From the IMG/VR virus record IMGVR_UViG_3300026549_000070: a stretch of 64,000 bases of DNA; one strand, 5' to 3'. Under the pieces are notes generated by a model that saw only the letters and a list, made by a program, of their open reading frames with translations, did no database searches and had not been told where the DNA came from. Made by a program: the position numbers and the translations under genes. Source of the DNA: a virus (lineage: Duplodnaviria; Heunggongvirae; Uroviricota; Caudoviricetes). Each line of letters begins with the position of its first letter. Within the stretch, counting starts at the first letter, position 1. This document shows, piece after piece, positions 1-64,000 of the stretch.

Positions 1-832
1 CCAAGCAGATAAAGATGCTGAAGACCAGATGACTGCAGCAATTAAAGCAGCAAATGCTCAAGAAGCTAAAGCAAAAGAATGTATTGCAAAAGAACTTGGT
101 ATTCTTCAATCAATTCTTGCTTTATTAAAAGTTATCAATACATTAAAGAAAGTACTTCTCTTAATTCTTTCTATAGTTGTTCCTGTTGTAAAGATGATTG
201 CATTTGCAGCACAGTGTTGGATAAATCCTCCTGCAGCAGCTCAAGTTGCACAGATGGTTGCAGAAAAAATTGCTGCATTACTTATGTCTGTTATTGGTGA
301 AATCATTCAGATGATCTGGGATTTACTTGATATGGACTGTATGACAGAACAAGTTCAGAAAGTTCTTGACGAAATCAATGAAACACTTTCAGGCGTTGAC
401 TCTGTACTTAGCGTGACAAATAACCTTATTTCATTTGGTATGAAACAATACGATGCTAATAAGAAAAGTCTTGTTGATTCATTCATAAAGTTTGCAGATA
501 AAGGTGATAAGTTTAATAACCCAATCAAAGAATATGGTAATAAAAATGCTTGGAAGAAAGCTGGAGATACATTTAAAGATTCATTTGTTACTTCAATATT
601 TGGCAAAGATGGCATTGGTGAAAACGGCGTAAATGGCGCAGGTCTCAAAAATATTCTTTCAGCTGCTATACCTTCAGATATTAAGTCTGCAATCAATAAT
701 CTTATGGACTCTACACAGGGCATTCTTGAAAGAACTAATGACATTCTTGGAAAAGCTAAAGTTAAAGATACCGTTGTTAATGCTACAATCACTGATATGA
801 CCGACTTCTTAGGTCCAATCAGAATTAAGTAA
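1..832 (+). CDS. C-terminal part of a virion structural protein with a hydrophobic segment (possible tape-measure or internal virion protein); the reading frame is open to the window start
   Basis: ORF 29..832 is in frame with no stop back to position 2. There is a hydrophobic stretch ILALLKVINTLKKVLLLILSIVVPVV. It sits directly upstream of the giant structural gene. Confidence 0.4.
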   Translation, partial: QADKDAEDQMTAAIKAANAQEAKAKECIAKELGILQSILALLKVINTLKKVLLLILSIVVPVVKMIAFAAQCWINPPAAAQVAQMVAEKIAALLMSVIGEIIQMIWDLLDMDCMTEQVQKVLDEINETLSGVDSVLSVTNNLISFGMKQYDANKKSLVDSFIKFADKGDKFNNPIKEYGNKNAWKKAGDTFKDSFVTSIFGKDGIGENGVNGAGLKNILSAAIPSDIKSAINNLMDSTQGILERTNDILGKAKVKDTVVNATITDMTDFLGPIRIK

Positions 833-858
833 TTCTTACTAATTACTTATTAGAGGTT

Positions 859-3800
859 TTGATGAATACAGAAGAATTTTACAATGGCTCACCTTATGAA
901 GTGGGCACTATGGATAACCTTGCAGAAACAAAGGTAAGCTATAATAACCTTGTAAAAGTTGTCCACGATGCTGCAGGCAGAAAAGGTTTAACTCTTTCTG
1001 AGTTTCTTAATTTGCAAAAATCTTCAGAAGAGTCTTCTGAGCTTGTTACATACCTTGATGAAAAAGGGTACTCTGTTCGCTCAATGGGCGAGGACGCAAA
1101 AATCTTTAATAATCAGATAAACACTCAAGCCGCTTTACAAACAATTCAAAACTTCTATGATATGTATATCTCTCCAACACAAGGAGACGCTCAATATCGT
1201 TTAGGAGAAGTTACAGGTCGCGCACTCCCAGGAACTGTAAATAATCAAACTGACGATCAAGGTCGTTTATTTACAAGATCTTTATATAACACAGTACTTA
1301 AATATAAAATTTGGAAAGTTGACCGTCTTGTAGATACTGAAGAATATTATTCTGTTCTTTGGTTCCCACCTTTTAAGCCAAACAGCGTTAAAGCTACTTC
1401 TTGGAAAGGCGCATATGTTTCTGACAACAGTGAAACAATTTCTCTTTCAATGGGAGAATATCTTTCACAAGCAAAAGCAAAGCGACAAGAAGAACTTGAT
1501 GAACTTAATGCAAAGCTGATTGAAGCTGGTGAAGAAGTTACACAAACAGAAGCAGATGATACACGCCTCGTTAAAAATCCATCAGCAACAAATGATAGCG
1601 CAAAATATTATGATACATTTGACTTAAACAAGTTTCTTGCAGCTCGTTCTTCATTTACATACCGTGCGCCTGGCTTCAAAGCAATCAATGATAACATTAA
1701 TATGATTCAGTGGCTTTTTGAAGGCTGCACAGGAATTGTATCAACATATCTTACAGAATGGGATATTTCATTATATCTTCAAGAAGGCCTTATATCTGAT
1801 TTTAATGGCACAATGCCAAATTACATTTTATTGACTCATCGTATGGATAAAGACAATCCTTCAGGATATACTGATGAACGGGCAGCTTCTTACGGTGTAG
1901 TAAACTGTGCTGTTTCAAAACTTAACTCAGATTATCATAAAACTTGGTATATCAATGCTTATCCATATTCGTCTTGGCATACTGCGTATCCTGACCCTTG
2001 GAAGATGGCAGGCTGGCTTGATAAGATTGAACAGAATGGCCAAATCGTTTATGTGCCAAACTGGTTTAAGTTTGGTCGTGAAGGCGTAAGCAACTACCTT
2101 GCTGGTAAAGATCTCGGTTATAAACCACGCCGTGACTGTATTAGTTCACGCTTGCTTTATCAAGATTTTGAAAATGCTGCTCTTTCAGGTTACACTGATT
2201 GGTCTTTTGATAAAAAGATTTGGAAAGCTCTTTACACTGGCGATGATGACGGCTTTACAGATATTGACTTAGTTTATTTATCAACATCTTGTGGTATGTT
2301 CAAAAAAGCTGACTTAATTGACCAAGTTGAAATGATTCTTTATGGCGTTTCTGCTGACGGTGTTCCTTATGATGGTTCAGAAGTCATAGGCGGTGATAAC
2401 GGCTCTGGTAACGGCAATATTACAAATGATGAAGAATATTCTTATTCTTCTGCTGAAGGTTCTGGCGGAAATAAGTACTGTCCAGGAAGTGTTTTCAAAG
2501 GTGCATTAACATTCTTAAATATGTTCAACACAAAAGATAGTAAGAAGAATGCTTCAATGTCACAAGCAGAAAGCCGTTTGCAAAGTGATAGCGGCAACAC
2601 TTATGGAGTAATGCAAGATTCACTTGGTATTACAAAACAGGCATCTACAGGTCAGCCAGCCACTTTAACAGAAGATGGTTACATTCTTGGAACTAAAAAA
2701 GCATTTACTGAAAACTCTATTGGCGTAGGTGTTCCTCAGTACAACCCAACATTATATGGTGGACCTCACGGATACTACCGTTCACCTGAGTCATATCAAT
2801 CTTACTATGAAGAAAACTCTGTTTACTTAAGAAATGTACCTCGTATTGATAAATGTCCTAATAGCTTCAGTCACGACTCTTGGGCAGGAATTACTTGGCC
2901 ATCACTTCCAAACTGGCAAGATAACTACTACTATAAAGGAAATGAAAAATGGACTTCAAACGTTGGCGCAGTTGCAAATGGTGAAAAGCAGTCATTTGAA
3001 CAATCTTGGTCTGCTGGTTTTGCTCGATTAAAGCAAGGTGTTCACTCTTACTCAATGCAAACTGCATACATCAGACGCCGTCACGATACTATCATTGAAG
3101 GTCACTTACATAGAAAACATCGTTGGTGGGCTGGCTGGAGAGGCTGGTACTCTTGGCGTTATTTTGGCTACGACGTTGGTTGGGACCAGCGTGCAAGTAA
3201 CGGTGAGTTGCTTAATCGCTATGGCAACTATTGGTGGGAGTGGCGTAAATCAACATTGTACAGCAATCGTTGGTGGTGGAATTCACTTTGGAATAATTGG
3301 GCATATTATGATGCTTGGCTAAACTATTACAACTTTTATTTCTCTTGGCAATATAGCTGGGGCTGGAAATGCGTATTGCATCGTTATGTACCTTGCACTT
3401 GGGCTTGGCATTATGAATGGTGCTATGCTGACTTCAAAAGATATGTTATTCATAATGGCTTCCACGATTATAAGTGGAAGATTGCTATGGTTCAGCACTA
3501 TAATGCAACTCTTGACCCACGGTCAAATGATAAGTTCCGTAACAGATGGGCTGCAACATTCTCAAAGATGTTTGGCTATTCAACACCTTATGAGAGAGCG
3601 TATCTTTCAGCATCAACAGAAGATTATGAATTATTTATTGACGACTCAGGTAAGCAGCCAGGAACACTGTTTGAAAAATACGATGACAAATATAAACAAG
3701 TAATTTCTTCTTATATGACAGTTAAGGAACATAATGTAATGGACTATTTAGTTGACTGGGGACGAGGCGTCGGTGCCCATAATAAACTTATGTTCTTGAC

Positions 3801-6438
3801 TCGTGGTCCTAAAGATCAACCTGACTGTCTGTTCCGTTGTGAAGTCTATCATAATATGAAGCCAATTTGGTATTGGTGCGAACATTCTAAAAAATATTCA
3901 TCACATAAAACTAAGTATTGGTTTGAAAAACATTGTGGATGGAAGCACTATCTTTCTGTAAGAATTGATACAACAGACAGATTTTATGCTGGTCTTTACA
4001 AGCCTGCATTTACAAACTATGGTTCAGACTATGGTAAGATACCAAGATCAAAAGCAATTCAGGATTCAACTGTTCCTGTAAATGGACAGATAAGTTCAGC
4101 TGTTGCAAAACACAGTTTCTTTGGCTCAGGTTTAGGTAACAACTGTTCTGAAACTCGTAAGTCACCTTATGATCTTATGGAGAATATCAGTGGTCGTCGT
4201 TTTCCTTACTACAATGTTAACAAGGACTCTGACGAAATGCATAATTCATTCAGTGGCATTCGTGGCAAAGGTATTCTTGGTGACATCCCAGGTCTTGACT
4301 TTGTTGCTGACGATTCTAATATTGAAAAGTTTAGTGATAAAACTCGTATTACTAAAGGCGATCCACTTAATACAGCATTTGGACAGCTACACTTTCCGTT
4401 CTGGAAGATTGCATCATTCACTAAAGGTAATGTTGCTCTTAACGGTAATACATACCGTGTAGCAGGCGGACGTATGAATTATGTTGAAGGCAGAGCCCCT
4501 GATTGGTGGAATAAAATGATTCTTAATATGAGTTTAAGAAACACATTCTACCGTGGTGATATGTCAGGTCCAAAAATTGCAACATTCTCATTAAAGAATT
4601 TTGCTATTGATGTAACAAGCCTTGACATAGGTATGGGTAAGCAAACTATTGAAGCAAGAAAATGCAAAGTTAGAAACAATGGCAATGAGTTCCTTATTAC
4701 AGCTGACAACATTCGTTCATATACAACTTATCAGCAGTTAGGCGGTGACGGAAGACTTCACGATTATGTGGATAAGTGTACCTTAAAGAATGCTTGGGTT
4801 GGCGCAAAATATTACTTCACGTCATATGATATTGCTCCAAGATTTATGTATAATCTTGTATCAACTCAAAATGGATTCTTATCGGGCGCAAAAGACTTGC
4901 TCTGTGGACATATTAAAGATTCAAAAGGCCGCGATACTGGTAAGTACATACTGTCTTTTGACTATATTCGTGACATTATGGTAGGTACTAATCGTTCAGC
5001 AGCTCTTGTTTCGCCTCGTTCATACTTTCTTGCAAATCCTGAAGGAAAGTTTAAAGATGAAGAAACTGGCGAAATTTATAATTGTGAAGATATGTATGGT
5101 TACAATCAGTTCTTAGTTTGGGCAAGAGAGTGGTTTGACAATGACTCACTGACCAACTTTAATAAACATAAAGAACTTGAGAACGCATTCAACTTAAGAA
5201 TAAGCACTCTTGCAAATATGAACAGTAAACTTGAAGTTTATAAAGATCTTGATATTAAAACAATGTCATATAATACAATGATTGCAAGTTGGCGTGATAT
5301 GAATGCATTCATTGACTTAAAGTATGACGAAGGTATTGAACAGTTCTTCCTTGCTTATTTGAATGTTTTGTATGAGTCAAGAAGATATTTTATCAATAAA
5401 AGATGTAATAAACAAGACGGAACATTGTGGGCTTGTCGTCATCTTGAGAAAATGATTCCTCAAATGGTTGCTTCAGCTGTTTCATCTGGTGCAGGTGTGT
5501 ATCCTGCTGAGTTTAGCAAATCAACAGGAAAAGAAAATGTCGCATTCTACGAAGTTCAGAATACACTCGAAAAGAAATCTGAAACTTTAAAGAAGATTGC
5601 AAACGGAGAATCTGCTGCACTTGAACCTGATATGATTAAGACTGTTTATGTAAAAGTAAAATATGCAACTGAAGCTGATTATATCAAATGTCAGGAAAAA
5701 CTCAAATCTGGTGAGCTATCTCCAAATGAAGAAACCATTATTAAAGTTCGTCCTTGGAATTATATTAAGAAAAGAGATGGCTCATATAAGAATATAAATG
5801 CAGGTGACACAATCAATACAGCAAAAGGTGAAATGTGGAATAATGCGGGTTGGGCAATCAAATATGGTAAAGAAAAATATATCATCAAGCCTGTAAACGG
5901 ACCTTATGGAATATTCTCAAAAGAAGTAAAAAATGAGTTCAAAACTCGCAAAAAATTGGAGCAAAATGATACATTAAGTCTCACAATACACGAGTATGAT
6001 ATGTACATAAGTCCTGTTTATTCTGATAAAAACTCACTTAAACCATTTGACATCAACTGGGATAATCTTGCTGCAAGCGAGTCAGGAATCGTATTCAACT
6101 TATTCGGCGGTACAGCAGCAGATAAGATTAGAGAACTTACACAAGCTGGTGTTACAGATCCTCAAGCATTACTTTGTGGTGCTAAACAGAGCACAGATTA
6201 TTGGAGAATTCCTGTAAGTGGAAAACTTCCAAAAGCAGAAGGATATAAATCCGACATTACACTTGAATTCTGCAATCAAACAGAAAGTGGACTTATATCA
6301 ACTATGCCATCTAAAAATCCTGCAGCTTTATCTGGCGCAGCTGCTTATGCAATGTGGCCAATCATCGAGGAACAAACTGATGTTATTCCAAACTCAGGAG
6401 ATTTTGCAATTTCATTAAAAGACTTTGGTAAAAACTAA
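859..6438 (+). CDS. Very large (1859 aa) virion structural protein, a putative tail fibre, baseplate or host-recognition protein, containing an unusual Trp-rich segment
   Basis: Uninterrupted 5.6-kb ORF with a GAGG RBS. Residues ~735-890 are extremely W/Y-rich (HRWWAGWRGWYSWRYFGYDVGW...NRWWWNSLWNNWAYYDAW). No enzymatic motifs were recognised. Confidence 0.5.
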   Translation: MMNTEEFYNGSPYEVGTMDNLAETKVSYNNLVKVVHDAAGRKGLTLSEFLNLQKSSEESSELVTYLDEKGYSVRSMGEDAKIFNNQINTQAALQTIQNFYDMYISPTQGDAQYRLGEVTGRALPGTVNNQTDDQGRLFTRSLYNTVLKYKIWKVDRLVDTEEYYSVLWFPPFKPNSVKATSWKGAYVSDNSETISLSMGEYLSQAKAKRQEELDELNAKLIEAGEEVTQTEADDTRLVKNPSATNDSAKYYDTFDLNKFLAARSSFTYRAPGFKAINDNINMIQWLFEGCTGIVSTYLTEWDISLYLQEGLISDFNGTMPNYILLTHRMDKDNPSGYTDERAASYGVVNCAVSKLNSDYHKTWYINAYPYSSWHTAYPDPWKMAGWLDKIEQNGQIVYVPNWFKFGREGVSNYLAGKDLGYKPRRDCISSRLLYQDFENAALSGYTDWSFDKKIWKALYTGDDDGFTDIDLVYLSTSCGMFKKADLIDQVEMILYGVSADGVPYDGSEVIGGDNGSGNGNITNDEEYSYSSAEGSGGNKYCPGSVFKGALTFLNMFNTKDSKKNASMSQAESRLQSDSGNTYGVMQDSLGITKQASTGQPATLTEDGYILGTKKAFTENSIGVGVPQYNPTLYGGPHGYYRSPESYQSYYEENSVYLRNVPRIDKCPNSFSHDSWAGITWPSLPNWQDNYYYKGNEKWTSNVGAVANGEKQSFEQSWSAGFARLKQGVHSYSMQTAYIRRRHDTIIEGHLHRKHRWWAGWRGWYSWRYFGYDVGWDQRASNGELLNRYGNYWWEWRKSTLYSNRWWWNSLWNNWAYYDAWLNYYNFYFSWQYSWGWKCVLHRYVPCTWAWHYEWCYADFKRYVIHNGFHDYKWKIAMVQHYNATLDPRSNDKFRNRWAATFSKMFGYSTPYERAYLSASTEDYELFIDDSGKQPGTLFEKYDDKYKQVISSYMTVKEHNVMDYLVDWGRGVGAHNKLMFLTRGPKDQPDCLFRCEVYHNMKPIWYWCEHSKKYSSHKTKYWFEKHCGWKHYLSVRIDTTDRFYAGLYKPAFTNYGSDYGKIPRSKAIQDSTVPVNGQISSAVAKHSFFGSGLGNNCSETRKSPYDLMENISGRRFPYYNVNKDSDEMHNSFSGIRGKGILGDIPGLDFVADDSNIEKFSDKTRITKGDPLNTAFGQLHFPFWKIASFTKGNVALNGNTYRVAGGRMNYVEGRAPDWWNKMILNMSLRNTFYRGDMSGPKIATFSLKNFAIDVTSLDIGMGKQTIEARKCKVRNNGNEFLITADNIRSYTTYQQLGGDGRLHDYVDKCTLKNAWVGAKYYFTSYDIAPRFMYNLVSTQNGFLSGAKDLLCGHIKDSKGRDTGKYILSFDYIRDIMVGTNRSAALVSPRSYFLANPEGKFKDEETGEIYNCEDMYGYNQFLVWAREWFDNDSLTNFNKHKELENAFNLRISTLANMNSKLEVYKDLDIKTMSYNTMIASWRDMNAFIDLKYDEGIEQFFLAYLNVLYESRRYFINKRCNKQDGTLWACRHLEKMIPQMVASAVSSGAGVYPAEFSKSTGKENVAFYEVQNTLEKKSETLKKIANGESAALEPDMIKTVYVKVKYATEADYIKCQEKLKSGELSPNEETIIKVRPWNYIKKRDGSYKNINAGDTINTAKGEMWNNAGWAIKYGKEKYIIKPVNGPYGIFSKEVKNEFKTRKKLEQNDTLSLTIHEYDMYISPVYSDKNSLKPFDINWDNLAASESGIVFNLFGGTAADKIRELTQAGVTDPQALLCGAKQSTDYWRIPVSGKLPKAEGYKSDITLEFCNQTESGLISTMPSKNPAALSGAAAYAMWPIIEEQTDVIPNSGDFAISLKDFGKN

Positions 6439-6459
6439 TTAAAAGACGGAGGTTATAAA

Positions 6460-6903
6460 ATGACACTTAATTCAAAGTTACCAACTTATAAAGAAGAAGC
6501 TTCAAGAATAGTTGAAGAGTCAAAAGACTCTTCTTATATGAAGTCTCAAATTATAAATCTTGCACAGCGTGCATTCACTGACGGTGTAGTTTCAATTATG
6601 CAGAAGCAAAAAGTAAAGTCAAAGAAGGAAGCTGTCGAAAAACTTAACGAGGATATTTCTGATTACTATCTTGATAAGAACATTGAAGTATTAAATGAAT
6701 ACTTTATGTCAATCATTCGAGAATATACAAAAAACGGAAAGCTTGTTATGGGCTATGAGGAAGCTATCATAAAAGATTTCATAAATGTTGCTAAAGCGAT
6801 TTATGATATGGGACTCATAAGTGGTGTTACAGTTGCACAAGACCCTATCAAGCTTGAAGTATTCTTAAAGAATAAGGAGAAGCTTGAGGATGGAACATAC
6901 TAA
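6460..6903 (+). CDS. hypothetical protein (147 aa)
   Basis: ORF with a GGAGG RBS (gacggaggttataaaatg). Confidence 0.5.
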   Translation: MTLNSKLPTYKEEASRIVEESKDSSYMKSQIINLAQRAFTDGVVSIMQKQKVKSKKEAVEKLNEDISDYYLDKNIEVLNEYFMSIIREYTKNGKLVMGYEEAIIKDFINVAKAIYDMGLISGVTVAQDPIKLEVFLKNKEKLEDGTY

Positions 6904-7168
6904 ACGATATTCATTCACAAACTATTTCTATAAAGTATTTTACGAGCGAGTGGGTATTGAGTTAGATGATGACACAAGAGCTTATATTCTTAGTGTTTGT
7001 CATAACAGTGAACCACATCGCAAAATCGACAATAAAGGTCGCAACTCTGAATACTTTACAATGCGTGTGAATGACCAATTGATTACTGTTGTATGTGATG
7101 GAAATACTCACAAGATCATTACTTGTGTTATTGAAACACATCACAGAAAAGAGTTTGATACTCTTTAA
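6884..7168 (+). CDS. hypothetical protein (94 aa)
   Basis: ORF overlapping the previous stop; RBS gaggatgg. Confidence 0.4.
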   Translation: MRMEHTKRYSFTNYFYKVFYERVGIELDDDTRAYILSVCHNSEPHRKIDNKGRNSEYFTMRVNDQLITVVCDGNTHKIITCVIETHHRKEFDTL

Positions 7169-7173
7169 TCCTT

Positions 7174-7425
7174 TTGGAGGTTTTTATGAAAATGATGTTT
7201 AAGGAAATCAACGGCAAAGATGAGGCAATGCGCTTTATTATTTTGGCTGATGATGACGGCGTTGAAATAAAAAAGTTTCCAATTTACATAAACAAAGAAA
7301 TGACCACAAAGTTGCCTGTTCTTTCTGAAACTTATGGTACACTCCCCGAGCTGTTCAAAATGGTTTATCAGTCAGGTGTTAATGGTGAAGATATAGAATT
7401 TATTGAAGAAAATGTTGAATTATAG
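7174..7425 (+). CDS. hypothetical protein (83 aa)
   Basis: ORF with RBS ttggaggtttttatg. Confidence 0.45.
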   Translation: MEVFMKMMFKEINGKDEAMRFIILADDDGVEIKKFPIYINKEMTTKLPVLSETYGTLPELFKMVYQSGVNGEDIEFIEENVEL

Positions 7426-7455
7426 AACTTTTGATAAAAATCTTTTATATTATTT

Positions 7456-7728
7456 ATGGAGGAACTGGGTATGATACAGACAAAATACTACAAGAGAACT
7501 CCTGACGCCACTGAAAGAAGGGGTTTTCTGACAAAGAATGAGAGTCTTGCTCTCGCAGCTGCAGATCAACTCGCCAAAAACATCAAGGTAAGCTATTACA
7601 ACGATAAGGGCACGATTCTTATGGTGGAAGCAGAAGTTGATGGAAATGATAATCTTAAGGCTATCAATGCGTTACTTGCTGACAATGGTTTCAGCACAGA
7701 TCTTGAAACAATGTTGCGGAAGGCTTAA
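7456..7728 (+). CDS. hypothetical protein (90 aa)
   Basis: ORF with RBS tggaggaactgggtatg. Confidence 0.45.
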   Translation: MEELGMIQTKYYKRTPDATERRGFLTKNESLALAAADQLAKNIKVSYYNDKGTILMVEAEVDGNDNLKAINALLADNGFSTDLETMLRKA

Positions 7729-8483
7729 TGAAAATTATCAACTGTAAGAACGAACGCGACATAAAGAAATGTCTCAGACAGAATCGTCCATATATGGCAA
7801 ACCTTATGGACTTTAATGATAACATAAAACCTCAGCTTTTTGAAGGAGCAGAGAAACTTCACTTTGTCTTAAGTGGTCCTCAAACAGAAACAATCGGTGA
7901 ACGCGCTTTTGCAAACTGTTGGGAACTTGAACGATTCGATGGACTTCCAAAGATCATTGGCCCTGCTGCATTTACTTTCTGTGAATCATTAAAAGACTTT
8001 AACTTTACAACAATAAACAACTTATATCCTGATGCATTTTCTTATTCAGGATTGCAACAAATTGACTTACCGCCGAACATTGAAAATATCCCACCTAGAT
8101 GTTTTCAAGCTTGTCTTAGACTGAGAAATCTTAATCTTAATAAAGTTGAAACAATTGAAGAAGAGGCGTTTCAATCATCTGGGATTAGAGTACTAGACAT
8201 TCCTGTGTCTTTAGCAACAATAGGAAAGAAAGCTTTTGAAGGCTGCATTTATCTTAGTGATATTGTTTGCGAAAGATTCTTGCCGCCTAAGCTTTCTGCA
8301 TCATCTTTTTATGGTTGTTCAATCAAGAATGTTTGGGTTTTCTCAGAAGCTCAACTTGAGTATTATTTGAAAGACCGTTATTGGTCGAAGTTTGATGGAA
8401 TCTTCAGAATTGGTACACCTAAGATTTTGAAACAAAGAATGGAAGACATTCGTAACAACAAGGATTCATTATGGCCTATTTGA
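7728..8483 (+). CDS. BspA-type leucine-rich-repeat protein (putative adhesin or tail accessory protein)
   Basis: Repeated IxxxAFxxCxxLxxIxLP units (e.g. LDIPVSLATIGKKAFEGCIYLSDIV). ATGA start overlaps the previous gene. Confidence 0.45.
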   Translation: MKIINCKNERDIKKCLRQNRPYMANLMDFNDNIKPQLFEGAEKLHFVLSGPQTETIGERAFANCWELERFDGLPKIIGPAAFTFCESLKDFNFTTINNLYPDAFSYSGLQQIDLPPNIENIPPRCFQACLRLRNLNLNKVETIEEEAFQSSGIRVLDIPVSLATIGKKAFEGCIYLSDIVCERFLPPKLSASSFYGCSIKNVWVFSEAQLEYYLKDRYWSKFDGIFRIGTPKILKQRMEDIRNNKDSLWPI

Positions 8484-8577
8484 ACATAAACAACTATGCT
8501 CTTTATCGAGCAATAAAATACATCATCTTTCCCGCAAAACTACTTTTCTGTATTGCGGTACTGTTAATATTGTAATT

Positions 8578-10221
8578 ATGATAGACTATAAGAAATATTT
8601 TCCTTATGACCAAATTCGCCCAGAGCAGGAAACTGTACTTAAAGAAATTGCCTCGCACTGGAATGATAAGAAGTATTTCATTTTGCAACTTGATGTAGGT
8701 ACAGGAAAGTCAGGTATTGCAAAATCAGTTGCTAATTGGAGCAAGGATGCTTTCATTATTACTGAAACGAAACAACTTCAGGAACAGTATGTTCACGACT
8801 TTGGAAGTGATAAAGAGTTCGTTTCAATTAAAGGTAAAGCAAATTATGAATGCAACAAGAATGTCCGTTTGAACTGTGAAAACGGTCCTTGTACTTTGAA
8901 GAAGTCAACTCATCTCCCGCCTTGTATGGCAACTTGTAAGTATTATGCTTTAAGAAAAAGAGCACTTGCATCTCATACAGTTTTGACATCCTATGCATAC
9001 ATTTTCCGCGCGTTTGACTGTGCAGGCTTTTGGAAGCCTCGTCAGTTGATGGCTTTTGATGAATGTCATTTGCTTGAAGATCAACTTGTCAACTTTGCTT
9101 CATTTGAAATCAATCCTGAAGAACTTGACAGAACTTATGGATTGTTTGATCTTTGTGAAGACAGAAAAGATTACTTGGCAAAGTTTACAGAAGAAGGTTG
9201 GGAAGCAAACAAAGAACGCTTTACAAAGTTTCTTAATCTTATTAGATGTAAACGCGATGAGTTGCATACAATGATGGAAGAAGAGATGGAAGGCGAAGAT
9301 GCTGAAAATCTCGATGAAGACACACTCGAGTCATTGGGCAAAACACATAAGCTTTATTACAAAATTGATAAACTTTACAAAAAGATGGATGTCTTTGTAA
9401 GCCAAAGAAAAGATAATTGGATAATTGCGCCTAATTCAACAGATGGTTCACTGTCATTTACTCCGCTTTTCGTTGACTCTTTATTTCATCAGTTCTGTAA
9501 CACTTGGGCTGAAAAGTTTTTGTTTATGTCAGCAACAATTCTTGACATTGATGGATTCATTAAAGACTTAGGCATAAACAAAGATGACTGTCTTGTAATT
9601 AAAATGGAATCAACTTTTGACCCTGCGAAGTCTCCAATTTATTATATGCCTTGTGGTTCAATGAATTATCAAAACATTGAAGAAACTTTGCCTAAAGCTT
9701 GTGCAGCAATTGGAAAAATACTTGACAAAAAACAGAATGAAAAAGGAATTATTCACACAGGAAATTATCGTATTGCAGAAGCAATTTGGAATGACTTTGA
9801 ACATATTGATAAAGATGATCACAATCGTTTACTTGTAAAAGACAAAGATAACAATGAGATAACAAATCAAAACTTATTAAGAGTTCACGAACGCTCAAAA
9901 GACACAGTTTTGCTTTCTCCTTCAATGACAACTGGTGTTGACTTAAAAGATGACTTGTCAAGATTTCAAATTGTTGTAAAGATGCCTTTTAGCTCTTTAG
10001 CAGATCCGCGTATAAAAAGAAAGTCGGAATTGTCTTCCGACTGGTATGCTTGTCAAATGTTGAAAACTTTGGTTCAGGCGTGTGGTCGTTCAACTCGTTC
10101 AGCTGATGATCATTCTGCAACTTTTGTACTTGACTCATCTTTCAATTATTGGATAAACAAATACAAAAAGTGGCTACCTAAGCAGTTTCTTGCACGTCTT
10201 AAAGGCGTTACATTAACCTAA
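8578..10221 (+). CDS. DinG/Rad3 (XPD)-family ATP-dependent helicase
   Basis: Walker A DVGTGKSG, DECH box (FDECHLLED), a four-Cys Fe-S insertion (CECNKNVRLNCENGPCTLKKSTHLPPCMATC), and motif VI QACGRSTRSADDHSATFVLD. Confidence 0.7.
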   Translation: MIDYKKYFPYDQIRPEQETVLKEIASHWNDKKYFILQLDVGTGKSGIAKSVANWSKDAFIITETKQLQEQYVHDFGSDKEFVSIKGKANYECNKNVRLNCENGPCTLKKSTHLPPCMATCKYYALRKRALASHTVLTSYAYIFRAFDCAGFWKPRQLMAFDECHLLEDQLVNFASFEINPEELDRTYGLFDLCEDRKDYLAKFTEEGWEANKERFTKFLNLIRCKRDELHTMMEEEMEGEDAENLDEDTLESLGKTHKLYYKIDKLYKKMDVFVSQRKDNWIIAPNSTDGSLSFTPLFVDSLFHQFCNTWAEKFLFMSATILDIDGFIKDLGINKDDCLVIKMESTFDPAKSPIYYMPCGSMNYQNIEETLPKACAAIGKILDKKQNEKGIIHTGNYRIAEAIWNDFEHIDKDDHNRLLVKDKDNNEITNQNLLRVHERSKDTVLLSPSMTTGVDLKDDLSRFQIVVKMPFSSLADPRIKRKSELSSDWYACQMLKTLVQACGRSTRSADDHSATFVLDSSFNYWINKYKKWLPKQFLARLKGVTLT

Positions 10222-10506
10222 TGGCAACATATCATTTCCATCAGTAAGGCGGCGGTCTGTACGGCGCAAAATCGCTTCAAGATCGCTGTCATTCAAAATG
10301 TTTACAATTTAAGATATTTTTGTATCTCTTTTTCTGTAATACTTTTCTTTTTCTTTTTGAATATGTTCGCGTTTTTCTTTTGATAGTGTTCTTGATTATG
10401 ATCCTGAAACTTCACATAGCTAAACTATAATGAATGGTTGAAAGGAAAACAAACTAAATAATAACTTCGTGGAGACAATAAATGTCTCGATAAATGGGAG
10501 AAAAAA

Positions 10507-12594
10507 ATGGAAATAAAGATTGAGGATGTTAAAGGCAAGAAAGTCCGCTATGTTGAAATGGCAGACGGTCGTAAATTGCCACATATGACTGAGTCAGCAC
10601 TTCGTATGCCCAACTCAACATATAAATTACTTTCTGAGTCAGAATTGTCTACAAGCTTAAGAGAGTCAATTTCAAGAAAAGTCAAATCAACACACTTTAC
10701 AGAATCAGATAACGATGGAGCATTAAAAGCTGCTATTCGTATGCGTGAAAGCGCAACTGAATCTGATAAGAAAGAGTTTGATAAGATCATCAAAAAGCTT
10801 CGTGAAGGTTCTGCATCAACCGAAAGAAAACTTTGGAAGTTTCCTATTTCAAGATTTGGTAATGTAAACGGCAATGGTCGTGTTTACACAAGGGAATTGT
10901 GGGAAAATGTTATCAACAATCAGAGAGACAACTGGGTAGGTTCTTATGGTCTTGCAGATCATCCTATGGACGATTGTGACCCAGGCCAATTCAAGAATGC
11001 GGCAATCGTATGGCTTGATATGATGATTGATGATGCAAACAAATTGATTTGGGCTATTGGTACATTCGTTGGTACTTATGGTCGTTTGGCACAGGAAATT
11101 ATTGAAGCAGGTGGCCGCGTAGGTTTCTCTTCTTCAGGTTTTGGTGAAACACTTTCGGATAAGAAAACAATCAACCCTGAGACTTACATTCTTGAAAGAC
11201 CAGCCGACATTGTTACTAATCCATCACAATCTGTATTCGGCGATGCATCTAATGAATCATACAACCCAGGAAATGTTGAGTACACAAAACAAACTAGAGA
11301 ATCAGTTGAAGCAACTTCAAACTTGAGAGAAGGCGCTCCAAGATCAAATATTTTAAGAGGAAAACAGATGAACACAGTAGACGCAGTTAAAATGGACGAA
11401 GGCAAAAAGCCTAATGTAGGACCTGTCGCTATTGATAAACTTACAAAGAAAGTTATCGAGAAGCAGGTAGAATCAATGATGAACGACACAGACAAAGCAA
11501 CTAACCCTGCTTCAAAATTGTCTGAAGTAAATGAACTCTTGTCAATGGTTCGTGAGTCAAATGATGAAGACCTTATTGCTAAGGTTGAAGAAAAATTAGT
11601 TGCAACTCGTGATGAATTGTTCGCTCTTTGCGAATCTGCATCAAAAGTTCAGAATGAGTTCGGTGACTTGAATGAGTTTGCTGAAAACACAAAGAAAGCA
11701 GTTGTAACTGGCAAGTTGCTTGCTGAACAGGTTGACGACTATAAAACACTTTGTGAAGGACTTGAAGAAAAAGTTCAGAGCCTCAGCAAAGAAAACAACA
11801 TCTTGAAAGCAAAACTCGCAATCAAAGAAAATAAAGAAAAGACTGCTGCTGAAGCTGCTAAAATCCGTGAAAACGAAGATAAAAAAGCTGCTGAAGAAAA
11901 AGCTAAAAAAGATAAAGAATGTGAAGATCTCAAAGAAATGGTTGCTAAACTCAACAAAGCAAACCGCAAACTTGAGTCTGAAAATGGAGTATTACATACA
12001 CGCGGCAACCACGCTCTTGCTCAGATAAAAACATTGAAAGAAGCAGTTGCTTCTGCACAGGCTGAGGTTGAAGCTGCTAAAGCTGAAACAAAGAAAATGG
12101 CAGAAAGCCGCAATGAATATCGTCAGCAGACAATCCGTCTTCAGACAAAACTCCGTGAATCTGCTTCAATGCTTGATGCTGCAAAAGTTGAGTTTGAAGA
12201 ATATAAAGAAGCGCATCAGGAAAAGATTTCATTCAAACCTGCTGAAAAAGACTATGTTGGCAAATATTTGAATATGCGCGAAAACCGTGGTCTTGATGTT
12301 GAAAACTATTGGAATGACTTGGTAACTCAGTTTGGTGAGTCTGTTCTTCCATTTGAACGCCAGATACGTGGTGCAAAAACATATAATGAAGCATTTGCTG
12401 CATTTATGAAATATCGCAACCGCATCGATGAATCCGCTGGTGCTGCAGCTGCTGCAACAATCGACCCAAGTGTTTCTTCTTTGAAAGAAAGAAAAACAAT
12501 TCTTGAGGAAGCAGGAATGCAGAAAATGAGTGAAGACCTTGATGACATCAACGCTCTCGAACTTGAAAGAATGAAGAAAATGGGATTGATGTAA
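10507..12594 (+). CDS. coiled-coil protein (695 aa), possibly a scaffolding or prohead core protein; the N-terminal domain function is unknown
   Basis: About 230 aa of E/K-rich heptad-like sequence in the C-terminal half. RBS gggagaaaaaaatg. Followed by a rho-independent terminator. Confidence 0.4.
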   Translation: MEIKIEDVKGKKVRYVEMADGRKLPHMTESALRMPNSTYKLLSESELSTSLRESISRKVKSTHFTESDNDGALKAAIRMRESATESDKKEFDKIIKKLREGSASTERKLWKFPISRFGNVNGNGRVYTRELWENVINNQRDNWVGSYGLADHPMDDCDPGQFKNAAIVWLDMMIDDANKLIWAIGTFVGTYGRLAQEIIEAGGRVGFSSSGFGETLSDKKTINPETYILERPADIVTNPSQSVFGDASNESYNPGNVEYTKQTRESVEATSNLREGAPRSNILRGKQMNTVDAVKMDEGKKPNVGPVAIDKLTKKVIEKQVESMMNDTDKATNPASKLSEVNELLSMVRESNDEDLIAKVEEKLVATRDELFALCESASKVQNEFGDLNEFAENTKKAVVTGKLLAEQVDDYKTLCEGLEEKVQSLSKENNILKAKLAIKENKEKTAAEAAKIRENEDKKAAEEKAKKDKECEDLKEMVAKLNKANRKLESENGVLHTRGNHALAQIKTLKEAVASAQAEVEAAKAETKKMAESRNEYRQQTIRLQTKLRESASMLDAAKVEFEEYKEAHQEKISFKPAEKDYVGKYLNMRENRGLDVENYWNDLVTQFGESVLPFERQIRGAKTYNEAFAAFMKYRNRIDESAGAAAAATIDPSVSSLKERKTILEEAGMQKMSEDLDDINALELERMKKMGLM

Positions 12595-12610
12595 TCCTGA
12601 AATAATCAAA

Positions 12611-12644
12611 GCCCATTCCACTTCGGAGTGGGCAATTTTCTTTT
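12611..12644 (+). terminator. rho-independent terminator
   Basis: gcccattcc-acttcg-ggagtgggc hairpin followed by aattttctttt. Confidence 0.6.
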
Positions 12645-12655
12645 AAGGGGATCAT

Positions 12656-13087
12656 ATGAACGGAGAATTGACAAACCTTCTTGAAGGTATAGAAACAGCA
12701 AATAAGCTTGAAGAAAAAGCAGGAATTGTCAGCGGTCTTGCAAAAGCTGCAGGCGCTGCAGTAAAAGGTGCTGTGAAAAATGCTGGTCACGCAGTTAGAG
12801 CAGGTGTTCAAGGCGCTTATAATTCTGCAAAAGCAGGTCTTCAAAATGCTGCTAATAACATACAGCAAAAGCAAGCAGGCAAAGATCTTGATAATAAACT
12901 TGAAAACTTAGCAAACAGCTTATCAAGTCTTCTTACTAGTACTGCTGCAGGAGATGTTCAGAAAGACGCTGATAAAGCAAAAGCTGCAAGTACTGAAGCT
13001 AATAATGTTAAGAGAAATGCCAATAAAGAACTGCAAAATGCAGAAAAAGAGGCTAATGATGGCGGAGATAAGGGGGCTCAGGTATAA
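12656..13087 (+). CDS. Ala/Lys-rich low-complexity protein (possible internal virion or DNA-associated protein)
   Basis: ORF with RBS aaggggatcatatg; composition is A/K/G/N-rich. Confidence 0.45.
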   Translation: MNGELTNLLEGIETANKLEEKAGIVSGLAKAAGAAVKGAVKNAGHAVRAGVQGAYNSAKAGLQNAANNIQQKQAGKDLDNKLENLANSLSSLLTSTAAGDVQKDADKAKAASTEANNVKRNANKELQNAEKEANDGGDKGAQV

Positions 13088-13701
13088 TGATTGATACTTC
13101 ATTTGAGAAAGCGTTATTTGAAAATGCTCCAAAAGATCCTGTTCAGCAAGCTGCTGAAAATGCAGAAGCTGCTAACAAAGCATCTGCACAAGCACACAAA
13201 GATGCAAACAAAGCTCAAGCAAACTCTAATGCAGCAAACAATTTAGCTGCAGAAGTTTTGGGACTTAAACAAGGCGCAACATTAAAACCTGCTGATGTTT
13301 TAGCAAAGTTGAAAGCAGATCCTTCAATACTTGATAAGATTGCAGGAAATGGAAATCTTTTAGGATTGTTGAAAACTTCTAAAGAAAACATTCTTGCATT
13401 AAAGAATGCTCCAATGTTAAAACCTGAAGAAACTCAACAGAATGATTCTGAGTCTGCACAAACAAATCAAGGCGAAGCTGCACCAGCAACAAACACAGAA
13501 GGTCAGCCAGAAAATGCTGAAAATGCTCCCGCTCCAGATGGTTCACAGCCTCAACCACAACCTGCACAGCCACAGCCTGAACAACCTCAGGGAGATGCAA
13601 GTAAAGTAACTGCTGCAGATCAAAACTTGCTTAATACAAGAATACTTAAAAACTGTTCACCACAAGATCTTATTGCATATTTACAACAGCAACAAAAATA
13701 A
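13087..13701 (+). CDS. Ala/Gln/Pro-rich low-complexity protein
   Basis: ATGA start overlaps the previous gene. Contains PQPQPAQPQPEQPQ repeats. Confidence 0.45.
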   Translation: MIDTSFEKALFENAPKDPVQQAAENAEAANKASAQAHKDANKAQANSNAANNLAAEVLGLKQGATLKPADVLAKLKADPSILDKIAGNGNLLGLLKTSKENILALKNAPMLKPEETQQNDSESAQTNQGEAAPATNTEGQPENAENAPAPDGSQPQPQPAQPQPEQPQGDASKVTAADQNLLNTRILKNCSPQDLIAYLQQQQK

Positions 13702-13710
13702 ATCTATAAA

Positions 13711-13736
13711 GGCGAGCTTCCTGCTCGCCTTTTTTG
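13711..13736 (+). terminator. rho-independent terminator at a convergent gene junction
   Basis: ggcgagc-ttcct-gctcgcc followed by tttttt. Confidence 0.65.
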
Positions 13737-13764
13737 ACCTCCAATAAACCTCCGAAAAATTACT

Positions 13765-14418
13765 TTAGTTTATAACTTTAGGGCTAAAAGCAACTTTCTT
13801 TGGTTCAAAAGAAATCTTTACAGTGCCATTCTTGAACTCAACAGTTGACTGTTCAATGTCGTAACGGTCACGGTCGACATAGAATGGACAAGTGTGATCT
13901 TTTACAACAAACTTCTGGTAGTCGTAAATGATCGCCTTTTCAACTTTTGGCTCTTCTTTCTTGTCCTCATCGTCATCTTCTTTTTCAGATTCCTTAACCT
14001 CAGTTAAGCCAGACTTGAGAATAAGATTGATGTAAGATGGATTGTTTTCGTCTACAGCAAATGAAACATTTTTAGGGTCATAGCCTGCGATTGCAAACTC
14101 ATAAACCTTTCTTTTGTTTTCATCAGTGTAAATGTTACAAGGAGGATAATTACTGCCAACAAGACTTGATGGCGCATTAGAACGACCTGATGAGTATGTG
14201 CGAACAATAGTCTTTCCAACTTTGTTGCCATCATCATCAAGAATGTCTTTCTGATAAGTACGAGTTCCTTCAGGACACTCACCTGTCATCAAGGCATTCA
14301 AAATCTTTTCTCCAAAAAGTGGAGAACCAAAGACTCCCAAACCAGGGACGTCAAAATCCAATGATCCACGCATAGTGCGATCTCCTATAAAAATATATTC
14401 TATCCGCTTTCGCGGCAT
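13765..14418 (-). CDS. Hsp20/alpha-crystallin-like small heat-shock protein (tentative)
   Basis: C-terminal region EFAIAGYDPKNVSFAVDENN...VEFKNGTVKISFEPKK resembles the alpha-crystallin domain ending (AxxxNGVLxIxxPK). Confidence 0.35.
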   Translation of the reverse strand: MPRKRIEYIFIGDRTMRGSLDFDVPGLGVFGSPLFGEKILNALMTGECPEGTRTYQKDILDDDGNKVGKTIVRTYSSGRSNAPSSLVGSNYPPCNIYTDENKRKVYEFAIAGYDPKNVSFAVDENNPSYINLILKSGLTEVKESEKEDDDEDKKEEPKVEKAIIYDYQKFVVKDHTCPFYVDRDRYDIEQSTVEFKNGTVKISFEPKKVAFSPKVIN

Positions 14419-14501
14419 AGTTGCAAAATGAAGGCCAAACCGAGCCGAAGCTCGCGTTTGGTACTGTTATCCATTTAGTATATTTTACAAAAATGTAGGC
14501 T

Positions 14502-15179
14502 TTATTGTTGTCCCATTGCAGCAAGTGCAAGTGTTGCAGTATCAACTGGGTCCTGATCTTCGTACTTGTCAGTCATATCAGAAGAGTTCTTTTCTGCAAT
14601 ACCATTTCTTGACAACTGACCGAGCTGGAATGCGTATTGGTTCCAACTGTCAATCAATCTTCTGAACAATGAAACTTTTGCATCAGCAAGTTGGATTCTT
14701 GCTTTGAAGTCTGCAACTTCTTTTGTATATTTTGCAATAATCATATACTCGATTTCAGTGTCCTTAAACCACTTTGCTCGAGCATCTTCTTTCTTGTTTA
14801 CCTCCATACGGATTTCAAGAAACTTTTTTGCGTGCCATTCTGCATAAGATTCTTTCGCAGTGTTCCAAGCCCATCGAGCCTGTTCATAAAGAGCAGTCAA
14901 TGCCATTGTGACATGCTCGTGCTGCATAATAGCTTTATCAATTAAAGGTAACGGAGGAGACGAGTTTCCATCAAAGAGCAGCTTTTGGTCCATTTTTGTA
15001 ACTTGTTCAGAAACAAACTTAATAAGCTGATCTTCATAGAAGTTCATTACTCCTGAAATGCTTGTATCATTTATGTCTGCTTCTGCTGAGCCAATACCAT
15101 CATCTGCAGGTTGATACAAAGTTTGTGGAGCTTCTTGTGTATTTACCGTCTCTTCTTTTTCAACGATAGTTCTTCCCAT
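14502..15179 (-). CDS. hypothetical protein (225 aa)
   Basis: Minus-strand ORF in an operon with its neighbours. Confidence 0.45.
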   Translation of the reverse strand: MGRTIVEKEETVNTQEAPQTLYQPADDGIGSAEADINDTSISGVMNFYEDQLIKFVSEQVTKMDQKLLFDGNSSPPLPLIDKAIMQHEHVTMALTALYEQARWAWNTAKESYAEWHAKKFLEIRMEVNKKEDARAKWFKDTEIEYMIIAKYTKEVADFKARIQLADAKVSLFRRLIDSWNQYAFQLGQLSRNGIAEKNSSDMTDKYEDQDPVDTATLALAAMGQQ

Positions 15180-15188
15180 AATGATATA

Positions 15189-15545
15189 TTAACATTTTTT
15201 GCCGCGCTTCATTGATGCAATACGCATCTTAATAAAGTCATCTTCATCACGAAGTCTTTTCTCGTATCTTCCGCAAGCGCATTTTCCTTCACTGTCACGC
15301 AAACGGAAATCTTTACACATACAAGTGTTTGATTTATTTGTTAAGCAGTGATGATTGCTTTCAACAAACAAAGGCTTAAACTTGGCTTCATCTACAATGT
15401 AAACACCGTACTTATCTTCAAGAAAGATGTCAAGCTGACTTTCAGTTGTTGGAGGAGTTATCAACTCTTTGAGCAAATACCCGCCGTACTGATTTCTTTC
15501 TTCCTGTTCTCGTTTCTCTTTATCAGTCATTTTCTCTTTAGCCAT
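15189..15545 (-). CDS. hypothetical Cys-rich protein (118 aa)
   Basis: ORF with a Cys cluster CLTNKSNTCMCKDF...CACGRYEK. Confidence 0.4.
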   Translation of the reverse strand: MAKEKMTDKEKREQEERNQYGGYLLKELITPPTTESQLDIFLEDKYGVYIVDEAKFKPLFVESNHHCLTNKSNTCMCKDFRLRDSEGKCACGRYEKRLRDEDDFIKMRIASMKRGKKC

Positions 15546-15556
15546 TTTAACACCTC

Positions 15557-15805
15557 TTATTCGTTTTCTGTTTCAATAAACACTGCATCATTGTTTTTAC
15601 CTGCAAGGTAAAGCGTCTTGATGATGTCAGTGAAACTCATCTTATCATTTGTTGAAATAGCATCACCTTCAACTTCCTGAAAGTTGAACTCACGATTTGA
15701 ACTCTCAAAAACTACAGTTGTTCTGTCTTTTGATTTCTTTACTTTAATGTCCATTTGACAGTCCTCCAATAAAAATATTAACATAAATAATAAATAAAAT
15801 ATCAT
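15557..15805 (-). CDS. hypothetical protein (82 aa)
   Basis: First gene of the minus-strand operon; RBS ttggaggactgtcaaatg on the minus strand. Confidence 0.45.
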   Translation of the reverse strand: MIFYLLFMLIFLLEDCQMDIKVKKSKDRTTVVFESSNREFNFQEVEGDAISTNDKMSFTDIIKTLYLAGKNNDAVFIETENE

Positions 15806-15845
15806 TTCTTATTATTTATTATTGTCCAATATAGCTAAAAAAGTG
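15805..15845 (-). promoter_or_regulatory. class II conserved promoter-like element (reverse complement of TTTTTTAGCTATATTGGACAATAATAAAT) driving the minus-strand operon
   Basis: The same 23-nt core recurs at 46769 and 54142 on the plus strand. Confidence 0.45.
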
Positions 15846-15854
15846 GGAAATTAT

Positions 15855-15893
15855 TTGAACTTTGATTTAGTTTCTTTTATATTATTTTTGTAA
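15855..15893 (+). promoter_or_regulatory. class I conserved promoter (TTGAAC-N17-TATATT with CTTTTATATTATT context)
   Basis: ttgaactttgatttagtttcttttatattatttttg. It diverges from the class II element. Confidence 0.55.
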
Positions 15894-15917
15894 AAAACAA
15901 AAAATAGGAGGATATAT

Positions 15918-16124
15918 ATGAGAGCAGTTGTTAAGGTTATGTTGAAAGACAAAGCAGCAAAAAAGATGTTGTCTGTAAAAGACACACTTGAAGATATGTA
16001 CGGCTTGACCGTATCAAAAACAGGCCGTGTTGTTGAAGGTCTTGCTGAGGATCTTGATGACGCTGGCCAGGCTTATTCTGAAATAAGCGAGGCAATGTAC
16101 AATGGCGACACAGAATACATCTGA
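15918..16124 (+). CDS. hypothetical small early protein (68 aa)
   Basis: RBS aataggaggatatatatg located downstream of a class I promoter. Confidence 0.45.
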   Translation: MRAVVKVMLKDKAAKKMLSVKDTLEDMYGLTVSKTGRVVEGLAEDLDDAGQAYSEISEAMYNGDTEYI

Positions 16125-16473
16125 TGATATAAAGACAGTTGACATTCTTGGGTCAACTTGGACAATCAAATATGTCGATGATGACCCTGCTTTTGAACAA
16201 GCGAATGGTATCACAAATGATGCCGCTCGTGAAATTATCATAGAGAATGTCAAAATGACAGATGATCCTCTTGCGTTTGATATGCAGTCACAGTATATCA
16301 ATCAGAAAAGGGTTCTTCGTCATGAATTGATACACGCGTATCTTTATGAAAGTGGTCTTGGCGACAGTTCAAACAGTTGTGATGCTTGGGCTGTAAATGA
16401 AGAAATGGTTGATTGGTTTGCGAGAAACATTCCTAAAATGCTTGCAACCTTTAAGGAGCTGAAATGCTTGTAG
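16102..16473 (+). CDS. putative zinc metallopeptidase-like protein (HExxH)
   Basis: A single HELIH motif (RHELIHAYLYESG). Confidence 0.3.
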   Translation: MATQNTSDDIKTVDILGSTWTIKYVDDDPAFEQANGITNDAAREIIIENVKMTDDPLAFDMQSQYINQKRVLRHELIHAYLYESGLGDSSNSCDAWAVNEEMVDWFARNIPKMLATFKELKCL

Positions 16474-16727
16474 CGAAAATTGTTTACTTCACTTTCGCAT
16501 TTGGAATGGCTTTAATCGACATCTTTTGGTTTACGCAGAAGTTGTCGCAGCAGAAAGTGTGGAATTATCTTATGGGAGTTTTGGGCTTTCTAAAGTTTTT
16601 GCTTATTGCAATGGACTTTGGTACTGAAAACTTTACACCAAAAATGATTCAGGTTATAACTGAGCCACTGTTCGCAGTTTCTGTAGGACTTTGTGCTTGG
16701 TTCTTGTGGAGGACAAAACACCAATGA
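16464..16727 (+). CDS. small membrane protein
   Basis: Two to three hydrophobic helices. Confidence 0.4.
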   Translation: MLVAKIVYFTFAFGMALIDIFWFTQKLSQQKVWNYLMGVLGFLKFLLIAMDFGTENFTPKMIQVITEPLFAVSVGLCAWFLWRTKHQ

Positions 16728-16927
16728 GATTTATCATACCTTATTTTGCAGGTTCGATTTCAACTGCTTTAATAATCGGATGTGTTCTTGGCGCATCTGA
16801 TCCTAATCAATTTGGAATGGGAATTGCTCTTGCAATCATCATAACGGTTGCCGCAATTATTGCTTGTTTCAAAAGACATAAGCGTAAGCAGAAGGAATAC
16901 TACGACCGCTTTAGGAGCAAGAAATGA
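16691..16927 (+). CDS. small membrane protein
   Basis: Hydrophobic helices followed by a basic C-terminus. Confidence 0.4.
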   Translation: MCLVLVEDKTPMRFIIPYFAGSISTALIIGCVLGASDPNQFGMGIALAIIITVAAIIACFKRHKRKQKEYYDRFRSKK

Positions 16928-17289
16928 TTACAATTAAACATCGCGGAGAAGAATTGACTTCCGCGGAATTGAAAGAGATTTATGACAATCTCTTTATTTC
17001 TGAACATGCTCGTGAAAGACTGCGGGAAAGAGTTCATGTTAATATAAAACAGTTGTTTGAGAGTCCACTTGTTGCATATTTCAATACTGATGGTTCAGTT
17101 AATGTGGCTCTTGATGAATACAATTACTTGGTTGTTCAATACTGTGAACATTTCCAAAATTGGAAGGTTGTTACTTGGAAAGAGAAGTCTTGGAACAGTA
17201 AGACAGTTTTTGACAAGCAGCGAATGGCAAAAGCAGGATACGGACGAAAGGTTAAAAATGAAGATAAGATTTGCGTGCCAAAAGCCTGA
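16924..17289 (+). CDS. hypothetical protein (121 aa)
   Basis: ATGA start overlap with the previous gene. Confidence 0.4.
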   Translation: MITIKHRGEELTSAELKEIYDNLFISEHARERLRERVHVNIKQLFESPLVAYFNTDGSVNVALDEYNYLVVQYCEHFQNWKVVTWKEKSWNSKTVFDKQRMAKAGYGRKVKNEDKICVPKA

Positions 17290-17560
17290 GCAGGAAAAGG
17301 AACTCAAACATATTGTTGAAGTTGAGGCAAAGAAACACTTCAAAAGATGGATTTCTTTGTATGGCAATTTTGGCGGTAAAGTCCCTGGTGTAAAGGAAGA
17401 TCATTTCTGTCTTCAACTCGACATTTGGGACAGTGACTTCTTTGATGATTTGCAGCGGGCAAAGCAGGAAATGTACAAAAACGGCAGAGTTATGCTGCCT
17501 GACTTTTTGTCTGATGTCGAGGATAACTTAAGTTTTGTTTCAAAGGTAGGATGTGTATGA
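17257..17560 (+). CDS. hypothetical protein (~101 aa; start adjusted to an internal ATG with RBS gaaagg)
   Basis: The track ORF 17057..17560 overlaps the previous gene in another frame, so its 5' part is probably not coding. Confidence 0.35.
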
Positions 17561-17787
17561 AAAAGATTTTGATTATTTCATTGGTTGCAGTACTTGCATT
17601 GTTTACAAGTTGTACATACATGTCTGAAAAAGATGATGCCACAGGATACTATAACACTCTTTACAGCGGAAGAGTTTATCACAATCAAATTGTTCTTTTT
17701 AATCAGAATGAAAAGATTCTTGAAAATCAGGAACTCATTATTAAACAGAACGAAGAAATATTGAAGGCATTGAATGAAAAGAATTGA
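17551..17787 (+). CDS. small lipoprotein
   Basis: Signal peptide with lipobox LFTSC. Confidence 0.45.
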   Translation: MCMKKILIISLVAVLALFTSCTYMSEKDDATGYYNTLYSGRVYHNQIVLFNQNEKILENQELIIKQNEEILKALNEKN

Positions 17788-17838
17788 CGACATAAAATAT
17801 GTTATTTCTATGGAAGAAACTTTAAGAAAACTTGGATT

Positions 17839-18351
17839 TTGGAAAGGAGACAAATAATGTACGCACCAAAGATATATGTTACCGTGGGAATCTCGGGAGC
17901 GGGTAAGAGTCATTTTGCAAAAAGATATTGTTCTGCTTTTAACGCGGTTGAACTTAATCTTGACAATTTCCGTAAAAAGATAAGCGGAGACATCTCAAAT
18001 CAGAATGTTACTTTCGAAGCAATTAAGCTTCGTGACAAAGAATTGATTGCCCACTTGGCAGGCGGTCACAATGTAATGATTTCTGATACAAACTTGCACG
18101 CAAAAGGCATTAACGATATTGCGAAAAAGTTTCCTTACAATGATGTTGAAGTTTTCTTTATTACCGACTCAGAAAATGTTCAGCTTTGTAAAGACCGCAT
18201 TGCTGATGATCTTGCAAATAAAGTTGACCGCAGTAATGTACCCGATGAAGTTATTGACCATCAGCACGAAAACTATATGAAGATGATGGACGCAACTTTT
18301 GCTGAAAACGTCCACATTCATTTTGTTGATACAAACGGCAAAGTATCTTAA
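17839..18351 (+). CDS. polynucleotide 5'-kinase-like P-loop kinase (T4 Pnk kinase-domain homolog; stand-alone)
   Basis: P-loop GISGAGKS. An exact ISDTNL motif and the NLDNFRKKI region parallel T4 Pnk (GCPGSGKS, ISDTNL, NRDDYRQSI). Confidence 0.55.
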   Translation: MERRQIMYAPKIYVTVGISGAGKSHFAKRYCSAFNAVELNLDNFRKKISGDISNQNVTFEAIKLRDKELIAHLAGGHNVMISDTNLHAKGINDIAKKFPYNDVEVFFITDSENVQLCKDRIADDLANKVDRSNVPDEVIDHQHENYMKMMDATFAENVHIHFVDTNGKVS

Positions 18352-18379
18352 AAGACTAATTTAATCAATAGGAGTTCGT

Positions 18380-18709
18380 ATGAGTGAGAAAAAAGCTCCA
18401 GAAACTCCCGTTGATAAGTACAATAAACTTATTCGGGAAATAAAGCATCAAAAGAAGGTTTTAGAAACTGCTCAACGCAATGTTGAGAAGTCAACTAAAG
18501 CCTTAAATGATTTAATGAAAAAATTGTGGTTTTGTCCTGTCTGTAATAAGCCACAGCTTATCCCAAACAAAAAAGAAATAAAAGAAGTCCTTGAAAGCAA
18601 AATGAATGAAGACGGCACAGATTCTTTCTATAAATGTAGTTATGCTCAATGTTCAATATGTAATAGGTTTGTTCTTATTGGAAAGGACTTTATGGGCGAT
18701 GATGACTAA
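18380..18709 (+). CDS. zinc-ribbon protein (109 aa)
   Basis: CPVCNK...CSYAQCSICNR. Confidence 0.4.
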   Translation: MSEKKAPETPVDKYNKLIREIKHQKKVLETAQRNVEKSTKALNDLMKKLWFCPVCNKPQLIPNKKEIKEVLESKMNEDGTDSFYKCSYAQCSICNRFVLIGKDFMGDDD

Positions 18710-18727
18710 ATACTAGGAGTAGCGAAA

Positions 18728-21700
18728 GTGAACGAAACATTATTTAAGGCAATTCGTGAAGGCGGTAATATGTCTATAGCAGGTGAAGACGGAACCGAAG
18801 TAATGGCAACAAAACTTCAAGTTGCAAAAATGACACCTGAACAGTTTGAAGAATTCAAGACGTCGTTCTTTTCATTTTTGATGGAATTGAGCGATATGTA
18901 TAATGAAAGATTTGGAACTCCAATTTGGAAAGATGAATCTTTGATAACAAAAGGAAAGATTTACTCAGGCTCAACAAGAGCTTTCTTTCAAAAGCCTTTT
19001 GAAGAGTTTACAAAATATAAGAAATCAGTAGGTGACTTCGATATACAGTTGCCTGAAAGTACAATGGAACACTTCCCAAGTTTTGTTGAAGAACTTACAG
19101 GAAAAACTGTTGGCGACTTTACTTTTTACGGAAGTAGAACGAAGTCAATGCAGTCACATTCTTTGGTAACAGCAAATCCTGAAAAGTTTGCAGGCATTGG
19201 CGCAGAATATATGCAGTTTGATTGGGAATACACTCAATGGGATGATGAAGCAGGAAAGCCTGCTGAATGGAATGATGTATCACATTATTCTTCTTGGGAA
19301 GACATTGAGAATAACATTAAAGGTGCATTTGTAAAGATACTTCTTAAAGCAGCTGTTGCAGTAAAATCACAAAGAACTGATAAGCCATTTTACTCAATTA
19401 AGACAGGAAAGCCCGTTAAAACTCCTGCTGATGCAAAAGAATACTCATTCCACGTTGATAATGGCGTAACACGCTTACTTAAAGATGTAAATGATGGTTA
19501 TGCAAAACTTGACATTGGCGACAGAACATCATCACATAGTATGGACTTCTTGTTTGAAGTTCTTTTTGATAGAAAACCTGAAGCTGATGAAAAGCGCAAC
19601 CTTGTATCTTTTGTTCGTTTGATTAAGTTTATGAACAAAGAGTACGATGACGCTCTTTTAAGAAACATCTTTACAAAGTTTACAAAACTTCTTTTTGATG
19701 TTCACGAACAGCAGATATCTCGTGACCTTACAGAAGATCGTGAAGTTAAGCACGCAGCTGAAATGAAGTTTATTGAACTTTGTCCTGCAGTTGCTGATAT
19801 GAAAGATTATGCTGCAGATGCTGAAGAAGATTACTACACTTCTGAGTTCCGCAAGGAAGGCAACCGTTATGGACAAGCTGATAAGAGAGCTGCTCGTCTT
19901 GCAGCACAACAGGAAGGCATATCTTTTAATGGAAGCCATTTGAAGGAAGAGGTGGCTGCTGATGGAAAGACATTATATGTTTACTCTTCCTCAAAAGACC
20001 AAGACTTATTCAAATACTATTTTGGAAGAAATCTTAAGTTTGGTTTGAACGGCGGTTCTGCTTATGGTTTTGCAACATACGCAATTATGTCTGATCCTTT
20101 TAGTGGTGCATCTGATGTAGGCTATTCTGAAGCAGCTCGTGATAACCTTTATGGCACAAACTGCTTCGAGTTTGAAATTCCTACAGATAAAGTTTTCTTC
20201 TTTGAGTATGCTGACTATGTAAAGACATTAAGAGGAAAGAACTCAACACCTGCCAACTTTGTAAAGCAGCAGGTTGACTTTTTCAAACTTCCACTTAGTG
20301 ATGAACAGATTGCAAGTCTTACTCCTGAAGAAGGCGCTGAGTTTAGTTCAAAAGCGGCTCAGGCATTCTTCCGCTATATGAGCCGCATTTACTATCAGGA
20401 CAAACTTGGTGCTCTTATTACACCTTGTGCAGGTTTTGTTTACAAAGGAAGAAACGACGGCCGTACATATGTAGGCTGGGATGGTTATGCTCTTATACCA
20501 AGACGCTTTACAAATGATTTTGGAAAGACTTGGAAAGAAGTTGATAGAAACTCTCCTGAGTACAAAGAGTATGTTGAAAAAGCAAATGGTGAGCGTGAAG
20601 CAGCAGATGTGTTTGATGGACACAAAACTCCATTAAAAGAAGCAGTGTACCGCTTGTTTATGAAGTTTGGCTCAGGCGATGATACTGCAGACAAACTTGT
20701 AGATGGATTGTTTACTGACATTGTAATTCACGATGATAAGACAGTTGACTGTACATTCAAAAGCAACTTACCATACATTGACCAAGACAGACATTATCTT
20801 CGCTTGACAAATGACAATCATCTTATTCGTTCGCTTCACAAATTGGGATTTAAGTTTGGTAAGCTTAACGCAGGTATCAAGATTGGTAAAGAATCACTTG
20901 AACTTTATAAAGATGACTTGATTGAGTCTATTGACCCAAGCATTTGGCCTGATAGTTGTACAGGTGGAATTAAGATTGCAGGCGGTCGAATTGCAAAAGA
21001 TACTTTCCAAAAGATTCCAACCACAATTGGTGAACACTATGCTTATATTGTAAATTGTCAAATTGATGACGATGTACTTAAAGGATATGAACTTCACGGA
21101 AATCCTGACAAGCCAAACTGGACTACTGGTGAAGAAACAAAAGCTAAATTAGTTGCTGCTTATGGTGAGTTTGCAGAAAATTGTATCTTGCCTGAAAAGC
21201 CGTTACCAAAAGCAAAAAGACAGTTGAAGAATCCTGATGCTATTGCAAAAGCTGAAGCAAGAGCAAAAGAGAAAGCTGAAAAAGAAAAAGCGGACTGGGA
21301 AAGAGTTACAAAGAACTGGGACGATGACGTTGAAAAAGCAATGAAGTTTACTGAAGCAATGGCTGGTAAGTCTCATTTGCCACATTTGTTCAATTCAGGT
21401 TCTTCAACACAGATGAAACAGAAACAGTTTGATGAACTATTGAATTACATCCAAGAAAGCGGCAATGTTTTTGATGAAGAGCACTTCAATGTATCTGAAA
21501 AGATTGACGGTTCAACAACTTTATTTGGTGTTGATGAAAAAGGCGTCTTTGTTGAAAAGTTTGGTATGAAAGAAATCTACCGTCCTGTTGATTTGCAGCG
21601 AGAAGACCTTTCAAGAAAAGTACGCGCATTCCTTGAAATTGCAAATAACCCAGAACTTGTTGACTTTCTTGACGATACAAGAAAAGAGTACAATATGCAG

Positions 21701-22846
21701 TTCATTAAGGTTCAAATTGAAATGCTTTTGACTGGTGCTTCAAAACACGAAGACAAGTCATTAATGCAAATCGTACTTGTACCTTATAAGCGTGAAAAGT
21801 TTGCAGAAGAAGGCGGTGCTTTTGTTGTAAGAGTTATCGGTGATGATCTTCAGCCTCTTCCAGGACAGGAAGAATTGCTTTCTGCAATTTCTTCAATTCT
21901 TACAACACCAAAGTTTATTGTAAAGCCAATTTCTGATACAGATCTTGACTTTGCTCCAATCGACTTAAACGAATACATTGCTGAAGTTCTTCCTACATTA
22001 AATGTAAAAGACAGAAGCGAAAGAAAAGCTGCTTATGAAGCTGCTCAAGAGAAGTTGCAAACACTTTTAACATCACATTTCCCAGAAGGAAAGTATGGTG
22101 AATTTTATGAAGGTCTTGTTGTTACTTGCAACAATGGATTCACTTTCAAGATGACTTCTCCACAGTTTAAGGAATGGATGGCAAAACATAACGAAAGAAA
22201 GCCTGTAACATTAAGTCCTGATGATCCTTACGGATTGGTTATGAAAGATTACGGTGAAAAGAAAATACTTCTTAATCACATTGGCCCAGGCACTGAACTC
22301 GTTGGTTTATTGTTTGGACATTTTGCTCCGTTTACAGGACCTAAAGGTCACGGCAGAATGATCACTGCTTTTAGAGAAAAGGGTTGTAACAAGTTCTTAA
22401 TTGGTATCCCAAGAAGTGGAAAGTCTTTTGATGATGACAGAGAAATGTACACAACAGAGCAAAGAGCTGAAATATGTGATGCATATTTGAAGCAAGAAGG
22501 ACTTGAAGGCAAAGCAGTTATACTGAAAACAGGAATGCCCGCCATTACAGTCAAAGGACTTGTTTGGGAAGCATATAATATGTTTGGACCAAAGATTCGT
22601 CCTGTTTACATTGTGGGTCCTGACCGTGCTGATTTGTTCTCAAAGAACAAAGATTTTGATACTGACCCAACAACAACATTCCCAGAAAAGATGGTTCTTA
22701 CTGATAGAGGTGAAGGAGCAGTTTCAGGTACAAAAGTTCGTGAGTTGATACGAAAAGGTGATGTTGATGGAATTGCTGAAATGACGGGCTACTCCAAACA
22801 AATTGCACAAGAACTTGTTGACTTACGAGAAGACAATTTGATGTAA
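18728..22846 (+). CDS. 1372-aa multidomain enzyme. It carries an ATP-dependent (RNA or DNA) ligase-like nucleotidyltransferase domain and a C-terminal HxGH cytidylyltransferase-like nucleotidyltransferase domain. The N-terminal and middle domains are unassigned; the middle may be ART-like.
   Basis: Motif I SEKIDGSTTLFG with motif IV/V-like EGLVVTCNNGFTFK about 200 aa downstream. C-terminal LLFGHFAPFTGPKGHGRMI matches the GxFxPxHxGH signature of NMNAT, PPAT and TagD-type enzymes. Residues ~420-500 carry YVYSSSKD...CFEFEI, reminiscent of the STS and ExE motifs of ADP-ribosyltransferases; this last point is weak. Confidence 0.45.
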   Translation: MNETLFKAIREGGNMSIAGEDGTEVMATKLQVAKMTPEQFEEFKTSFFSFLMELSDMYNERFGTPIWKDESLITKGKIYSGSTRAFFQKPFEEFTKYKKSVGDFDIQLPESTMEHFPSFVEELTGKTVGDFTFYGSRTKSMQSHSLVTANPEKFAGIGAEYMQFDWEYTQWDDEAGKPAEWNDVSHYSSWEDIENNIKGAFVKILLKAAVAVKSQRTDKPFYSIKTGKPVKTPADAKEYSFHVDNGVTRLLKDVNDGYAKLDIGDRTSSHSMDFLFEVLFDRKPEADEKRNLVSFVRLIKFMNKEYDDALLRNIFTKFTKLLFDVHEQQISRDLTEDREVKHAAEMKFIELCPAVADMKDYAADAEEDYYTSEFRKEGNRYGQADKRAARLAAQQEGISFNGSHLKEEVAADGKTLYVYSSSKDQDLFKYYFGRNLKFGLNGGSAYGFATYAIMSDPFSGASDVGYSEAARDNLYGTNCFEFEIPTDKVFFFEYADYVKTLRGKNSTPANFVKQQVDFFKLPLSDEQIASLTPEEGAEFSSKAAQAFFRYMSRIYYQDKLGALITPCAGFVYKGRNDGRTYVGWDGYALIPRRFTNDFGKTWKEVDRNSPEYKEYVEKANGEREAADVFDGHKTPLKEAVYRLFMKFGSGDDTADKLVDGLFTDIVIHDDKTVDCTFKSNLPYIDQDRHYLRLTNDNHLIRSLHKLGFKFGKLNAGIKIGKESLELYKDDLIESIDPSIWPDSCTGGIKIAGGRIAKDTFQKIPTTIGEHYAYIVNCQIDDDVLKGYELHGNPDKPNWTTGEETKAKLVAAYGEFAENCILPEKPLPKAKRQLKNPDAIAKAEARAKEKAEKEKADWERVTKNWDDDVEKAMKFTEAMAGKSHLPHLFNSGSSTQMKQKQFDELLNYIQESGNVFDEEHFNVSEKIDGSTTLFGVDEKGVFVEKFGMKEIYRPVDLQREDLSRKVRAFLEIANNPELVDFLDDTRKEYNMQFIKVQIEMLLTGASKHEDKSLMQIVLVPYKREKFAEEGGAFVVRVIGDDLQPLPGQEELLSAISSILTTPKFIVKPISDTDLDFAPIDLNEYIAEVLPTLNVKDRSERKAAYEAAQEKLQTLLTSHFPEGKYGEFYEGLVVTCNNGFTFKMTSPQFKEWMAKHNERKPVTLSPDDPYGLVMKDYGEKKILLNHIGPGTELVGLLFGHFAPFTGPKGHGRMITAFREKGCNKFLIGIPRSGKSFDDDREMYTTEQRAEICDAYLKQEGLEGKAVILKTGMPAITVKGLVWEAYNMFGPKIRPVYIVGPDRADLFSKNKDFDTDPTTTFPEKMVLTDRGEGAVSGTKVRELIRKGDVDGIAEMTGYSKQIAQELVDLREDNLM

Positions 22847-22854
22847 AAAAAATA

Positions 22855-22882
22855 AAGGCAGCGGTAAGCTGCCTTCTTTGTT
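22855..22882 (+). terminator. rho-independent terminator
   Basis: aaggcagc-ggtaa-gctgcctt followed by ctttgtt. Confidence 0.55.
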
Positions 22883-22915
22883 AATATATCAATATGAAAA
22901 CTTTTAGGAGAAACA

Positions 22916-23617
22916 ATGAGAAAGATAACGATTTTACCACAAACAACTAAAGATCCTTTACAGCTTATAGGGATAACATCCGCTGTATGTTATAATTCAG
23001 ACACTAGTGATAAAGAAAAGAACATAAAACGCGCATTAGATTGCATACACTCAGGACACGGCAGAGTATTAGAATGGCCGAATGTTGAAGTTATAGTTGA
23101 AGGATTTTCTGCAAAGATGATGAGAGAAGCTATGCGACATATTGTTGGTACAAGTGTTTTGCAAGCATCAACTCGTTACATTGATTATGAAAAAGGATTT
23201 GACGTTATCACCCCACCTGCTATTGCAAACAACAATGATGCAATGGAAGTTTGGTGTAAAGCTATAAGTGACATCAAAATGGCTATGGGTGCATTGAAAG
23301 CTTTGGGCGTTCCTAAAGAAGACTACACTAACTTACTTCCGCTCGCTTATCAGTCAAAAATGATTTGGAAAGTTAACTTAAGAGCTTTAACTCATTTTAT
23401 GAACACAAGAACCTGTTCTCGCGCCTATTGGGAAATCCGTGAGTTTTCGAATATGCTGAAGAAAGCTCTTATGGAATACTCACCTGAATGGGAAATCATT
23501 TGTAAAGAACTTTTCGTTCCTAAGTGTGATGCTGTAGGATACTGTACAGAAGCAAAATGCTGCGGAAGACACAAAACAAAGTCGGAGGTTATTGGTGAAG
23601 ATGTCAAACAAGATTGA
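22916..23617 (+). CDS. thyX: flavin-dependent thymidylate synthase ThyX-like protein (variant motif RHI instead of RHR)
   Basis: HGRVLEWPNVEVIVEGFSAKMMREAMRHIVGTSVLQASTRY aligns to the ThyX core HxSVLEH...RHRxxxxxxxSxRY. NLRALTHFMNTRTCSRAYWEIREF matches the ThyX C-terminal motif. Confidence 0.65.
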   Translation: MRKITILPQTTKDPLQLIGITSAVCYNSDTSDKEKNIKRALDCIHSGHGRVLEWPNVEVIVEGFSAKMMREAMRHIVGTSVLQASTRYIDYEKGFDVITPPAIANNNDAMEVWCKAISDIKMAMGALKALGVPKEDYTNLLPLAYQSKMIWKVNLRALTHFMNTRTCSRAYWEIREFSNMLKKALMEYSPEWEIICKELFVPKCDAVGYCTEAKCCGRHKTKSEVIGEDVKQD

Positions 23618-23987
23618 TGATAAAGATGAATGGGAAGAAGAAGACACCATTCTTGATGAATACCAAAGACAAAAAGAATTAGAAGAAGCTTCTGTTAATA
23701 AGTTTCTCACAAGAGAAGACTTTGCTGATATGATAGCACAACAGACTGGTTCTGGTGTTGGTGATCCTTTCCAAAGGATGGCTTACACAAATGACTACAT
23801 TGCAAAAGCATTGGAAAGAAGCCCTAATGGTTGGATGGTTACTTCTGTAAATCAAATGATGAACAATGACTTAAGCATTCACGGCTTTCAAATAGCACCG
23901 CCAGGCCCTGAAGCAGAAGTAAACATAAAAGTTTCAGATCCTCAACTTATAGCAACATTGCATCACGCAATGCAAGGATATTGTTAA
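23592..23987 (+). CDS. hypothetical acidic protein (131 aa)
   Basis: ORF overlapping the thyX end. Confidence 0.4.
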   Translation: MVKMSNKIDDKDEWEEEDTILDEYQRQKELEEASVNKFLTREDFADMIAQQTGSGVGDPFQRMAYTNDYIAKALERSPNGWMVTSVNQMMNNDLSIHGFQIAPPGPEAEVNIKVSDPQLIATLHHAMQGYC

Positions 23988-24709
23988 TGAATTATATTCA
24001 GCTTAATGACCATTCAAGATTTGATGATGAAGAATGGGAAGTTGCACACAAACTTGGTTTTCAGAATGTAACGCCTTTTTATAAAAAGCATCTTATACAA
24101 AGAAAGTTTAAGATTGACAAAGGCGACTTTATTATGGGTGAAATACCCGTAATGTTGAACGCAATGAAACAGCTCGGAATTGAGTATCATTATAATGACT
24201 ATCCTGAGAGTTTGCAAAAGTACTTACATCGTAAAGTATGGACTTCTACAATGAAAGAAGTTCGTAATCTTATGTATGACAGTAAAGATGGTACACTTGA
24301 TTGGTTCATTAAGCCGAAAGACAAATTGAAACGCTTCACAGGATTTGTTTGCTCAATAATTGATGATTTGCAATTTGTAAATGGCGCAGGAAATCAAACA
24401 AAGCTTTGGTGCAGCGAGCCTGTTATATTTGTAAGTGAGTATCGTTGTCCTGTAATAAATGGCAAAGTAATGGGAATGTATGCAGCTCCTGGGAAAGATG
24501 GGACACTTCCTGATATGAAAGTTGTTGAACAGATGGCGAAAGACTTCGTTGATGCGCCGTCTGCTTATGCACTAGATGTTGGCGTTTTGCATACAGGAGA
24601 GACTGCTTTAATTGAAGTCAATGACGGATTTTCATTAGGCAGATATGGAATCCCAGTTGACATATACACACAATTATTGCAAACAAGATGGAGTGAATTA
24701 TGTTCATAA
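23981..24709 (+). CDS. ATP-grasp family ligase
   Basis: FIKPKDKLKRFTGFV (ATP-binding Lys region), SEPVIFVSEYRCPVINGKV, and ALDVGVLHTGETALIEVNDG (ATP-grasp Mg/ATP loop). Confidence 0.5.
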   Translation: MLMNYIQLNDHSRFDDEEWEVAHKLGFQNVTPFYKKHLIQRKFKIDKGDFIMGEIPVMLNAMKQLGIEYHYNDYPESLQKYLHRKVWTSTMKEVRNLMYDSKDGTLDWFIKPKDKLKRFTGFVCSIIDDLQFVNGAGNQTKLWCSEPVIFVSEYRCPVINGKVMGMYAAPGKDGTLPDMKVVEQMAKDFVDAPSAYALDVGVLHTGETALIEVNDGFSLGRYGIPVDIYTQLLQTRWSELCS

Positions 24710-24894
24710 GCCTTATCAACAGACAAACACGAAAGCCCAATGATGTTAATGTTGACCACATCGTTTCAATTTGGTCAGCAGATGACACAACTGGAGTTTG
24801 GGAAGTTACCCGATGCCGTGATGTAAATGGCATTGAATATGAAATGCCTATCCTAAAAGATTTATTTTTACAAAGAGTTGGCATAAAAAATTGA
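24700..24894 (+). CDS. hypothetical small protein (64 aa)
   Basis: ATG overlaps the previous stop (ATGTTCATAA). Confidence 0.3.
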   Translation: MFISLINRQTRKPNDVNVDHIVSIWSADDTTGVWEVTRCRDVNGIEYEMPILKDLFLQRVGIKN

Positions 24895-24930
24895 ACTTTT
24901 TAATTGCTTCTTTTATATTATTATCGTAAC
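24891..24930 (+). promoter_or_regulatory. class I conserved promoter
   Basis: ttgaactttttaattgcttcttttatattattat, followed by the aaaggagcaatttatg RBS and start. Confidence 0.55.
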
Positions 24931-24953
24931 AAACCTGATAAAAGGAGCAATTT

Positions 24954-25292
24954 ATGGAATATACTTCTAGAGCCCAGCTTGTAACACAGATGAAGATCAA
25001 TCTTGAAACACACAAGGATGTTCGCGTACGGGCTTTACTCCGCATTTTTGAAAATCAGACATTTGACGAGCAGAGAACCGAGTCAACAAACCGCTACAAC
25101 GGAATCGGTTTTACAGGTTCTGATGCTCGTTTTCTTTCTTCTCTCGCAAAACAGTACAAATACAAAAAGTTTCTTACTGACAAGCAGGATGCAGTTCTTC
25201 GCAGAAAGATTGTAAAGTATGCTGCACAACTTATCAATGGTTCAATCAATGAAGGCAAAATCCGCTATGTTGACGGAAAATATATTTGGTAG
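24954..25292 (+). CDS. hypothetical early protein (112 aa)
   Basis: Class I cassette upstream. Confidence 0.5.
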   Translation: MEYTSRAQLVTQMKINLETHKDVRVRALLRIFENQTFDEQRTESTNRYNGIGFTGSDARFLSSLAKQYKYKKFLTDKQDAVLRRKIVKYAAQLINGSINEGKIRYVDGKYIW

Positions 25293-25302
25293 GAGTAACA
25301 TT

Positions 25303-25761
25303 ATGAAGAAGACTTGGAAATCATTGGAACATCTTTCAGAAACAGAACTGAAATCATATTATCTTCACGGAGCAAAAGCTCTTCCTTTTGGGGTTGTAAA
25401 TCGCAATTCACAGAATGGCTACACAATGGGAAGGGGAAAGAAAAATTCTCAGTATGCAACTGTTCTTCGTGACCTTGAAGCAAATGGACCTTCAAAGAAA
25501 ATTGAAACATTGGTTCGCGCTTTTGGAATCGATGAAGAAGACGCTGTTCGCCGACACAAGAATTGGATTGCAGCTTGTAAAGCTCGCCATCCTGATTGGA
25601 ACTGGGTTCACCTTGAAAACGGACATCCACTTCGCGGTCAGAACTGCTGCGTTTATTCTGCTCTTCATCAGGGCAAATTGATTTCCTACTCTGCAAAAAC
25701 TCGCAAGTGGGACTTGACAGAGTTGGGTCGCTGGTACATCCGTGAAGTTTTGAATAAGTAA
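25303..25761 (+). CDS. hypothetical protein (~152 aa; start adjusted to MKKTWKSL with RBS aggagtaacattatg)
   Basis: The track ORF 25219..25761 has no RBS at its first Met; the internal ATG has a strong SD. Confidence 0.45.
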   Translation: MKKTWKSLEHLSETELKSYYLHGAKALPFGVVNRNSQNGYTMGRGKKNSQYATVLRDLEANGPSKKIETLVRAFGIDEEDAVRRHKNWIAACKARHPDWNWVHLENGHPLRGQNCCVYSALHQGKLISYSAKTRKWDLTELGRWYIREVLNK

Positions 25762-26099
25762 TGGCTTTAATTACAATACACGAAGCAAAGAGACAGAAGC
25801 CAAGTAACATTGAAGTTTCTGCCTCAATGCAGGAACTACAGAAACATCTTCCTGACATCGTTAAAGCAGTTAACGAAGGTCAGTCTGCCTATGTCTTTAT
25901 TAACCACTTATCAATGGTTCACGAGCCACGCTTGCTCGATAACATTCGAGGAGTTAAAGACAAAAATGAAGTTTTGAGTAGGATATACAATTATGTCCTA
26001 TACGCTGAAGGAAATGGCGTTTTGAAAGAATACGAAAGTAGAGTTATTAGATATAAAGGCTCTGCAATTGGAGGAATGGAATGTCACAGCCCAAGATAG
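25761..26099 (+). CDS. hypothetical protein (112 aa)
   Basis: ATGG overlap start. Confidence 0.4.
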   Translation: MALITIHEAKRQKPSNIEVSASMQELQKHLPDIVKAVNEGQSAYVFINHLSMVHEPRLLDNIRGVKDKNEVLSRIYNYVLYAEGNGVLKEYESRVIRYKGSAIGGMECHSPR

Positions 26100-26269
26100 C
26101 TTGTGTTTATTGCAACAATTGGATTCCGCCTTTTATAACAAGTACAGGAAAACTCATTGATGCAACTTGTAAAATTGAGATGTGTTGTCCTCTTTATACA
26201 AATAGGAGTAAATATGAATCATACAACACACGCCAACAGCAGCAAATGGAGGAGTGTTAATATACAATT

Positions 26270-26488
26270 ATGTTGAATCCGAATGAAATCCCAAAAGCGT
26301 GGGAAAACTTTAAGCAGCTTGAAAGCGGCGTTGCAAAATATCCAACTCTTATTCGTTTCCGTCTTATGGACTTAGTTTACTTTGGAGCAGTTGATAACAA
26401 AGGCAAATATTGGATAAGACGGGCACCAATATCAATAAAAGATCTTACAGGCTGTTCAGCAGCAAAAATTAAGGAGTTGCAAAAATGA
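26270..26488 (+). CDS. hypothetical protein (72 aa)
   Basis: Plus-strand ORF with an AGGAG RBS 17 nt upstream of the ATG (ggaggagtgttaatatacaattatg). Confidence 0.35.
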   Translation: MLNPNEIPKAWENFKQLESGVAKYPTLIRFRLMDLVYFGAVDNKGKYWIRRAPISIKDLTGCSAAKIKELQK

Positions 26489-27183
26489 TTCAGAACTTGG
26501 TATTTTTCAGAAATCACAAAAGAGATAATAATGTATGTTGGGATAACTGTCACGAGTTTGATGACATAACGGATGTTGAAGTTTGGACTCATCACAACGA
26601 AAATGATGATGTTTATGACTTTACAGATGAAGCCGCAAGAGTTTCAAAATTGATTGACGACTTTCCTGAAGCAAACATTATTGGAAGAGTTGACAGTGAT
26701 AAAGGCTTTGGTACAAACATCATTACAATAAATCTTCGTCAGGCAAAAGCTTTCCTTGGAGTTACTGAATCATTGAAGCAGCTTTCAAAATGTACACGCC
26801 TTAAAGTTTGTTGCGTTATTGAAAAGAACGGACGAATCGTTTCCACAGGACTCAACGGCACTCCTTCAGGTTTCAAAAACTGTAGTGAAGTATTTACTCC
26901 TATGGACCGTCTTAAGAAAGATTACAGTACAAGACACCACGAGTTTTCAGAAGCTTATGAAGTTCACGCAGAAATGAATGCTGTTCTCGAACTTGGTAAG
27001 AACAGCTCAATGGACAACTATGATGACTTGACCTTGTACTGTTCAACTTGTCCTTGCCCAGGCTGCGCTAAAATGATTGCACAGGCTGGTATCAAATATG
27101 TGTTCTATCACAATGAATATGATCGTTTACCTGAAGGTGCAAAGCATCTTAAAGAGTTCGGCATTTATGTATTCAAATGTTAG
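26485..27183 (+). CDS. dCMP deaminase (cytidine/deoxycytidylate deaminase family)
   Basis: Zinc-binding motifs VHAEMNAV and TLYCSTCPCPGCAKMI (HAE...PCxxC). Confidence 0.75.
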   Translation: MIQNLVFFRNHKRDNNVCWDNCHEFDDITDVEVWTHHNENDDVYDFTDEAARVSKLIDDFPEANIIGRVDSDKGFGTNIITINLRQAKAFLGVTESLKQLSKCTRLKVCCVIEKNGRIVSTGLNGTPSGFKNCSEVFTPMDRLKKDYSTRHHEFSEAYEVHAEMNAVLELGKNSSMDNYDDLTLYCSTCPCPGCAKMIAQAGIKYVFYHNEYDRLPEGAKHLKEFGIYVFKC

Positions 27184-27194
27184 GAGTCAGCATA

Positions 27195-27386
27195 ATGGAA
27201 AACGAAGAAACAATGAGCGATGAAGAGTTTGATAATCTTTATGAAGACATTCTCAACAACGGACTCGTAAATGAAGAGTATAAGCAGAAGCTTATAAAGT
27301 TGATGGATGCCTACAGAAAGAATGTTGATGCTCTTTCTGATTATGCTGAAATTGATGTTACGCAGTGGGGAAATCTGATTTATTAG
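27195..27386 (+). CDS. hypothetical acidic small protein
   Basis: RBS taggagtcagcataatg. Confidence 0.4.
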   Translation: MENEETMSDEEFDNLYEDILNNGLVNEEYKQKLIKLMDAYRKNVDALSDYAEIDVTQWGNLIY

Positions 27387-27400
27387 GTGGGAGAGATAAT

Positions 27401-27622
27401 ATGATTGTTTTTACAGTAAATGAAGATCTTGCAAACGCAGCTTATCGTAAGGCACAGGAGTTTGCAAATACATATAAAGAGTGGAGATGGGGTCAGTGTA
27501 TCTTTAACGCATATTATGCATTCTTCCCAAATGAATGTAATGAGCTGCGTGGCACTGATGATGACTGCTTTTATCAAAATGATAGAGTAGAAAAGTTTCT
27601 TTCTCATTTCAATGTGGAGTAA
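27401..27622 (+). CDS. hypothetical small protein
   Basis: RBS ggtgggagagataatatg. Confidence 0.4.
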   Translation: MIVFTVNEDLANAAYRKAQEFANTYKEWRWGQCIFNAYYAFFPNECNELRGTDDDCFYQNDRVEKFLSHFNVE

Positions 27623-27625
27623 AAT

Positions 27626-28165
27626 ATGGCAATAAAGTATGTTTGTGACTTTTGCGGACAAGAAGCAAAAAATTTTCATAAAGAGTTCTCATCAGGTGAA
27701 ATAGTTTGCGATAATTGCTATGATCATCTTAAGAAGCAAACTTGGCGCCTTGCGGAAGAGCCTGCTGAACTTGAAAAAGCAAAAGAAAGTATTCGACAGG
27801 AATCACGACAGATTGAAAGTCAAAGAAAAGAACTTGCAAAAGAACAAGCAATGGACAGCAGAATGGCTGCTCGTTATCAGAACGGCTTTCACACAGTCAT
27901 TCGACTTTATAATCAAATGGTAAAAGCTTTAGATGATGCTGTACCTAAAGGCTTTTTATTCAGAAGAAATCCTTTTAGAATGATTTCTGAAACTGAGGTC
28001 TGTGACTTGGAACAGCGAGCTGTCGACGATGTTATACGAGAAGTTGAAAGAAACTTTCACGACAACTTTGACTATCTCTTTGAGAGAGACCCTTTACGCG
28101 ACAGAGAAGCTTTGCGTCTCAATGATATTCCAACAGTGAACTTACCTTGGGACAAAGATAACTAA
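27626..28165 (+). CDS. zinc-ribbon protein with a coiled-coil region (179 aa)
   Basis: CDFCGQ...CDNCYDH at the N-terminus. Confidence 0.4.
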   Translation: MAIKYVCDFCGQEAKNFHKEFSSGEIVCDNCYDHLKKQTWRLAEEPAELEKAKESIRQESRQIESQRKELAKEQAMDSRMAARYQNGFHTVIRLYNQMVKALDDAVPKGFLFRRNPFRMISETEVCDLEQRAVDDVIREVERNFHDNFDYLFERDPLRDREALRLNDIPTVNLPWDKDN

Positions 28166-28276
28166 ATATTGTTCATAAAACACAAGTAAGTGTTAATATT
28201 AAAATTGCAAGTAACTGCATAGCAGTTATAAATAAATTATAGATGCCAAGTTCAAGGCGTCAAATAGGAGAAACAA

Positions 28277-29785
28277 ATGAACGAAACACAATTCACTGCA
28301 TCGAACGACGATGACATCTTTAACTCTTGGGTTGCCTCTGAAGACGAAAGAAAAAAGAAGGAAGAGGAACGCAAGAAAAATTCCGGAAACTATCAGAAAC
28401 GCGAGTATGAAGCAATTAAGTATGTTGGCCTTTCAAAAGAGCATCCAACTATCGTACGCTTTGTAGGCAACTTTGTTGCAGAAGACCTTAAGGCTCATCG
28501 CCCAAATCCTTCTGATATGAAGTTTATGCACATCTCAAAAGTTAAGTCTGATGACGGAAAAACTGTTTTCTATCTCTACCTCCCACTTCGTGCTGATGAA
28601 CCTGAACAGGATCACTTGATGTGGAAAATCATTGACAAGGTTTATGCAAAGGAATGGGTAAAGGACCCTGCTACAGGAAAGAACAAACCTATTGAAACAT
28701 TCAAAATCAATCACCCAGATGTATACGAAAAGGTAAACAAAGGCGGCTATACAGAAGCTGACGGCAAATGGCCTTATATGTATGCACGCGGTTGGAAAGG
28801 TCCTGAAATGTTGCTCATCAATGTTATCGACCGCCGCGACGATTGGTGTAAAACAAATAAACACACAAAGTTGATTTCAAAGAATGTAAATGTTACACCT
28901 GATGGAAAGGAATATGCTGACTTCGGTGTACCTGCATTTGGATTCTTTGGTCCACTTACAAATCTTCGCAACAACTTCAAAATGGGTTGGGAGAAGTATG
29001 ATGTTGTAATCACAAAGACAGGTGAAAAGCTTGATACTGTAACAAATATGTTCAACGGTACAGCATTTACAAATCCTGCTGCAATCAAGGCAAATCTTGA
29101 CAAGTCAATGGGTATTGACCCTGCTGAGTACAAGTTCATTTCTCAGGAACCTGCTTTGACAGCAGAAGAGTTGAATTACGCTCGTTACGACCTTGACGAA
29201 AACTTCCGCGTAACATCTTATCATACTATTGATAAGTACCTTGGAAAGACAATTCAGTTGATTGATGCTGCTTGTAATGAAGACGCTTTGAAAGCAGGAA
29301 AGAAGGCAGACAGCCACTTCTATGAAGATCTTCAGGCACTTGTGAAAGAAGAGTCTGAACAGTGGGCAAAGGAAAAGGCTGCAAGAGAAGCCGCAGCTGC
29401 AAATGCTGCTCCAGCTGAAACTCCTGCACAGGAAACTGCTCCAGCTGCTGATGCTGCTCCTACAACACAGGCTGCTCCTTCATTCGACAATATTGCTCCA
29501 GTACAGGAAGCCGCTCCAGTAACAAGAACTGTTGCTCAGGAAGCACCTGCTTCAGGTTTGACTCCTGAAAAGCTTGCAGTTCTCAAAGGCTACAATGAAC
29601 TTTCAGCAGAACAGAAATCTTACATCAAAGATGTAATTCTCAACTCTGACGGTTCGCTTAACCACATTGAATGGACTGACACAGCTCCTTCACTTCTCGA
29701 TTGCCCAGTAGAACAGGGAGGATGTGGACAGCTGAGTCCCAACTCATTTGCGGTCTGTCCAGCTTGTTCAAAACATTTTCAGTAA
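28277..29785 (+). CDS. 502-aa protein with an Ala/Pro-rich low-complexity linker and a C-terminal zinc ribbon; possibly a DNA-binding protein such as an SSB, but unproven
   Basis: RBS aataggagaaacaaatg. Repeat-like linker AAPAETPAQETAPAADAAP. C-terminal CPVEQGGCGQ...CPACSKH. Confidence 0.4.
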   Translation: MNETQFTASNDDDIFNSWVASEDERKKKEEERKKNSGNYQKREYEAIKYVGLSKEHPTIVRFVGNFVAEDLKAHRPNPSDMKFMHISKVKSDDGKTVFYLYLPLRADEPEQDHLMWKIIDKVYAKEWVKDPATGKNKPIETFKINHPDVYEKVNKGGYTEADGKWPYMYARGWKGPEMLLINVIDRRDDWCKTNKHTKLISKNVNVTPDGKEYADFGVPAFGFFGPLTNLRNNFKMGWEKYDVVITKTGEKLDTVTNMFNGTAFTNPAAIKANLDKSMGIDPAEYKFISQEPALTAEELNYARYDLDENFRVTSYHTIDKYLGKTIQLIDAACNEDALKAGKKADSHFYEDLQALVKEESEQWAKEKAAREAAAANAAPAETPAQETAPAADAAPTTQAAPSFDNIAPVQEAAPVTRTVAQEAPASGLTPEKLAVLKGYNELSAEQKSYIKDVILNSDGSLNHIEWTDTAPSLLDCPVEQGGCGQLSPNSFAVCPACSKHFQ

Positions 29786-29823
29786 TAACTAATTCATATA
29801 GGATAAAACACAATGCCACTGTG

Positions 29824-29864
29824 GGCCAGCAATTTCCTAAGTTGCTGGCCTCCTATGTTTTTAT
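29824..29864 (+). terminator. probable rho-independent terminator
   Basis: ggccagcaa-tttcctaa-gttgctggcc followed by tcctatgttttta. Confidence 0.4.
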
Positions 29865-30040
29865 ACACCTGACAGAGAGTTTGCATTGACTTATGAATAC
29901 GACTGTTGTGACTGTCTTGTTATGGGCCTTTTTACAGCAGACGGAATAAAAATGTACGGAACATATGATAAATTAAAAAGTTGTATTGAATTTAATGTAT
30001 TTGCAGACGGCGACCTTTTAGAAGATTTTTGCATAAATAT

Positions 30041-30080
30041 TTGAACTTTCAAATATTTGCTTTTATATTATTACTGTAAA
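30041..30080 (+). promoter_or_regulatory. class I conserved promoter
   Basis: ttgaactttcaaatatttgcttttatattattactg, followed by aaggagcaaattatg. Confidence 0.55.
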
Positions 30081-30101
30081 TCAAACAACAAGGAGCAAAT
30101 T

Positions 30102-30437
30102 ATGGCAAAGGCCCAGTACACCGAAGAACAGTTTAAAGATTTTGGAGACTTCTACGCTTACACTGATGTTTTTGACTGGCATTATGTAAATATCCTTGAA
30201 TGGAAGAATGGAATTGCTCTTGTTGAACTTGAGAACGGTAAGGCAATTTTCAACGGACACAACAACAAAGCTTATTTCTTCGAGGAAGGTAAAGTTCCTG
30301 AAGATTGGATAAAAGATCAGTTTGACAAATGCGCAATCAAATACAGCTGCGCTTATACCGTTGCAAAGATGATTGAAGACAAAGCTTATAATGAGCTTCA
30401 GGAAATCTGGGAAGCAAAAAGAAGAGCTGACTACTAG
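30102..30437 (+). CDS. hypothetical early protein (start adjusted to MAKAQYTEEQ)
   Basis: The class I cassette RBS sits directly before the ATG at 30102. The track start at 30057 lies inside the promoter. Confidence 0.5.
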   Translation: MAKAQYTEEQFKDFGDFYAYTDVFDWHYVNILEWKNGIALVELENGKAIFNGHNNKAYFFEEGKVPEDWIKDQFDKCAIKYSCAYTVAKMIEDKAYNELQEIWEAKRRADY

Positions 30438-30449
30438 GAGGTAGGATAT

Positions 30450-30839
30450 ATGGAAGAAAGATTGCACATGCTGACTCAACAGTCAATCGATGCTATGAAT
30501 GAAAACGAGAATGACAAGAAGTACAAAGTTGCTTCAGTCGGCATTTCCAAACGGAAGGTAAGCTTCTGGGAACGCTGGACAGGATGGTACACATTCCTTG
30601 TTGCTGATCTTGTTGCAGATGTTGCATTTGAAATTGCAAAAGGACTGGGTGCTGTTGCAGGATTTATCGCAATGTTCGTAGCTGTTGCTGCTTTTGTTGC
30701 CGCAGGTCTTTGGTACTACAGATGGTTTGAAAAAATCTTGGAAAGAACTTATGTTGTTAATTTAATTGAAAAGGAGAAAGCTGATGTCAAAGAATCAGAA
30801 GGAAACGAAAAAGTTTCCGAAAGTGAAAGTAATTCTTAA
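30450..30839 (+). CDS. membrane protein (129 aa)
   Basis: RBS ggaggtaggatatatg; two TM helices. Confidence 0.45.
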   Translation: MEERLHMLTQQSIDAMNENENDKKYKVASVGISKRKVSFWERWTGWYTFLVADLVADVAFEIAKGLGAVAGFIAMFVAVAAFVAAGLWYYRWFEKILERTYVVNLIEKEKADVKESEGNEKVSESESNS

Positions 30840-31089
30840 TACAGTTCTTGCTTTGCTTTTCGGTTCTGCTGGCCCGCTTGCTGAAACTTTTGTTCAGAAC
30901 AATGCCCAGACGGCTGCAGTAATTGAAGGTTTGAAAAATGGCAGCAATGCAGTTGCAACTTATACTGCAAGCTTGCCACACATCGCTGCGGTTATCTTTG
31001 TGATTATCGCAATATGTTTTGCAATCAGAGCAGCAGATCTTGTAGTAAGATATATCAAGGACAAGATCGATGAAGACAAAGACAATTAA
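30784..31089 (+). CDS. membrane protein (~101 aa; start adjusted)
   Basis: RBS aaaggagaaagctgatg; hydrophobic helices. Confidence 0.4.
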   Translation: MSKNQKETKKFPKVKVILNTVLALLFGSAGPLAETFVQNNAQTAAVIEGLKNGSNAVATYTASLPHIAAVIFVIIAICFAIRAADLVVRYIKDKIDEDKDN

Positions 31090-31453
31090 GTTGCTTTTTG
31101 CAACATTACTTGTTGGACTTCTTGCTTCCTGCGAGCCTGCGAAAAGCTATTACCCGTGGGAAAATGAAAGTCCAATTGAGAAGCCCGCTCCTGTTACAGA
31201 ACAGGTTGTTCCTAAGCAGTTTTCAACAAATGCAAAACTGCTTGATACTAAGGCAGGTTATAACGGGTATTTATTTCTGTTGTACTATCCAGGGAATGAC
31301 AAAGCACCTGGTGAATGGAAAACAGAGAAATATGTTATAGTTGCTTTGTGGTTTGATGGAGATAAATCTTATCACGATGATTCGCAAACTTATACAGATT
31401 ACACTACAGCTAGAGACACCTTTGATAAAGGTCGTGTAAAGCCTAAAAACTAA
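31070..31453 (+). CDS. lipoprotein (127 aa)
   Basis: Lipobox LLASC. Confidence 0.45.
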   Translation: MKTKTIKLLFATLLVGLLASCEPAKSYYPWENESPIEKPAPVTEQVVPKQFSTNAKLLDTKAGYNGYLFLLYYPGNDKAPGEWKTEKYVIVALWFDGDKSYHDDSQTYTDYTTARDTFDKGRVKPKN

Positions 31454-31476
31454 AATAATTTTTTGGAGGTATATGA

Positions 31477-32478
31477 ATGAAAAAGTTGTCATTCATATTC
31501 GCATTGCTTGTTGCAATGACAGTATCTTTTACAGGTTGTGTTCGTCCTTACGACAAGCCTGAGTATGTGGAAGTTGGTCCTAATGAGACTGCCTTCGTAA
31601 TTCCGATGTTCACTGACAAAAATGTGAAAACAGAAGATCAGGTTCAGTTGAACGAAAATGTTGAGTTTTATCAGAACCACTTGGTTTCAAGCAAACTCAT
31701 TCAGATTCCGCACAAGTGGATTAAGACAGGCCGCTTTGCCCGCTCAGGTTATTACAAAGGTACAGTTCGTGTAATTACAGTCGACTTAACACCGCGCTCA
31801 GGAAACTGGCTACCGAATGAAAAGAATGCAATCAAAGTTGAAACAGCAGCTTCACAGGGTATTACAATTCCTATGTCATACACAGTACGAATTAAGCCTG
31901 AGGATGCAGCTCTATACTTAAGTTACTACAAAGCAGTTGACTTCCAGTCGGTAATTGATACGCAGATTAACCGTTACTTTGCACAGGAAGCAGGAAAGGC
32001 ATTTCATACAGTTGAATATAAAGATGTTGCTAAACAGCGTGATGTAATTTTAGAAGCTGCAGTTAAATCGACTAAAGAACACTTCAAGGCGCAAGGCATT
32101 ACTATTGACCAGTTGGCAATCGTTGATGGTTTAGTTTACGAAGATAAGTCTTTACAGACAAATATTGATGAACAGGCTAAGATTCAGGCACAGATTGTTC
32201 TTGAGGAACAGAAAGCAAGTCTTATATCTAAACAGAAAGCAAACAAGATTGCAGAAGCAAACATTGAAGCAGATGTTGCTCGTGCTAAAGCATCTACTCT
32301 TGACCTTGAATTAAAGCGTAAGCGTGGTGAGCAGGAAATTGAAAATACAAAAGTTATTGCACAGGCTCAGGCTGAAGCAATCAAGCAGGGTAAATACGCT
32401 CCTGTACCTGATACAGTTGTAGTTCAGGATTTGAAAGCACTCGGTTCGGTTCGAGATTTGATGCAGCCAAATAAATAA
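31477..32478 (+). CDS. SPFH/band-7-like lipoprotein with a C-terminal coiled coil (tentative)
   Basis: Signal with lipobox FTGC. GITIDQLAIVDGLVYEDKSLQTNIDEQ plus an AQ/AE-rich coiled coil resembles the HflK/C or stomatin C-terminus. Confidence 0.35.
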   Translation: MKKLSFIFALLVAMTVSFTGCVRPYDKPEYVEVGPNETAFVIPMFTDKNVKTEDQVQLNENVEFYQNHLVSSKLIQIPHKWIKTGRFARSGYYKGTVRVITVDLTPRSGNWLPNEKNAIKVETAASQGITIPMSYTVRIKPEDAALYLSYYKAVDFQSVIDTQINRYFAQEAGKAFHTVEYKDVAKQRDVILEAAVKSTKEHFKAQGITIDQLAIVDGLVYEDKSLQTNIDEQAKIQAQIVLEEQKASLISKQKANKIAEANIEADVARAKASTLDLELKRKRGEQEIENTKVIAQAQAEAIKQGKYAPVPDTVVVQDLKALGSVRDLMQPNK

Positions 32479-32492
32479 TAAATCTAAAAATT

Positions 32493-32530
32493 AAGGCCAG
32501 GTTACAAGCCTGGCCTTAAATGTTTTTGTT
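32493..32530 (+). terminator. rho-independent terminator
   Basis: aaggccagg-ttacaag-cctggcctt followed by aaatgtttttgtt. Confidence 0.6.
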
Positions 32531-32551
32531 AATATTTTATTGGAGGCTTAA

Positions 32552-33382
32552 ATGAGAAAATTTACAGTTGAAGAACCGATTGAGAAAAGTCGTAACAATG
32601 ATGATATCGTTGCAGGATCTTTTCTTTACCCACTTTACAACAAAATTATTAGAAAGGACTTTGTTACCACAGGCACTAATGCTTCACAAACTGCAGGACA
32701 GGAAGCTTATGTTGAGATACTTGCGAAGCAAGTTCAACTTGACCCTTATGCTCCTTACATTTATCTTGACAAAAACTTTCAAACACCAAAGAAGTATGTA
32801 AAATCTGAACTTGACTGGTATAAGTCAATGGACTTAAGTATCATTGGTCACGAAGGAATTGAAAGCAACCCTACTTGGCAGTCGTGTTGTACAAAAGACG
32901 AGAAGAAAGAAATCAACAGTAATTATGGTTGGTGTGTGTTCAGTGAAGAAAATGGCTCACAGTATGACAACTGTCTTGAAGTATTGAAAAAAGACAAGAC
33001 AACAAGAAACGCTATCATTGTGTATAACCGCCCAGAAATCTACAAAGATTACAAGCGCGATGGAATGCACGATATGATATGTACAATGCATTCCCACTTC
33101 TTTATCAGAAACAACAAACTTTATATGATTCACAATATGAGAAGTAACGACATTCGTTATGGCTTCATTTGTTCGGATCTCGCTTGGAATTGTTTCGTTT
33201 ATCAGAATATGTATGAAGACTTGAAATCAACATATCCTGACCTTGAAGTAGGAACAATTATTTGGACAAGTGACTCAATGCATCTTTACTCAAGACACTT
33301 TGATGATCTTAAAAACTTTTTTGAGTCTGAGCGAGAATTCAGAAACTCTATGATAAATCCTTCAGGAGGAGAATACTACTAA
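32552..33382 (+). CDS. ThyA-family pyrimidine C5-modifying enzyme, related to thymidylate synthase and dNMP hydroxymethylases; substrate uncertain, possibly dCMP-specific
   Basis: QYDNCLEVLKKDKTTRNAIIVYNRPEIY...MHDMICTMHSHFFI aligns to the ThyA DQL..VI..LK.NP.SRR.I..AWNP.DL...ALPPCH..CQFYV block; the catalytic Cys is retained. NMRSNDIRYGFICSDLAW aligns to QRSxDxxLGxPFNIASY, and an Asp may replace the Asn177 equivalent. Confidence 0.6.
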   Translation: MRKFTVEEPIEKSRNNDDIVAGSFLYPLYNKIIRKDFVTTGTNASQTAGQEAYVEILAKQVQLDPYAPYIYLDKNFQTPKKYVKSELDWYKSMDLSIIGHEGIESNPTWQSCCTKDEKKEINSNYGWCVFSEENGSQYDNCLEVLKKDKTTRNAIIVYNRPEIYKDYKRDGMHDMICTMHSHFFIRNNKLYMIHNMRSNDIRYGFICSDLAWNCFVYQNMYEDLKSTYPDLEVGTIIWTSDSMHLYSRHFDDLKNFFESEREFRNSMINPSGGEYY

Positions 33383-34131
33383 TGGAATTCATACCTTGCA
33401 AAAAGTGCAATAACGGCTGGCTTTATAAAATGACCGATGATGGTATGGTTGCTGTTGAATGCGAATGCCACAAAAAGTGGGATCACGAGAACACAGTTGA
33501 AAAAACTTACAAGCACAACGGCTTTGACATAAGACACTACAATTACAATCCTCGCACTTATGCGGGTACAAAGTCAGTTAAAGATAAAGACCGCATCATC
33601 AACTATGTTGAGCAGTTTGATAAAAATCCTGCGGTTCGTTCTTTAGTATGTTATCTTTACGGACCAAACGGAACTCAGAAAACAACAATGATGTCTTGGG
33701 TAGGACACCAGCTGCTTGATAAAGGCTATTCAGTTCGTTATATGCTGATGAATGACCTCGTAAAGTTGTTAATGGATGCTGAAGATTTCAATCAAGAAAA
33801 AGCAGAAAAAGCAAAAGCAATGGTTGAAAAGCTTGAAGAAACTGATTTGATTATCATTGATGAGGCTTTTGATAAAGAAAAGATGAAATTATATCGGTCA
33901 GGCTATCAACTTTCATACATCGACTCGTGGATTCGCAGAAGAGTTGGAGCATTGAATAAAGGCATCTTTTTTATAAGTAATGTTGAAATCAAAAACATTG
34001 AAGCAAACGGCTTGAGTCATTCAATTCAGGATTTCGTTGAAAGAGAAGTTATGTTGCATAATTGCTATCTTCAGTTCTTGGACAACTATATGCAGTCAAC
34101 AGTAAAAGAGTTTGATGGCAGCTTATTCTAA
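33382..34131 (+). CDS. DnaC/IstB-like AAA+ helicase loader with an N-terminal zinc finger
   Basis: CKKCNNGWLY...CECHKKW. Walker A GPNGTQKTT. Walker B DLIIIDEAF. Confidence 0.55.
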   Translation: MEFIPCKKCNNGWLYKMTDDGMVAVECECHKKWDHENTVEKTYKHNGFDIRHYNYNPRTYAGTKSVKDKDRIINYVEQFDKNPAVRSLVCYLYGPNGTQKTTMMSWVGHQLLDKGYSVRYMLMNDLVKLLMDAEDFNQEKAEKAKAMVEKLEETDLIIIDEAFDKEKMKLYRSGYQLSYIDSWIRRRVGALNKGIFFISNVEIKNIEANGLSHSIQDFVEREVMLHNCYLQFLDNYMQSTVKEFDGSLF

Positions 34132-34152
34132 CTTGGGAGTTAATATAACTAT

Positions 34153-35574
34153 ATGAACCGAACGATTGAAAATCTTGATGAGCAGAACCCAGTACTTATT
34201 GCTGAGTACCGTTTATTAAATGCTCTTTACTTAAATCCACAAAACTTCCTCGAGACTGGTGTTGAAAGAGATGTCTTTGTTCACGAAACTTGTAAAGATA
34301 CTTTTGATGCAATGCAGAAGTTGAATGCAGCAGGCATTCCACAATCAAAAAACGCAATCTTTCAGGATGCATCAGCCCGTAACATTAATGTTACACCAGA
34401 CTTTATTCAGGCATTTATAAATGTAAACACTGACCCAAATGTTGTTATCAAAGATGCAGTTGAGATGCTTCAGGATACTGCTTGTTCTTTGAAAGGACTT
34501 GATTATCTTGAGAAAGTTAAAAAGATTATCAATTCAAATCCTTTAAGAAGCGAAGCCGATAATGAAAAGATTCGTAATTTGCTTTATCAGGCAGAAAATG
34601 AATTGATGCCAATTACAAAGAAAGCAAGAATCAAAACTTTTGATGAAGTTGAACAGTCATATCTTGAAAACTTTGAAGCTCGTAAGAATGGTAAACAGTA
34701 TAAGTTTGGTGATCCTATTTTGGATAAAGCTGTTAAGTATGGACCTGCACCAGGAAGTGGCGGCTTGATTGCAGCAGCAACAGGTATGGGTAAGTCTGCA
34801 TTCTGTCTTAACTTAATCAACCGTTGTATCAATCAAAGAGTTCCTTTAATGTACTATTCATTGGAAATGGGCGAAACAGATACATTTGACCGTATGATGG
34901 CTTTAAGAAGCAACATCGATATGGAAGATCTTGTAAACCCTACTGACCAAGAAACTTGGCAAATGATTAAAGATCAGATTAAAGCACAGTTTGACATTTT
35001 GAAACAGAATCCCAACTTCCGCTTTTCTGAATGTGCTTCAATTTCTTTAACACAAGTTAAGCAGGATATTAAAAAGTTTCAGCAGGACATCGGACAGGAA
35101 TACTGCATTGTTGTATTTGACCTTCTTTCAATGGTTAAAGAGTTTATGATAACTGATGATAAAGGTATGAACTTTGCTCAAGGTATTGAAGTTGCAATCA
35201 ACATTCTTAATGCTATGGCAAAGGAACTTGGTTTTCATTACATTGCTGTTCTTCAGATGAATCGTAAGGGTGAAGGTGAAGGTCGTGCAGATGACCTTGA
35301 TGACTTGAAGAAGTTCCGTCCTGTAAGAAATCAAATCAAAAACTCAGGTGCATTCCTTGAACGCGTTCGTTGGGCAATTGGTTTGTTCCGCGCAAAGTAC
35401 TATGCTGAACTTTACATTGAAGATGAAGACCTTTGGAAAGATATGCCTGACTATTGTGAAGTATCTTTATTGAAGCAAAACCAGGGGACGATAGGCGCAG
35501 TGGGCAAGTATCTTTTTGACCCAAGCATAATGTCAATGGTTCCTGTGGAGGACTCAAATGAAGACGGAGAATGA
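34153..35574 (+). CDS. dnaB: DnaB-family replicative DNA helicase
   Basis: Walker A AATGMGKSAF, YYSLEMGETDTFDRMMAL (the SLEM motif), and the C-terminal RxxxxLxxxKxxRxxxKNSGAFLERVRWAIGLFRAKYY. Confidence 0.75.
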   Translation: MNRTIENLDEQNPVLIAEYRLLNALYLNPQNFLETGVERDVFVHETCKDTFDAMQKLNAAGIPQSKNAIFQDASARNINVTPDFIQAFINVNTDPNVVIKDAVEMLQDTACSLKGLDYLEKVKKIINSNPLRSEADNEKIRNLLYQAENELMPITKKARIKTFDEVEQSYLENFEARKNGKQYKFGDPILDKAVKYGPAPGSGGLIAAATGMGKSAFCLNLINRCINQRVPLMYYSLEMGETDTFDRMMALRSNIDMEDLVNPTDQETWQMIKDQIKAQFDILKQNPNFRFSECASISLTQVKQDIKKFQQDIGQEYCIVVFDLLSMVKEFMITDDKGMNFAQGIEVAINILNAMAKELGFHYIAVLQMNRKGEGEGRADDLDDLKKFRPVRNQIKNSGAFLERVRWAIGLFRAKYYAELYIEDEDLWKDMPDYCEVSLLKQNQGTIGAVGKYLFDPSIMSMVPVEDSNEDGE

Positions 35575-35743
35575 TGATGTAAAGTTTAGAAGTTGCAGCT
35601 GCGGTGCAACTCTAATTCCTATATGGAACGATTGGTGGGATGGCAATAAACACATCAGAGGCATAGACTGCTTCCGTTGTCCTGAATGTTTACAAGACTA
35701 CCCAGCGCCGTCTGACTTTGATACTATTTTGGAAACTCGTTAA
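35558..35743 (+). CDS. small zinc-ribbon protein
   Basis: CSCGA...CFRCPEC. Confidence 0.35.
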   Translation: MKTENDDVKFRSCSCGATLIPIWNDWWDGNKHIRGIDCFRCPECLQDYPAPSDFDTILETR

Positions 35744-35932
35744 TCAAGACAAGGTACAATAACTTTGTACCCAAGAAGTTCAGCAGCGCGTTCTAATGGA
35801 ACTGCTTGTTGTCGATTAAGACAATGTCTGCCTGTTTCTGCATCAGCCATTGAATGATACGGCCCATAGAAATTAAAATTATCATATAGATAATATTCAT
35901 TATGGGAAAAAACAATTTTGAACATATACGAT

Positions 35933-36829
35933 TTAGTTAATATTGATGAACTTCCAATGTAAAGGCTCACCTGTTATAGGATGATGATATGCAAAATTGG
36001 TAATACCCCTTGCTTGAGCAGATATATTACATCCTTTAGCTTTTGGCCCAATCCACTTTGCAGCATCTAATAATGAGTCAAATACTTCATTTGTTTCAAC
36101 ACACATTATTTTCTTTTTTCTGAGTTTACTACTCTTTCTTAGTCCGTTAATTCTTCTTTCAGAGAGTTCTTTATCAGTTTCATATTGCCTTTTCACAATA
36201 AGGGATATTAGCTTTTTATGTTCATCTGAAAGATGTGTTCCTTGTTTAGATTGTGATAATGCTTTTCTAAAATGTTCCTTTTGTTCTTCTGTCATTTTTG
36301 CACATCTTCTTTTTCCACTTTCAGACATTCTTTTCTTCGTATCTTCAGACTTTGGTCTTTTCCCGCCAACGCCTTGTCTTTTATGAATTTCAGCAAGTTC
36401 TTCAGCACTTTTCAAAGACATAGTATGTTTCTGTTTCTCAACTATTGCTTTAAGTTCTTCTGGTGTCTTTCTTGACATAGTCAATTTCTTCTTATTGATT
36501 GAAGCTTGCTTTTCTTCTGGTGTTCTAAATCCTGTAGAAAATTTATGAAAGAAATTACCTAAGTTGTAATTCACATTGGTTTTTGGATTGTATGCTTTAT
36601 CACTTAAAATGCACCAAGTTTCTATAAAAGACGCTTCAAACTCATCATTCGTTTGAAACAAAATGTCGCGTGAAACAAGTCTATCTTCTGGATGATTATG
36701 ATAATAAGATGATGATGTTATGTAGTTATCATTAAGTTTCTTTTGTTTATGAAATCCTACATAAGAATTCCCACTTTGAAATGTTAATTTATAAACATAA
36801 AAGACTGGTGTGACTAATTGATTAGACAT
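35933..36829 (-). CDS. GIY-YIG homing endonuclease with NUMOD-like repeats
   Basis: FYVYKLTFQSGNSYVGF (GIY...YIG) near the N-terminus; C-terminal repeats of the GKRPKSEDTKKRMSES type. Confidence 0.65.
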   Translation of the reverse strand: MSNQLVTPVFYVYKLTFQSGNSYVGFHKQKKLNDNYITSSSYYHNHPEDRLVSRDILFQTNDEFEASFIETWCILSDKAYNPKTNVNYNLGNFFHKFSTGFRTPEEKQASINKKKLTMSRKTPEELKAIVEKQKHTMSLKSAEELAEIHKRQGVGGKRPKSEDTKKRMSESGKRRCAKMTEEQKEHFRKALSQSKQGTHLSDEHKKLISLIVKRQYETDKELSERRINGLRKSSKLRKKKIMCVETNEVFDSLLDAAKWIGPKAKGCNISAQARGITNFAYHHPITGEPLHWKFININ

Positions 36830-36960
36830 TGATTATTCTCCCAAAATAATTGATGTTTAGAGAAAGAAACTGATTGCAGTCAGTTTCTTTTTCGTTTATT
36901 AAATTAGTTATGTTAATATAAAAATGTAGATAAAATTAAAGTAAAAGAGGAAAACAGTTT

Positions 36961-37020
36961 ATGGTAATTAAACGCAAACCGAACTGCCGTGAAGGTGGTA
37001 ATCGGTCTTTTTTTTTTTAG
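36961..37020 (+). CDS. possible 19-aa leader mini-ORF embedded in a terminator
   Basis: atggtaatt...tcttttttttttag encodes MVIKRKPNCREGGNRSFFF. It coincides with a strong hairpin and a T10 run. Confidence 0.2.
   Translation: MVIKRKPNCREGGNRSFFF
36978..37018 (+). terminator. strong rho-independent terminator (or attenuator) ending 8 nt before the 37026 start codon
   Basis: accgaactgcc-gtgaa-ggtggtaatcggt followed by ctttttttttttt. Confidence 0.55.
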
Positions 37021-37025
37021 CAACT

Positions 37026-37379
37026 ATGGACTTCGCTTCACTTCAGGCGCGTCTTGCTTCTATTGACACATTCTTAAATGAATGCCCTGAAGCAACATTT
37101 GATTCACCAGAAGGTCAAGCTGCAAAAGCAGACCCAGTTTTGTACAATGTTTATCGTGATGGTAGTGACACATCAGACTTGCACTCGATGACAGGATTCG
37201 GAACATTCGTTGGTTCAACACATATGAAAGGCATAAAAGTTCACGATGATGTTGATAATAAAGACTATGTTTTTGCTGCAAAGTCAAAGTGCAAAGTTCT
37301 CCGTGATGGAAATGAAGTAACAGTATTTGCTTCAGAATTGATTCCTACAGATCATATCATTGAACATCTTAAGAAATAA
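37026..37379 (+). CDS. hypothetical protein (117 aa)
   Basis: ORF; no RBS-like sequence because the terminator T-run is immediately upstream. Confidence 0.35.
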   Translation: MDFASLQARLASIDTFLNECPEATFDSPEGQAAKADPVLYNVYRDGSDTSDLHSMTGFGTFVGSTHMKGIKVHDDVDNKDYVFAAKSKCKVLRDGNEVTVFASELIPTDHIIEHLKK

Positions 37380-37592
37380 TGGTTGGTGTTATGGTAAGTC
37401 TGCAGGTTATCTTCGCAATGTTGATATGGTTGATAGATGTGATTACTGTTTAATCTTATGGGGGTGGAAAGTCAAAAGGAACAAAACACGACATTGACCT
37501 ATGTATTTCAAAAGATAAACCTCACAAGATAGTCATTTATAATAACACAAGAACGATAGTGTCATAACTAATTTATAAGAGGAAATTAAAGT

Positions 37593-38489
37593 ATGGCAAA
37601 AATGACTGAAGCTCTCGGTGTTGAAAATGTTGAGAGCCTTGACAAAAATGACTATATAGAATTCCGCAATGAACTTAAGAGGAATGGATCACTCTCATCA
37701 AAGTTTGATGAAGAGTTCTTTAACGCAGTTTACCCAGGAAGCGGATATAAAGAATATGTTGCATCGGTCGATGAAGATCTCGGCAAGATTATTGAAGACG
37801 CAAAAGCAGGAAACGAATATGCAGAATGTTATTTGATTATTGCTGCTCGTAAGATGTGCTACTATGTCTTCTGGAAGGTATTCATTGGTTCTGCTGCTTC
37901 AGCAAAAGTTATTAAAGCTCGTCTTGATAATGGCGACTTCAATGATTTTATTGGAATTATGTATATTGCTTTTGATAAAGCAATTAAGAGTTTCAAGCCA
38001 AAAGTTTACAAAGATGGTACAATGAAGATTGGTAACTGGCAGTATTGGTTCGGTCAGTACCTTCGTATGGATGCAATCTCTGAAAACATCCAGCGTGCAA
38101 AAGATCCTAACGAAAACGCTTTGAATCCTGATGGAATGGACGATAGCGAAAAGGGCGGAGCAACGGCTTGGGATAAATTGACAGGAGACAATGCAACAGA
38201 ACTTGATGTTGACGACTTCTCTGCTGATTGGCGTGACTTCTGTAATGATCCTGAAATGAACGAATCTGCATCAAAGAAAGTAAATGTACCAAAAAGAAAA
38301 ATCCTTGCAATGGTTCTTAAAGGAAAGTCAATTCCTGAAATTGCTTCTGAACTTGATGTTGCAAAGAACACAATTTATGCTGCAATGAATGTTGGAGATT
38401 TGATGAAAAAGTACAACATTGACCAAGGCGAATTGGCACAGAAACTTCACAATGATCCTGATTTCATAATCGGTTGTTTGGAAAAATAA
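37593..38489 (+). CDS. sigma-factor-like protein (divergent sigma70 region 2 plus a region-4 HTH); candidate phage middle/late transcription factor
   Basis: NDFIGIMYIAFDKAIKSFKPKVYKDGTMKIGNWQYWFGQYLRM resembles sigma70 region 2.1-2.4. C-terminal ILAMVLKGKSIPEIASELDVAKNTIYAAM is a region-4-like HTH. Confidence 0.5.
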   Translation: MAKMTEALGVENVESLDKNDYIEFRNELKRNGSLSSKFDEEFFNAVYPGSGYKEYVASVDEDLGKIIEDAKAGNEYAECYLIIAARKMCYYVFWKVFIGSAASAKVIKARLDNGDFNDFIGIMYIAFDKAIKSFKPKVYKDGTMKIGNWQYWFGQYLRMDAISENIQRAKDPNENALNPDGMDDSEKGGATAWDKLTGDNATELDVDDFSADWRDFCNDPEMNESASKKVNVPKRKILAMVLKGKSIPEIASELDVAKNTIYAAMNVGDLMKKYNIDQGELAQKLHNDPDFIIGCLEK

Positions 38490-38527
38490 AAATAAAAGGC
38501 AGCTTTCGAGCTGCCTTCTTTTTTAAG
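38483..38527. terminator. bidirectional rho-independent terminator between convergent genes
   Basis: An A-run, then aaggcagc-tttcgag-gctgcctt, then cttttttaa. Confidence 0.6.
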
Positions 38528-38741
38528 AGTATAACATCTTTTGTCCTAAGTCAATCATATCATCAGAAACAACATCGCCAATTTGAACTTTTCCAAAAAT
38601 GCGATTCATTTCTTCCCCGCATTCACATTTTGGCGGTATGGGTAGTTCTCCTACATTAAACTTCTTTACTAAGGTCTTTTGGCACTTCGGACATTGAAAC
38701 ATTGCTTTCGTCATAAATTGATTCTCCATAAATGGAAACAA
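38523..38741 (-). CDS. zinc-ribbon protein (72 aa)
   Basis: CPKCQK...CECGEE. Confidence 0.4.
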   Translation of the reverse strand: MFPFMENQFMTKAMFQCPKCQKTLVKKFNVGELPIPPKCECGEEMNRIFGKVQIGDVVSDDMIDLGQKMLYS

Positions 38742-39198
38742 GTGTTTCCTTTGTTATTATATTATCAAAAGTAAAGATATCTTTCTTAATAAGATTGTAA
38801 GGCAACTTTTCCAACTCCTTTTTATGAATTGAAAAACCTTTATGATATAATTGTGACATTGATTCATCCCACTTAAAGATATACGCTCTTTTATTACCTC
38901 TACCGCAGTCAACACCTAAGATCACATAACACAAGACATTTTTTGCGTGTGAATATGATGCCAAATAGTCATTTTGCCACTCTCTTATATTTTTGAAATT
39001 AAATGCTGACATCTGCTTTAATACCTTAGCTTCCCAGCATACAAAATGAAGTTCATCATTTACTTTACGCATCCCAATCCCATCAAAACACCTTATAGAT
39101 GATTTTGCGCCATATTGAAATCCTGATTCATCTGGTATTTTATAGCCGTCAACTAATGAATGGACTACAATAGTACAAAATCTAGCTTCATTCCACAT
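38656..39198 (-). CDS. hypothetical protein (180 aa), possibly nuclease-like
   Basis: ORF only; no firm motif. Confidence 0.35.
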   Translation of the reverse strand: MWNEARFCTIVVHSLVDGYKIPDESGFQYGAKSSIRCFDGIGMRKVNDELHFVCWEAKVLKQMSAFNFKNIREWQNDYLASYSHAKNVLCYVILGVDCGRGNKRAYIFKWDESMSQLYHKGFSIHKKELEKLPYNLIKKDIFTFDNIITKETLVSIYGESIYDESNVSMSEVPKDLSKEV

Positions 39199-40396
39199 AC
39201 AATAAGTCCTCTCTTAAAATGTTTTTTGTTGACACAACATAATCAACAAATATTTTATAGTCTTTTGACCTCAATATTTTTATGTCGTTATTTTTCATAC
39301 ATTGATATTTTAATTTATATAGCTCGTCACACTCCGGAGACCTGTCCCAAGGATTTATAAAACTTTCGCCGTCAAAAAACATATCGCCTTTTAATTCATA
39401 AAATGTGTCACCTATTAAAAAGTCTGGAAAATATCTATGTTGAATCCCATTACATTCATATATAAAATAAGCTTCTGGTTGATATATAAAGTCAATATCA
39501 AAGTCTTCTAAAAATATGTAGAAGCACACCTCTGGATAAGAATCGAACATAATGTCATTATACACTAACTTTTTCTTTCTCTTTTTATTTATTATAGCCC
39601 ATTCTTCTGGAGTTCTTTTTTGAAGCGTTTCTCGTTGTTTAAGTTTTACACGCTCATTTTTAGCAGGATTCTCAAATCCGTAAGTTTCAATGAAATATTG
39701 CTTTCTGTGTTCAATAACGCTTGGGATTTTGAAATTATGGTCCACATTATATCTCGCTAAAAGAGCGTTTCTCCTTTTTTCAAAAATCTTTTTATCATAC
39801 TCACTATCAGATTCTCTTTTTGCGTTTATTGTTTGTCTGCTTTTATTTTTAATAACCTCTAAAAAATTAGGATCTTTACAATGCTCATAATAAGTTTGCT
39901 TTCTTTTTGCAATAACATCTTGTAAATATGATACATTTGTCACTCCATATTTTTCTAAAAGAGTGTTTTCTCTTGCTTCTTTCATACTGTTATATGCTTC
40001 ATCAATAGATCCATATTTTTTAGTCCAAGTCTCTCTTATTTTTTCTTTGACACTGCTGGCTTGAAATGAGCATTCACATCCATATTTTTCTATGCAAGTT
40101 TTAATACTCTTTTCTTTTACAACTTTTTTATAGTTGTCTAATGATCCATATTTTTCTATGCAAGTTTTAAGTCTCTTCTCATTTTTCACAGCTAAGTCAA
40201 CACTTTTTGCTGAAATCTTCATATTACAAGACTTACACACAAGGCTTTTGAAATTACCTAAAAGTCCCGTATAAGTTTGTCCACATACACTGCAAGTAAA
40301 ACTTACAGTCTGTCTTTGTGGGTAAGTTTGCTTTAACTTATCCACGTCATCAATAGATTTAATAAATATTGGTTCATCAGAAAACTTCTTTTTCAT
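39188..40396 (-). CDS. putative homing endonuclease with an N-terminal zinc finger, tandem ~30-aa xEKYGxxN repeats and a C-terminal PD-(D/E)xK-like nuclease motif
   Basis: CSVCGQ...CKSC. Repeats CIEKYGSLDN / CIEKYGCECS / TKKYGSIDE / LEKYGVTNV / IETYGFENP. C-terminal HRYFPDFLIGDTFYELKG. Confidence 0.4.
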   Translation of the reverse strand: MKKKFSDEPIFIKSIDDVDKLKQTYPQRQTVSFTCSVCGQTYTGLLGNFKSLVCKSCNMKISAKSVDLAVKNEKRLKTCIEKYGSLDNYKKVVKEKSIKTCIEKYGCECSFQASSVKEKIRETWTKKYGSIDEAYNSMKEARENTLLEKYGVTNVSYLQDVIAKRKQTYYEHCKDPNFLEVIKNKSRQTINAKRESDSEYDKKIFEKRRNALLARYNVDHNFKIPSVIEHRKQYFIETYGFENPAKNERVKLKQRETLQKRTPEEWAIINKKRKKKLVYNDIMFDSYPEVCFYIFLEDFDIDFIYQPEAYFIYECNGIQHRYFPDFLIGDTFYELKGDMFFDGESFINPWDRSPECDELYKLKYQCMKNNDIKILRSKDYKIFVDYVVSTKNILREDLLYVE

Positions 40397-40495
40397 ATTA
40401 AATTAGTTAATATCATTTAATATGAAGCGTTGTCATATTGAACTTTAATAATTCTTAGATGAAAAGATATTTTACAAAGACGACTAAATACTAAT

Positions 40496-41212
40496 ATGAA
40501 GGAATCTTTATTTGAAAGTATTTATATCGGCTCAAGATTAGATGAAACGAAAGTAAACGCGTATCGACATCATTCAAAAGAAGAAGCTGAAGCAGTTGTT
40601 GCAACCATTAAAGATTCAATTAAAAGATATAAGTTTGACATCATAAACCGCGATAAGAATCTCGACTTTATGCATAATGAAAAACTTGACAAGAAAACTT
40701 CAATGTACATTATTGATAAGTTTCTTGAGCCTCGTTCTCTTATTGCAGTTGTTCAGAACCGCAACAATCCTGATGAAGAACTTTATGTGTTCTCTGTTAT
40801 GGTTCCTGTTCGTGACAGAAAGAAATACATTTATTTGAAAGTATCAATGAGAAGTGATGGTGTTGTAAAAGCAATCAGTTGGCACGGACAAACTGAAATG
40901 ATGCATCCTGACTATCGTATGGCAGTTGATAAAAGTGATGATGATAACAGATACTTTTATCGTAAGCTGTTCCAAAACTGGGAAAGAGTTTACAACAAGT
41001 TTAATGATAACAAGATGGTAGACGTTTTGCCTAATGGTCCTGAGGATGTTACAATCGTGTTTGAACATCCTATAGACGATACAGAAGAATGGCGGAAAAA
41101 CTTCTGTAAAACTGTACCTAAAGATTATGGGTACCATTACAAAGATATTGAAAAGAATATGATAGTCGACAATGATTGTGTTCGACTTCATCTTACAATA
41201 GGGAGATTCTAA
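40496..41212 (+). CDS. hypothetical protein (238 aa)
   Basis: Plus-strand ORF starting at an ATG (ctaatatgaag) with no SD-like sequence upstream. Confidence 0.4.
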   Translation: MKESLFESIYIGSRLDETKVNAYRHHSKEEAEAVVATIKDSIKRYKFDIINRDKNLDFMHNEKLDKKTSMYIIDKFLEPRSLIAVVQNRNNPDEELYVFSVMVPVRDRKKYIYLKVSMRSDGVVKAISWHGQTEMMHPDYRMAVDKSDDDNRYFYRKLFQNWERVYNKFNDNKMVDVLPNGPEDVTIVFEHPIDDTEEWRKNFCKTVPKDYGYHYKDIEKNMIVDNDCVRLHLTIGRF

Positions 41213-41214
41213 AA

Positions 41215-41232
41215 TTTTACCGAGCGGTAAAA
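41215..41232. promoter_or_regulatory. 18-bp palindrome TTTTACCGagCGGTAAAA (putative operator O1)
   Basis: Perfect 8-bp arms; a second copy lies 50 bp downstream. Confidence 0.45.
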
Positions 41233-41264
41233 TTATACCAAAATACTATACATTTTAAGAAAAA

Positions 41265-41282
41265 TTTTACCGAGCGGTAAAA
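41265..41282. promoter_or_regulatory. second copy of the 18-bp palindrome (putative operator O2)
   Basis: Identical to the 41215 copy. Confidence 0.45.
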
Positions 41283-41298
41283 ATTTTTTGAAAAATAT

Positions 41299-41344
41299 GC
41301 GGACAAATTGAACTTTGTCCGCTTTTCTTTTATATTATTATTGT
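41299..41344 (+). promoter_or_regulatory. class I conserved promoter whose -35 hexamer is embedded in a 9-bp inverted repeat (GCGGACAAA-ttgaac-TTTGTCCGC)
   Basis: gcggacaaattgaactttgtccgcttttcttttatattattattgt. Confidence 0.5.
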
Positions 41345-41440
41345 CTGGTGCTAAACCAGCGTTGAACCGAGGAAGTTCCTCGGGGGATTCGGGGTTTGTA
41401 GGCTGACCCAAGGAGTGGGAAACCTTCGCCATTTTTCAAA
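41345..41440 (+). ncRNA. structured ~100-nt leader or possible small RNA downstream of the regulated promoter
   Basis: Hairpins ccgagg-aagtt-cctcgg and gggattcgggg; GC-rich relative to its surroundings. Confidence 0.25.
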
Positions 41441-41453
41441 CAAGGAGCATACT

Positions 41454-41654
41454 ATGAATAAAGCAAGAATTGCATCAATTCTTATTAAAGGCCGTAGAGA
41501 TCAAATCAATTCAGATCAGAAGATTGTTCACAACATCAACGGCTGGGAAGTTTCTTACAACAAAGTAGGAAAAGTTTTTGTTGCAGAGAAAGGCTCACAG
41601 AGAGTAATTCGTTCTAATGAAGCAATCTTGGCAGGAGTTCTTGCAAATGCTTAA
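41454..41654 (+). CDS. hypothetical small protein (start adjusted to MNKARIAS with RBS caaggagcatactatg)
   Basis: A strong SD directly precedes the ATG at 41454. Confidence 0.45.
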   Translation: MNKARIASILIKGRRDQINSDQKIVHNINGWEVSYNKVGKVFVAEKGSQRVIRSNEAILAGVLANA

Positions 41655-41928
41655 AACTTATGTAAATCAGGTTAAGAAGGTTGTTCGAGATTTCGGAAAC
41701 GGCAGAAAGCGTCCACAGGATTTCTACATTATGTGGTCAAAGCTGCACGATCTTGGAGTTGCAGGCATTGTTCCGAATGTTACTGAAATGCAACTTCCTG
41801 ATGGTTCAATCAAAAGAAAGGCAAACTTTCACAAAGATAACGGCGAAGTTATTCCACTGATTCTTGTTCAAATAGTAAATGAAGGTGAGTACACAACTGA
41901 AATGACTGCCTATGTAGTGGAGGAATAA
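41646..41928 (+). CDS. hypothetical protein (~94 aa)
   Basis: ATGCTTAA overlap with the previous stop. Confidence 0.4.
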
Positions 41929-42350
41929 TGAGAGACACAGTTATAAAGCCAGGTGATACTTATAAAGTATTCCTTAGGAATGATATAATTTTTCCACACG
42001 CAGAAGTTCTTTCCATTGATGACAACTGGATTGAGTTTGCAATTATGCAGAGAGATGGCTCTTTCATATTTGAAACATATCCAAAGGATATGATCAAAAA
42101 GATGCTGTATCCTGAGGACCTTGACAAAAAAGTTTGGGTACTTATGAATGACGAAGAAGAAGCCAAGTTTACAGAAAGAGACTTGTCGGAGGATGAAATC
42201 AACTTCTCTCATATCAAGAACAGTACGATTATTCTTGATTCTCGAGATGATGCAATCGAGTACCTTAAGGATTTGAAAGACAAAGAGGACAATCCTCAAA
42301 AGGCGTATAAAATACAGTTAAAAGTAGGTTTTGGATATGAAGCTGTGTAA
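41928..42350 (+). CDS. hypothetical protein (140 aa)
   Basis: ATGA overlap. Confidence 0.45.
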   Translation: MRDTVIKPGDTYKVFLRNDIIFPHAEVLSIDDNWIEFAIMQRDGSFIFETYPKDMIKKMLYPEDLDKKVWVLMNDEEEAKFTERDLSEDEINFSHIKNSTIILDSRDDAIEYLKDLKDKEDNPQKAYKIQLKVGFGYEAV

Positions 42351-42518
42351 TGCAATTATTGATTGGTTGGGAAAAGATCCTGTGTTTCCTTGGTTCGCAG
42401 GAAGCGGATTGGCTTTCGTTTTCTGTTGTGTTACAGTTGCTTTCATTGTTGCACTTATTGCAAACAAAAAGCTTCGCAACAAGTTTTTCTAACTAACTCC
42501 TTATATGGAGGTTAGGTA

Positions 42519-42881
42519 ATGAAGGCATACAAACCTAATGAATGCGACTTCCTTATTCTCAATCTTTTGAATGAGTATGATAAGGAATCATTAATGAAGT
42601 CTCTTTTGCAGGATGCGAAAGAAAGACAGGAAACTTTTGGTGATGAGTTTGAAAACTGTGTTCAGTTTGCTCAAACTTTTTCAAATGCGGTTTTCACACA
42701 GACAGCTCGCTGCCTTGTAAATGAAAAACTTATAAAAGAGAAGGTTAACGAAGTTGGAGAATTTCCACAGTTTGTCAATGACTATGAATTGACAGCTGCA
42801 GGTATTGAACTTTGGGAAAATCTTAAACAGAAGTTTAAGGACGATGTTCAAAAGCCTGGGTGGACAAAATTCTATCGGTAA
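42519..42881 (+). CDS. hypothetical protein (120 aa)
   Basis: RBS atggaggttaggtaatg. Confidence 0.45.
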   Translation: MKAYKPNECDFLILNLLNEYDKESLMKSLLQDAKERQETFGDEFENCVQFAQTFSNAVFTQTARCLVNEKLIKEKVNEVGEFPQFVNDYELTAAGIELWENLKQKFKDDVQKPGWTKFYR

Positions 42882-42919
42882 TTCTTCAACAGCTGTTAAT
42901 ATAAAATTACAGTTTAATC

Positions 42920-43298
42920 GGGCGTGAGTAATGGAATCGATTGGCTGAATAGTTCTTTAACATCAGGTAAAGGTGCCGACCTTAATACGGAAAAGAATAA
43001 CTGCAACTAAACGTTCAGTTGTTGCTCGTGGTTCACGCGCAGCTTTCGCTCGCGCTGCCTAAGGCAACACCTAGTTGGACCCTTTGAGGACCAACTGCGA
43101 CTTTCACGACTCAGATAGTGGAATGTTCGTATCGCCCATCTGATAAGTTGAACAAGAGTTGGGTTGCTTGCTCAGTTCAATCGAAAACTGAAAGTAAATA
43201 TGGGTTATGACCGTCCCTACCGTCAATTCGGTTTTAAGCCTGTAAAAAGTGTTATTGGGCAGCAGAGCAAGATTTGGGTTCGACACCCAACACGTCCA
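42920..43298 (+). ncRNA. ssrA: candidate tmRNA (ssrA-like), ~379 nt
   Basis: The 5' end GGGCGUG-AGUAAU-GGAAUCGAUUGG parallels the tmRNA 5' consensus GGGGCUG-AUUCU-GGAUUCGACGGG. AAGGUGC follows, then AAUAACU-GCA (compare the E. coli AAUAGUC-GCA resume context). A 19-codon frame follows (GCA...GCU GCC UAA). The 3' end is a T-arm UUGGG-UUCGACA-CCCAA plus CACGUCC-A that pairs with the 5' end, including a G3:U70 wobble and A73 (Ala identity). Confidence 0.55.
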
Positions 43299-43523
43299 GA
43301 TCCGCTATAAGATGAGATTCGGTTTTGCGGAGCCGACGATTTGAAGTGGACTTATTGTGAGGTTTTATCCGGAGAAACAATTCTCAGAATAAGCTGCGTT
43401 CAAATAACTTTTAATATCGTTTACTAGTATAAAAATGGCTGGCGATATTAAAAGAAACCAATGAATTATAAAAGCCATTTGCTCAATGGATGAAATAGTA
43501 GTTGAAATTGAGCACAAACTTAC

Positions 43524-43638
43524 GGGGCTTGCGGGCACTAGGATTGAGTTGGTCGCATTAAAAAATGGTACTGCGCGGGTCCAACGGAATAGGGACGCTC
43601 GGAAACGAGAGAACTGGGTTCGACTCCCAGGTGCGGAA
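43524..43638 (+). ncRNA. tRNA-like or tmRNA-like structured RNA unit with a canonical T-arm (unresolved fold)
   Basis: Starts GGGGCUUGCGGGCACUAGGAUUGAGUUGG and ends with the T-arm CUGGG-UUCGACU-CCCAG. Confidence 0.3.
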
Positions 43639-44008
43639 GTTGGATATTCTTTGTTCACCGTCTAAAAAGAACAAAGTGGTGGAAGGTATGCTTGAGAAAT
43701 CGGGCATCCCCAAATGAACAAGAGCTTGTAGACAATCAACCTAGTATGCCTTATTGCTGCAGGTTTGATAGGAGAGCTCCACGCGGAAAGTTTCCTTCTA
43801 AGCAGTTGAAGGTTTAGGTTCCGCACATGTAGGACATTCAGAGTTTCTTCGGAGAGTCTGAAAAAACCTTCCACGTCATAAAATGTGGGTAACAACACTA
43901 AGACGCTAAATAAGAGATTGTTACAAAGCTACGGTTTGTCCGCTTCTAGGATTGAGAAACGCGGGTGGAATTGCGGGGAAGCATATCCCGTTGAATGAGG
44001 CAACTCAT

Positions 44009-44082
44009 ACTTCAATGGTGTAACTTGGTTAGCATACTGCCGGTGAATGGCGGCGATGTGGGTTCAAATCCTACTTGAAGTT
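44009..44082 (+). ncRNA. tRNA-like element (acceptor ACUUCAA/UUGAAGU, T-arm GUGGG-UUCAAAU-CCUAC); D and anticodon arms imperfect
   Basis: Acceptor complementarity plus a T-arm. Confidence 0.3.
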
Positions 44083-44243
44083 TTTAAGTTTTCAATTTCT
44101 TTCAAAAATTGATGGTGGAGGACTCACTTCGGTGCGTCCCTAGTTGAAAGCAGATTAGGTCGCAAGCTTTGGTAAGACCCTACAGTTTTCAACTTTTTGC
44201 GGAAATGGAATACTTGCGAATAAGCAATTTCCGCACATGTTAC

Positions 44244-44334
44244 GCGGGTCTGATAAAGGTAGGGGTTAACCGTGACCACTGCGGAGTGTACATATGCTTT
44301 GGTGCTATGGCAGGTTCGAATCCTGCGACCCGCA
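44244..44334 (+). ncRNA. 91-nt tRNA-like element (perfect 7-bp acceptor GCGGGUC/GACCCGC, T-arm GCAGG-UUCGAAU-CCUGC); interior does not fold as a canonical tRNA
   Basis: Perfect acceptor and T-arm; a long interior. Confidence 0.3.
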
Positions 44335-44351
44335 TTATAAATACGAGAATT

Positions 44352-44384
44352 AGGGAAATCTTTCATTGATTTCCCTATTTTTTT
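44352..44384 (+). terminator. rho-independent terminator closing the structured-RNA cluster
   Basis: agggaaatc-tttcattg-atttccct followed by attttttttt. Confidence 0.55.
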
Positions 44385-44424
44385 TTGAACTTTTAATGTA
44401 AGTCTTTTATATTATTTTTGTAAA
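44385..44424 (+). promoter_or_regulatory. class I conserved promoter
   Basis: ttgaacttttaatgtaagtcttttatattatttttg, then aaaggagcaaattatg. Confidence 0.55.
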
Positions 44425-44448
44425 TTAAAAAAATAAAAGGAGCAAATT

Positions 44449-44658
44449 ATGGCAAAACATCCTACAAAAAGAATTGATACTATGAAATGGTTTTGGTATG
44501 TATTGGCGGCTTGCCTTGCAGTTGCACTTGGCTGCTTTGGACACCCTATCTTAGGAGTAATTATTGCTCGTTTGATTTGGTGTATTCCGAATAAAAGAAA
44601 CAGCAAAACTATTGATGCAGAAGAAGTTGAGTACGAGGTACACGATGCAGATGATTAA
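44449..44658 (+). CDS. small membrane early protein (69 aa)
   Basis: Class I cassette; one TM helix. Confidence 0.5.
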   Translation: MAKHPTKRIDTMKWFWYVLAACLAVALGCFGHPILGVIIARLIWCIPNKRNSKTIDAEEVEYEVHDADD

Positions 44659-45034
44659 GTTCCTTAAAGGACATACGAGCTACAAAGGTATTCAATTCCT
44701 TGAAGGAAGTGAGTTTAAGGAAGATGTCATTCGCGAGTTTGCAGGCGTGATACAGGATGATCCTGTAATTCACAGTCAAGTTGTGGGAAACAATTTTCTC
44801 GCTCAGCTGCTTCTTACAAAAGATGTAAAAACTGGTAAGATAAATAATTGGAATGACTTTAAGAAAAGTATGGAAGTTGCAATTATTCAGGAAGGCACTT
44901 CTAATTCATTTTTTCAAACTTTGTATGTATTCCATAATGACTGGCTTCTTCTTGACGAAAGTACAAACCACTTATTGGTTGTTGATGAAAACAAAATATC
45001 CAACTTTATGAAGCGGATAGATGTTGAGGCCTAA
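44645..45034 (+). CDS. hypothetical protein (~129 aa)
   Basis: Overlaps the previous stop. Confidence 0.4.
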   Translation: MQMIKFLKGHTSYKGIQFLEGSEFKEDVIREFAGVIQDDPVIHSQVVGNNFLAQLLLTKDVKTGKINNWNDFKKSMEVAIIQEGTSNSFFQTLYVFHNDWLLLDESTNHLLVVDENKISNFMKRIDVEA

Positions 45035-45205
45035 ATATGTGGGTATTGACAATTCGTTATGAGAACGGTAAGTCTCGAGTCGAAAGATTTAGATTTGAAG
45101 ACGAAGCTTACAAGTTTCTCGTTGAAGTAAAAAAGAAGCGTAAAGTGAAAGATTTTGACATAACTTTCTTTTTACAAAGTTAATATATTTTTTGGAGGTA
45201 TTTCT

Positions 45206-45826
45206 ATGGGAAGAAAAGAAGATGCTATTGCGGGACTTAATGCTTTAACAGACAAAACAATCGAGAATGTAAAACTCATTCTCAATCACTATGGCTTTGA
45301 TTCATTTGAACGCAAAGCCAAGGTACTTGAAGATATGCTTGGCATTCATAGAGACTGGGGAGATGTTGACCGTAAGGCTCGCTTTGAAATGCTTGCACAG
45401 TATTTCATTGAGCAGGCTTCAAAAGCTCCAAAATCAACTGCAAAACCTAAGGCAGAAAAGAAACCTGAAGTTCACATTGTTGAAATGCCATCAGGTATGT
45501 CACGTGCAGAAGCTCTCCGCTTTATCCGCGACAAAATCGCTGAAGTAACAGGCCAGGCAATCGATGAAGAAGAGAGCGATGACGCATCAGCAAAAGTAAC
45601 ACGCGAGGCTCGCATCAATGAAATCACTTCAATGTTGAAAGACTTTGATGATGAAGAAATTGAAAAGATCCACGAAGTACTTTCTGAGCTACACGAAAAG
45701 TATGAAATCTCTGAAGAAGAGAAAGCATTCCGCGCTCTTTGCCGCAAGTTAAGTCTCGATGAAGATGATCCTATGGCAAGACGCCTTTTCCTTGCAGGCC
45801 TGTCTTTCGCAAGACAGGAGGCCTAA
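45206..45826 (+). CDS. hypothetical protein (206 aa)
   Basis: RBS ttggaggtatttctatg. Confidence 0.45.
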   Translation: MGRKEDAIAGLNALTDKTIENVKLILNHYGFDSFERKAKVLEDMLGIHRDWGDVDRKARFEMLAQYFIEQASKAPKSTAKPKAEKKPEVHIVEMPSGMSRAEALRFIRDKIAEVTGQAIDEEESDDASAKVTREARINEITSMLKDFDDEEIEKIHEVLSELHEKYEISEEEKAFRALCRKLSLDEDDPMARRLFLAGLSFARQEA

Positions 45827-45829
45827 TAT

Positions 45830-46067
45830 GGACGACGGCATCCTCAAAGAGATCTGCGAAAAGTTTCATCTCAAAAATGAAGATGCCGTTGAACTTGTTG
45901 AGTTGATAAAAAGCCACAATGAAAAGTGGCTTGAGTCAATCGGAGTAGGTTGCTCAGTCTGCAAGTTCAACAAAAGAAACAACCCAAAAGCTCATTGTGA
46001 AGGTGCAGAGAAGTCTTCTCCGCTTCCTTTTTGCAAAGACTATTGGGTTAGCGAGGGCGAGTGGTAA
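45830..46067 (+). CDS. hypothetical Cys-containing protein (~79 aa; start adjusted)
   Basis: RBS acaggaggcctaatatg. Confidence 0.4.
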
Positions 46068-46723
46068 TGCAGGACTTTAGTAAAGGATCAAATTCATTAT
46101 TGAGGATGGTTCAAAATTGGGCTAAATGGATGTGCCCGCCGAAGCCCTATTCTCAATTCATAAAGGGGATATACGATATGGATGAAGAAATGGATGTAGA
46201 ATGCTGCGAGAAAGCAGAAAAGATTGACAGAGAAGTTCTTGACATCGACAGTGACAAGTTTGATATGGATGTCTGGAAAGTCTTTACACGCGAAAAGTTG
46301 ATGCGTCAGAAAGAACGCGCCGAAAAAGAAAGAGCTTGTAAAGAAGCCTTGAAAGAAATCAAGGAAGAGATTGGCTACAAAGATGAAGATGACGACCGCA
46401 AGTCGTTTGCTTACAAGTTGAAAAAAGACTGTGAAGAGTCTTGGCTTTCAAAAGAAGAACTTGAAAAGTACAAACAAAGATACAAGGATATCCGCGATGA
46501 GCAGGATTTGATTGTGTCATCTCTTATCAATTTGAGCTTCCCAAATGACTTTATGAAAGGTTCTTATGTTCAGCAGTACAAACAGTTGGAAGCGCAGAAG
46601 ATGATTGTTGTTGATACAATTATGAATTCCTACGGCGGAAGACGCAGTGCAGACCGTGGCATTTGGAACGACAAACTGACTGAAAAAAATGTAAACACTG
46701 TTTACGCAGAAGTAGATGGCTAA
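46067..46723 (+). CDS. hypothetical acidic protein (~218 aa)
   Basis: TAATG overlap. Confidence 0.4.
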   Translation: MQDFSKGSNSLLRMVQNWAKWMCPPKPYSQFIKGIYDMDEEMDVECCEKAEKIDREVLDIDSDKFDMDVWKVFTREKLMRQKERAEKERACKEALKEIKEEIGYKDEDDDRKSFAYKLKKDCEESWLSKEELEKYKQRYKDIRDEQDLIVSSLINLSFPNDFMKGSYVQQYKQLEAQKMIVVDTIMNSYGGRRSADRGIWNDKLTEKNVNTVYAEVDG

Positions 46724-46727
46724 TACA

Positions 46728-46759
46728 AAAAGGCAACGAAAAGTTGCCTTTAATTTTTC
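46728..46759 (+). terminator. rho-independent terminator
   Basis: aaaggcaac-gaaaa-gttgccttt followed by aattttt. Confidence 0.6.
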
Positions 46760-46764
46760 AAACT

Positions 46765-46805
46765 CGAGTTTTTTAGCTATATTGGACAATAATAAATATA
46801 AGAAA
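46765..46805 (+). promoter_or_regulatory. class II conserved promoter-like element (TTTTTTAGCTATATTGGACAATAATAAATA)
   Basis: Shares a 23-nt core with the elements at 54142 (+) and 15820 (-). Confidence 0.45.
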
Positions 46806-46823
46806 TAAGGAGTATTATTTATT

Positions 46824-47171
46824 ATGAATTGTAATGTTGTTTATGAAATAACTGGAATGGATGATGCTCATTCTGTTCCACTTGGACATATCATTGATAT
46901 TGATATGTGGATTTCTCATACTCCTTGGAAAGAAGAATCATATCATTGGCACGGCAATGTTTCTGACAGAAGACATCGCCTGTTTATCAAGTCGTTAGCA
47001 ATGTTGTTGATTGTTTATCAGGAAAGTGTTTGTTTGAAAGACATTAAGAAAATGAGCTCTTATGACATTATCAAAGATTGTGAAAGTATGGACGATTGTG
47101 AAGACTTTACTTATCTTGCACATAGAAGAAGACATAAATTTTCTGATATAAAATTGAACTTTCTTGAATAG
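46824..47171 (+). CDS. hypothetical protein (115 aa)
   Basis: RBS aaggagtattatttattatg. Confidence 0.45.
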   Translation: MNCNVVYEITGMDDAHSVPLGHIIDIDMWISHTPWKEESYHWHGNVSDRRHRLFIKSLAMLLIVYQESVCLKDIKKMSSYDIIKDCESMDDCEDFTYLAHRRRHKFSDIKLNFLE

Positions 47172-47192
47172 TCTTTTATATTATATCTGTAA
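47154..47192 (+). promoter_or_regulatory. class I conserved promoter
   Basis: ttgaactttcttgaatagtcttttatattatatctg, then aaaggagcaaattatg. Confidence 0.55.
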
Positions 47193-47213
47193 ATCACCGA
47201 AAAGGAGCAAATT

Positions 47214-47504
47214 ATGACAGGAAAAATGATACAGAAATGGCTTGATTCACGCACAGATTTTACAGATTATCAGATGAAAACAAAAGACCCTCGCATCGAC
47301 ATCGAGTTTGAGTTTTTTGAAAGAGATGAAATCGGCAATTACATCGAACCTAAAGATCGAACATTTGACCGTGCTGATATTGTTCTTCCTCAGATTGGTG
47401 CAATCTTTCAGGTTGTTCAGAGAGACGGCGAATCTATGGACTCTTTCTTGACAAGAGTTGCAAATAAATACAATAAAATTGAAAAGGGAATGCCTAATGA
47501 TTAA
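47214..47504 (+). CDS. hypothetical early protein (96 aa)
   Basis: Class I cassette. Confidence 0.5.
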   Translation: MTGKMIQKWLDSRTDFTDYQMKTKDPRIDIEFEFFERDEIGNYIEPKDRTFDRADIVLPQIGAIFQVVQRDGESMDSFLTRVANKYNKIEKGMPND

Positions 47505-48270
47505 GAATTACCAAAGATCTGGAGGTTCGATTAAGGACTTCATTAAATTGTTAAGTCACTGTTATCACAATGACCAAGCAGTAAAAATGGGAGAACTTCA
47601 TATCTTCTCAGAAGTTCCAATCTCAAAAGAAAAAGCCACAGACATTTATACAGATGTTCAAAATAGGATTTATGCAATCACAAAAGCAGATATGGATGAA
47701 CCTTGTAATTATGTCATTGAAATGTTTAGTCCTGATCGTTGGGAAAGATCTGAAGATCCTGCAATAAACAGACGATATGAAACAGTTGCTAAAAAGATTT
47801 CTCGTTTGTTCTTTTATGAACGCCCTGAAGAATGGGCATTCCACATTATCGATGTAAAACAAAAGTACAACAGAACATCTGGAGAATGGGAACACGGAAA
47901 TGAACTTATTGTTGAACTCTGGTGCAAAGAGATGGAGAACATCGATGTAAAGGCTGAGTTTGACAAGATACTTGAAAAGTACAACATCGACTCAAATGTC
48001 AGTACAAACTTCAAACTTAAAAATGTAAAATACTCATCAACTCCTGCTGGTGAAGAGTACCTTGAAAAAGATTGTCTTGGAAACATTCCTGAGCCAGGTG
48101 ATACAGTAATTCTTACTGAATGCGGAGCTGATATTTTTGTTGGATTCAATAAAGCATCTTGGCGCTGTCTTAAATCTTATGGATATGGATATGTTGTAAA
48201 AAAGCATCCTGCAAATACAAACGGCGGAAAACCACTTAAAACACCGGAGGACTTTGATGTTCAAGCTTAA
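47497..48270 (+). CDS. hypothetical protein (~257 aa; start adjusted to the ATG overlapping the previous stop)
   Basis: ORF in frame; RBS gaaaaggg. Confidence 0.4.
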   Translation: MIKNYQRSGGSIKDFIKLLSHCYHNDQAVKMGELHIFSEVPISKEKATDIYTDVQNRIYAITKADMDEPCNYVIEMFSPDRWERSEDPAINRRYETVAKKISRLFFYERPEEWAFHIIDVKQKYNRTSGEWEHGNELIVELWCKEMENIDVKAEFDKILEKYNIDSNVSTNFKLKNVKYSSTPAGEEYLEKDCLGNIPEPGDTVILTECGADIFVGFNKASWRCLKSYGYGYVVKKHPANTNGGKPLKTPEDFDVQA

Positions 48271-48967
48271 GAACACTTGTAAAGGTTGGGCCCGTATGCA
48301 GGCTGCAATCAAAAAGAAGAAGACAGTTTATCACTCAATCCGAATTGCATATGATGCAAGAGACAATGAGTTCTTTGAATTAGTGCAGGCATTGAATCCA
48401 AATGATCCAAAGCTTTCGCCTATTGAAGTTGAAGGCATTAAGAACTTCAACAAAAATGAAATCGGAGAATATTGTACTCCTTCAGGAGAAGTTGCTTGGG
48501 AATGTTTGAGGATTTTTATTCGTCAGCGTTTGGAAAAGTTTCCAGAATCAGGAAGACCTGACAGTGATGCATATGACAACGAGTGGAAGTGGAGTTGCGA
48601 GTACAATGTGTATCTTGATGACGACGACAAGTGGCACGACTTCCTTACATACTTCGGTGAGATTTTGAAAGAGATCAAATGCATCACAGGGAAAGACATT
48701 TATCTTAAAAGCGAAAGTCAGTCAAGCGCAGGCATTCCTAAAGCAGAGCCTCTCGCAAACAAGTTTGCTTATGACCAGTATGGAAACAAGTTTGAAGTGG
48801 GAGACTTTGTCGCAAGAAGCAAAGTGGGAACTACAGGAACTTTTGCTGATGTAATTATTGGAACAACAGAAAAGTCGCTGGCACTTTTAAGCGGTGGAAA
48901 TTGTTCTCCTGAAAGTGTATTCGTTATCAAAAAAGGAAACGGACAGCCTGCTAATATTGCATATTAA
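48257..48967 (+). CDS. hypothetical protein (~236 aa)
   Basis: Overlaps the previous stop. Confidence 0.4.
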   Translation: MFKLKNTCKGWARMQAAIKKKKTVYHSIRIAYDARDNEFFELVQALNPNDPKLSPIEVEGIKNFNKNEIGEYCTPSGEVAWECLRIFIRQRLEKFPESGRPDSDAYDNEWKWSCEYNVYLDDDDKWHDFLTYFGEILKEIKCITGKDIYLKSESQSSAGIPKAEPLANKFAYDQYGNKFEVGDFVARSKVGTTGTFADVIIGTTEKSLALLSGGNCSPESVFVIKKGNGQPANIAY

Positions 48968-48982
48968 TGTTAATATATACAT

Positions 48983-49381
48983 ATGACAGTAGCAGTTGAT
49001 TTTGATGGAACAATAACACAGCGAAATATGTATCCTGATGTAGGGCCTTTTAGAAAGAATGCTATCAATGTTTTGAAGGCTTTACAGGAAAAAGGAAATG
49101 ATATCTGTTTATGGACTTGCCGTCACGGAGAAACTCTTGCTCAAGCACTAGCAAACTTGAAAGCACAAGGGTTTACTCCAAATTATGTAAACTGCGCTCC
49201 GTACACAACAGGCTCACAGAAGATTGTTGCAAATGTTTACATTGACGACGCTTCTTGGCCAAATTGTTGCTTTCCTGAAGAAAAAAGAATTGATTGGAAT
49301 GAAATAGGAAAATCCTTTGGACTTTCTGAGGAAGAGATAAATGCCACAGAGATTAAATGTGACACCGCGCCAGACAAATGA
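48983..49381 (+). CDS. HAD-family phosphatase resembling the 3'-phosphatase domain of T4 polynucleotide kinase (stand-alone)
   Basis: Motif I VDFDGTIT; downstream TCRHG and IDD motifs; overall pattern parallels the T4 Pnk segment DVDGTLAKMNGRGPYD...VVSGRESG...IDD. Confidence 0.5.
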   Translation: MTVAVDFDGTITQRNMYPDVGPFRKNAINVLKALQEKGNDICLWTCRHGETLAQALANLKAQGFTPNYVNCAPYTTGSQKIVANVYIDDASWPNCCFPEEKRIDWNEIGKSFGLSEEEINATEIKCDTAPDK

Positions 49382-49856
49382 AGATGAGTTCGCAGATCTT
49401 AACGAAAAGTTGAAGATTGAGATGCGTAAGATGGCTCACGATCATCTCGCTTCTCAGGAGTCTGAACTTGTTATGCAGTCTTATGGAATGTCAGCTTATT
49501 GGTGGAATAAAATTCACGATAAGAAAGAAGAGATTGAAAATGCCATAAGTAAACTTGAAAGACTTAATAAGCAACTTGATGATATGTGTAAGCCTTTTGG
49601 TGGAATTGATAAAGTTGAAGAAATCTTTAAGAATGTAGACGAAGTTGAAGCAAACTTTACTTGTTCTGATGAGGACCTTGACTATTACATTTTCAATCAA
49701 GATAAAGTTGATGAAGCACATAGTGCAAAACTTAAAAAGTTGAAAGTATATGACGGACTTCCTCAAGCTGAATGTCCGAATTGTAAAACTCTTTCACCTT
49801 TAACTGTTACAAAATGTCCATTCTGTGGAATGCAGTTTGAAGAGGAGACTAAATGA
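49341..49856 (+). CDS. hypothetical protein with a C-terminal zinc ribbon (171 aa)
   Basis: CPNCKT...CPFCGM. Confidence 0.4.
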   Translation: MPQRLNVTPRQTNEDEFADLNEKLKIEMRKMAHDHLASQESELVMQSYGMSAYWWNKIHDKKEEIENAISKLERLNKQLDDMCKPFGGIDKVEEIFKNVDEVEANFTCSDEDLDYYIFNQDKVDEAHSAKLKKLKVYDGLPQAECPNCKTLSPLTVTKCPFCGMQFEEETK

Positions 49857-50344
49857 ACGAAGATACAAGAGTAAATCATCCTTCTTATTACGAGAAGAAA
49901 GTAAATGACAACCGAGTACATCCTGAATGTATTGAACTGCTCGAAGTCATTACAAGAGGCTTCCCTGGTATTCTTGCACTTGATGCAGGTCAGTTGAAGT
50001 ATTGTTACCGTTTCGGTTCAAAAGCAGAGGAAGGACTCTCGAGAAAAGAGAAAGCTGCTGAAGATACTCGAAAGATTGTTTGGTATATGAAAGACTTCAC
50101 AAAGCGCTTCTATGATTACAAGATTGAAGAAGTTGATGAAGACTCTTACTTCAAGACAATTACAGCTTTGGTTGCAGAAGAGTTCGCTTTTGATAAACCT
50201 GAGTCAATTAAACCTGCTGTAAGAAAGTTGATTACAATGGTTATGCGTGCAAAGACAAATCACTATGATGAAACAGAACTTGTTCACGCAGCAGAGAATC
50301 TTGTAAACGCTGTTGAAATATCGGACGAAAGCGAATGGAATTAA
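49853..50344 (+). CDS. hypothetical protein (163 aa)
   Basis: ATGA overlap. Confidence 0.4.
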   Translation: MNEDTRVNHPSYYEKKVNDNRVHPECIELLEVITRGFPGILALDAGQLKYCYRFGSKAEEGLSRKEKAAEDTRKIVWYMKDFTKRFYDYKIEEVDEDSYFKTITALVAEEFAFDKPESIKPAVRKLITMVMRAKTNHYDETELVHAAENLVNAVEISDESEWN

Positions 50345-50598
50345 GCGTTTTTGAAAACGAAAAAGTTCCCAATTCTCTGTCTTGTACAGAGCCGCCTGAA
50401 ACTGGAATGTATTTGATACTTGGTACTTCCATCACAGGAAAGACCGAGTTCCAAATCGTTTATTATCGTACTGATACGAAAAAGTTTTATATGAATCTTG
50501 ACTGTCCTAAAGATCGTGACTTATCAGGATTTTGGCGGATTGAAGTAGAAGAATGGATTTTGTTGAAAAAATTGCCAATTTCTGCCTTTGAAAATTGA
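50335..50598 (+). CDS. hypothetical protein (87 aa)
   Basis: ATGGAATTAAG start overlaps the previous stop codon; no separate RBS. Confidence 0.35.
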   Translation: MELSVFENEKVPNSLSCTEPPETGMYLILGTSITGKTEFQIVYYRTDTKKFYMNLDCPKDRDLSGFWRIEVEEWILLKKLPISAFEN

Positions 50599-50641
50599 AC
50601 TTCTTAACGGCGTCTTTTATATTATTACTGTAAAACGCCGT
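50595..50641 (+). promoter_or_regulatory. class I conserved promoter with a 7-bp inverted repeat (ACGGCGT/ACGCCGT) flanking the -10 region
   Basis: ttgaacttcttaacggcgtcttttatattattactgtaaaacgccgt. Confidence 0.5.
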
Positions 50642-50657
50642 AAAGGAGGATTAAATT

Positions 50658-50951
50658 ATGGCAAAACCAACAATCATCGAAAACTTCATTCCTTGTACAC
50701 CACGCTGGGGAATCCGCGTTCAGGATGAAGCTTGCTGGGGATACGGAAAGACAATTCTTTTCATTGACCGCAAATATGCAAAGAATGATGGCAGTGATTG
50801 GGATAAAGGACAGCCCACATACTCTTACGGAGTTGATACAATCGCTGCTCACAAACACAATGTTCCGCTCTGCCTTGATATGGGTCAGGATTGGCTTGTT
50901 GATGCAGATGCAATGAATGTTGCAGTTGAAGTTGCAAAGAATTACCTTTAA
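50658..50951 (+). CDS. hypothetical early protein (97 aa)
   Basis: RBS aaaggaggattaaattatg. Confidence 0.5.
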   Translation: MAKPTIIENFIPCTPRWGIRVQDEACWGYGKTILFIDRKYAKNDGSDWDKGQPTYSYGVDTIAAHKHNVPLCLDMGQDWLVDADAMNVAVEVAKNYL

Positions 50952-50965
50952 TAAGGAGGTCCTTG

Positions 50966-51205
50966 ATGGACAAATATAAAGTTGAAGTTGAGAACACTTC
51001 TGAAGGTCCAGTTTTCTGGGTTCGCAAGAACGGAAATCGTTGGGTTCGACAGGAGCTTAAGAAAGATGTTGAAGAACTTTTGGCAATTATGATTCTTTCA
51101 ACTGCTGAAGGAACGCCAATCGAAATTGAGGATGATGTTGAAAACTCAAACTTACTTGTTACTTTTGACACTCACAAACAGAGAGTTTTGCTTGTTGAAA
51201 AGTAG
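50966..51205 (+). CDS. hypothetical protein (~79 aa)
   Basis: RBS taaggaggtccttgatg. Confidence 0.45.
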   Translation: MDKYKVEVENTSEGPVFWVRKNGNRWVRQELKKDVEELLAIMILSTAEGTPIEIEDDVENSNLLVTFDTHKQRVLLVEK

Positions 51206-51329
51206 GTTACTTTTTGACAATTAAGACTAAATAAATTATCGGCATAAGAGGTTCCTATTTACAATTGGCATTTGTTTTACTTCTCGCCGACCGTGTTTAC
51301 TGAGCATAGGAATGTTCCTATCTTAACGA

Positions 51330-51460
51330 AAATTATACTTCAGCGCTCGGGCATCTTCGGATGCAAGTGGATTGCTACACTTTCCCGAGCTGGGGAGAAG
51401 CCGCTAAGGACGGGCTTCAATAATTCCCGCTCTGCTAAACATTATCTTTTGGAGGTTTTT
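51330..51460 (+). ncRNA. structured RNA region (nested hairpins with a UUCG tetraloop), possibly the 5' part of a self-splicing intron or an ncRNA; it overlaps the 5' part of track ORF 51272
   Basis: gctcggg-[gcatc-ttcg-gatgc]-...-cccgagc and gaagcc-gctaaggacg-ggcttc. Confidence 0.3.
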
Positions 51461-51475
51461 ACGGTTCTACAGAAT

Positions 51476-51814
51476 CATTGGGTTGTAAGCTGCAATTATA
51501 ACGGCGAAATCTATGGCGTTGAACTTAAGCCTGGAAAACGGCCTGACTTGAGAATCCCAGAACTTTCAAAAGAAAAAACTGCTGTTGTTCATTATACGAT
51601 ACTTGACAAATGTAAAGCAAAGAACTACAATCAGAAGCTTTACAACAATGTAAAGAAGCTTATAACAAAGAGTCTTAAAACAAAATACAAAAACTTTGAA
51701 CTTGTCATTTCCAGAGTTGGTTCGGCCACTGCTCCTTTCAAAGTTGAACAGTTAGAAACTGTTTCAGTTGGATATTGGGGAAATGCAAAAATATTATGGA
51801 GTGAACGGGACTAG
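51476..51814 (+). CDS. hypothetical protein (C-terminal ~110 codons of track ORF 51272..51814 appear coding); possibly intron-associated; start uncertain
   Basis: The ORF is in frame but there is no convincing ATG with an RBS; the upstream half overlaps stable RNA hairpins. Confidence 0.25.
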   Translation, partial: HWVVSCNYNGEIYGVELKPGKRPDLRIPELSKEKTAVVHYTILDKCKAKNYNQKLYNNVKKLITKSLKTKYKNFELVISRVGSATAPFKVEQLETVSVGYWGNAKILWSERD

Positions 51815-52052
51815 AAGAAAGTTCGTTGGCCGCGAACAAGTATTTCTAGCCAAAGTGGAATCCAAAGTAAGACTTTGGGCATTCCGATTGGGTTTGTTAT
51901 TAGGGGGTATGCAGACCACTGAAAGCAAGCTAAGGGTCGGGTGTTGCTATGAAAGGCTGATGGTTGCGACTGCAATGATCTCACATCAGTAATCAGATGC
52001 TGCGCGATTTAAGATGGTATCGTAAGATGCTGTCTAGGGAGGTTCGACTCCT
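51815..52052 (+). ncRNA. non-coding structured region with group I intron-like R/S elements, ending in a tRNA-type T-arm plus acceptor 3' strand
   Basis: tgcAGACCActGAAAGcaAG (compare GACUAnAnGAAAG) and AAGATggtatcG (compare AAGAUAUAGUC); T-arm GGAGG-UUCGACU-CCUUC-CCACUUC-G at 52028..52052. Confidence 0.25.
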
Positions 52053-52148
52053 TCCCACTTCGCTACTTAGGCAACGGTTGTTCCTAATAAGGAATAATGA
52101 AAGTTTTTCAAATTACAACCCGCCTGTTACTTTTTAAGAGGTTCTTGA

Positions 52149-54053
52149 ATGAACTGGAAACTTATTCAGCTTTTTAACAAAGCTCCTTCTTGTACTTGTG
52201 ACCTTGCAACATTCAAAGCAGTAAACGAAAAGGCTATGAAGGCAGGTTATCTTGTCCACCCAGACTGCTGCGGAAGCAAAGAAATCAAAAAGTTTCTCGA
52301 GAACGAAACTTACAATCCAAACTCAACTTTCTACAAAACATTTGAAGATGTTGTATCAAAGGACCGCCTCGAGCTCGCTTTTGATCAGTGGATGCACTAT
52401 GCTTCAACTTATGGTACAGGCCATACTCAGGAAGGCAACGGTTATGTTCCAAACGATGAACCGCCTGTAATCGAGTTCAAAAAGTACAAAGTTATTCTTC
52501 CTGCAACAGAAGAGGAAATCTTCGAAGAATGCTATGGAATGTTGAAGTCAGGTATCGCAATCAACGAAAAGACTCTTCAGCTTTTGATGGACTACATCAA
52601 AGATTATGACTTCTTAAACAAAGTTGATGTTGATGAAATTGCAAACAAAGAAGCGCAGGCTATCTTCGCTGTTCAGATGGGCGCATACCCTAAGCAGCCA
52701 ATTTCAGTATTGCGTGTTATTATGTATCTTTTGACACAAGACACTGCAATGCTTGTTAAGTCAAGAGAGTCAATCGCTCGTATCAAAGGTTTGGTTGCTG
52801 CATTGCCTGCAAAGCAGAAGAAAGATTTGAACAAGATCTTGAGCGAAAGAGACGTTGCTTTGTCAACTATCTTCTATCGTTACAAGCCGCTTATTCTTGC
52901 AATGAAATGCGCTGAAACACATACAACAATCAACCACATCCGTAAGTTGGCTGTTAAGAACCATAAGCCGATGAAAGTTGGTTTCTGGGAAAGATGTTTC
53001 AATCCTGAAAATCAGCAGGATGCTTACCTTAAAGAAGCAGCAGAAAAAGTTGATTCTTTGACTGCCTTCAAGAAAGGCCAGCTTATGCAGGGCATTATGG
53101 AACGCGTGAACGGTCAGGATGTCAAAGGCCGTATGTTCGTTATCAGAAATGGAAAGACTTTCGTTCGTGAAGGTTATAAAGCTTCTTGTGATGAAAAGTA
53201 CCTTGCTGAGTTGTATGCAATCCTTAAGGACTCATACATCAACAACTTGGCAAAGAAAGCTATCACAAAAGTAACAACAAAAGATGCCGAAGGAAACGAT
53301 GTTGTTCTTGAAAGACCAACAAGAATCAAACTTCCTAAAGGAATTGAGTTGACAATTCCAACTTCTGAAAAGAACTTTGTTGGTAACTATCCTATGGGTA
53401 CTGCGATTCCTCTTGCAGAAAAAGACAATGTAATTGGCATTTATTGGCGTAATGAATGGGGTGTATATGATTATGACCTCCACTTTGTCAGCAAGTCAGG
53501 TCAGCATTATGGTTGGAATGGTGACTATCACGGTGGTAAGTATGGCAAGATCATTTACTCTGGTGATATGACAAATGCAGATCCTGAAGCAGCAGAATGC
53601 ATTTACATTGAAAATGGAGCTCCTGATGGCGTGATTTCAGTCAACAAGTTCTCAGGAGATAAGAACTCAAAGTTCAAACTCTTTGTTGCTGTTGACCCAA
53701 GTAAAGCAAATATGGACAGAAGAGACCGTTGGAACAGCAGCGCCAAAAATGCAATGGTTGATCCAAACAAGATTGTGTTTGAAGCAGAGCTCGAACACGA
53801 TACTTATGGTCAGAAGGTTGTTGCAAAAATTGAAGATGGCAAAATCTTTATGTCAGCTTTGGAAGCTGGTGCTACCCGCGTACCTTCTGTTTCAATGATG
53901 AAAATTATTGAAGCACAGGGCAAGGTAAAAGCAAACAGCTATATCAAGTTGAACGACTTGCTTGTTGCTGCAGGTTTTGAGTTTGTCGAAGATGAACCTG
54001 ATATTGATTTTACTCAGATGAGCAAAAACGATCTTATTAAACTTGTTGAGTAA
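52149..54053 (+). CDS. hypothetical 634-aa protein (function unknown)
   Basis: RBS ttaagaggttcttgaatg; long uninterrupted ORF. Confidence 0.5.
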   Translation: MNWKLIQLFNKAPSCTCDLATFKAVNEKAMKAGYLVHPDCCGSKEIKKFLENETYNPNSTFYKTFEDVVSKDRLELAFDQWMHYASTYGTGHTQEGNGYVPNDEPPVIEFKKYKVILPATEEEIFEECYGMLKSGIAINEKTLQLLMDYIKDYDFLNKVDVDEIANKEAQAIFAVQMGAYPKQPISVLRVIMYLLTQDTAMLVKSRESIARIKGLVAALPAKQKKDLNKILSERDVALSTIFYRYKPLILAMKCAETHTTINHIRKLAVKNHKPMKVGFWERCFNPENQQDAYLKEAAEKVDSLTAFKKGQLMQGIMERVNGQDVKGRMFVIRNGKTFVREGYKASCDEKYLAELYAILKDSYINNLAKKAITKVTTKDAEGNDVVLERPTRIKLPKGIELTIPTSEKNFVGNYPMGTAIPLAEKDNVIGIYWRNEWGVYDYDLHFVSKSGQHYGWNGDYHGGKYGKIIYSGDMTNADPEAAECIYIENGAPDGVISVNKFSGDKNSKFKLFVAVDPSKANMDRRDRWNSSAKNAMVDPNKIVFEAELEHDTYGQKVVAKIEDGKIFMSALEAGATRVPSVSMMKIIEAQGKVKANSYIKLNDLLVAAGFEFVEDEPDIDFTQMSKNDLIKLVE

Positions 54054-54067
54054 TCAACAATTGAGTC

Positions 54068-54102
54068 GAGAACCTGGGATTCTATTCTCAGGTTCTTTTT
54101 TC
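54068..54102 (+). terminator. rho-independent terminator
   Basis: gagaacctg-ggattctattct-caggttct followed by tttttc. Confidence 0.6.
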
Positions 54103-54136
54103 ATATCATTTAGACAGATTGACAGAAAATGTCAAC

Positions 54137-54180
54137 TTGACTTTTTTAGCTATATTGGACAATATAATAATAAGAATACA
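54137..54180 (+). promoter_or_regulatory. class II conserved promoter-like element
   Basis: cttttttagctatattggacaatataataataag. Confidence 0.45.
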
Positions 54181-54200
54181 AGGATAATTTATTATGATTT

Positions 54201-54240
54201 TTGAACTTTTAATGTAAATCTTTTATATTATTTTTGTAAA
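54201..54240 (+). promoter_or_regulatory. class I conserved promoter, in tandem with the class II element
   Basis: ttgaacttttaatgtaaatcttttatattatttttg. Confidence 0.5.
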
Positions 54241-54297
54241 GGAGCAAATTCGACTTCCTTAAAGAAGTTTGTTAATATTTATACGGAGGTCTCATAA

Positions 54298-55533
54298 ATG
54301 AAACATTTTGAAAAACTCGAAAACTTCGTAAAGTCAAATCCAAACTGGGAAGACATTCTCAGACCAAATATGAAATCCATTTATCCTGTTGAAGGTCGTA
54401 ACTGGGTTGTACTTATGTACAATCTTATGGATATGCCTAAAGACAAGGAAATATTTGATATAATGTGTCAGTGCCGTGGTACTGTAATTGACAAAACCAC
54501 AGGTGAAATCATCTGTGCACCGTTCACAAAGTTTTGGAATTACAAAGATGAAGGCGTTGCTGCTGATATTGATTGGGACTCTGCTTGGGTTTCACATAAG
54601 CGTGACGGCTGGATTTTCAAAGCATTCAAATGGCACGGCAATGTTTATTGGATGTCAAATGGTCGTGTGATTACTGAGAATGAGAAGGGCGCTCCTGTTG
54701 ACTATGTCCCAGGCTTGCCAAGATTGAACAATATGTCTGATGTTCTTTTACGGGCATTGACAAACGACGGTTCATCTGCTTTCTTCTCAGATGGCTTCTT
54801 GTTCTCAGATTGTGAATGGGCAAAAAGAATGCCTGAAGGTTCAACAGCAATGTTTGAATTGGAGTCACCTTGGAACAGAATTCATACTGACTTGGTAAAA
54901 GATGCAAAACTTTGGCTTATCGGTTTCCGTATGCCAAGCGGCGATGAAATAACTTTCACTGAAGCAAAAGAAAGATTCAACTTTCCTTTTGAAACGCCAA
55001 AGATGTATGATTTCAAGTCCGCAAAAGAAATGCTTGATGTACTTGCAGGTTGGAATGTAAAAGACAACGGTGAAGGTGTTGTTGTATGTGACAAATACTT
55101 CAACCGTGTAAAAGTCAAAATTGATGATTACATTCGTGTAAAGTTTGAATCAAGAGGCGAAGACTTTGGTGACAACCGCTTGTTCAAATATTATTGTATG
55201 AATGAAGTTGATGACCTTTGTGCTGCTGATCCAAAAGTAAAAGCTCGTGTTGAGGAAATCTCTCACAATGTTCAGTTGTACCGTAAATGGCTTGAAGAAA
55301 AAGTTGAATATGTCAACACTGTAATTGCAACAAAATATGCAGACAAGAAAGAGTTCTTCACTTCTGTTGATGATGACTTCCCTGAGGATGCTGCTTTGTT
55401 CAAACAGCTTTACGGCAAGAATGCAGAAAATCTTTTTAAGAACTTTATCGAAAAAGGTAAAGTGTCAAAAACTTTATACCGTGATACTCTCCATCTTATG
55501 GGTATGGAGATGACTGATGGAACAGAGGAGTAA
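54298..55533 (+). CDS. RNA ligase 1 (T4 RnlA-like)
   Basis: MCQCRGTVIDKTTGEI parallels LECRGIMFEMDGEK. Motif I SHKRDGWIF parallels TKEDGSLVS. EGVVVCDKYFNRVKVKIDDY parallels [20 protein letters not shown]. Confidence 0.7.
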   Translation: MKHFEKLENFVKSNPNWEDILRPNMKSIYPVEGRNWVVLMYNLMDMPKDKEIFDIMCQCRGTVIDKTTGEIICAPFTKFWNYKDEGVAADIDWDSAWVSHKRDGWIFKAFKWHGNVYWMSNGRVITENEKGAPVDYVPGLPRLNNMSDVLLRALTNDGSSAFFSDGFLFSDCEWAKRMPEGSTAMFELESPWNRIHTDLVKDAKLWLIGFRMPSGDEITFTEAKERFNFPFETPKMYDFKSAKEMLDVLAGWNVKDNGEGVVVCDKYFNRVKVKIDDYIRVKFESRGEDFGDNRLFKYYCMNEVDDLCAADPKVKARVEEISHNVQLYRKWLEEKVEYVNTVIATKYADKKEFFTSVDDDFPEDAALFKQLYGKNAENLFKNFIEKGKVSKTLYRDTLHLMGMEMTDGTEE

Positions 55534-55537
55534 CAAA

Positions 55538-55732
55538 ATGGGCGAATGGGAACAGAAACTTTTTGACAAAATTAAGAATCAAGAAAAGCTTGACTACGAT
55601 GACTTGCAGGTTATCGAAAGATGTTTGAGAATACACTCATTGTGGGATGAGTTGTTGGAAACATTGAAAATGAATGCTGATGATTTTCAAAATCTTGTTT
55701 GTGATCTTTGGACAAATGAAGGTGAAAACTGA
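55538..55732 (+). CDS. hypothetical small protein (~64 aa)
   Basis: RBS acagaggagtaacaaaatg. Confidence 0.4.
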   Translation: MGEWEQKLFDKIKNQEKLDYDDLQVIERCLRIHSLWDELLETLKMNADDFQNLVCDLWTNEGEN

Positions 55733-55835
55733 GAAAAAGACTATCAGAAAGAACATCAGCAGGACCCATCTCGTTTCAAAACATTTTCTTGGGGCTGCCG
55801 CTTGATGTTGAAACATTTAGTAATTGAGGTGACAA

Positions 55836-56132
55836 ATGACTAAGTATGACAAGAAAGCCGCTTGGGAAACTGTTGAAGTTGTTTATTGGATTGGCAACAC
55901 AAAATGCCACGAAACATTACGGAGTTTCTTTTCAAAAAGGCCTGTGTATCACTTCCATAAGACAATGAAATATATGGGAGTTGTTGTTGCATTCAATCCA
56001 ATTTACACTGACAGTGAATCACATCTTCCAAAAGATTGTGTTATATTTTCTTGTACAAGTCTTTATTGGAAGGCTTGCAAAAAAGTTATAAAATGGGGTA
56101 TGAAATATGACCGTAAAGTTAATATAGATTAA
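55836..56132 (+). CDS. hypothetical protein (98 aa)
   Basis: RBS attgaggtgacaaatg. Confidence 0.45.
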   Translation: MTKYDKKAAWETVEVVYWIGNTKCHETLRSFFSKRPVYHFHKTMKYMGVVVAFNPIYTDSESHLPKDCVIFSCTSLYWKACKKVIKWGMKYDRKVNID

Positions 56133-56141
56133 GGAGTCAAT

Positions 56142-56759
56142 ATGTTTGGAAAGAAGAAAGATTTTACAGATTTTGTAATCAGAAAATATGAAGGACAGGA
56201 TATTTATTATTCTGCACCTGAATATGTTGACGGCGTACAAAAAGGTGAAAAAGAAAGAGACCAACTTCTTAAAGAAAAGTTTGTTAAAATTTGGAATCAC
56301 AACATTCCTAACCTCGAACAGTATTATGCACAAGCTGAGTCTCACGAATGGAACAAGAGAGAGAAGCGCTTCATAATAAGAGGCTACAACATCAACTATG
56401 AATATTATTTGAAAAGTGAAATTGAAGCTTTGGGATTTGTTCCACTTACAAAAAACTATGAAAATATGATTGGCGTTTTGGATGTAAAGTACTATCATAT
56501 TTATAACGGTGGTGGCTATTATGTATCACCTATAGATTTGAAAAGAATTGAAAAAGCAGTTGAAACAGAACAGAAGCCGCTGGTATTAAAAGGTACCGAT
56601 TGGCCTTATTGGTTTAAGATTGATGGTGAACTTATTCCAAGTACAACATCAAATTGGTTCAATTATCTTTATACAGACCGTAAAATTATTACAGAAAAGA
56701 TGCTAGAAGTTTACACCGGCCCTGACAAATATGAGGGACACAGGAATGAATGCAAATGA
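56142..56759 (+). CDS. hypothetical protein (205 aa)
   Basis: RBS taaggagtcaatatg. Confidence 0.45.
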   Translation: MFGKKKDFTDFVIRKYEGQDIYYSAPEYVDGVQKGEKERDQLLKEKFVKIWNHNIPNLEQYYAQAESHEWNKREKRFIIRGYNINYEYYLKSEIEALGFVPLTKNYENMIGVLDVKYYHIYNGGGYYVSPIDLKRIEKAVETEQKPLVLKGTDWPYWFKIDGELIPSTTSNWFNYLYTDRKIITEKMLEVYTGPDKYEGHRNECK

Positions 56760-56922
56760 GCTGTTAATTAAACTTGGGATGATTGTTTCAAAACATCTTA
56801 ATGCGGAGGTGGTTATTCGCGATCGTTATGGTAATGATTATCATATTACTGATGTTTGTGATAACAACGATGTAATCGCTATTAAGCTCGAGCAATCAAT
56901 CTGTGAGGACGATGGAAAATGA
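56731..56922 (+). CDS. hypothetical small protein (63 aa)
   Basis: ORF overlapping the previous gene. Confidence 0.3.
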   Translation: MRDTGMNANELLIKLGMIVSKHLNAEVVIRDRYGNDYHITDVCDNNDVIAIKLEQSICEDDGK

Positions 56923-57179
56923 AAGATAATTGGTGTGTTCACGAGAACTGCTTAATTTACACAGGCCTTGACTTTGTTGCTTTTGTTGAGCCAACAAATA
57001 AACCTGAACTTGTAAAGTATCAGGTAAGAATTACAAAAGGTGATGGCAGCGAAGATAAGTCGGAGATCAAAAACTATTATTATACCTTACAATCGGCAGT
57101 ACAGTATGTTGAGCGATTCTTTGATATGCCAATCTTCAAACAACGAGAACAGTTCTCGATGGAAAGCAAAGTATCATAA
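56919..57179 (+). CDS. hypothetical protein (86 aa)
   Basis: ATGA overlap. Confidence 0.4.
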   Translation: MKDNWCVHENCLIYTGLDFVAFVEPTNKPELVKYQVRITKGDGSEDKSEIKNYYYTLQSAVQYVERFFDMPIFKQREQFSMESKVS

Positions 57180-57203
57180 AAAATTGAAACTTTTAAAATA
57201 AAT

Positions 57204-57240
57204 AAGGCGGGCTTTTTGCTCGCCTTTACTAATTTATAAG
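57204..57240 (+). terminator. possible terminator
   Basis: aaggcgggc-ttttt-gctcgcctt followed by tactaattt (imperfect stem, weak T-run). Confidence 0.3.
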
Positions 57241-57251
57241 AGGATATTTTA

Positions 57252-58439
57252 ATGGAAAAGATGATTGAAGACCTCCTTAACAGAGGATATGCATATGATA
57301 CTTTCCGTGAAGGAAATCTTTTTGATTCTTACGATGGTCTTGAAGCTGATGTTGACTTTTGGTATGGCAGATATTGCGAAGATGTTGACGCAGGCGTAAA
57401 TGACCCAGATGTAGGAATTGTTGAATATATCGCAGGAAAGATTGATGAAGAACACCCAACAGAAAATCCTGAACAGTTTAACAGCTTGATGAGATGGGTA
57501 AGAGAAATACTTCCAAAAATTGAAAAGAACTGGTCAGTAAATATTCGTGAAGCACAGATTGGCGGAACAATGCAGTACGCAAATGGCGAAGCATCAGGCC
57601 GCGCTCTTGCTGGCGATCTTGCTAACAAAGGCATTCGTGATATAACACCAGGGCCTAACGGAAGAGGACAGGCAGAAGTTGATAAAACAGGCGTTTATGT
57701 AGGCGTTCCTATGGGACCTGATAAAACCGCTTGGGCTAACCCAGTTGCAGCAAAGAACTCAATGTCTCCTGCCGCAGCTGCTCGTGTTGATAAGTTTCAG
57801 AAAGCTTACGCTGCAGCTCCAGCAAAAGAAAAGGCAGCAATGCAGGACTGGTCTCCTGAAAAGCCTGATATGTCAATGAACAAGAATGCTCAGGTTGTTG
57901 ATAACAACACTGGAACTGTAATGCCAACTGCACAACAGCCACAGGCAAAATCTTCAATTCTTCAGAAGCTTGGCCTCAAAGAAAGTTTGTTTAATAAAAT
58001 CCTTGAAGCTGATAAGCCCGCTAAAGATGAAAAGACAACATTCTTTGAAAGTCTTATTCAAATAAATGAGTCTTCTGCTAACAAAACTGCAAATGCAATC
58101 GTAAAGCAACTTAACAATTTTGATGGTACCGATGCAGGAGCTAAAGAATTGGTAAATTATATTTCTAAGTTCTTAGGTCAGGCAAATGCACAGGGAGAGC
58201 AAGGACTTCAGAATGATCTTCCTCAGTTCTTCCAAAATCACAATGGAGTCGAGAATATGATTCTCGCCGCAGCAGCAATTCGCTGTAAGAATGTTGGTGC
58301 AGCTCTTAATTTCTATAAAAGATATGGAAATCAACTTGGTGCAAATATCAATCCTGATGTCGTTGCTCGGGCAATTCAGGCTGCTCAAGAAAATCCAAAC
58401 TTGGCTTTGGAGCAAGCACAACAACAGGTTCAACAGTAA
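57252..58439 (+). CDS. hypothetical Ala/Gln/Asn-rich protein (395 aa), possibly structural
   Basis: RBS taagaggatattttaatg. Confidence 0.45.
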   Translation: MEKMIEDLLNRGYAYDTFREGNLFDSYDGLEADVDFWYGRYCEDVDAGVNDPDVGIVEYIAGKIDEEHPTENPEQFNSLMRWVREILPKIEKNWSVNIREAQIGGTMQYANGEASGRALAGDLANKGIRDITPGPNGRGQAEVDKTGVYVGVPMGPDKTAWANPVAAKNSMSPAAAARVDKFQKAYAAAPAKEKAAMQDWSPEKPDMSMNKNAQVVDNNTGTVMPTAQQPQAKSSILQKLGLKESLFNKILEADKPAKDEKTTFFESLIQINESSANKTANAIVKQLNNFDGTDAGAKELVNYISKFLGQANAQGEQGLQNDLPQFFQNHNGVENMILAAAAIRCKNVGAALNFYKRYGNQLGANINPDVVARAIQAAQENPNLALEQAQQQVQQ

Positions 58440-58460
58440 CAGCTTAAAGTGTTAATATAA

Positions 58461-58496
58461 TACCTGTGGCTGTTGCTGCAGGTATTTTTTTTTTGA
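58461..58496 (+). terminator. rho-independent terminator
   Basis: acctgtggc-tgttg-ctgcaggt followed by T10. Confidence 0.55.
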
Positions 58497-58552
58497 AAAT
58501 ATTTAAGAATTTTTTGAACTTTTTCAAACATTCTTTTATATTATTATTGTCA
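58496..58552 (+). promoter_or_regulatory. class I conserved promoter with an extended upstream element; this 54-nt block is repeated exactly at 60965..61018
   Basis: aaaatatttaagaattttttgaactttttcaaacattcttttatattattattgt. Confidence 0.55.
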
Positions 58553-58575
58553 AAAACGTAAACAAGGAGGCAGGT

Positions 58576-58800
58576 ATGACAAAGACAGTAACAGCAACTT
58601 GGAACTTCGATTTGGATGCAGGAAAGGATAAGGGATTTGTTCTTCTTGTAGGTTTCAACAGTGACGGTTCAAAGGGTATTGGATATGGTCTTTGGGATGA
58701 TCACAAAAATGCTTGGTTGTCTGACTCAACTCTTGAGCCGATGCCAAATTTCACTCCTAAAGCTTGGTTGAAAGACGCAACTCTCATTCCTGAGATGTAA
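58576..58800 (+). CDS. hypothetical early protein (74 aa)
   Basis: RBS acaaggaggcaggtatg. Confidence 0.5.
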   Translation: MTKTVTATWNFDLDAGKDKGFVLLVGFNSDGSKGIGYGLWDDHKNAWLSDSTLEPMPNFTPKAWLKDATLIPEM

Positions 58801-58806
58801 TTTTTT

Positions 58807-58879
58807 GGTTCCTTCGAATAACTGGTTAATTCGCGAGCCTCTCAAGCTCGAAAAATGGGTTCAAGCCCCGTAGGAACCA
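58807..58879 (+). tRNA. tRNA-Glu (anticodon CUC)
   Basis: Full cloverleaf by hand: acceptor GGUUCCU/AGGAACC; D stem GAAU/AUUC; anticodon stem CGAGC/GCUCG with loop CUCUCAA; T-arm with UUCAAGC loop. Confidence 0.55.
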
Positions 58880-59008
58880 TATTTGACAACTTCGATGTAG
58901 ATGGCTACACAGAGAACGGGAAATATGAGGAGTTATACTCAACCGCTGGAAGCACCGGATGGTAAAGGCCTGTATATGACGACGCAGGATGAAGTCGATA
59001 CCGTCAAA

Positions 59009-59121
59009 GGAGAACATTAGTTCGAAAGCTCAAAAAGCAGTGCACGGCAAAGTAGAGCAGGGTCTAGAACGCTGGGTGTAGTATGCTCAGAAACTGAGGT
59101 TCGAATCCTCTATGTTCTAAA
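59009..59121 (+). ncRNA. tRNA-like element, 113 nt (acceptor AGAACAU/AUGUUCU plus T-arm); too long for a simple tRNA, so possibly intron-containing
   Basis: Perfect acceptor complementarity flanks the T-arm UGAGG-UUCGAAU-CCUCU. Confidence 0.25.
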
Positions 59122-59179
59122 GGTTGGCAACCAAACCTCTAAGGTTCCATACAAGCAGGAGCAATCTGTAAGGCTTGTT

Positions 59180-59266
59180 AAGTGCGATGAAGGAAAAAGG
59201 TAAGGCTTATACACCCTCTGGGTTGACGCACACTGAGAGCGGGTTCAATTCCCGACTGCACTTATA
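59180..59266 (+). ncRNA. tRNA-like element (T-arm GCGGG-UUCAAUU-CCCGA; acceptor AGUGCGA/CUGCACU with one mismatch)
   Basis: T-arm plus acceptor complementarity; the D arm is unresolved. Confidence 0.25.
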
Positions 59267-59271
59267 CTGAT

Positions 59272-59346
59272 GGTGGAAATTGTTGGATCCGTGAAGTTCG
59301 CAAGGCTGGAGTAACGGCAAGGTTCAAGTCCTTGTTTCACTTATAT
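59272..59346 (+). ncRNA. tRNA-like element (T-arm CAAGG-UUCAAGU-CCUUG; acceptor GGUGGAA/UUUCACU with G-U pairs)
   Basis: T-arm plus acceptor complementarity; interior unresolved. Confidence 0.25.
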
Positions 59347-59351
59347 CTTAC

Positions 59352-59440
59352 TCGGGAGTAAAGAGTAATTGGTACCTCCCCAGACTTTGATTCTGGTGAC
59401 GCATATCAGCGTCGTGCAGGTTCGAATCCCGCCTTCCGAA
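59352..59440 (+). tRNA. type II-like tRNA (long variable-arm hairpin GACGC-auauca-GCGUC) with an anticodon loop reading UUG; two extra nt before the D stem; identity uncertain
   Basis: Acceptor UCGGGAG/CUUCCGA; anticodon stem CCAGA/UCUGG with loop CUUUGAU; T-arm GCAGG-UUCGAAU-CCCGC. Confidence 0.3.
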
Positions 59441-59604
59441 CTAGGAGTTCATTAAACGTCACTATGGGTGAAAGTCCCATCAACCTCGCAGCAGTGATGC
59501 TACTCGTATGGCTTGCAAAAATCGAATGCAGGTAGCGGGGCTGTAGTTTGAGAAAGTAAAACCGGCAAGAACTCTTTCTCCTTACTAATTATTAAGAGGA
59601 CAAT

Positions 59605-60204
59605 ATGATTGAACAAAATGATGCACAAGAATGTTTAGACAGTTTGCTTGATAAGCTTGAGGATGCAGGTATTCCGTGTCCAACACTTTCTATAAATGTT
59701 GTCGACTTTGACTTCACAGGAATGAAAGCAAAGTACAACATTTCAGAAAAAAGTATTTCTGTTTGGAAAAAAGTTTCTAAAGAGGACTTGTCTAAATATG
59801 TTGCACACGAATTATGTCACGCATTTGAAAGATTGAATGGTGTCCCAGTTATTGTAGGCGGCGAACTTTCAGATATGTATGATGTAATCAACACTGACTC
59901 TTTGCGTCATAAGTTTATGAAGTTGATAAGTTTATTCCAAATTCTCTCAAGAGTTTGGACAAGCTTTGAAGCAGCAGAAAATTGCATCGAGAAGCTTGAT
60001 ACACTTATTGATGAGCTTTATGATATTGCCAGCGATGGCGATCCTGAGAACAAAGAGTTCTGCAAAGCTTTCTTTTCAAATTATGATAAGATTTATGACA
60101 GCGTAACTTATTATGCAGATGGCGGTCATAACGAAGATTTCCTTAATTGGAAAGATAAGTTATCAAAATTGTTTGGAATTGAAATTCCTACAGCAGAAGA
60201 CTAA
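59605..60204 (+). CDS. hypothetical protein (199 aa)
   Basis: RBS aagaggacaatatg. Confidence 0.45.
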   Translation: MIEQNDAQECLDSLLDKLEDAGIPCPTLSINVVDFDFTGMKAKYNISEKSISVWKKVSKEDLSKYVAHELCHAFERLNGVPVIVGGELSDMYDVINTDSLRHKFMKLISLFQILSRVWTSFEAAENCIEKLDTLIDELYDIASDGDPENKEFCKAFFSNYDKIYDSVTYYADGGHNEDFLNWKDKLSKLFGIEIPTAED

Positions 60205-60446
60205 AAATATGTTAATATAAAAATACGAAAAATAAATTACCACTCTTACATTTTTTAAGAGTGGTACTAATTGAAATATATTAAGGAAGGGTTATTAAAA
60301 ATGACTTCATTGTATTCATTGACAGCAGAAGTTCTCACAACAAGATCATTATTGAATAATGATGTTAGAACTGCTATCACTACAGATGAATACGATTATA
60401 ATGAAGAAGATACGAGGTTGCCTTAGAGAACTGAGAAATGTTTCCC

Positions 60447-60484
60447 TGAGGCAAACCGATGAAGGTTTGCCTTTTTTGTTTTAT
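60447..60484 (+). terminator. rho-independent terminator
   Basis: gaggcaaacc-gatgaa-ggtttgcct followed by tttttgtttt. Confidence 0.6.
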
Positions 60485-60513
60485 ACAAAAATTGCAAAAA
60501 AAATAAAAATTTT

Positions 60514-60550
60514 TGAACTTTGAAAAAACTTCTTTTATATTATTATTGTC
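60514..60550 (+). promoter_or_regulatory. class I conserved promoter
   Basis: ttgaactttgaaaaaacttcttttatattattattgt. Confidence 0.55.
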
Positions 60551-60584
60551 AAAACGCAATATTGTTTTTATAAAGGAGTAAAAC

Positions 60585-60893
60585 ATGAAAACAATTCATT
60601 TGGAAAACATTAAAAAAATTGATGGTAAGCCTTGCAAAATTATTTACAATGGAGCTTGTGCTTTTGAAATTGATGTCGATTATATGGACGGCAGACGAAA
60701 CCTTAATTATATCATCAATAAAATCTGTGAAACCAATACAGAAACTTTTGTTATTCGTCCAGGAGACAAAATTATTTCTGATGGTAAAACAGGCGAAATT
60801 GTAAAATACAGTGATTTTGCATACGGCATCGATTATGAGGACGGCAAATCAGGTGATTTTGAGTTTTTACCTGAATGTTTCAAGATACTTTAA
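60585..60893 (+). CDS. hypothetical early protein (102 aa)
   Basis: RBS taaaggagtaaaacatg. Confidence 0.5.
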   Translation: MKTIHLENIKKIDGKPCKIIYNGACAFEIDVDYMDGRRNLNYIINKICETNTETFVIRPGDKIISDGKTGEIVKYSDFAYGIDYEDGKSGDFEFLPECFKIL

Positions 60894-60921
60894 TTGCTCC
60901 TTATAATTTGTTGTTCTTAAG

Positions 60922-60960
60922 CTCGAGAAACGAGAAAACTTATTTCTCGAGTTAATTATT
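60922..60960 (+). terminator. probable terminator
   Basis: ctcgagaaa-cgagaaaacttat-tttctcgag followed by ttaattatt. Confidence 0.4.
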
Positions 60961-60964
60961 GACA

Positions 60965-61018
60965 AAAATATTTAAGAATTTTTTGAACTTTTTCAAACAT
61001 TCTTTTATATTATTATTG
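60965..61018 (+). promoter_or_regulatory. class I conserved promoter (exact 54-nt repeat of 58496..58549) driving the downstream tRNA array
   Basis: Identical 54-mer; the first tRNA begins ~50 nt downstream. Confidence 0.55.
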
Positions 61019-61065
61019 TAAACTGATACAAAAGGTTTACAACAAAAGAAGGAAACTTCAAATAT

Positions 61066-61138
61066 GGTTCCGTAGATCAACTGGTTAGATCGCGGCCCTT
61101 TCAAGGCTGAAATCCGAGTTCAAGTCTCGGCGGATCTA
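61066..61138 (+). tRNA. tRNA-Glu (anticodon UUC), with one U-U mismatch in the acceptor
   Basis: Acceptor GGUUCCG/CGGAUCU; D stem GAUC/GAUC; anticodon stem CGGCC/GGCUG with loop CUUUCAA; T-arm CCGAG-UUCAAGU-CUCGG. Confidence 0.5.
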
Positions 61139-61144
61139 AGAACG

Positions 61145-61224
61145 TTAAACGGAATAAAATAACAGCTTGGTTGCTGCCACCTCGTGGTATCGTTCGGTGG
61201 AAGGTTCGAATCCTTGAAAAAGCA
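61145..61224 (+). ncRNA. orphan T-arm-containing tRNA-like fragment
   Basis: GAAGG-UUCGAAU-CCUUG, but no complementary 5' acceptor was found upstream. Confidence 0.2.
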
Positions 61225-61273
61225 TACGGGTAATTCTTTTCCTTGCAAAAGGTTTCTTATACCTAGAATTTTT

Positions 61274-61312
61274 GGGGTATTGGTGGAGTTGGCTACCACG
61301 CTAGCCTGTGAT
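61274..61312 (+). tRNA. 5' half of a tRNA-His-like gene (acceptor GGGGUAU, D-arm GUGG-AGUUGGCUA-CCAC, anticodon stem CUAGC and loop CUGUGAU, so anticodon GUG), interrupted after the anticodon loop
   Basis: Canonical 5' half by hand; the 3' anticodon strand GCUAG does not follow here but is found at 62008, downstream of the inserted ORF. Confidence 0.4.
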
Positions 61313-61328
61313 ATATACTAATTATTAT

Positions 61329-61988
61329 ATGAGAGAACAGAAAAACGCATATAACAATTGGAAATGTACAGTTTGCGGAAATGTTTTTAGAACAAGAGCT
61401 TTGCTTCAAACTCATAGAAAAGAGCAGCATAGTGAAATTAAGATGACGTCTAGTTTTACAGACTTAATTTCTTATGATTGTCCTTTTTGTGGAAGGCATA
61501 GAGCTAATGTTAGAAGATGCGCTAAATCAGCACATATTTTACATTGTTCTAAAAACCCAGACAGAGTTCCTAAAAAGGGGCATAAACTGTCTGATGAACA
61601 AAAAAAGCTTATTTCTGAAAAAATGAAAAAAGCACATCTAGAAGGACGTGCTGGGACATTTCCTTCTAGAAAAAATTGTGAGCACAGCTATCCAGAAAAA
61701 TGGCTAATTGGTGTTCTTAATAGAGAGCTTGGTTTTATAGAAGATAAAGATTATAAAACTGAGTATTTCTTTCATAAACAGTTTTTAGATTTTGCTTGGC
61801 CAGAAAGAAAATTATGTATTGAAATTGATGGTCAACAACACGAAAGATTTGTTGAAAGAAAATTAAATGATGCTAAAAAAGATGAAAATCTTAAAGCAGA
61901 AAATTGGAAACTTTTAAGGCTTAGGTGGTCTGATATTTGTAATAATACCCAAGAGTATATTCAGCAAATATTAAGTTTTCTAAAATAA
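61329..61988 (+). CDS. homing endonuclease-like protein (C2H2-type zinc fingers, a NUMOD-like motif, and a DUF559/Vsr-like endonuclease domain) inserted within the tRNA array
   Basis: WKCTVCGNVFRTRALLQTHRKEQH; KGHKLSDEQKKLISEKM; FLDFAWPERKLCIEIDGQQH...LLRLRW (the DUF559 signature). Confidence 0.6.
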   Translation: MREQKNAYNNWKCTVCGNVFRTRALLQTHRKEQHSEIKMTSSFTDLISYDCPFCGRHRANVRRCAKSAHILHCSKNPDRVPKKGHKLSDEQKKLISEKMKKAHLEGRAGTFPSRKNCEHSYPEKWLIGVLNRELGFIEDKDYKTEYFFHKQFLDFAWPERKLCIEIDGQQHERFVERKLNDAKKDENLKAENWKLLRLRWSDICNNTQEYIQQILSFLK

Positions 61989-62007
61989 ATGGTTTTGCAA
62001 GCAGCAG

Positions 62008-62062
62008 CTAGCAGGTCAGACTGTTTATCGGAAGGTCGCGAGTTCGATGCTCGCATATCCCG
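62008..62062 (+). tRNA. candidate 3' portion of the split tRNA-His-like gene: GCUAG complementary to the 5' anticodon strand, a 25-nt spacer, T-arm GCGAG-UUCGAUG-CUCGC, and acceptor 3' strand AUAUCCC complementary to GGGGUAU
   Basis: The acceptor 3' strand pairs with the 5' half at 61274, with G-U pairs allowed. The long spacer is atypical for tRNA-His. Confidence 0.3.
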
Positions 62063-62067
62063 CTACC

Positions 62068-62124
62068 GACAATAGGAACCGACGATAAGATGTTGACAAT
62101 AGGTTCCGACGATAGGGAATATTT
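62068..62124. repeat. four tandem ~11-bp direct repeats (CCGACAATAGG / CCGACGATAAG / TTGACAATAGG / CCGACGATAGG)
   Basis: Seen directly in the sequence between the tRNA-His 3' part and tRNA-Asn. Confidence 0.5.
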
Positions 62125-62199
62125 GCTCCGTTAGCTCTTAACGGTTAGAGCGGAGGACTGTTAATCCTAAGGTTGCAGGTTCGAATCCTGCACGGAGCG
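62125..62199 (+). tRNA. tRNA-Asn (anticodon GUU)
   Basis: Clean cloverleaf: acceptor GCUCCGU/ACGGAGC; D stem GCUC/GAGC; anticodon loop CUGUUAA; T-arm GCAGG-UUCGAAU-CCUGC. Confidence 0.65.
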
Positions 62200-62276
62200 T
62201 AAAGTTTGAAAGTCAATATATCTTTTGAACGAGCTGCTATACTTCCGTCCAGTCTTAGAAGTAGTTCACAGTTTTT

Positions 62277-62348
62277 GGTTCCGTCGGCTAACGGCTAGGC
62301 CATCTGGTTTTCATCCAGAGAACGAAGGTTCGACTCCTTTCGGAACTG
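62277..62348 (+). tRNA. tRNA-Glu (anticodon UUC), second copy
   Basis: Acceptor GGUUCCG/CGGAACU; D stem GGCU/GGCC; anticodon stem UCUGG/CCAGA with loop UUUUCAU; T-arm GAAGG-UUCGACU-CCUUU. Confidence 0.55.
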
Positions 62349-62360
62349 TACATTATGCTT

Positions 62361-62436
62361 GCCCTTGTAGCTTAGTTGGTCTAAAGCACCCGCCCTGTAA
62401 GCGGGAGATCCACGGTTCGAATCCAGTGCTAGGGCT
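62361..62436 (+). tRNA. tRNA-Thr-like (anticodon UGU) with non-canonical C33 and a bulged T-stem; possibly degenerate
   Basis: Acceptor GCCCUUG/CUAGGGC (one mismatch); D stem GCUU/AAGC; anticodon stem CCCGC/GCGGG with loop CCUGUAA. Confidence 0.35.
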
Positions 62437-62444
62437 TACAATTT

Positions 62445-62532
62445 GGGATGGTATGTCCAGTGGCGAAGACAAATGACTGTAAATCATTCACCCTTGTGGT
62501 AAACATCGGGGGTTCGACTCCCTCTCATCCCA
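62445..62532 (+). tRNA. tRNA-Tyr (anticodon GUA), type II with a 19-nt variable arm
   Basis: Acceptor GGGAUGG/UCAUCCC; D stem UGUC/GACA; anticodon stem AAUGA/UCAUU with loop CUGUAAA; T-arm GGGGG-UUCGACU-CCCUC. Confidence 0.6.
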
Positions 62533-62877
62533 CTACTTTCAACTTCATTCTAGACAGAAGTTGACAAAAGTACAAACCTTTGTGAGACGAGCTCGCATTT
62601 GTTGGCTTAATCGTAGTAAGCCTAGGCACCTGTAGCTCCTTAACCCCTGAGAGTTTCTCGCGCGAAACGAAACTCTTGGATAAGTGCGGACATTAAGATC
62701 AAGTATCGGGCGTTCCGTTTGAAAGGTGGTTTGTTTATTGGTCTATTAGTGAAGCAGCTAACACGCCTGCCTGTCACGCAGGAGATGACCGGGGCAGCAC
62801 CGGTATAGACCGTACATATCGCAAATAGCGCGATAAGTTCTTTGACATATATGATTTCTTTGTTTTGTTTTTTACAT
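62533..62877 (+). ncRNA. ~345-nt non-coding, GC-rich structured spacer between tRNA-Tyr and the next tRNA-like gene (function unknown)
   Basis: No plausible ORF on either strand; many local hairpins, e.g. gagagtttctcgcgcgaaacgaaactcttgg. Confidence 0.25.
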
Positions 62878-62958
62878 TTCAGGGTATCACTAATGGTAAG
62901 TTGCAAGGCTCATAACCTTGTGCCGAAAGGCTTGTGGGTTCAAATCCCACCCCTGAGT
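62878..62958 (+). tRNA. tRNA-like gene with a CAU anticodon and an unusual hairpin variable arm (GCC-gaaa-GGC); acceptor and D stems imperfect
   Basis: Anticodon stem CAAGG/CCUUG with loop CUCAUAA; T-arm GUGGG-UUCAAAU-CCCAC; acceptor UUCAGGG/CCCUGAG with a U-G pair. Confidence 0.35.
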
Positions 62959-63099
62959 CTTTTGGAGGACAGTAAGAAATCCTACTTCTTATTGAAGAGT
63001 TTTCATTCGAGACTTTTCTAACTCCAAGTTTCATTTTTTTTCCTTTTTATACTAAATTGTATAAAGAGCCGTAGGAAGCTCGTTAAAGGAGAAAATCGA

Positions 63100-63909
63100 A
63101 TGTATATGAAAACTTATCAATGTGAGTTCTGTAATAGAACTATTGACTATACTAATATAGGTCGTCACCGAAAAACTTGTATTAAAAATCCCAATTCTGA
63201 GAAGTGTAAAGAACAAAACAAAGAAAGGACTTGTGAAAGGTGCAAATGCATTTATACATTAAGTGAAGCAGGAAGCACGAAAAGATTCTGTTCTAGGTCT
63301 TGTGCTAATGCTAGAGATCATTCTAGTGAGACTAAACTTAAAATGAGTGAATCTTTAAAAGTTTTTTACGAAGAACATCCTAAATGTAATGCAAAATCAA
63401 AATTACCCGAAAGTTTCTGCATTGTTTGTAATAAACAAATATCTAGAAAAAATAAGTCTGGATATTGTAAGGGATGCTTTCACTTAAGGCCAGTTTCATT
63501 GGAAACAAGAGAAAAGCTTTCTAGAGCAGGAAAGAAAAGCGCTCAAGTTCAAAAGAACAATAGACGTTCAAAAATAGAAGCGTTGTTCTTTGAAAAGATA
63601 AAAAAGATTTTTGATGATGCTGAGTCAAATAAAATCTTAGTTGACGGCTGGGACACAGATGTATTTCTCCCGACGCAACAAATTGCTATATTTTGGAATG
63701 GCCCGTGCCATTACTATCCAATATATGGTCAAAAAAGTTTAAATCAAACTCAAAATAGAGACAGAATTAAAAAGTCTTTGTTTGAGAAAGCAGGATATAA
63801 AGTTTATATTGTAAAAGATGTAGATGAGGCGTATCCGAAAGAAATTCGGAAAAACAGAGATAAAAGAACAGATGTCCAATTAGACTTGTTTTTAGAATTT
63901 CTAGGGTGA
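63100..63909 (+). CDS. homing endonuclease-like protein (multiple Cys zinc-finger repeats plus a DUF559/Vsr-like endonuclease domain)
   Basis: CEFCNR...CIKN, CERCKC, FCIVCNK...CKGC. The C-terminal region aligns with the DUF559 domain of the 61329 protein. Confidence 0.55.
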   Translation: MYMKTYQCEFCNRTIDYTNIGRHRKTCIKNPNSEKCKEQNKERTCERCKCIYTLSEAGSTKRFCSRSCANARDHSSETKLKMSESLKVFYEEHPKCNAKSKLPESFCIVCNKQISRKNKSGYCKGCFHLRPVSLETREKLSRAGKKSAQVQKNNRRSKIEALFFEKIKKIFDDAESNKILVDGWDTDVFLPTQQIAIFWNGPCHYYPIYGQKSLNQTQNRDRIKKSLFEKAGYKVYIVKDVDEAYPKEIRKNRDKRTDVQLDLFLEFLG

Positions 63910-63940
63910 AGGTTCGATTCCATCACCCGCAATCATTTGG
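63910..63940 (+). ncRNA. T-arm-like remnant (AAGGUUCGAUUCC) immediately after the HEG stop; possibly another tRNA fragment
   Basis: ggtgaaggttcgattccatcacccgca. Confidence 0.15.
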
Positions 63941-64000
63941 GCAAATGGCGGAACTAGGTATACGCTCCTGTCTCAAAAGCAGGCGCCGAAAGGATTGAGA

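Follow-up and report, generated by a model that had tools for sequence, protein, structure and literature searches.

An orphan pair of predicted HipB-type operators, a terminator fused to a promoter and a conserved leader RNA in one intergenic region of an uncultured giant phage

In an uncultured giant phage, the gap that separates a 238-aa gene (40496–41212) from a 66-aa gene (ATG at 41454) on the + strand, which carries the two genes, contains two identical 18-bp palindromes. By analogy with bacterial operators, and on the basis of their sequence, their geometry, the genomic association of similar pairs and one experimental analogue, we conclude that these palindromes are a predicted operator pair of the HipB (Y4mF) type. 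The window, that is, the whole stretch of DNA that was analyzed, comprises 64 kb of a genome of roughly 260–300 kb, and the gap is probably a junction of three independent modules (the orphan operator pair, a terminator-promoter and a leader RNA) in a hypervariable part of this giant-phage genome. The first-pass annotation had described the gap as a single, elaborately regulated promoter; three separate modules were found in its place. The terminator-promoter is an ordinary arrangement of a known kind; what was unexpected is the conserved leader RNA and the orphan HipB-type operator pair with its recurrence in unrelated phages. From the sequence identities, associations, conservation and covariation described below, we infer what kind of protein would bind the palindromes and what functional consequences each module would have.

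Relatives of the window phage were found only as metagenomic contigs of 259–300 kb from gut-type samples, and none was detected among 50,697 phage records by megablast, blastn or tblastn. The window encodes a DnaB-type helicase, an RNA ligase, a RecU-like resolvase, homing endonucleases, ThyX and nine to ten tRNAs. The 238-aa gene, identified from the ORF list, has its stop codon 2 nt before the first palindrome; no function was assigned to it, as no match was obtained in Pfam or PHROG, and its homologues in giant-phage contigs show 91% and 50% identity. At the other end of the gap, a ribosome-binding site (AAGGAG, 41442–41447) precedes the ATG at 41454 of the 66-aa gene (41442–41654 together, + strand), in agreement with the earlier reading of the sequence and with the ORF list. 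Fifty metagenome homologues of the 66-aa protein, with identities of 71–97%, were all without annotation, and Pfam and PHROG searches gave no match. The genes directly 5' of the promoter vary between close relatives, which carry the 238-aa gene alone or gene sets of 238 and 121 aa, 238 and 180 aa, 397 and 88 aa, or 233 and approximately 200 aa.

The palindrome TTTTACCGAGCGGTAAAA occurs exactly at 41215–41232 and 41265–41282, against an expectation of 0.05 copies in shuffled sequences. The exact identity of the two copies had been reported before and was confirmed here; a search for further copies, which the first-pass annotation had proposed, returned none in the 64-kb window with up to three mismatches allowed, and beyond the window it returned similar pairs at bacterial hipB-linked loci and in approximately 13 viral groups. 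Each copy is an imperfect palindrome with 8-nt arms and a non-symmetric AG centre, and its core reads TTACCG-AG-CGGTAA. Reading rightward, palindrome 1 is the distal site and palindrome 2, 50 bp from the first, is the proximal site; a 32-bp spacer (41233–41264), read from the sequence, lies between them. The + strand of this spacer carries only weak promoter-like hexamers, and no convincing promoter was found on that strand between the palindromes. The − strand holds an extended −10 element, TGGTATAAT, at 41232–41240.

Close relatives keep the paired sites at a distance of 49–50 bp, usually in the forms TTTTACCGA(A/G)CGGTAAAA and TATTACCGAACGGTAAAA. Among ten distinct sequences of the window clade, only 1 of 24 core columns was variable, as compared with 15 of 36 spacer columns (Fisher p = 0.001). 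In relatives L035–L038, an 88-aa ORF lies between the palindrome pair and the terminator-promoter; it begins 17 nt after site 2, and its ribosome-binding site is 6 nt past that site. One palindrome arm is mutated in L039, just half a palindrome site is left in L052–54, and the palindromes are absent from L051, clade B and clade C, in all of which the promoter and the leader are unchanged. This loss and degradation fits a dispensable or decaying element.

The assignment to the HipB type came from a scan of 185,579 bacterial and archaeal genomes with the pattern TACCGNNCGGTA-N34-40-TACCGNNCGGTA, which yielded at least 120 matches in many phyla, as compared with approximately 4 expected by chance. 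Among the matches listed, the spacing was sharply peaked, with 63 loci at 50 bp and 29 at 49 bp, and at 64 of the approximately 105 loci with a spacing of 48–51 bp an HTH gene of 67–90 aa started 0–84 nt from the pair. The HTH proteins adjoining the bacterial pairs score over the NCBIfam cut-off of TIGR03070 (“type II toxin-antitoxin system Y4mF family antitoxin”). Again among the matches listed, 54 of the 64 HTH genes are followed by an ORF of at least 90 aa, approximately 40 of these ORFs being 400–430 aa long, and the two ORFs 3' of bacterial HTH genes that were scanned both belonged to the HipA family. In these bacterial operons the paired sites enclose the −35 and −10 elements, the latter directly next to the proximal site. 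An operator consensus, aTTACCGnnCGGTAAta, was built from 51 bacterial hipB-linked pairs, and both window palindromes match it as a TTACCG-NN-CGGTAA dyad with A/T-rich flanks; their start-to-start spacing of 50 bp coincides with the bacterial peak (50 and 49 bp). Such a spacing would put two HTH dimers on one face of the DNA. The half-site of the window differs from that of the E. coli HipB site, TATCC-N8-GGATA. Among viral Y4mF loci with sequence available upstream, 5–6 of 17 likewise carry an operator pair in that position. The consensus would also give HipB repressors of the large Y4mF branch an operator sequence.

The experimental analogue is Legionella HipB (8EZT), the closest solved relative of the pair-linked HTH proteins. 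In EMSA, this protein bound 18-nt operators that are evenly spaced, contain 6-nt inverted repeats and overlap the promoter, and the E. coli HipB site is composed of five-nucleotide repeats (PMC10653801). The Legionella sites, as given by the oligonucleotides of that study, include TTACTG-CTATAA-CAGTAA and TTACCG-TGATAA-CAGTAA (PMC10653801). The window palindromes and the Legionella pneumophila operators O1–O3 have in common the half-site TTAC(C/T)G / C(A/G)GTAA, the dyad form and the even spacing of the copies, although the centre is 2 nt long in the window and 6 nt in Legionella. The operator-type character that the first-pass annotation had ascribed to the palindromes was thus supported, both by the sequence and 50-bp geometry of the Y4mF hipB pairs and by the Legionella half-site. 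In bacterial hipBA modules the proximal copy overlaps the promoter, from a few to approximately 70 nt from the hipB start, whereas the window pair has no clear promoter between its sites. The window pair further differs from hipBA and hipBST promoters in its location on a phage, with neither hipB nor hipA nearby.

A minority class of pairs was also found in bacteria: among the matches listed, 17 loci have perfect TACCGATCGGTA dyads that adjoin TetR regulators and efflux pumps, and the core alone therefore cannot name the binder. A TetR-type operator was rejected for the window sites, as their AG centres and conserved outer T/A bases fit the HipB class; no TetR gene was detected in the window by the Pfam scan.

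We examined whether the pair belongs to a regulator gene of its own. No Xre-type HTH was found among the 79 window ORFs by a Pfam scan, an HMM built from the 64 bacterial HTH proteins had no match in the 64-kb window, and no HipA was found in the window either; the pair is therefore an orphan and not a hipBA promoter. The palindromes adjoin the terminator-promoter instead of the Y4mF hipB gene followed by hipA that would mark such a promoter. In IMG/VR, the exact 18-mer was found only in a close relative and as single chance matches, and a scan with the single-site pattern TTACCGARCGGTAAA likewise gave mostly single chance matches; a second site 48–50 bp away was present in approximately 13 unrelated viral contig groups. 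These include a T4-like phage with the sites 5' of a clamp-loader gene, a contig with the sites 5' of a terminase-like gene and a 192-kb contig with the sites 5' of tRNAs. An adjacent HTH gene was found in 1 of 14 phage groups as compared with 64 of 105 bacterial loci among the matches listed (p = 0.0002). In several phages, 3–5 nt separate the stop of the upstream gene from site 1, and 17–25 nt lie between site 2 and the start of an unrelated gene. Because this layout of gene, pair and unrelated gene recurs, the pair behaves as a portable promoter-operator cassette. BLAST clustering revealed no shared family among the genes adjoining the viral orphan pairs, and the small ORFs 3' of the orphan pairs had no Pfam match.

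The window pair would be bound by a repressor of the HipB type that acts in trans and comes, in the simplest case, from a hipBA module of the host. The leading ideas for what binding would do are a roadblock to, or repression of, weak transcription through the palindrome spot; alternatively, the pair may be a remnant promoter-operator cassette that would drive the 88-aa gene in some relatives, or may serve as a sink for HipB-HipA complexes. It is conceivable, though rather improbable on our own estimate, that orphan HipB operator pairs serve diverse phages as a means of engaging host HipBA, as DNA sinks or as sensors. In the sink mode, the many copies of phage DNA would hold HipB-HipA complexes operator-bound and inactive; in the sensor mode, a phage gene under HipB control would be turned on when the labile antitoxin vanishes and toxin action is imminent. 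Kinases of the HipA family were recently validated as anti-phage defences (PMC13092281), and HipA relatives also have a match in PADLOC, to a candidate defence family; the idea that host HipB or the HipB-HipA complex binds the pair is therefore worth testing. Either mode, if true, would represent a DNA-based device for counter-defence or eavesdropping, and if host HipB binds the orphan pairs, they would be phage cis-elements plugged directly into a host toxin-antitoxin circuit. Such phage-host cross-talk has not been described as far as our literature search reached, the only relevant hit to the site sequences being a study of the TetR regulator AibR.

The pair might alternatively be a relic of a hipBA-type promoter-operator cassette that lost its gene and has no present function in the window phage, a reading that we regard as possible but doubtful. 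The downstream gene of such a cassette is missing from the window, where a transcript would reach the terminator after approximately 35 nt, and relatives L035–L038 retain an ORF at the expected position; the mutated site of L039, the half-lost sites of L052–54 and the absence of sites from L051 point in the same direction. Decay alone, however, hardly explains why intact orphan pairs recur in approximately 13 unrelated phage groups, and the core half-sites are far better conserved than the intervening 32–36 bp in the ten distinct sequences mentioned above.

It is unlikely that the sites are bound by a regulator encoded elsewhere in the phage genome of approximately 260–300 kb as part of a phage-internal circuit. 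The window covers only 64 kb of this genome, small proteins without annotation are numerous in giant phages, and a 298-aa protein encoded 3 kb upstream (37593–38486), syntenic in relatives, has a weak C-terminal match to an HTH or sigma region 4. This protein, however, represents another HTH class, and no Y4mF or Xre-type HTH is present in the window. Moreover, an IMG/VR scan for Y4mF HTH proteins with a single stringent peptide pattern, which a divergent regulator could escape, detected 18 loci, of which only L146 and L014 lie on orphan-pair contigs and none on the 259-kb relative contig.

The second module begins with a 9-bp inverted repeat, GCGGACAAA-TTGAAC-TTTGTCCGC, at 41299–41322, whose 6-nt loop is the −35 hexamer (41308–41313). 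The presence of a −35 element inside a 9-bp repeat had been noted correctly in the first-pass annotation. Its interpretation as operator-like symmetry did not hold, since the repeat is followed by a T-tract and, in the clade-B relative L044, the stem is swapped for another complementary sequence, AGCGCAAAAA-TTAAAC-TTTTTGCGCT, which is the behaviour of an RNA hairpin and not of a protein site. The repeat is an intrinsic terminator, with a 9-bp stem (41299–41307 paired with 41314–41322) containing five G-C pairs (ΔG −12.5 kcal/mol) and the T-tract TTTTCTTTT at 41323–41331. The consensus scan scored it as an intrinsic terminator on the + strand (41299–41331), in line with folding and conservation, and the stem is kept in clade A. 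Placed on the same strand as the 238-aa gene, 87 nt past its stop codon, it has a G+C-rich stem, a short loop and a T-tract; it is the single terminator between this stop codon and the next gene, and the 238-aa gene is the one that it serves. An Rfam match to the L20 leader was just the terminator itself.

The loop and the T-tract double as the −35 element and the spacer of a class I promoter (41308–41343, + strand), which was recognized by a promoter scan and by its membership in a repeat family; it comprises TTGAAC at 41308–41313, a 17-nt spacer, TATATT at 41331–41336 and a conserved ATTATTG downstream. The transcription start is predicted near 41343. The G+C-rich hairpin with its T-tract would end the upstream transcript, making a compact terminator-promoter cassette. 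The class I promoter is a repeated phage promoter of the sigma-70/sigma-A type, and the eleven copies counted previously were recovered as 11 strong copies, with one weak copy in addition, of TTGAACTTT-N11-TCTTTTATATTATTaTTGTAAA, all on the + strand of the window. Most copies are followed within 15–30 nt by a ribosome-binding site and a start codon, and one copy by a tRNA. The first-pass annotation had singled out the copy at 41308 as the only one with symmetry. This was partly correct: AT-rich inverted repeats surround the −35 elements of other copies, such as one of 11 bp at 30041, and at 50595 the −10 element is flanked by a G+C-rich repeat of 7 bp, but the copy at 41308 is the sole one with a terminator-grade, G+C-rich stem at −35.

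The first-pass annotation had also proposed that the palindromes and the −35 repeat are operators through which a repressor switches the class I promoter in a repressed-early or immunity-like circuit. The palindromes are indeed operator-type dyads, conserved in several relatives and located 5' of a strong promoter. Their centres, however, are near −70 and −120 from the predicted start and do not cover the −35, the −10 or the start; the terminator hairpin intervenes between them and the promoter, as does the 88-aa gene in L035–L038; and neither the promoter nor the leader is altered where the sites are absent (L051 and clade B). The T-tract and the exchanged stem of L044 stand against a protein site at the −35 repeat as well, and nothing points to immunity or lysogeny, so we consider the proposed switch very unlikely. 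Since the pair is absent or separated by a gene in relatives and lies beyond the terminator, it is a separate module and is unlikely to switch the class I promoter.

A function of the palindromes at the RNA level, within the 3' UTR of the 238-aa gene, as two hairpins or one inter-copy stem acting as terminator, stabilizer or RNase III site, is highly improbable: the region 41200–41340 folds far better than shuffles (z = −5.7), the copies are able to form a joint stem (ΔG about −21 kcal/mol) and a T-run follows palindrome 2, but exact palindromic repeats give good fold scores by construction, the single hairpins are weak (ΔG −5.0 kcal/mol), no compensatory changes occur and the mutated copy of L039 is uncompensated, and the same motif with the same 50-bp spacing lies 5' of bacterial hipB around promoters, which indicates a role at the DNA level. 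Terminators, an RNase III stem, the ends of a miniature mobile element and an integron attC-like site were each considered for the palindromes and rejected as a misfit with the hipB-linked, promoter-bracketing distribution in bacteria. LexA, NrdR, TyrR and CsoR boxes were set aside on the same ground.

The terminator-promoter resembles the PeSL (promoter-early stem-loop) elements described in T4-like phages, in which promoter and terminator form one composite cassette (Arbiol et al. 2010, PMC2839356; Comeau et al. 2014, PMC4122927). PeSLs include subclasses with a stem-loop overlapping the −35 element and mark regions of gene gain and loss (PMC2839356; PMC4122927). As in PeSLs, a repeated, strong sigma-70-like promoter is fused to a stem-loop that ends upstream transcription, and the element lies 5' of small orphan genes at a place where relatives differ by gene insertions and deletions. 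It differs in that the window phage is not T4-like and that the other class I copies carry AT-rich repeats and not terminator-grade stems. The parallel is good for the copy at 41308 and only suggestive for the whole class I family; the terminator-promoter fusion would extend the PeSL idea past T4-like phages.

The third module is a conserved, structured leader RNA (41343–41432, + strand), recognized from its presence in four clades, from covariation and from a covariance model. Transcripts from the class I promoter would begin with this three-hairpin RNA of approximately 90 nt. On the + strand, the leader consists of P1 (41345–41359), the joiner CGUUGAA (41360–41366), P2 (41367–41383), the joiner GGGAUUCGGGGUUUGU (41384–41399), P3 (41400–41425) with the Shine-Dalgarno-like loop CCCAAGGAG at 41407–41415, and a U-rich tail (41426–41437). 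Its G+C content is 56.7%, as compared with 25% in the adjacent spacer and 37% in the window. The earlier description of a GC-rich leader with stable hairpins was borne out with respect to the hairpins, which are conserved and covarying, but folding of the single sequence was no better than that of shuffles (z = −0.01).

Conservation of the leader extends to all relatives and to three other clades: one with another gene 3' of the leader than in the window clade; a divergent giant-phage lineage (clade C), first found beside the 50%-identical homologue of the 238-aa protein, in which a canonical terminator follows the leader; and one represented by one truncated contig. All share a common plan of P1, a joiner ending in UGA(A/G), P2, a joiner ending in UUCGGGGUUUGU, and P3, followed by a U-rich tract or a terminator, and the apical sequence of P3, CCCAA(G/A)GAG, is near-invariant and Shine-Dalgarno-like. 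In 17 sequences, the 20 pairs of the model were 98.3% paired, and 14 of them showed changes on both sides, whereas only 33–53% were paired when the pairing partners were slid by one to three columns as a control; the underlying alignment of the four lineages was made by hand, N-padded and fitted to the structure, as MAFFT had misaligned the leader clades. An extra helix between the joiners (UGAA with UUCG) was 96.5% paired with no both-sided change and is accordingly unproven. The covariance model found a single copy in the window, with 61 bits, the next match scoring 12.7 bits. None of 4227 Rfam families matched 41343–41432 on the + strand at gathering scores, and at E values up to 10 the matches were chance-level only.

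When the complete 5' UTRs of six family members were folded by minimum free energy, no consistent alternative that would sequester a Shine-Dalgarno sequence or act as antiterminator was seen, nor was a consistent expression platform. The leader resembles riboswitches, attenuators, the put RNA of HK022 and the EAR element of Bacillus in being structured and in beginning at or near the transcription start; for put and EAR, both antitermination RNAs, the likeness is one of position alone. As with other regulatory leaders, a U-rich tract, or in clade C the canonical terminator, follows it, and it stands before different genes in different phages; it differs from riboswitches and attenuators in that no consistent switching hairpins were found. 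The invariant joiners and the Shine-Dalgarno-like apical loop suggest that the leader binds a factor or an RNA. Most likely, it works in cis, by attenuation or by control of translation, or else is set free as a small RNA, and it is a candidate for a new cis-regulatory leader or small RNA. The leader adds a candidate new family of structured RNAs that is conserved across divergent giant phages.

Inverted symmetry at the class I promoters, the repeated phage promoter family with a TTGAAC -35 hexamer, was not confined to the copy at 41308, although the first-pass annotation had described this copy as unique in that respect. On the plus strand, a 7-bp G+C-rich inverted repeat (ACGGCGT...ACGCCGT, 50607-50641) flanks the -10 and the start site of the class I promoter whose TTGAAC lies at 50595, which contradicts the claim. 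AT-rich inverted repeats are also centred on the -35 hexamers of class I promoters at 30030-30053, 24885-24907, 58508-58533 and 60977-61002, all on the plus strand, as exemplified by AAATATTTGAA-CT-TTCAAATATTT at 30041. These AT-rich repeats could represent weak stem-loops of the kind found in PeSL, the promoter-early stem-loop cassettes of T4-like phages, or could be part of promoter recognition.

Three sites of the HipB type were found in L190, a T4-like phage contig (2210-2272), where two full sites 50 bp apart are accompanied by a central ATACCGTTCAGTAT, and a clamp-loader (gp44-like) gene lies directly downstream. Some of the phage copies have the form TTACTG..CAGTAA, with symmetric C-to-T and G-to-A changes in both arms, as observed in the phage loci L121, L158, L175 and L177 (site 2) and in L190 (site 3). 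This half-site variant is shared with the Legionella O1 operator, which has been validated by EMSA. A second class of paired dyads, TACCGATCGGTA, was detected in bacteria (loci L238, L246, L274, L286, L287 and others); these pairs bracket the promoters of TetR-family regulators with adjoining RND efflux genes, and are of the same type as the published AibR site. In the window itself, a perfect extended -10 element, TGGTATAAT, occurs on the minus strand at 41232-41240, immediately upstream of palindrome 1 when read in that orientation. Transcription from this putative element would enter the 238-aa gene (40496-41212) in the antisense direction; the element is not conserved in the relatives.

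Among the neighbouring genes, a 298-aa protein encoded on the plus strand (37593-38486) showed weak matches in its C-terminus to GerE/LuxR, HTH_38 and sigma-70 region 4; a PHROG annotated as an RNA polymerase sigma factor was also matched weakly. Its synteny is kept in all close relatives, and we regard it as a candidate phage transcription factor. The 402-aa DUF7487/homing-endonuclease-like gene on the minus strand (39188-40396) contains four 41-nt direct repeats, 66-69 nt apart (39943-40184), which encode a repeated KYG peptide motif. Because it is missing from most relatives, this gene is probably a mobile insertion adjoining the variable region.

Downstream of the operon under the 41308 promoter lies a 1.1-kb G+C-rich stretch without ORFs, in which the Rfam tmRNA model matched a tmRNA-like gene on the plus strand (42920-43301). 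The score, 40.2 bits (E 3.5e-14), falls short of the model's gathering score, 47. The gene, for which ARAGORN made no call, contains a tag-like reading frame terminating in ...ARAA-stop. The same stretch holds two more tRNA-like T-arm and acceptor ends on the plus strand, at about 43610-43635 (GGGTTCGACTCCCAG) and 44295-44337 (GCAGGTTCGAATCCTGCGACCCGCA); neither was called as a tRNA by ARAGORN or Rfam, and the two may belong to tRNA-like RNAs that are interrupted or otherwise unusual.

Three of the nine tRNAs called by ARAGORN (58806-62349) are tRNA-Glu, one with CTC and two with TTC. Glutamyl-tRNA synthetase is inactivated by E. coli HipA, and this correspondence may be a coincidence. A Pfam scan of 79 ORFs of the window further identified a BspA-type leucine-rich-repeat protein (E 3e-55), as well as ThyX, thymidylate synthase, dCMP deaminase and R2K ATP-grasp proteins, a set of nucleotide-metabolism and surface proteins that is unusual for a phage.

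Follow-up and report, generated by a model that had tools for sequence, protein, structure and literature searches.

A one-piece tmRNA gene, probably functional, with a conserved basic tag in an uncultivated giant phage distantly related to Bacillus phage G

Introduction

Does the segment at positions 42920..43298 (+ strand) of the 64-kb stretch of phage DNA analysed here (the window) encode a working tmRNA, and what would become of the proteins that it tags? The segment lies within a 1.57-kb stretch without called genes, adjoining a tRNA, and was described in an initial annotation as a tmRNA candidate whose internal reading frame ends in Ala-Arg-Ala-Ala, with the proposal that stalled ribosomes are rescued without their products being marked for proteolysis, or with altered protease targeting. 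The sequence comparisons reported below indicate that it is a genuine, selectively maintained phage tmRNA gene of the standard one-piece form, and very probably a functional one, and that the giant phage in which it lies, which is uncultivated, is a distant relative of Bacillus phage G.

Detection of the gene

No tmRNA was reported in the window by Rfam at the gathering threshold or by ARAGORN at default settings. With Rfam in E-value mode (positions 42700-43500), model RF00023 was matched over its full length (model positions 1-374) at 42920-43301 with 40.2 bits and E = 1.7e-14, against a gathering cut-off of 47 bits. ARAGORN with the threshold lowered to 95% (ARAGORN -ps) returned a tmRNA at exactly 42920-43298, 379 nt to the discriminator base, with the tag that had first been read by eye. 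Both searches had been proposed in the initial annotation; each fell short at its standard setting, and each recovered the gene, full-length or with the same tag, once the setting was relaxed. A weak partial match to the permuted two-piece tmRNA (RF04321; 22.7 bits, E = 0.017) was rejected, the match being explained by the shared tag region and the gene order being standard.

Homologues were scored in the same way. L121/L122, a relative 91% identical to the window copy, reached 59 bits with RF00023 and L172 reached 52.5 bits, both above the 47-bit cut-off; L173 (40.4 bits) was under it, as the window copy is. In each of L122, L172 and L176, ARAGORN at default settings reported a tmRNA whose reading frame is the same. 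These scores and calls in relatives, together with the covariation described below, therefore settle the tmRNA identity despite the sub-threshold scores of the window copy. The tRNA-like domain of L121 was swapped into the window copy as two halves, one the initial 11-12 nt and the other running from GAGCAAGA to the 3' end; with both in place, ARAGORN called the gene at default settings, whereas chimeras with mismatched halves were rejected by the same program. As judged by this domain swap, which was scored with ARAGORN rather than with Rfam, the sub-cut-off score of the window copy traces to its version of the tRNA-like domain. Routine annotation thus under-counts phage tmRNAs, since default ARAGORN and the Rfam gathering threshold miss the window copy and catch a sibling 91% identical to it.

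Structure and covariation

The fold was evaluated on an alignment (A4) of 10 distinct homologues from related phage contigs. The 82 proposed pairs were 96.6% paired, vs 30-46% with the partners slid, and 34 pairs had changed on both sides, a figure reached in 0 of 500 shuffles. Covariation supports the acceptor stem, the T arm, helices H2 and H5 and, in PK1 as in PK2, each of the two stems, so that the folding into acceptor and T arm with pseudoknots on which the initial annotation had staked its reading was borne out. The elements that it had listed (GGGCGUG at 42920-42926, AAGGUGC, AAUAACU-GCA, T arm and acceptor) were all found in place. The alignment is usable for building better tmRNA covariance models on viral sequences. 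All features given below lie on the + strand.

In the tRNA-like domain, the 5' strand of the acceptor stem (GGGCGUG, 42920..42926) pairs with CACGUCC at 43291-43297, which with the discriminator A73 at 43298 makes up the 3' part of the acceptor (43291..43298). The stem has 7 bp, 100% paired in the 10 sequences, and pair 5:68 is G:C, C:G or U:A among homologues. The G3:U70 wobble pair, noticed from the start, is invariant in 10/10 homologues, as is A73; both are alanine identity elements, and charging by alanyl-tRNA synthetase is predicted from them. CCA is not encoded in the window, where GAU follows A73, and among the homologues only L172 encodes it. The T arm (UUGGG-UUCGACA-CCCAA, 43274..43290) has a GGUUCGA-type loop and a stem that is hypervariable relative to the body of the molecule, with all 5 of its pairs covarying. 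The D-loop analogue AGUAAUGGAAUCGA (42927..42940) corresponds, at high posterior probability in the model alignment, to RF00023 positions 8-21; it contains GGAAUCGA, one base off the Rfam consensus GGAUUCGA, and relatives have GGUAUUCGA or GGUUUCGA. The consensus D-loop analogue contacts SmpB. The long helix H2 has a 5' strand (42941..42968) that pairs with a 3' strand at 43238..43270 in the covariation alignment (helices 2-4, 97-100% paired, 6 pairs changed on both sides).

The AAGGUGC block (42970-42976) belongs to PK1 (42971..42990), in which stem 1 is formed by AGGU (42971-42974) with ACCU (42979-42982) and stem 2 by CCG (42976-42978) with CGG (42988-42990). PK1, on which the tag prediction had been made to hinge, is located directly upstream of the tag frame; its two stems are each 100% paired across the 10 sequences, and three pairs show double changes (columns 53:64, 58:75 as C:G, G:C or U:A, and 60:73). 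It is followed by an A-rich single-stranded leader, AAAAGAAUAACU (42991..43002), which matches with high posterior probability the RF00023 consensus AAAAAAUAAuU before GCa and which places AAUAACU immediately before GCA at 43003, the codon at which translation would resume. The reading frame of the tag (43003..43062) consists of this codon and the remainder of 19 codons, GCA...GCC, encoding ATKRSVVARGSRAAFARAA, and closes with UAA at 43060-43062; the tag had been read correctly, including its ARAA ending.

Downstream of the tag frame, H5 (AGUUGGACC / GGACCAACU, 43073..43096) is helix 7 of the covariation test and is replaced in L172 by GUGAAAAC / GUUUUCAC. PK2 (43102..43143) is formed by UUUCAC / GUGGAA (stem 1) and UCAGAU / AUCUGA (stem 2); these helices (8 and 9) are 100% paired, with changes on both sides at 7 pairs. 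In the PK3/PK4 region (43147..43237), GUUGAAC / GUUCAAU forms a hairpin that encloses an inner stem, and GACCG / CGGUU belongs to a PK4-like element with a possible GGG / CCC pairing; here helices 10 and 12 have support, being 94% paired and showing double changes at 8 pairs. Second stems proposed by eye for PK3 and PK4 either lacked support or did not fall into register: GGG / CCC of PK4 was 83% paired with zero covariation, and CUGA of PK3 is broken in L121.

The sequence TATAAAAT (42900..42907), which precedes the mature 5' end by 13-20 nt, might be a -10 element; it was not flagged by a consensus promoter scan. The 20 nt upstream of the gene are identical in L121.

Conservation of the tag and fate of tagged proteins

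Where the flanks of two phages are about 89-91% identical, the tmRNA body is 97-98% identical. Even in relatives with only 62-69% identity in the tmRNA body, the tag frame has hardly changed; it is the best-conserved part of the molecule in the homologue alignment, and is intact in 12/12 copies. The nucleotide differences within it include synonymous changes (GGT/GGC, GCA/GCT, GCC/GCT, TTC/TTT), and the amino-acid replacements caused by point substitutions, V to F and A to V, are conservative. Beyond point substitutions, the L172 tag has HSN in place of RGSR and the L176 tag has one extra Ala. The leader and tag codons 1-8 show no nucleotide variation, which could reflect a constraint on the RNA rather than selection on the peptide. 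That the tag is more constrained than the rest of the RNA argues, as far as comparison of homologues can tell, that something reads it and that it is not inert.

The clade tag consensus, ATKRSV[VF]A...[AV]FAR[AV]A(A), is strongly basic; the window tag has a net charge of about +5 (+4.8) and a pI of about 12, compared with a charge of -2.2 for the E. coli tag. It ends in A-R-A-A, with A-R-V-A and R-A-A-A as variants among homologues, and Arg takes the place of the antepenultimate Leu. The A-L-A-A ending of tmRNA tags is typical of the family and does not define it. Tags were also sampled from the tmRNAs that a permissive T-arm/acceptor pattern matched in viral contigs: more than half of the distinct tags are without an LAA ending, and one ends in KAA; the tag family ATKRSV[VF]A...FAR[AV]A was absent from the other viral contigs sampled.

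Because the tag keeps its Ala-Ala carboxy-terminus, it most likely remains a signal for degradation from the C-terminus. Recognition by E. coli ClpXP depends mainly on the two terminal alanines and the alpha-carboxylate, and mutation of the antepenultimate Leu raises KM only modestly (PMC7652416). ClpX also reads a basic class of C-terminal degron, C-motif 2, exemplified by MuA ...QNRRKKAI (PMC12723719). Set against this is the proposal that the basic ARAA tag is no degron for host ClpXP, so that tagged products either escape degradation or are directed elsewhere, for example to a phage ClpX-like unfoldase. In its favour are the Arg at a position where Leu is usual, the charge of the tag (+4.8, pI 12, vs -2.2 in E. 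coli) with its basic character kept across the clade, and the precedent of phage G, which encodes a ClpP-like gp257 and a ClpX-like gp258 as well as a tmRNA with a non-LAA tag. The retained Ala-Ala-COO-, which makes the dominant contacts with ClpX, the modest effect of the antepenultimate residue (PMC7652416) and the acceptance by ClpX of MuA-type basic C-terminal degrons (PMC12723719) weigh against it, and the scanned ORFs of the window included no homologue of ClpX or ClpP. The proposal is accordingly given a minority share of probability: tentatively, the tag may be a signal dedicated to the phage, read by another partner (a phage ClpX-like unfoldase, or ClpX in its mode for basic C-termini) or sparing proteins from degradation.

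Replacement of LAA by RAA does not, then, carry the conclusion that rescue proceeds without proteolytic marking. A basic ARAA tag is unusual; the description of the locus as an unusual host-manipulation device is not refuted, but it is overstated, because Ala-Ala-COO- is kept, basic degrons are read, the tag is under strong constraint, non-LAA tags are common and SspB, which had been cited as a reader of LAA, is a proteobacterial adaptor. Nothing pointing to a proteobacterial host was noticed here. The conserved basic tag offers a testable case of whether a phage tmRNA only boosts rescue capacity or also changes the fate of the tagged proteins.

The constraint on the tag bears likewise on the improbable reading of the RNA as an inhibitor or decoy that titrates host SmpB or other tRNA-binding factors, after the manner of the mycobacteriophage DS6A tmRNA, which consists of the tRNA-like domain only. 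Such a phage tmRNA and an inhibitory effect of molecules of this kind have been reported (PMC4131195), and the phage RNA must compete for host SmpB if the phage lacks its own, SmpB having not been found in the window with approximate queries. A pure decoy would nevertheless have no need of an mRNA-like domain, and here PK1, the resume context, the frame and the stop are all kept, as the best-conserved part of the molecule.

Genomic context and distribution

The window also encodes a phage helicase, a head protease, DnaB, an Rnl1-type RNA ligase and 10 tRNAs. The best cultured relative is Bacillus phage G, whose helicase is 45% identical at the amino-acid level. Assemblies of the same phage type come from 8 or more independent samples; as far as sample labels suggest, the clade is one of ruminant gut metagenomes. 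SmpB was not found in the 64-kb window by phmmer with approximate query sequences. The region downstream of the tmRNA gene is a conserved non-coding RNA region, in which only the tRNA was found by Rfam in E-value mode.

The region had no blastn match in 50,697 GenBank phage records. When 185,579 representative genomes of bacteria and archaea were searched with a 23-nt probe covering the leader and the start of the tag, nothing matched, so that no donor or host was identified; the probe found nothing outside the clade. Among viral contigs, a scan with the 5'-end pattern gave 1 true relative among 43 matches, and the permissive T-arm/acceptor scan returned mostly unrelated tRNAs and tmRNAs. Degenerate probes back-translated from the tag were rejected, as hundreds of chance matches were expected.

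The tRNA-like domain is hypervariable and evolves many times faster than the tmRNA body. The tmRNA gene's 3' end is a recombination-prone junction, and in relatives a homing-endonuclease gene is inserted there; the enzyme of L179 is of the GIY-YIG type, and the 3' region in the window is free of such a gene. Conflict with a homing endonuclease inserting at this end is a possible, and tentatively offered, cause of the rapid evolution of the domain.

It could be asked whether the gene was captured from a host and is drifting without function, given that both standard detectors score it below threshold and that CCA is not encoded. Such a decaying passenger is strongly disfavoured: the tmRNA body has changed less than the protein genes on its flanks, compensatory changes hold every helix intact down to 62% identity, the tag frame is unbroken in all 12 copies, and the absence of any match to the 23-nt probe in the 185,579 representative genomes speaks against recent capture. 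Least probable of all is a tmRNA-like attachment site for recombination with host ssrA, since, although the 3' ends of tmRNA genes are well known as sites of integration (PMC12595487) and this one is a recombination-prone junction, the gene is complete with a co-varying 5' half rather than a 3' fragment, no integrase was seen near it, the variable junction is explained by the homing-endonuclease gene inserted there in relatives, and the leader/tag-start probe had no match in representative genomes.

Proposed mechanism

As a functional tmRNA, the transcript would be trimmed at its 5' and 3' ends by tRNA-processing enzymes, and CCA would be added by a nucleotidyltransferase, because it is not encoded. 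Host alanyl-tRNA synthetase would then charge the RNA with alanine by way of G3:U70 and A73. Together with SmpB, presumably that of the host because none was found in the window, the charged tmRNA would enter ribosomes stalled on broken or stop-less mRNAs; translation would resume at GCA 43003, add (A)ATKRSVVARGSRAAFARAA and terminate at UAA, and the ribosome would be freed. The likely gain to the phage would be extra ribosome-rescue capacity during infection, beside its own tRNAs and RNA ligase, and this capacity would matter while phage or host nucleases are cutting mRNAs and tRNAs.

Comparison with known systems

The gene resembles the bacterial one-piece tmRNA (RF00023) in its 7-bp acceptor stem, G3:U70, A73, T arm without an anticodon arm and long H2, and further in PK1, the A-rich leader, GCA, a short frame ending in Ala-Ala and a stop, H5, PK2 and a length of about 380 nt. 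It differs from bacterial tmRNA in its score (40.2 vs 47 bits), in having GGAAUCGA for GGAUUCGA, in being encoded by a phage with no SmpB found in the window, and in its strongly basic 19-codon tag with an antepenultimate Arg where most tags have Leu or Val.

Phage-encoded tmRNAs are documented (PMC4131195, PMC7162821), and that of phage G is listed on the tmRNA Website (PMC4131195); it was located at NC_023719, 412060-412368. Both genes are carried by giant phages among tRNA genes, both have G3:U70, and the phage G tag, AKLNITNNELQVA, is likewise non-LAA (it ends in QVA); phage G also shares with the window phage the order of its DnaC/DnaB and kinase/RNA-ligase gene blocks. In contrast, the phage G tmRNA is 309 nt long vs 379 nt here, has a different genomic neighbourhood, and has an unrelated, near-neutral tag (-0.2 vs +4.8). 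Nucleotide similarity between the two tmRNAs was not detected by blastn, and neither an approximate B. subtilis ssrA query nor the RNA ligase of the window matched phage G. The alignment-based nhmmer profile covered the first 250 kb of phage G, and the phage G tmRNA gene lies outside that part.

Huge metagenomic phages and cluster C mycobacteriophages provide further parallels, as genomes rich in tRNA and translation genes that include a tmRNA (PMC7162821, PMC4131195, PMC1475703); the surveys of these phages used ARAGORN, which at default settings misses the window copy. The C-motif 2 of MuA (...QNRRKKAI) resembles the tag in that small hydrophobic residues at the C-terminus come after a basic stretch. 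This is no more than a resemblance, and a lead towards a reader of the tag (PMC12723719); unlike the window tag, this degron is no tmRNA tag. Non-standard tags were known in phage tmRNAs before, and the present gene is one more example of them and not a device of a new kind. What it contributes is a tmRNA lineage of a giant-phage clade that is well supported, comprising 10 distinct sequences in which most helices covary.

Identification of the tmRNA gene

The segment 42920-43298 very probably constitutes a functional tmRNA gene, as proposed in the initial annotation, whose description of the sequence proved exact on direct reading. The acceptor stem pairs the 5' GGGCGUG with CACGUCC (43291-43297), including the G3:U70 wobble, with the discriminator A next at 43298. 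UUGGG-UUCGACA-CCCAA at 43274-43290 forms the T arm. The resume context AAUAACU leads into GCA at 43003, from which the tag frame encodes ATKRSVVARGSRAAFARAA and ends at a UAA stop (43060-43062). The acceptor and T-arm pairs hold, and pseudoknot PK1 sits ahead of the tag frame. At default settings ARAGORN reported nine tRNAs and no tmRNA in the window, and Rfam at gathering thresholds returned tRNAs only; both tools recovered the gene at relaxed settings. In Rfam E-value mode on 42700-43500, the tmRNA family RF00023 matched 42920-43301 over its full length (model positions 1-374), scoring 40.2 bits (E = 1.7e-14), short of the curated cut-off of 47; ARAGORN relaxed to a 95% threshold placed a tmRNA with the identical tag precisely at 42920-43298.

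Homologues and covariation

Two routes to homologues, one through the neighbouring protein and one using a 23-nt probe that spans the leader and tag start, together yielded ten distinct full-length tmRNAs and two partial ones. RF00023 scores exceeded the cut-off in L121 (59 bits; part of L121/L122, a 259-kb IMG/VR contig from a relative ~91% identical to the window) and in the related phage contig L172 (52.5 bits), and L173 scored 40.4 bits; ARAGORN at default settings called a tmRNA with the window's reading frame in L122, L172 and L176. A structure of 82 pairs, comprising the acceptor stem, T arm, H2, both stems of PK1, H5, both stems of PK2 and helices of the PK3/PK4 region, was tested on the ten-sequence alignment against controls in which the 3' partners were slid by 1-3 columns and against 500 shuffles. 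Standard pairs filled 96.6% of cells across the ten sequences (30-46% in slid controls) and 34 pairs showed two-sided changes (3-10 in slid controls, shuffle mean 10); none of the 500 shuffles reached the observed covariation values. The alanine identity elements G3:U70 and A73 were invariant across the alignment, and acceptor pair 5:68 was seen as G:C, C:G and U:A. Covariation extended to every one of the five T-stem pairs, to three pairs in PK1 and to seven in PK2; helices were placed in the PK3/PK4 region, and no second stem was established for either pseudoknot there.

Variability of the tRNA-like domain

In the six closest sequences, variable columns make up 39% of the T arm and 3' acceptor strand and 0-4% of the body. 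The T arm and acceptor stem vary about tenfold more than the tmRNA body among near-identical phages (observation made over window 43274-43318), and all of the changes are compensatory. Two related contigs, L179 (1536-2262) and L181, carry an insertion of ~730 nt a few bases 3' of the discriminator base, encoding a GIY-YIG/NUMOD3 homing-endonuclease-like ORF (NUMOD3, 40.5 bits; SegE_GIY-YIG, 22.6 bits, just under cut-off). Co-conversion or escape from cleavage at the insertion site is a plausible source of the variability.

Tag peptide

An open frame from the same GCA was kept in all twelve copies, which carry four peptide variants: ATKRSVVARGSRAAFARAA (window type), one ending ...FARVA (L173 and L183), ATKRSVVAHSNAVFARAA (L172) and ATKRSVFARGSRAVFARAAA (L176). 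No other part of the tmRNA is as well conserved as the tag region: in L176 and L172, whose tmRNA bodies are only 62-69% identical to that of the window, the first eight tag codons are nucleotide-identical to the window's and the FAR[AV]A ending is retained. Changes in tag codons included synonymous ones (GGT/GGC, GCA/GCT, GCC/GCT, TTC/TTT) and conservative amino-acid-changing point substitutions (V to F, A to V); the L172 tag has HSN in place of RGSR, and that of L176 one additional Ala. This substitution pattern suggests selection on the peptide; constraint at the RNA level could also underlie conservation of the frame, particularly of its invariant 5' part. The window tag is strongly basic (net charge ~+4.8, pI 12), the E. 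coli tag having a charge of -2.2.

Fate of tagged proteins

The tag is probably still a C-terminal degradation signal, with altered specificity or affinity. The initial annotation, confirmed in its observation and only partly supported in its interpretation, had correctly read an ARAA ending and taken it to mean that rescued products may not be marked for proteolysis; that step, though not refuted, is unsupported on several grounds. In E. coli ClpXP, KM rises when the two terminal alanines or the alpha-carboxylate are substituted, and only modestly when the antepenultimate leucine is mutated (PMC7652416); the phage tags end in Ala-Ala, Val-Ala or Ala-Ala-Ala. A second class of ClpX C-terminal degrons is itself basic, typified by MuA ...QNRRKKAI (PMC12723719). 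That the peptide is so strongly conserved speaks for its being read by some factor. Non-LAA tags are also ordinary among viral-contig tmRNAs: in a biased set of IMG/VR contigs with ~25 distinct ARAGORN tags, fewer than half end in LAA, and one ends in KAA, likewise with a basic antepenultimate residue. SspB is a proteobacterial adaptor, and this analysis gave no indication of a proteobacterial host. A further reading, in which the basic tag serves as a signal dedicated to the phage, perhaps together with a homing-endonuclease conflict at the tRNA-like domain, seems doubtful, and any specific fate of tagged proteins is proposed with low confidence.

Non-coding stretch downstream of the tmRNA

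The stretch 42882-44448 (1.57 kb), in which no gene is called, carries one tRNA besides the tmRNA. Long blocks of it are unchanged between lineages with flanks of only ~75% identity, and these blocks matched no Rfam family. In the interval separating the tmRNA from the next tRNA, positions 43628-44008 form a conserved non-coding region found only in this phage clade. Its RNAalifold structure was 94.6% paired with 17 two-sided changes (1-6 in slid controls), a covariation that is partly circular since the structure was derived from the same sequences; the region is, on suggestive grounds only, a candidate new structured RNA.

A tRNA-like cloverleaf lacking an anticodon loop lies at ~43571-43636, with an acceptor stem, a D arm, a T arm (CUGGG-UUCGACU-CCCAG) and a 4-bp 'anticodon' stem closed by a GAAA tetraloop. 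In L121 this fold is preserved through compensatory changes in the acceptor and tetraloop stems; the cloverleaf was called by neither ARAGORN nor Rfam, and might serve as a processing signal or as a decoy. A second tRNA-like element (44244-44334, 91 nt) has a 7-bp acceptor (GCGGGUC/GACCCGC) and a T arm (GCAGG-UUCGAAU-CCUGC) whose stem is CCCCG/CGGGG in L121, pairing preserved; its sole Rfam match was tRNA-Sec at 20 bits, and ARAGORN made no call. A terminator-like hairpin with a T-run follows on its 3' side (44351-44377). Together, the two cloverleaves and the hairpin suggest that several RNAs share one transcription unit, with tRNA-like processing signals interspersed among them.

At 44009-44082 lies a tRNA, called as Ser(UGA), that measures only 74 nt, without a long variable arm, and its anticodon loop GGUGAAU lacks U33; for its homologue at L122:321-396 ARAGORN gives a 4-base anticodon, gtga. 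The motif CTAGGATTGAG occurs twice (43539 and 43947), ~30-60 nt upstream of each tRNA or tRNA-like element, and TTCCGCACATGT occurs twice in the non-coding stretch (43820 and 44229).

Gene content and proposed role

The window is from a phage. PHROG/Pfam matches included a DNA helicase, head maturation protease, DnaB-type helicase, homing endonucleases, Rnl1-type RNA ligase, ThyX, ThyA, dCMP deaminase and an AAA_33 kinase, and ARAGORN and Rfam together gave ten tRNA genes; the tRNA at 62740-62812 was found by Rfam (44.8 bits) and not reported by ARAGORN. The best GenBank-phage match of the helicase was Bacillus phage G (497 kb; 45% amino-acid identity), and the tmRNA region had no match in the GenBank phage collection. 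An identical neighbouring 120-aa protein occurs on contigs from at least eight samples (seven fetched), one of which, a 160-kb ENA contig, matches the window at 99.98% identity across 20 kb; sample labels suggest a ruminant gut origin of the datasets.

The segment 38847-40533 has no aligned counterpart in L121 and holds a 402-aa ORF (39188-40396, minus strand) matching PHROG 'homing endonuclease' and Pfam DUF7487, as would fit a mobile endonuclease gene. Further endonuclease-like ORFs lie among the tRNAs at 61308-61988 (DUF559) and 63100-63909 (NUMOD3).

With its own tRNAs and RNA ligase, the phage invests heavily in sustaining translation. The tmRNA would supplement host trans-translation during infection, being charged by host AlaRS and partnering with host SmpB; a search of the window with approximate SmpB queries found no homologue. 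CCA would be joined post-transcriptionally, since it is encoded only in L172.

Comparison with other phage tmRNAs

Phage-encoded tmRNAs are already established: the tmRNA Website records them in Bacillus phage G and in cluster C mycobacteriophages (PMC4131195), and a survey of huge phages reported tmRNAs and SmpB (PMC7162821). An unrelated viral contig, L085, holds GOLLD RNA (296.6 bits) and a tmRNA with the tag GNTYANAEYAVAA in one tRNA cluster (1904-2318 and 3572-3907), another large structured RNA beside a phage tmRNA and tRNAs.

The annotated tmRNA of phage G (NC_023719; 412060-412368) lies within a tRNA cluster and has the tag AKLNITNNELQVA (ARAGORN). Its length is 309 nt, and blastn detected no nucleotide similarity to the window's gene. 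The gene for a TROVE-domain (Ro-like) RNA-binding protein lies near this cluster (7415-9046 of the phage G region L192). Phage G also encodes two tRNA nucleotidyltransferases and a peptidyl-tRNA hydrolase. No ClpP/ClpX-like gene was found among the scanned window ORFs; phage G encodes adjacent ClpP-like (gp257) and ClpX-like (gp258) proteins (187784-189744, corresponding to 37785-39745 of region L187), which keeps alive the possibility that, in this lineage of giant phages, phage-encoded tags are matched by a phage-encoded unfoldase.

Follow-up and report, generated by a model that had tools for sequence, protein, structure and literature searches.

The window analysed here, 64,000 nucleotides of DNA from a tailed phage (Caudoviricetes), contains one non-coding stretch at positions 43302–44390, which extends from a phage tmRNA (42920–43301) to an intrinsic terminator (44351–44387). 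All features described below are encoded on the plus strand unless otherwise stated. The tmRNA, which forms the 5′ edge of this RNA island, gives 40.2 bits (E = 4e-14) with the Rfam model RF00023, below the gathering score of 47, and has an acceptor stem GGGCGUG/CACGUCC including the G3:U70 pair and a tag reading frame translated to ATKRSVVARGSRAAFARAA*. ARAGORN misses the tmRNA of the window and calls its orthologue, with the same tag, in four relatives (L002, L015, L016, and L018). The terminator, a 10-bp stem followed by a U9 run, is the sole one found for the island by a terminator scan and closes it. A promoter motif, TTGAAC-N17-TATATT, is present 11 times in the window, with an expectation of 0.06: one occurrence starts at the terminator end (44385–44413), and going upstream the next one lies at 41308. 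Because the motif at 41308 is followed by the next one only at 44385 and there is a single terminator at 44351, tmRNA and island appear to be one transcription unit; most likely, the island is co-transcribed with the phage tmRNA and stopped by this terminator. The setting is that of a jumbo phage, and the contig of a relative is 259 kb long, with replication genes, at least nine tRNAs, and a tmRNA. At least nine ordinary tRNA genes are found in the phage by ARAGORN and Rfam, and a T4 Rnl1-type RNA ligase is encoded at 54298–55533. A conserved neighbour of 120 amino acids (42519–42881), considered as a candidate SmpB-like partner, has no match in Pfam, PHROG, or PDB, and its AlphaFold model is all-helical with low confidence (pLDDT 51).

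As the preliminary description of this locus had stated, no ORF explains the region. Variable columns among relatives are distributed over the three codon phases as 41/40/39, namely with no 3-base periodicity, and neither L007 nor L020 keeps the 9-codon frame that begins with an ATG at 43688. Minus-strand open frames range from 88 to 164 codons among close relatives; they were rejected since neither length nor codon periodicity is kept. What is found in the island is a conserved leader hairpin, a core RNA of 371 nt, and a 3′ domain of 102 nt, interrupted by three tRNA-shaped modules (tL1, tL2, and tL3). The T-arms of the modules lie exactly where they had been recognized before, at 43614–43630, 44058–44074, and 44310–44326, and their successive distances counted from the T-arm of the tmRNA (340, 444, and 252 nt) agree with the reported spacing of ~260–440 nt.

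A structured spacer (43302–43520; inverted repeats I2 and I8) separates the tmRNA from the leader. It contains a long imperfect hairpin (43339–43361/43383–43405), a 12-bp hairpin (43408–43419/43443–43454), and a hairpin GCUCAAU...AUUGAGC at ~43487–43514, and in a consensus fold of seven relatives, 16 of 41 pairs are kept through two-sided changes. An ORF for a GIY-YIG/NUMOD3 endonuclease is inserted at the 5′ edge of this spacer in L016. The leader itself (43521–43569) is near-invariant in all nine sequences compared (see below) and consists of UUACGGGGCUU, a hairpin at 43531–43556 (GCGG/UCGC plus CACU/AGUUG) with a 7-nt loop, AGGAUUG, and an A-rich linker, in which L002 and L018 have an extra GAAA-capped hairpin. 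Helix 1 of the leader is 98.6% paired: GCGG is replaced by GUGA in L007, with the pairing to UCGC retained. A tmRNA-like motif had been noticed at 43524 as the start of one of the T-arm-bearing units; the motif is present and kept in all relatives, but it belongs to this separate leader hairpin and starts no unit. The 5′ end of the tmRNA, GGAAUCGAUUGG, is similar to the motif GGAUUGAGUUGG of the leader. Unlike a tmRNA, however, the island has no acceptor pairing for GGGGCUU, no tag frame, and no series of pseudoknots. A tmRNA-related RNA, one of the options raised for the region, is not borne out, because there is no tmRNA match outside 42920–43301, no 3′ strand complementary to GGGGCUU beside a T-arm, and no conserved frame; a second or permuted tmRNA was likewise rejected, GGGGCUU not being complementary to the GUGCGGA that follows the T-arm.

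The first module, tL1 (43570–43637, 68 nt), has an acceptor stem CUGCGC/GUGCGG of 6 bp plus an A.A mismatch, a D-arm GUCC-AACGGAAUAG-GGAC, a variable loop of 4 nt, and a T-arm CUGGG-UUCGACU-CCCAG. The “anticodon” arm is CUCG-GAAA-CGAG, that is, a stem with a GNRA tetraloop, and an anticodon is absent. When tL1 is folded alone, the minimum-free-energy structure is the cloverleaf, with an ensemble frequency of 0.52, and the module can be aligned with the Rfam tRNA model from end to end at 21.8 bits (below 29), with 4 nt against the model’s 9. The anticodon arm in the close relatives is always a 4-bp stem with a GNRA tetraloop (GAAA or GGAA), whose stem shows an exchange between G:C and A:U (four vs. 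four sequences, one distant-clade row counted in). Other compensatory changes in the close clade are found in the T-stem (C:G to U:A) and in the acceptor stem. Over 20 nt, the T-arm region of tL1 shares 85% identity with the T-arm of the phage’s own tmRNA (family D1).

The core RNA (43638–44008) is folded into helices H2–H13: H2 (43649–56/43669–76), H3 (43678–83/43707–11) with a GAAA-capped tip, H4/H5 (43724–43779), H6 (43783–88/43819–24) around H7 (43794–98/43808–12), UUCG-capped H8/H9 (43831–43870), H10 (43889–95/43918–24), a second hairpin with the AGGAUUG loop (43940–43964), H12 (43973–78/43986–91), and GCAA-capped H13 (43995–44008). Two-sided changes occur at three pairs in H7, four in H10, and three in H12. 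The core of the window is 90–93% identical to those of the close clade, within which identity reaches 99%, and 69% identical to the distant clade, and contains invariant runs of up to 34 nt. No paralogue of the core was found elsewhere in the window.

The second module, tL2 (44009–44082), is a cloverleaf of 74 nt with a canonical core (U8, A14, G18G19, G53:C61, and the T-loop UUCAAAU), a T-arm GUGGG-UUCAAAU-CCUAC, and an acceptor stem ACUUCAA/UUGAAGU, whose 7-bp complementarity (44009–15/44075–81) is perfect as had been described. ARAGORN calls it tRNA-Ser(tga), and the Rfam tRNA model gives 40.9 bits (threshold 29). Position 33 in its anticodon loop, GGUGAAU, is G in place of U. The orthologous loops are 6 nt (GGUGAA in L009), 7 nt, or 8 nt (GGGUGAUU in L002 and L018), and GGGUGGC is also seen; G33 and the sequence GGUG are kept in every version and U33 is found in none. 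All four arms are 100% paired with one or two compensatory pairs each. The tL2 slot is named Ser(tga), “4-base gtga” (L002 and L018), “2-base tg,” or His(gtg) (L007 and L020), and the acceptor stems are near-identical despite these four called identities.

Next to tL2 lies an insert specific to the close clade (44083–44141; alignment A3), which is missing in L007 and L020. It is composed of a hairpin (44092–98/44106–12), UGGUGGA (44113–19), and a UUCG-capped GGAC...GUCC hairpin (44120–39), and represents a second copy of a “hairpin + UGGUGGA + hairpin + UCCC” module, the first copy of which forms H2/H3. The stem GGAC/GUCC is changed to GGAU/AUCC among relatives, five of which carry a structured insertion of 27 nt, and UGGUGGA is invariant in all five copies in a module alignment including L021. 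The 3′ domain (44142–44243) has H14 (44142–51/44185–94) and H16 (44198–206/44227–35), with one and four compensatory pairs, respectively, and a loop–loop pseudoknot helix of 7 bp between UCGCAAG (44160–66) and CUUGCGA (44213–19). This last helix is 100% paired in the nine sequences and has two compensatory pairs (UC...GA in the window vs. CU...AG in L007 and L020).

The third module, tL3 (44244–44334, 91 nt), is class-II-like, its variable arm being long (CAUA...UAUG with further pairs inside). Its acceptor stem GCGGGUC/GACCCGC also shows the perfect 7 bp described before (44244–50/44327–33) and is followed by the discriminator A; the D-arm is short (3 bp, GGU...ACC), the “anticodon” stem is 3–4 bp with a loop of 4–6 nt, and the T-arm is GCAGG-UUCGAAU-CCUGC. 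The fold has a z of −2.5. The sole Rfam match of tL3 is a weak one to tRNA-Sec (20.2 bits, threshold 47), and the tRNA model does not match. There are two sequence versions of tL3, 70–72% identical with flanks of 97–100%, between which three T-stem pairs are compensatory (GCAGG/CCUGC vs. CCCCG/CGGGG). L007 and L020 have no tL3.

The same RNA is present in eight metagenomic relatives, which form two clades of 85–91% and ~70% identity, the distant one consisting of L007 and L020; together with the window, nine sequences were aligned. The consensus structure of 188 pairs is 96.9% paired over the nine sequences. Covariation against related phage genomes, suggested earlier as a check, is indeed observed: 41 pairs are changed on both sides compared with 17.0 ± 2.9 in shuffles, and none of 500 shuffles reaches 41, with many of these “compensatory” counts in nine sequences of only two clades reflecting one evolutionary event, and with the columns of slot 1, where the distant-clade modules are analogous and not homologous, giving no true covariation. 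When the partners are slid by 1–3 columns, only 4–10 pairs have changes on both sides. Several helices have 3–4 compensatory pairs each, and many are capped by GNRA or UUCG tetraloops, with structured insertions placed at helix tips. The most conserved part of the island is the sequence between the tRNA-shaped modules, namely, the leader hairpin, the core, and the 3′ domain. Long-range pairings suggested by inverted repeats (43628–49/44218–39, 43590–609/44123–42, and 43628–38/43819–29) were rejected because substitutions in the relatives break them and favour local hairpins. Among helices proposed by RNAalifold, 43522–27/43872–77 is broken in the distant clade, and one to 44330 is spurious.

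A BLASTN comparison of the island in “distant” mode with 50,697 phage records gave no match, and scans of IMG/VR by exact pattern and protein anchor gave one true relative only; contigs with P0002 and P0004 stop short of the RNA. L003 and L004 were discarded as unrelated tRNA arrays sharing T-arm words alone, and L010, L017, and L022 as chance matches, of which L017 is coding DNA of bacterial origin and L022 belongs to a Pseudomonas MAG. Profiles of the leader, the core, and the 3′ domain found nothing by nhmmer in L003, L004, L008, and L021. L008, in which a neighbouring protein is 61% identical, has the tmRNA and lacks the island. In Rfam scans run permissively on the island and on its compact version from L007, the conserved parts had no match at E ≤ 10 beyond the chance level; a resemblance to RNase P RNA (GGAAAGU and AAAUGAAC) seen by eye was dropped, having no Rfam match behind it. 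Of the options listed in the preliminary description, “another ncRNA class” is accordingly in line with the inter-module sequence, best conserved, covarying, and belonging to no Rfam family.

The modules keep features of the L-shape and of the 12-bp acceptor/T-arm stack and have lost the decoding end. A 6–7-bp acceptor stem, a 5-bp T-stem, and a GTPsiC-type T-loop are retained, as is the GG of the D-loop in tL1 and tL2. None of the three has an anticodon loop of 7 nt that combines U33 with a purine at position 37, and no constant anticodon or identity is found among the orthologues of the tL2 slot. Thus, the earlier view that these units do not fold as simple tRNAs holds for the abnormal anticodon loops and fails for 44009–44082, a 74-nt cloverleaf that ARAGORN and Rfam take for a tRNA; likewise, non-canonical anticodon regions are confirmed in all three, but the D-arms of tL1 and tL2 are intact, and the lengths of 91–115 nt apply to the third unit (91 nt) and not to the first and second. 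Intron-containing tRNAs can be set aside: the modules are complete without splicing, and no group I or group II intron is matched at E ≤ 10. The option of tRNA-like RNAs that do not decode fits what is seen, a GNRA tetraloop, a loop of 6, 7, or 8 nt without U33, or a loop of 4–6 nt. Furthermore, alignments indicate that modules are exchanged as cassettes between otherwise near-identical phages. For example, slot 1 is occupied in L007 and L020 by two unrelated tRNA-shaped sequences, the one in L020 having almost no anticodon arm; they are 33% identical in phages whose cores are 91% and tL2 99% identical. Similarly, the tL3 modules of L016 and L015 share 72% identity, with flanks of 98–100%.

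By sequence comparison, the arrangement of the island appears to match no catalogued RNA family and resembles GOLLD and ROOL beside tRNA genes. GOLLD and ROOL are abundant, and structures have been determined for members of each; a homo-oligomeric cage is the assembly typical of such RNAs. Both are found in phage tRNA islands, and the linker of GOLLD sometimes holds covalent tRNAs (PMC12286853, PMC5737381). GOLLD is a large multi-helix RNA of phages and prophages (PMC12286853), and ROOL, ~580 nt and also encoded by phages and prophages, is often near tRNAs; the function of either is unknown (PMC5737381, PMC12286853). Like GOLLD, the island is a multi-helix phage RNA by tRNA genes with tRNA-shaped modules embedded (PMC12286853); in contrast to GOLLD, its modules cannot decode and it sits after a tmRNA. 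Without modules and clade-specific insert, it is similar in size to ROOL (~0.5–0.6 kb), whereas its fold seems to consist for the most part of local hairpins in a row, with one pseudoknot. The GOLLD and ROOL models, which cover the conserved 3′ domain of GOLLD and the junctions and pseudoknots of ROOL, gave no match to the island or the compact L007 version at E ≤ 10 in three permissive Rfam scans.

Other RNAs share the tRNA mimicry. MascRNA, from the 3′ ends of MALAT1 and MEN-beta, and mitochondrial “tRNA punctuation” use a cloverleaf with a reduced anticodon arm solely as a signal for RNase P and RNase Z that sets the ends of an adjacent non-coding RNA. The island modules similarly keep the acceptor/T-arm stack with a reduced anticodon arm, judging from folds and alignments; those systems are, however, eukaryotic or organellar, cleavage of the island is a prediction, and the T-arm of tL1 scores only 13 bits with the mascRNA model. 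The tRNA region of phage T4 is also home to a Seg-type homing endonuclease, comparable to the homing-type GIY-YIG/NUMOD3 endonuclease in the L016 island. T4 RNAs C and D are small stable RNAs from the phage tRNA cluster with unknown role (PMC3014915), but are much smaller than the island RNA. A bacterial Y RNA, YrlA, has a tRNA-like module; in the form with a 7-bp acceptor, RNase P cleaves it and CCA is added, and its stable tRNA fold has been proposed as a protection from nucleases (PMC4201824). The island shares with it T-arm and D-arm mimicry in a non-decoding RNA (PMC4201824); its modules are free-standing cloverleaves between RNAs, unlike the YrlA domain, which is closed by a Ro-binding helix. 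A TROVE/Ro60/Rsr protein is absent, according to Pfam, from the 30 ORFs of at least 150 amino acids in the window and from the four ORFs flanking the island, and no Rfam Y-RNA match is found in the island.

We favour, at somewhat less than an even chance, a composite structured RNA whose tRNA mimics are handles for processing by RNase P and RNase Z. The modules would be read by host tRNA-processing enzymes and not serve as adaptors in translation: their 5′ ends would be made by RNase P and their 3′ ends by RNase Z or 3′ exonucleases, and the CCA-adding enzyme may act next on them. Such cuts would punctuate a long precursor and give the conserved RNAs defined, nuclease-resistant ends, with the core and the 3′ domain taken as the functional product, whose activity, judging from a context like that of GOLLD and ROOL in phage tRNA islands, probably has to do with translation or tRNA biology in the infected cell. 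Processing handles would explain why selection acts on the acceptor/T-arm/elbow half only, why the anticodon arm can end in a tetraloop or be all but missing, as in L020, and why one tRNA-shaped cassette can be replaced by another in the same slot. Several points do not suit this reading: H13 adjoins tL2 without spacer, which is less than ideal as an RNase P leader; the tL1 acceptor in the window is only 6 bp with a mismatch; three modules are not obviously needed for pure punctuation; the constant GGUG of the tL2 loop is left unexplained; and cassette swapping suits an arms-race decoy equally well.

A single covalent GOLLD/ROOL-like “ornate” RNA from 43521 to ~44340, with the tRNA-like domains as functional arms, would make sense of the helices that directly flank tL2, and the AGGAUUG loop, which recurs unchanged, and the UGGUGGA module, also present twice, hint at docking sites that are repeated. 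Leader GCGGG and 3′ UCCGC at 44230, moreover, co-change in the distant clade; a long-range contact between them, if real, would need an intact molecule; covalent tRNAs in the GOLLD linker and the occurrence of GOLLD and ROOL in phage tRNA islands are the precedents (PMC12286853). We nevertheless consider such a molecule rather unlikely, and equally so the roles that its arms might have, for example, showing elbows to ribosomes, EF-Tu, tRNA-modifying enzymes, or SmpB, or assembling multimers: the supported helices are mostly local, the candidate long-range pairs have rivals in local hairpins with better support, neither Rfam model matches at E ≤ 10, and unrelated slot-1 cassettes and the missing tL3 of the distant clade indicate modules that are not integral to one fold. 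Or the mimics may themselves be the product, as decoys or sponges for host enzymes or for defence nucleases recognizing tRNA shape. Unrelated tRNA-shaped replacements between phages otherwise 91–99% identical, tL2 anticodon loops that are altered and not deleted around a constant GGUG, many more reduced tRNA-like modules elsewhere in the window, and the Rnl1-type ligase are consistent with this; Rnl1 of T4 repairs tRNAs cut by anticodon nucleases. Decoys alone give no reason for the better conservation of the inter-module segments, a tetraloop in place of an anticodon loop would be a poor bait for an anticodon nuclease, and no defence or anti-defence protein was identified beside the island, so that we hold the decoy role to be improbable, together with its possible targets (anticodon nucleases or acceptor-end-modifying toxins, with cassette turnover as an arms race).

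Decay of an old tRNA array into pseudo-tRNAs, with spacers conserved through recent divergence only, could be imagined in a phage with at least nine ordinary tRNA genes, and the indels in anticodon loops look like loss of function. It is very unlikely: the stems of tL1, tL2, and tL3 keep pairing via compensatory changes, which implies purifying selection on shape, a clean covarying 4-bp anticodon stem with a GNRA tetraloop is present in tL1 of all close relatives, and the flanking RNA is conserved down to ~70% identity with invariant runs of 20–34 nt and covariation of its own. Exotic functional tRNAs, for example, a tL2 whose expanded loop would serve in frameshifting or recoding, or a tL3 accepting serine in the manner of a Sec- or allo-tRNA, have a precedent in the unusual cloverleaf tRNAs of bacteria and their phages (PMC5389517), and the ARAGORN call of a 4-base anticodon in L002 and L018 and the long variable arm and weak tRNA-Sec match of tL3 point in this direction. 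Still, this appears extremely improbable for modules whose loop is 6, 7, or 8 nt among phages 85–91% identical, whose apparent anticodon goes from UGA to GUG on an unchanged acceptor stem, which miss U33 throughout, and of which tL1 has no decodable loop and tL3 stays far under the tRNA-Sec threshold.

Apart from the processing handles as such, the island possibly represents an undescribed class of large modular phage RNA linked physically to a tmRNA, in which the conserved core would use swappable anticodon-less modules as adaptors to the host’s tRNA and translation machinery, a proposal made tentatively. If true, GOLLD and ROOL would be joined by a third sort of “ornate” phage RNA, one with the tRNA connection within the molecule itself. 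RNAs of the GOLLD/ROOL type lack a known function, and the island may offer a clue, its tRNA link being built in: modules without decoding ability at fixed slots after a tmRNA would point to a partner in the machinery that processes or binds tRNAs. It also suggests that tRNA shape can evolve as an interchangeable cassette decoupled from decoding. Gene finders name such modules Ser, His, Lys, or “4-base anticodon” tRNAs, labels from which it would be inferred, wrongly, that these phage genomes supplement codons or suppress frameshifts.

Similar elements are not confined to the island. The window has 15 copies of the T-arm pattern GGTTCRANTCC, where 0.17 would be expected, in all cases on the plus strand, and other non-coding islands of the window contain further uncalled T-arm modules that are reduced and tRNA-like. 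One of them (59272–59341) gives a sub-threshold score of 24 bits with the mascRNA model.

The non-coding island at 43302–44390, directly after the phage tmRNA (42920–43301), is a structured RNA, neither coding nor mere spacer. It lies within 42882–44611, the longest stretch of the window that lacks a plausible ORF; variable columns are spread over the three codon phases as 41/40/39, no open frame in the island is conserved across relatives, and the preliminary description was correct that no ORF explains the region. The island had no match in a phage record collection, and IMG/VR yielded one relative (L001/L002, ~91% identical). Further copies came from contigs with the gene for a conserved protein of 120 aa that precedes the tmRNA and from one metagenome scan with an invariant 19-mer. 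With nine copies, that of the window included, the island is rare in current data: a close clade (contigs L002, L009, L015, L016, L018, and L019) is 85–91% identical, and a distant clade (L007 and L020) ~70% identical.

In the alignment of these nine sequences, conservation is highest between the T-arm units, not in the units themselves. Identity of the window to the distant clade is 87% in the leader (43521–43569), 29% in slot 1, the position of the first tRNA-shaped module, 69% in the core (43638–44008), and 69% in the second module, while the corresponding values between L007 and L020 are 74, 33, 91, and 99%. Runs of as many as 34 invariant nt occur in the core. When a curated structure (31 helices, 188 pairs) was tallied on the alignment, 96.9% of cells were paired. 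Both sides have changed in 41 pairs, against 17.0 ± 2.9 in shuffles (0/500 reach 41) and 4–10 in slid controls, many of these compensatory counts representing one event because the alignment comprises only two clades. The strongest helices, with three to four compensatory pairs each, are H7 (43794–98/43808–12), H10 (43889–95/43918–24), H12 (43973–78/43986–91), and H16 (44198–206/44227–35). Furthermore, a 7-bp loop–loop helix joins UCGCAAG (44160–66) with CUUGCGA (44213–19), which are CUGCAAG and CUUGCAG in the distant clade. GNRA or UUCG tetraloops cap the helix tips, extra hairpins of relatives are inserted exactly at tips or linkers, and the spacer after the tmRNA (43302–43520) likewise retains covarying hairpins. 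The GGGGCUUGCGGG... element, previously read as a second tmRNA-like 5′ motif at the start of one unit, is instead a separate conserved hairpin in the leader, whose 7-nt loop AGGAUUG recurs in a second hairpin at 43940–64. The island has two exact copies of the 12-mer TTCCGCACATGT, one forming the 3′ strand of H6 (43819–43830) and the other that of H16 (44229–44240), and three 5′ strands of the GCGG type (43531, 43973, and 44199) share the same change, CGG to UGA, in the distant clade; with these repeats and parallel changes, alternative or long-range pairings may exist.

The three T-arms of the preliminary description are real (43614–30, 44058–74, and 44310–26) and exceed chance statistically by a wide margin: GGTTCRANTCC, the T-arm word, is found 15 times in the window, with 0.17 expected. 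Of the three proposed unit boundaries, two were wrong. The first module, tL1 (43570–43637), is predicted to fold alone as a cloverleaf whose acceptor stem has 6 bp and whose 4-bp D-stem closes a loop containing GG; a GAAA-capped 4-bp stem, a 4-nt variable loop, and the T-arm complete it. An end-to-end alignment with the Rfam tRNA model scores 21.8 bits, with 4 nt in place of the anticodon loop and its closing pair. Close-clade versions of this tetraloop are GAAA or GGAA, above a stem that alternates between G:C and A:U. The second, tL2 (44009–44082), was thought not to fold as a simple tRNA and is nevertheless called one by both ARAGORN and Rfam. Its loop is GGUGAAU, orthologues include 6-nt and 8-nt loops, always with G33, and four different ARAGORN identities occur in this slot on a nearly unchanged acceptor stem. 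The third, tL3 (44244–44334), combines a perfectly paired 7-bp acceptor stem with a long variable arm and a short stem carrying a 4–6-nt loop; its T-arm shows three compensatory pairs between its two versions. Judged from these sequences, all three are tRNA-shaped modules predicted to be unable to decode. Selection keeps the acceptor stems, T-arms, and elbow of the three mimics and does not keep the anticodon end; that they are decaying tRNA genes, or exotic tRNAs that do decode, is unlikely.

The modules also act as cassettes. Three tRNA-shaped sequences unrelated to one another occupy slot 1, that of the window, that of L007 (called Lys(ttt) by ARAGORN), and that of L020 with almost no anticodon arm, in genomes whose flanks are 91–99% identical. 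Similarly, the two versions of tL3 are ~72% identical between flanks of 98–100% identity, and tL3 is missing from the distant clade. The island grows and shrinks among related phages, since the content after the tmRNA differs between L008, a more remote phage with nothing there, and L021, with ~350 nt of hairpin modules lacking T-arms. A GIY-YIG/NUMOD3 (Seg-like) homing endonuclease ORF (1548–2237) inserted between tmRNA and island in L016 hints at the route of segment exchange. An extra ~1.07-kb insertion directly follows the island terminator in L015 and L016, and an ORF at the end of the window tRNA cluster (63100–63909) has a weak NUMOD3 match below the Pfam whole-protein threshold.

The window appears to be a piece of a jumbo phage genome: its closest IMG/VR relative is a 259-kb contig, GC is ~37%, the + strand holds nearly all genes, helicases, DnaB, ThyX, dCMP deaminase, and a T4 Rnl1-type RNA ligase are encoded, and ARAGORN and Rfam detect at least nine ordinary tRNAs at 58.8–63 kb besides the call at 44009–44082. 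The tmRNA scored 40.2 bits (E 4e-14) in a permissive Rfam scan, below the gathering score of 47. ARAGORN missed it and called its orthologues, with the unusual tag ATKRSVVARGSRAAFARAA; the tag is ATKRSVVAHSNAVFARAA in L008 and ATKRSVFARGSRAVFARAAA in L021. The window has 11 copies of TTGAACTT-N-TCTTTTATATT, a promoter-like motif that is strongly conserved, with 0.06 expected; all are on the + strand (15855, 24891, 30041, 41308, 44385, 47154, 50595, 54201, 58514, 60513, and 60983) and usually just past a terminator, ahead of a gene or tRNA block. Because a terminator scan places an intrinsic terminator at 44351–87 (+ strand), and the motif at 41308 is followed by the next copy only at 44385, the tmRNA through this terminator is probably one transcription unit. 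A second motif, TATAAAAT(T)ACAG, occurs at 42306–42317 and 42900–42912 (two against 0.05 expected) and may be a promoter or processing signal, since the latter copy stops 8 nt short of the tmRNA 5′ end. The gene for the 120-aa protein (42519–42881) directly precedes the tmRNA in the window and in each relative for which the upstream flank was read; the protein is 96–98% identical across the close clade, exceeding DNA identity, and 61% in L008. It had no match in Pfam, PHROG, or PDB, and its AlphaFold model is helical with low confidence.

RNase P, RNase Z, and the CCA-adding enzyme recognize exactly what is retained here, acceptor stem, T-arm, and elbow. The most economical mechanism, put forward tentatively, would therefore be that the modules punctuate a precursor, presumably cut by RNase P or RNase Z with possible CCA addition, giving the conserved RNAs defined, protected ends. 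Similar punctuation is known from mascRNA at the MALAT1 3′ end and from mitochondrial tRNAs. The tRNA-like module of a mycobacterial Y RNA is also cleaved by RNase P (PMC4201824). A less probable reading is that the RNA stays uncut, its tRNA arms serving as functional domains. A second reading of similar probability has the mimics acting as decoys in a struggle over tRNAs, with which the cassette turnover and the Rnl1-type ligase of the phage are consistent.

Three permissive scans gave no Rfam family match to the leader, core, or 3′ domain (44142–44243), so that membership in GOLLD, ROOL, RNase P RNA, group I/II introns, Y RNA, or tmRNA is unsupported. The earlier interpretation is half right: it holds for tRNA mimics without decoding and for an uncatalogued RNA, not for tmRNA or intron membership. 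The setting parallels that of GOLLD and ROOL, which occur in phage tRNA islands, and the GOLLD linker can carry tRNAs (PMC12286853, PMC5737381). Phage tRNA-like structures have been reported in general terms (PMC10690425), as have unusual cloverleaf tRNAs (PMC5389517); the present arrangement was not found in the literature searched, whose incomplete coverage makes a prior description possible. The island is a large structured tRNA-associated phage RNA combined with tRNA mimicry, uncatalogued, conserved, and modular, with an unusual use of the tRNA shape.

A module of A-rich-loop hairpin, (G/A)UGGUGGA, hairpin, and UCCC(C) occurs twice in the window island (43649–43711 and 44092–44141) and in four tandem copies after the tmRNA of L021, an unrelated 66-kb phage contig (965–1300, minus strand). 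UGGUGGA is invariant in 5/5 aligned copies and pairs in cis with UCC-CC; of the ten TGGTGGA words in the window, four fall within RNA islands. UGGUGGA is also perfectly complementary to UCCACCA-3′, in which mature tmRNA and tRNA-Ala end, a speculative lead. Overlapping the module, a 12-codon frame including the stop (ATG GTG GAG GAC ... TGA) lies at 44112–44147, in a segment absent from L007 and L020. Five relatives carry a 27-nt insertion that preserves both this frame and its stop, which could be coincidence (1 in 3) because the insertion also forms a hairpin.

Six further + strand GGTTCRANTCC motifs (52041, 59098, 59242, 59321, 61203, and 63911) are called tRNA by neither ARAGORN nor Rfam, and islands with such words lie at 58881–59351, 59442–59604, 51815–52150, and 61140–61300. 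Several fold as reduced modules of acceptor stem and T-arm, and 59272–59341 scored a sub-threshold 24 bits with the tRNA-like mascRNA model; other non-coding islands of this phage seem to hold an entire set of reduced tRNA mimics. A tRNA found by Rfam at 62740–62812 is missed by ARAGORN, and the 90-nt “tRNA-Gln(ttg)” of ARAGORN at 59352–59441, just under the Rfam threshold at 28.3 bits, has a 16-nt insertion in its variable region.
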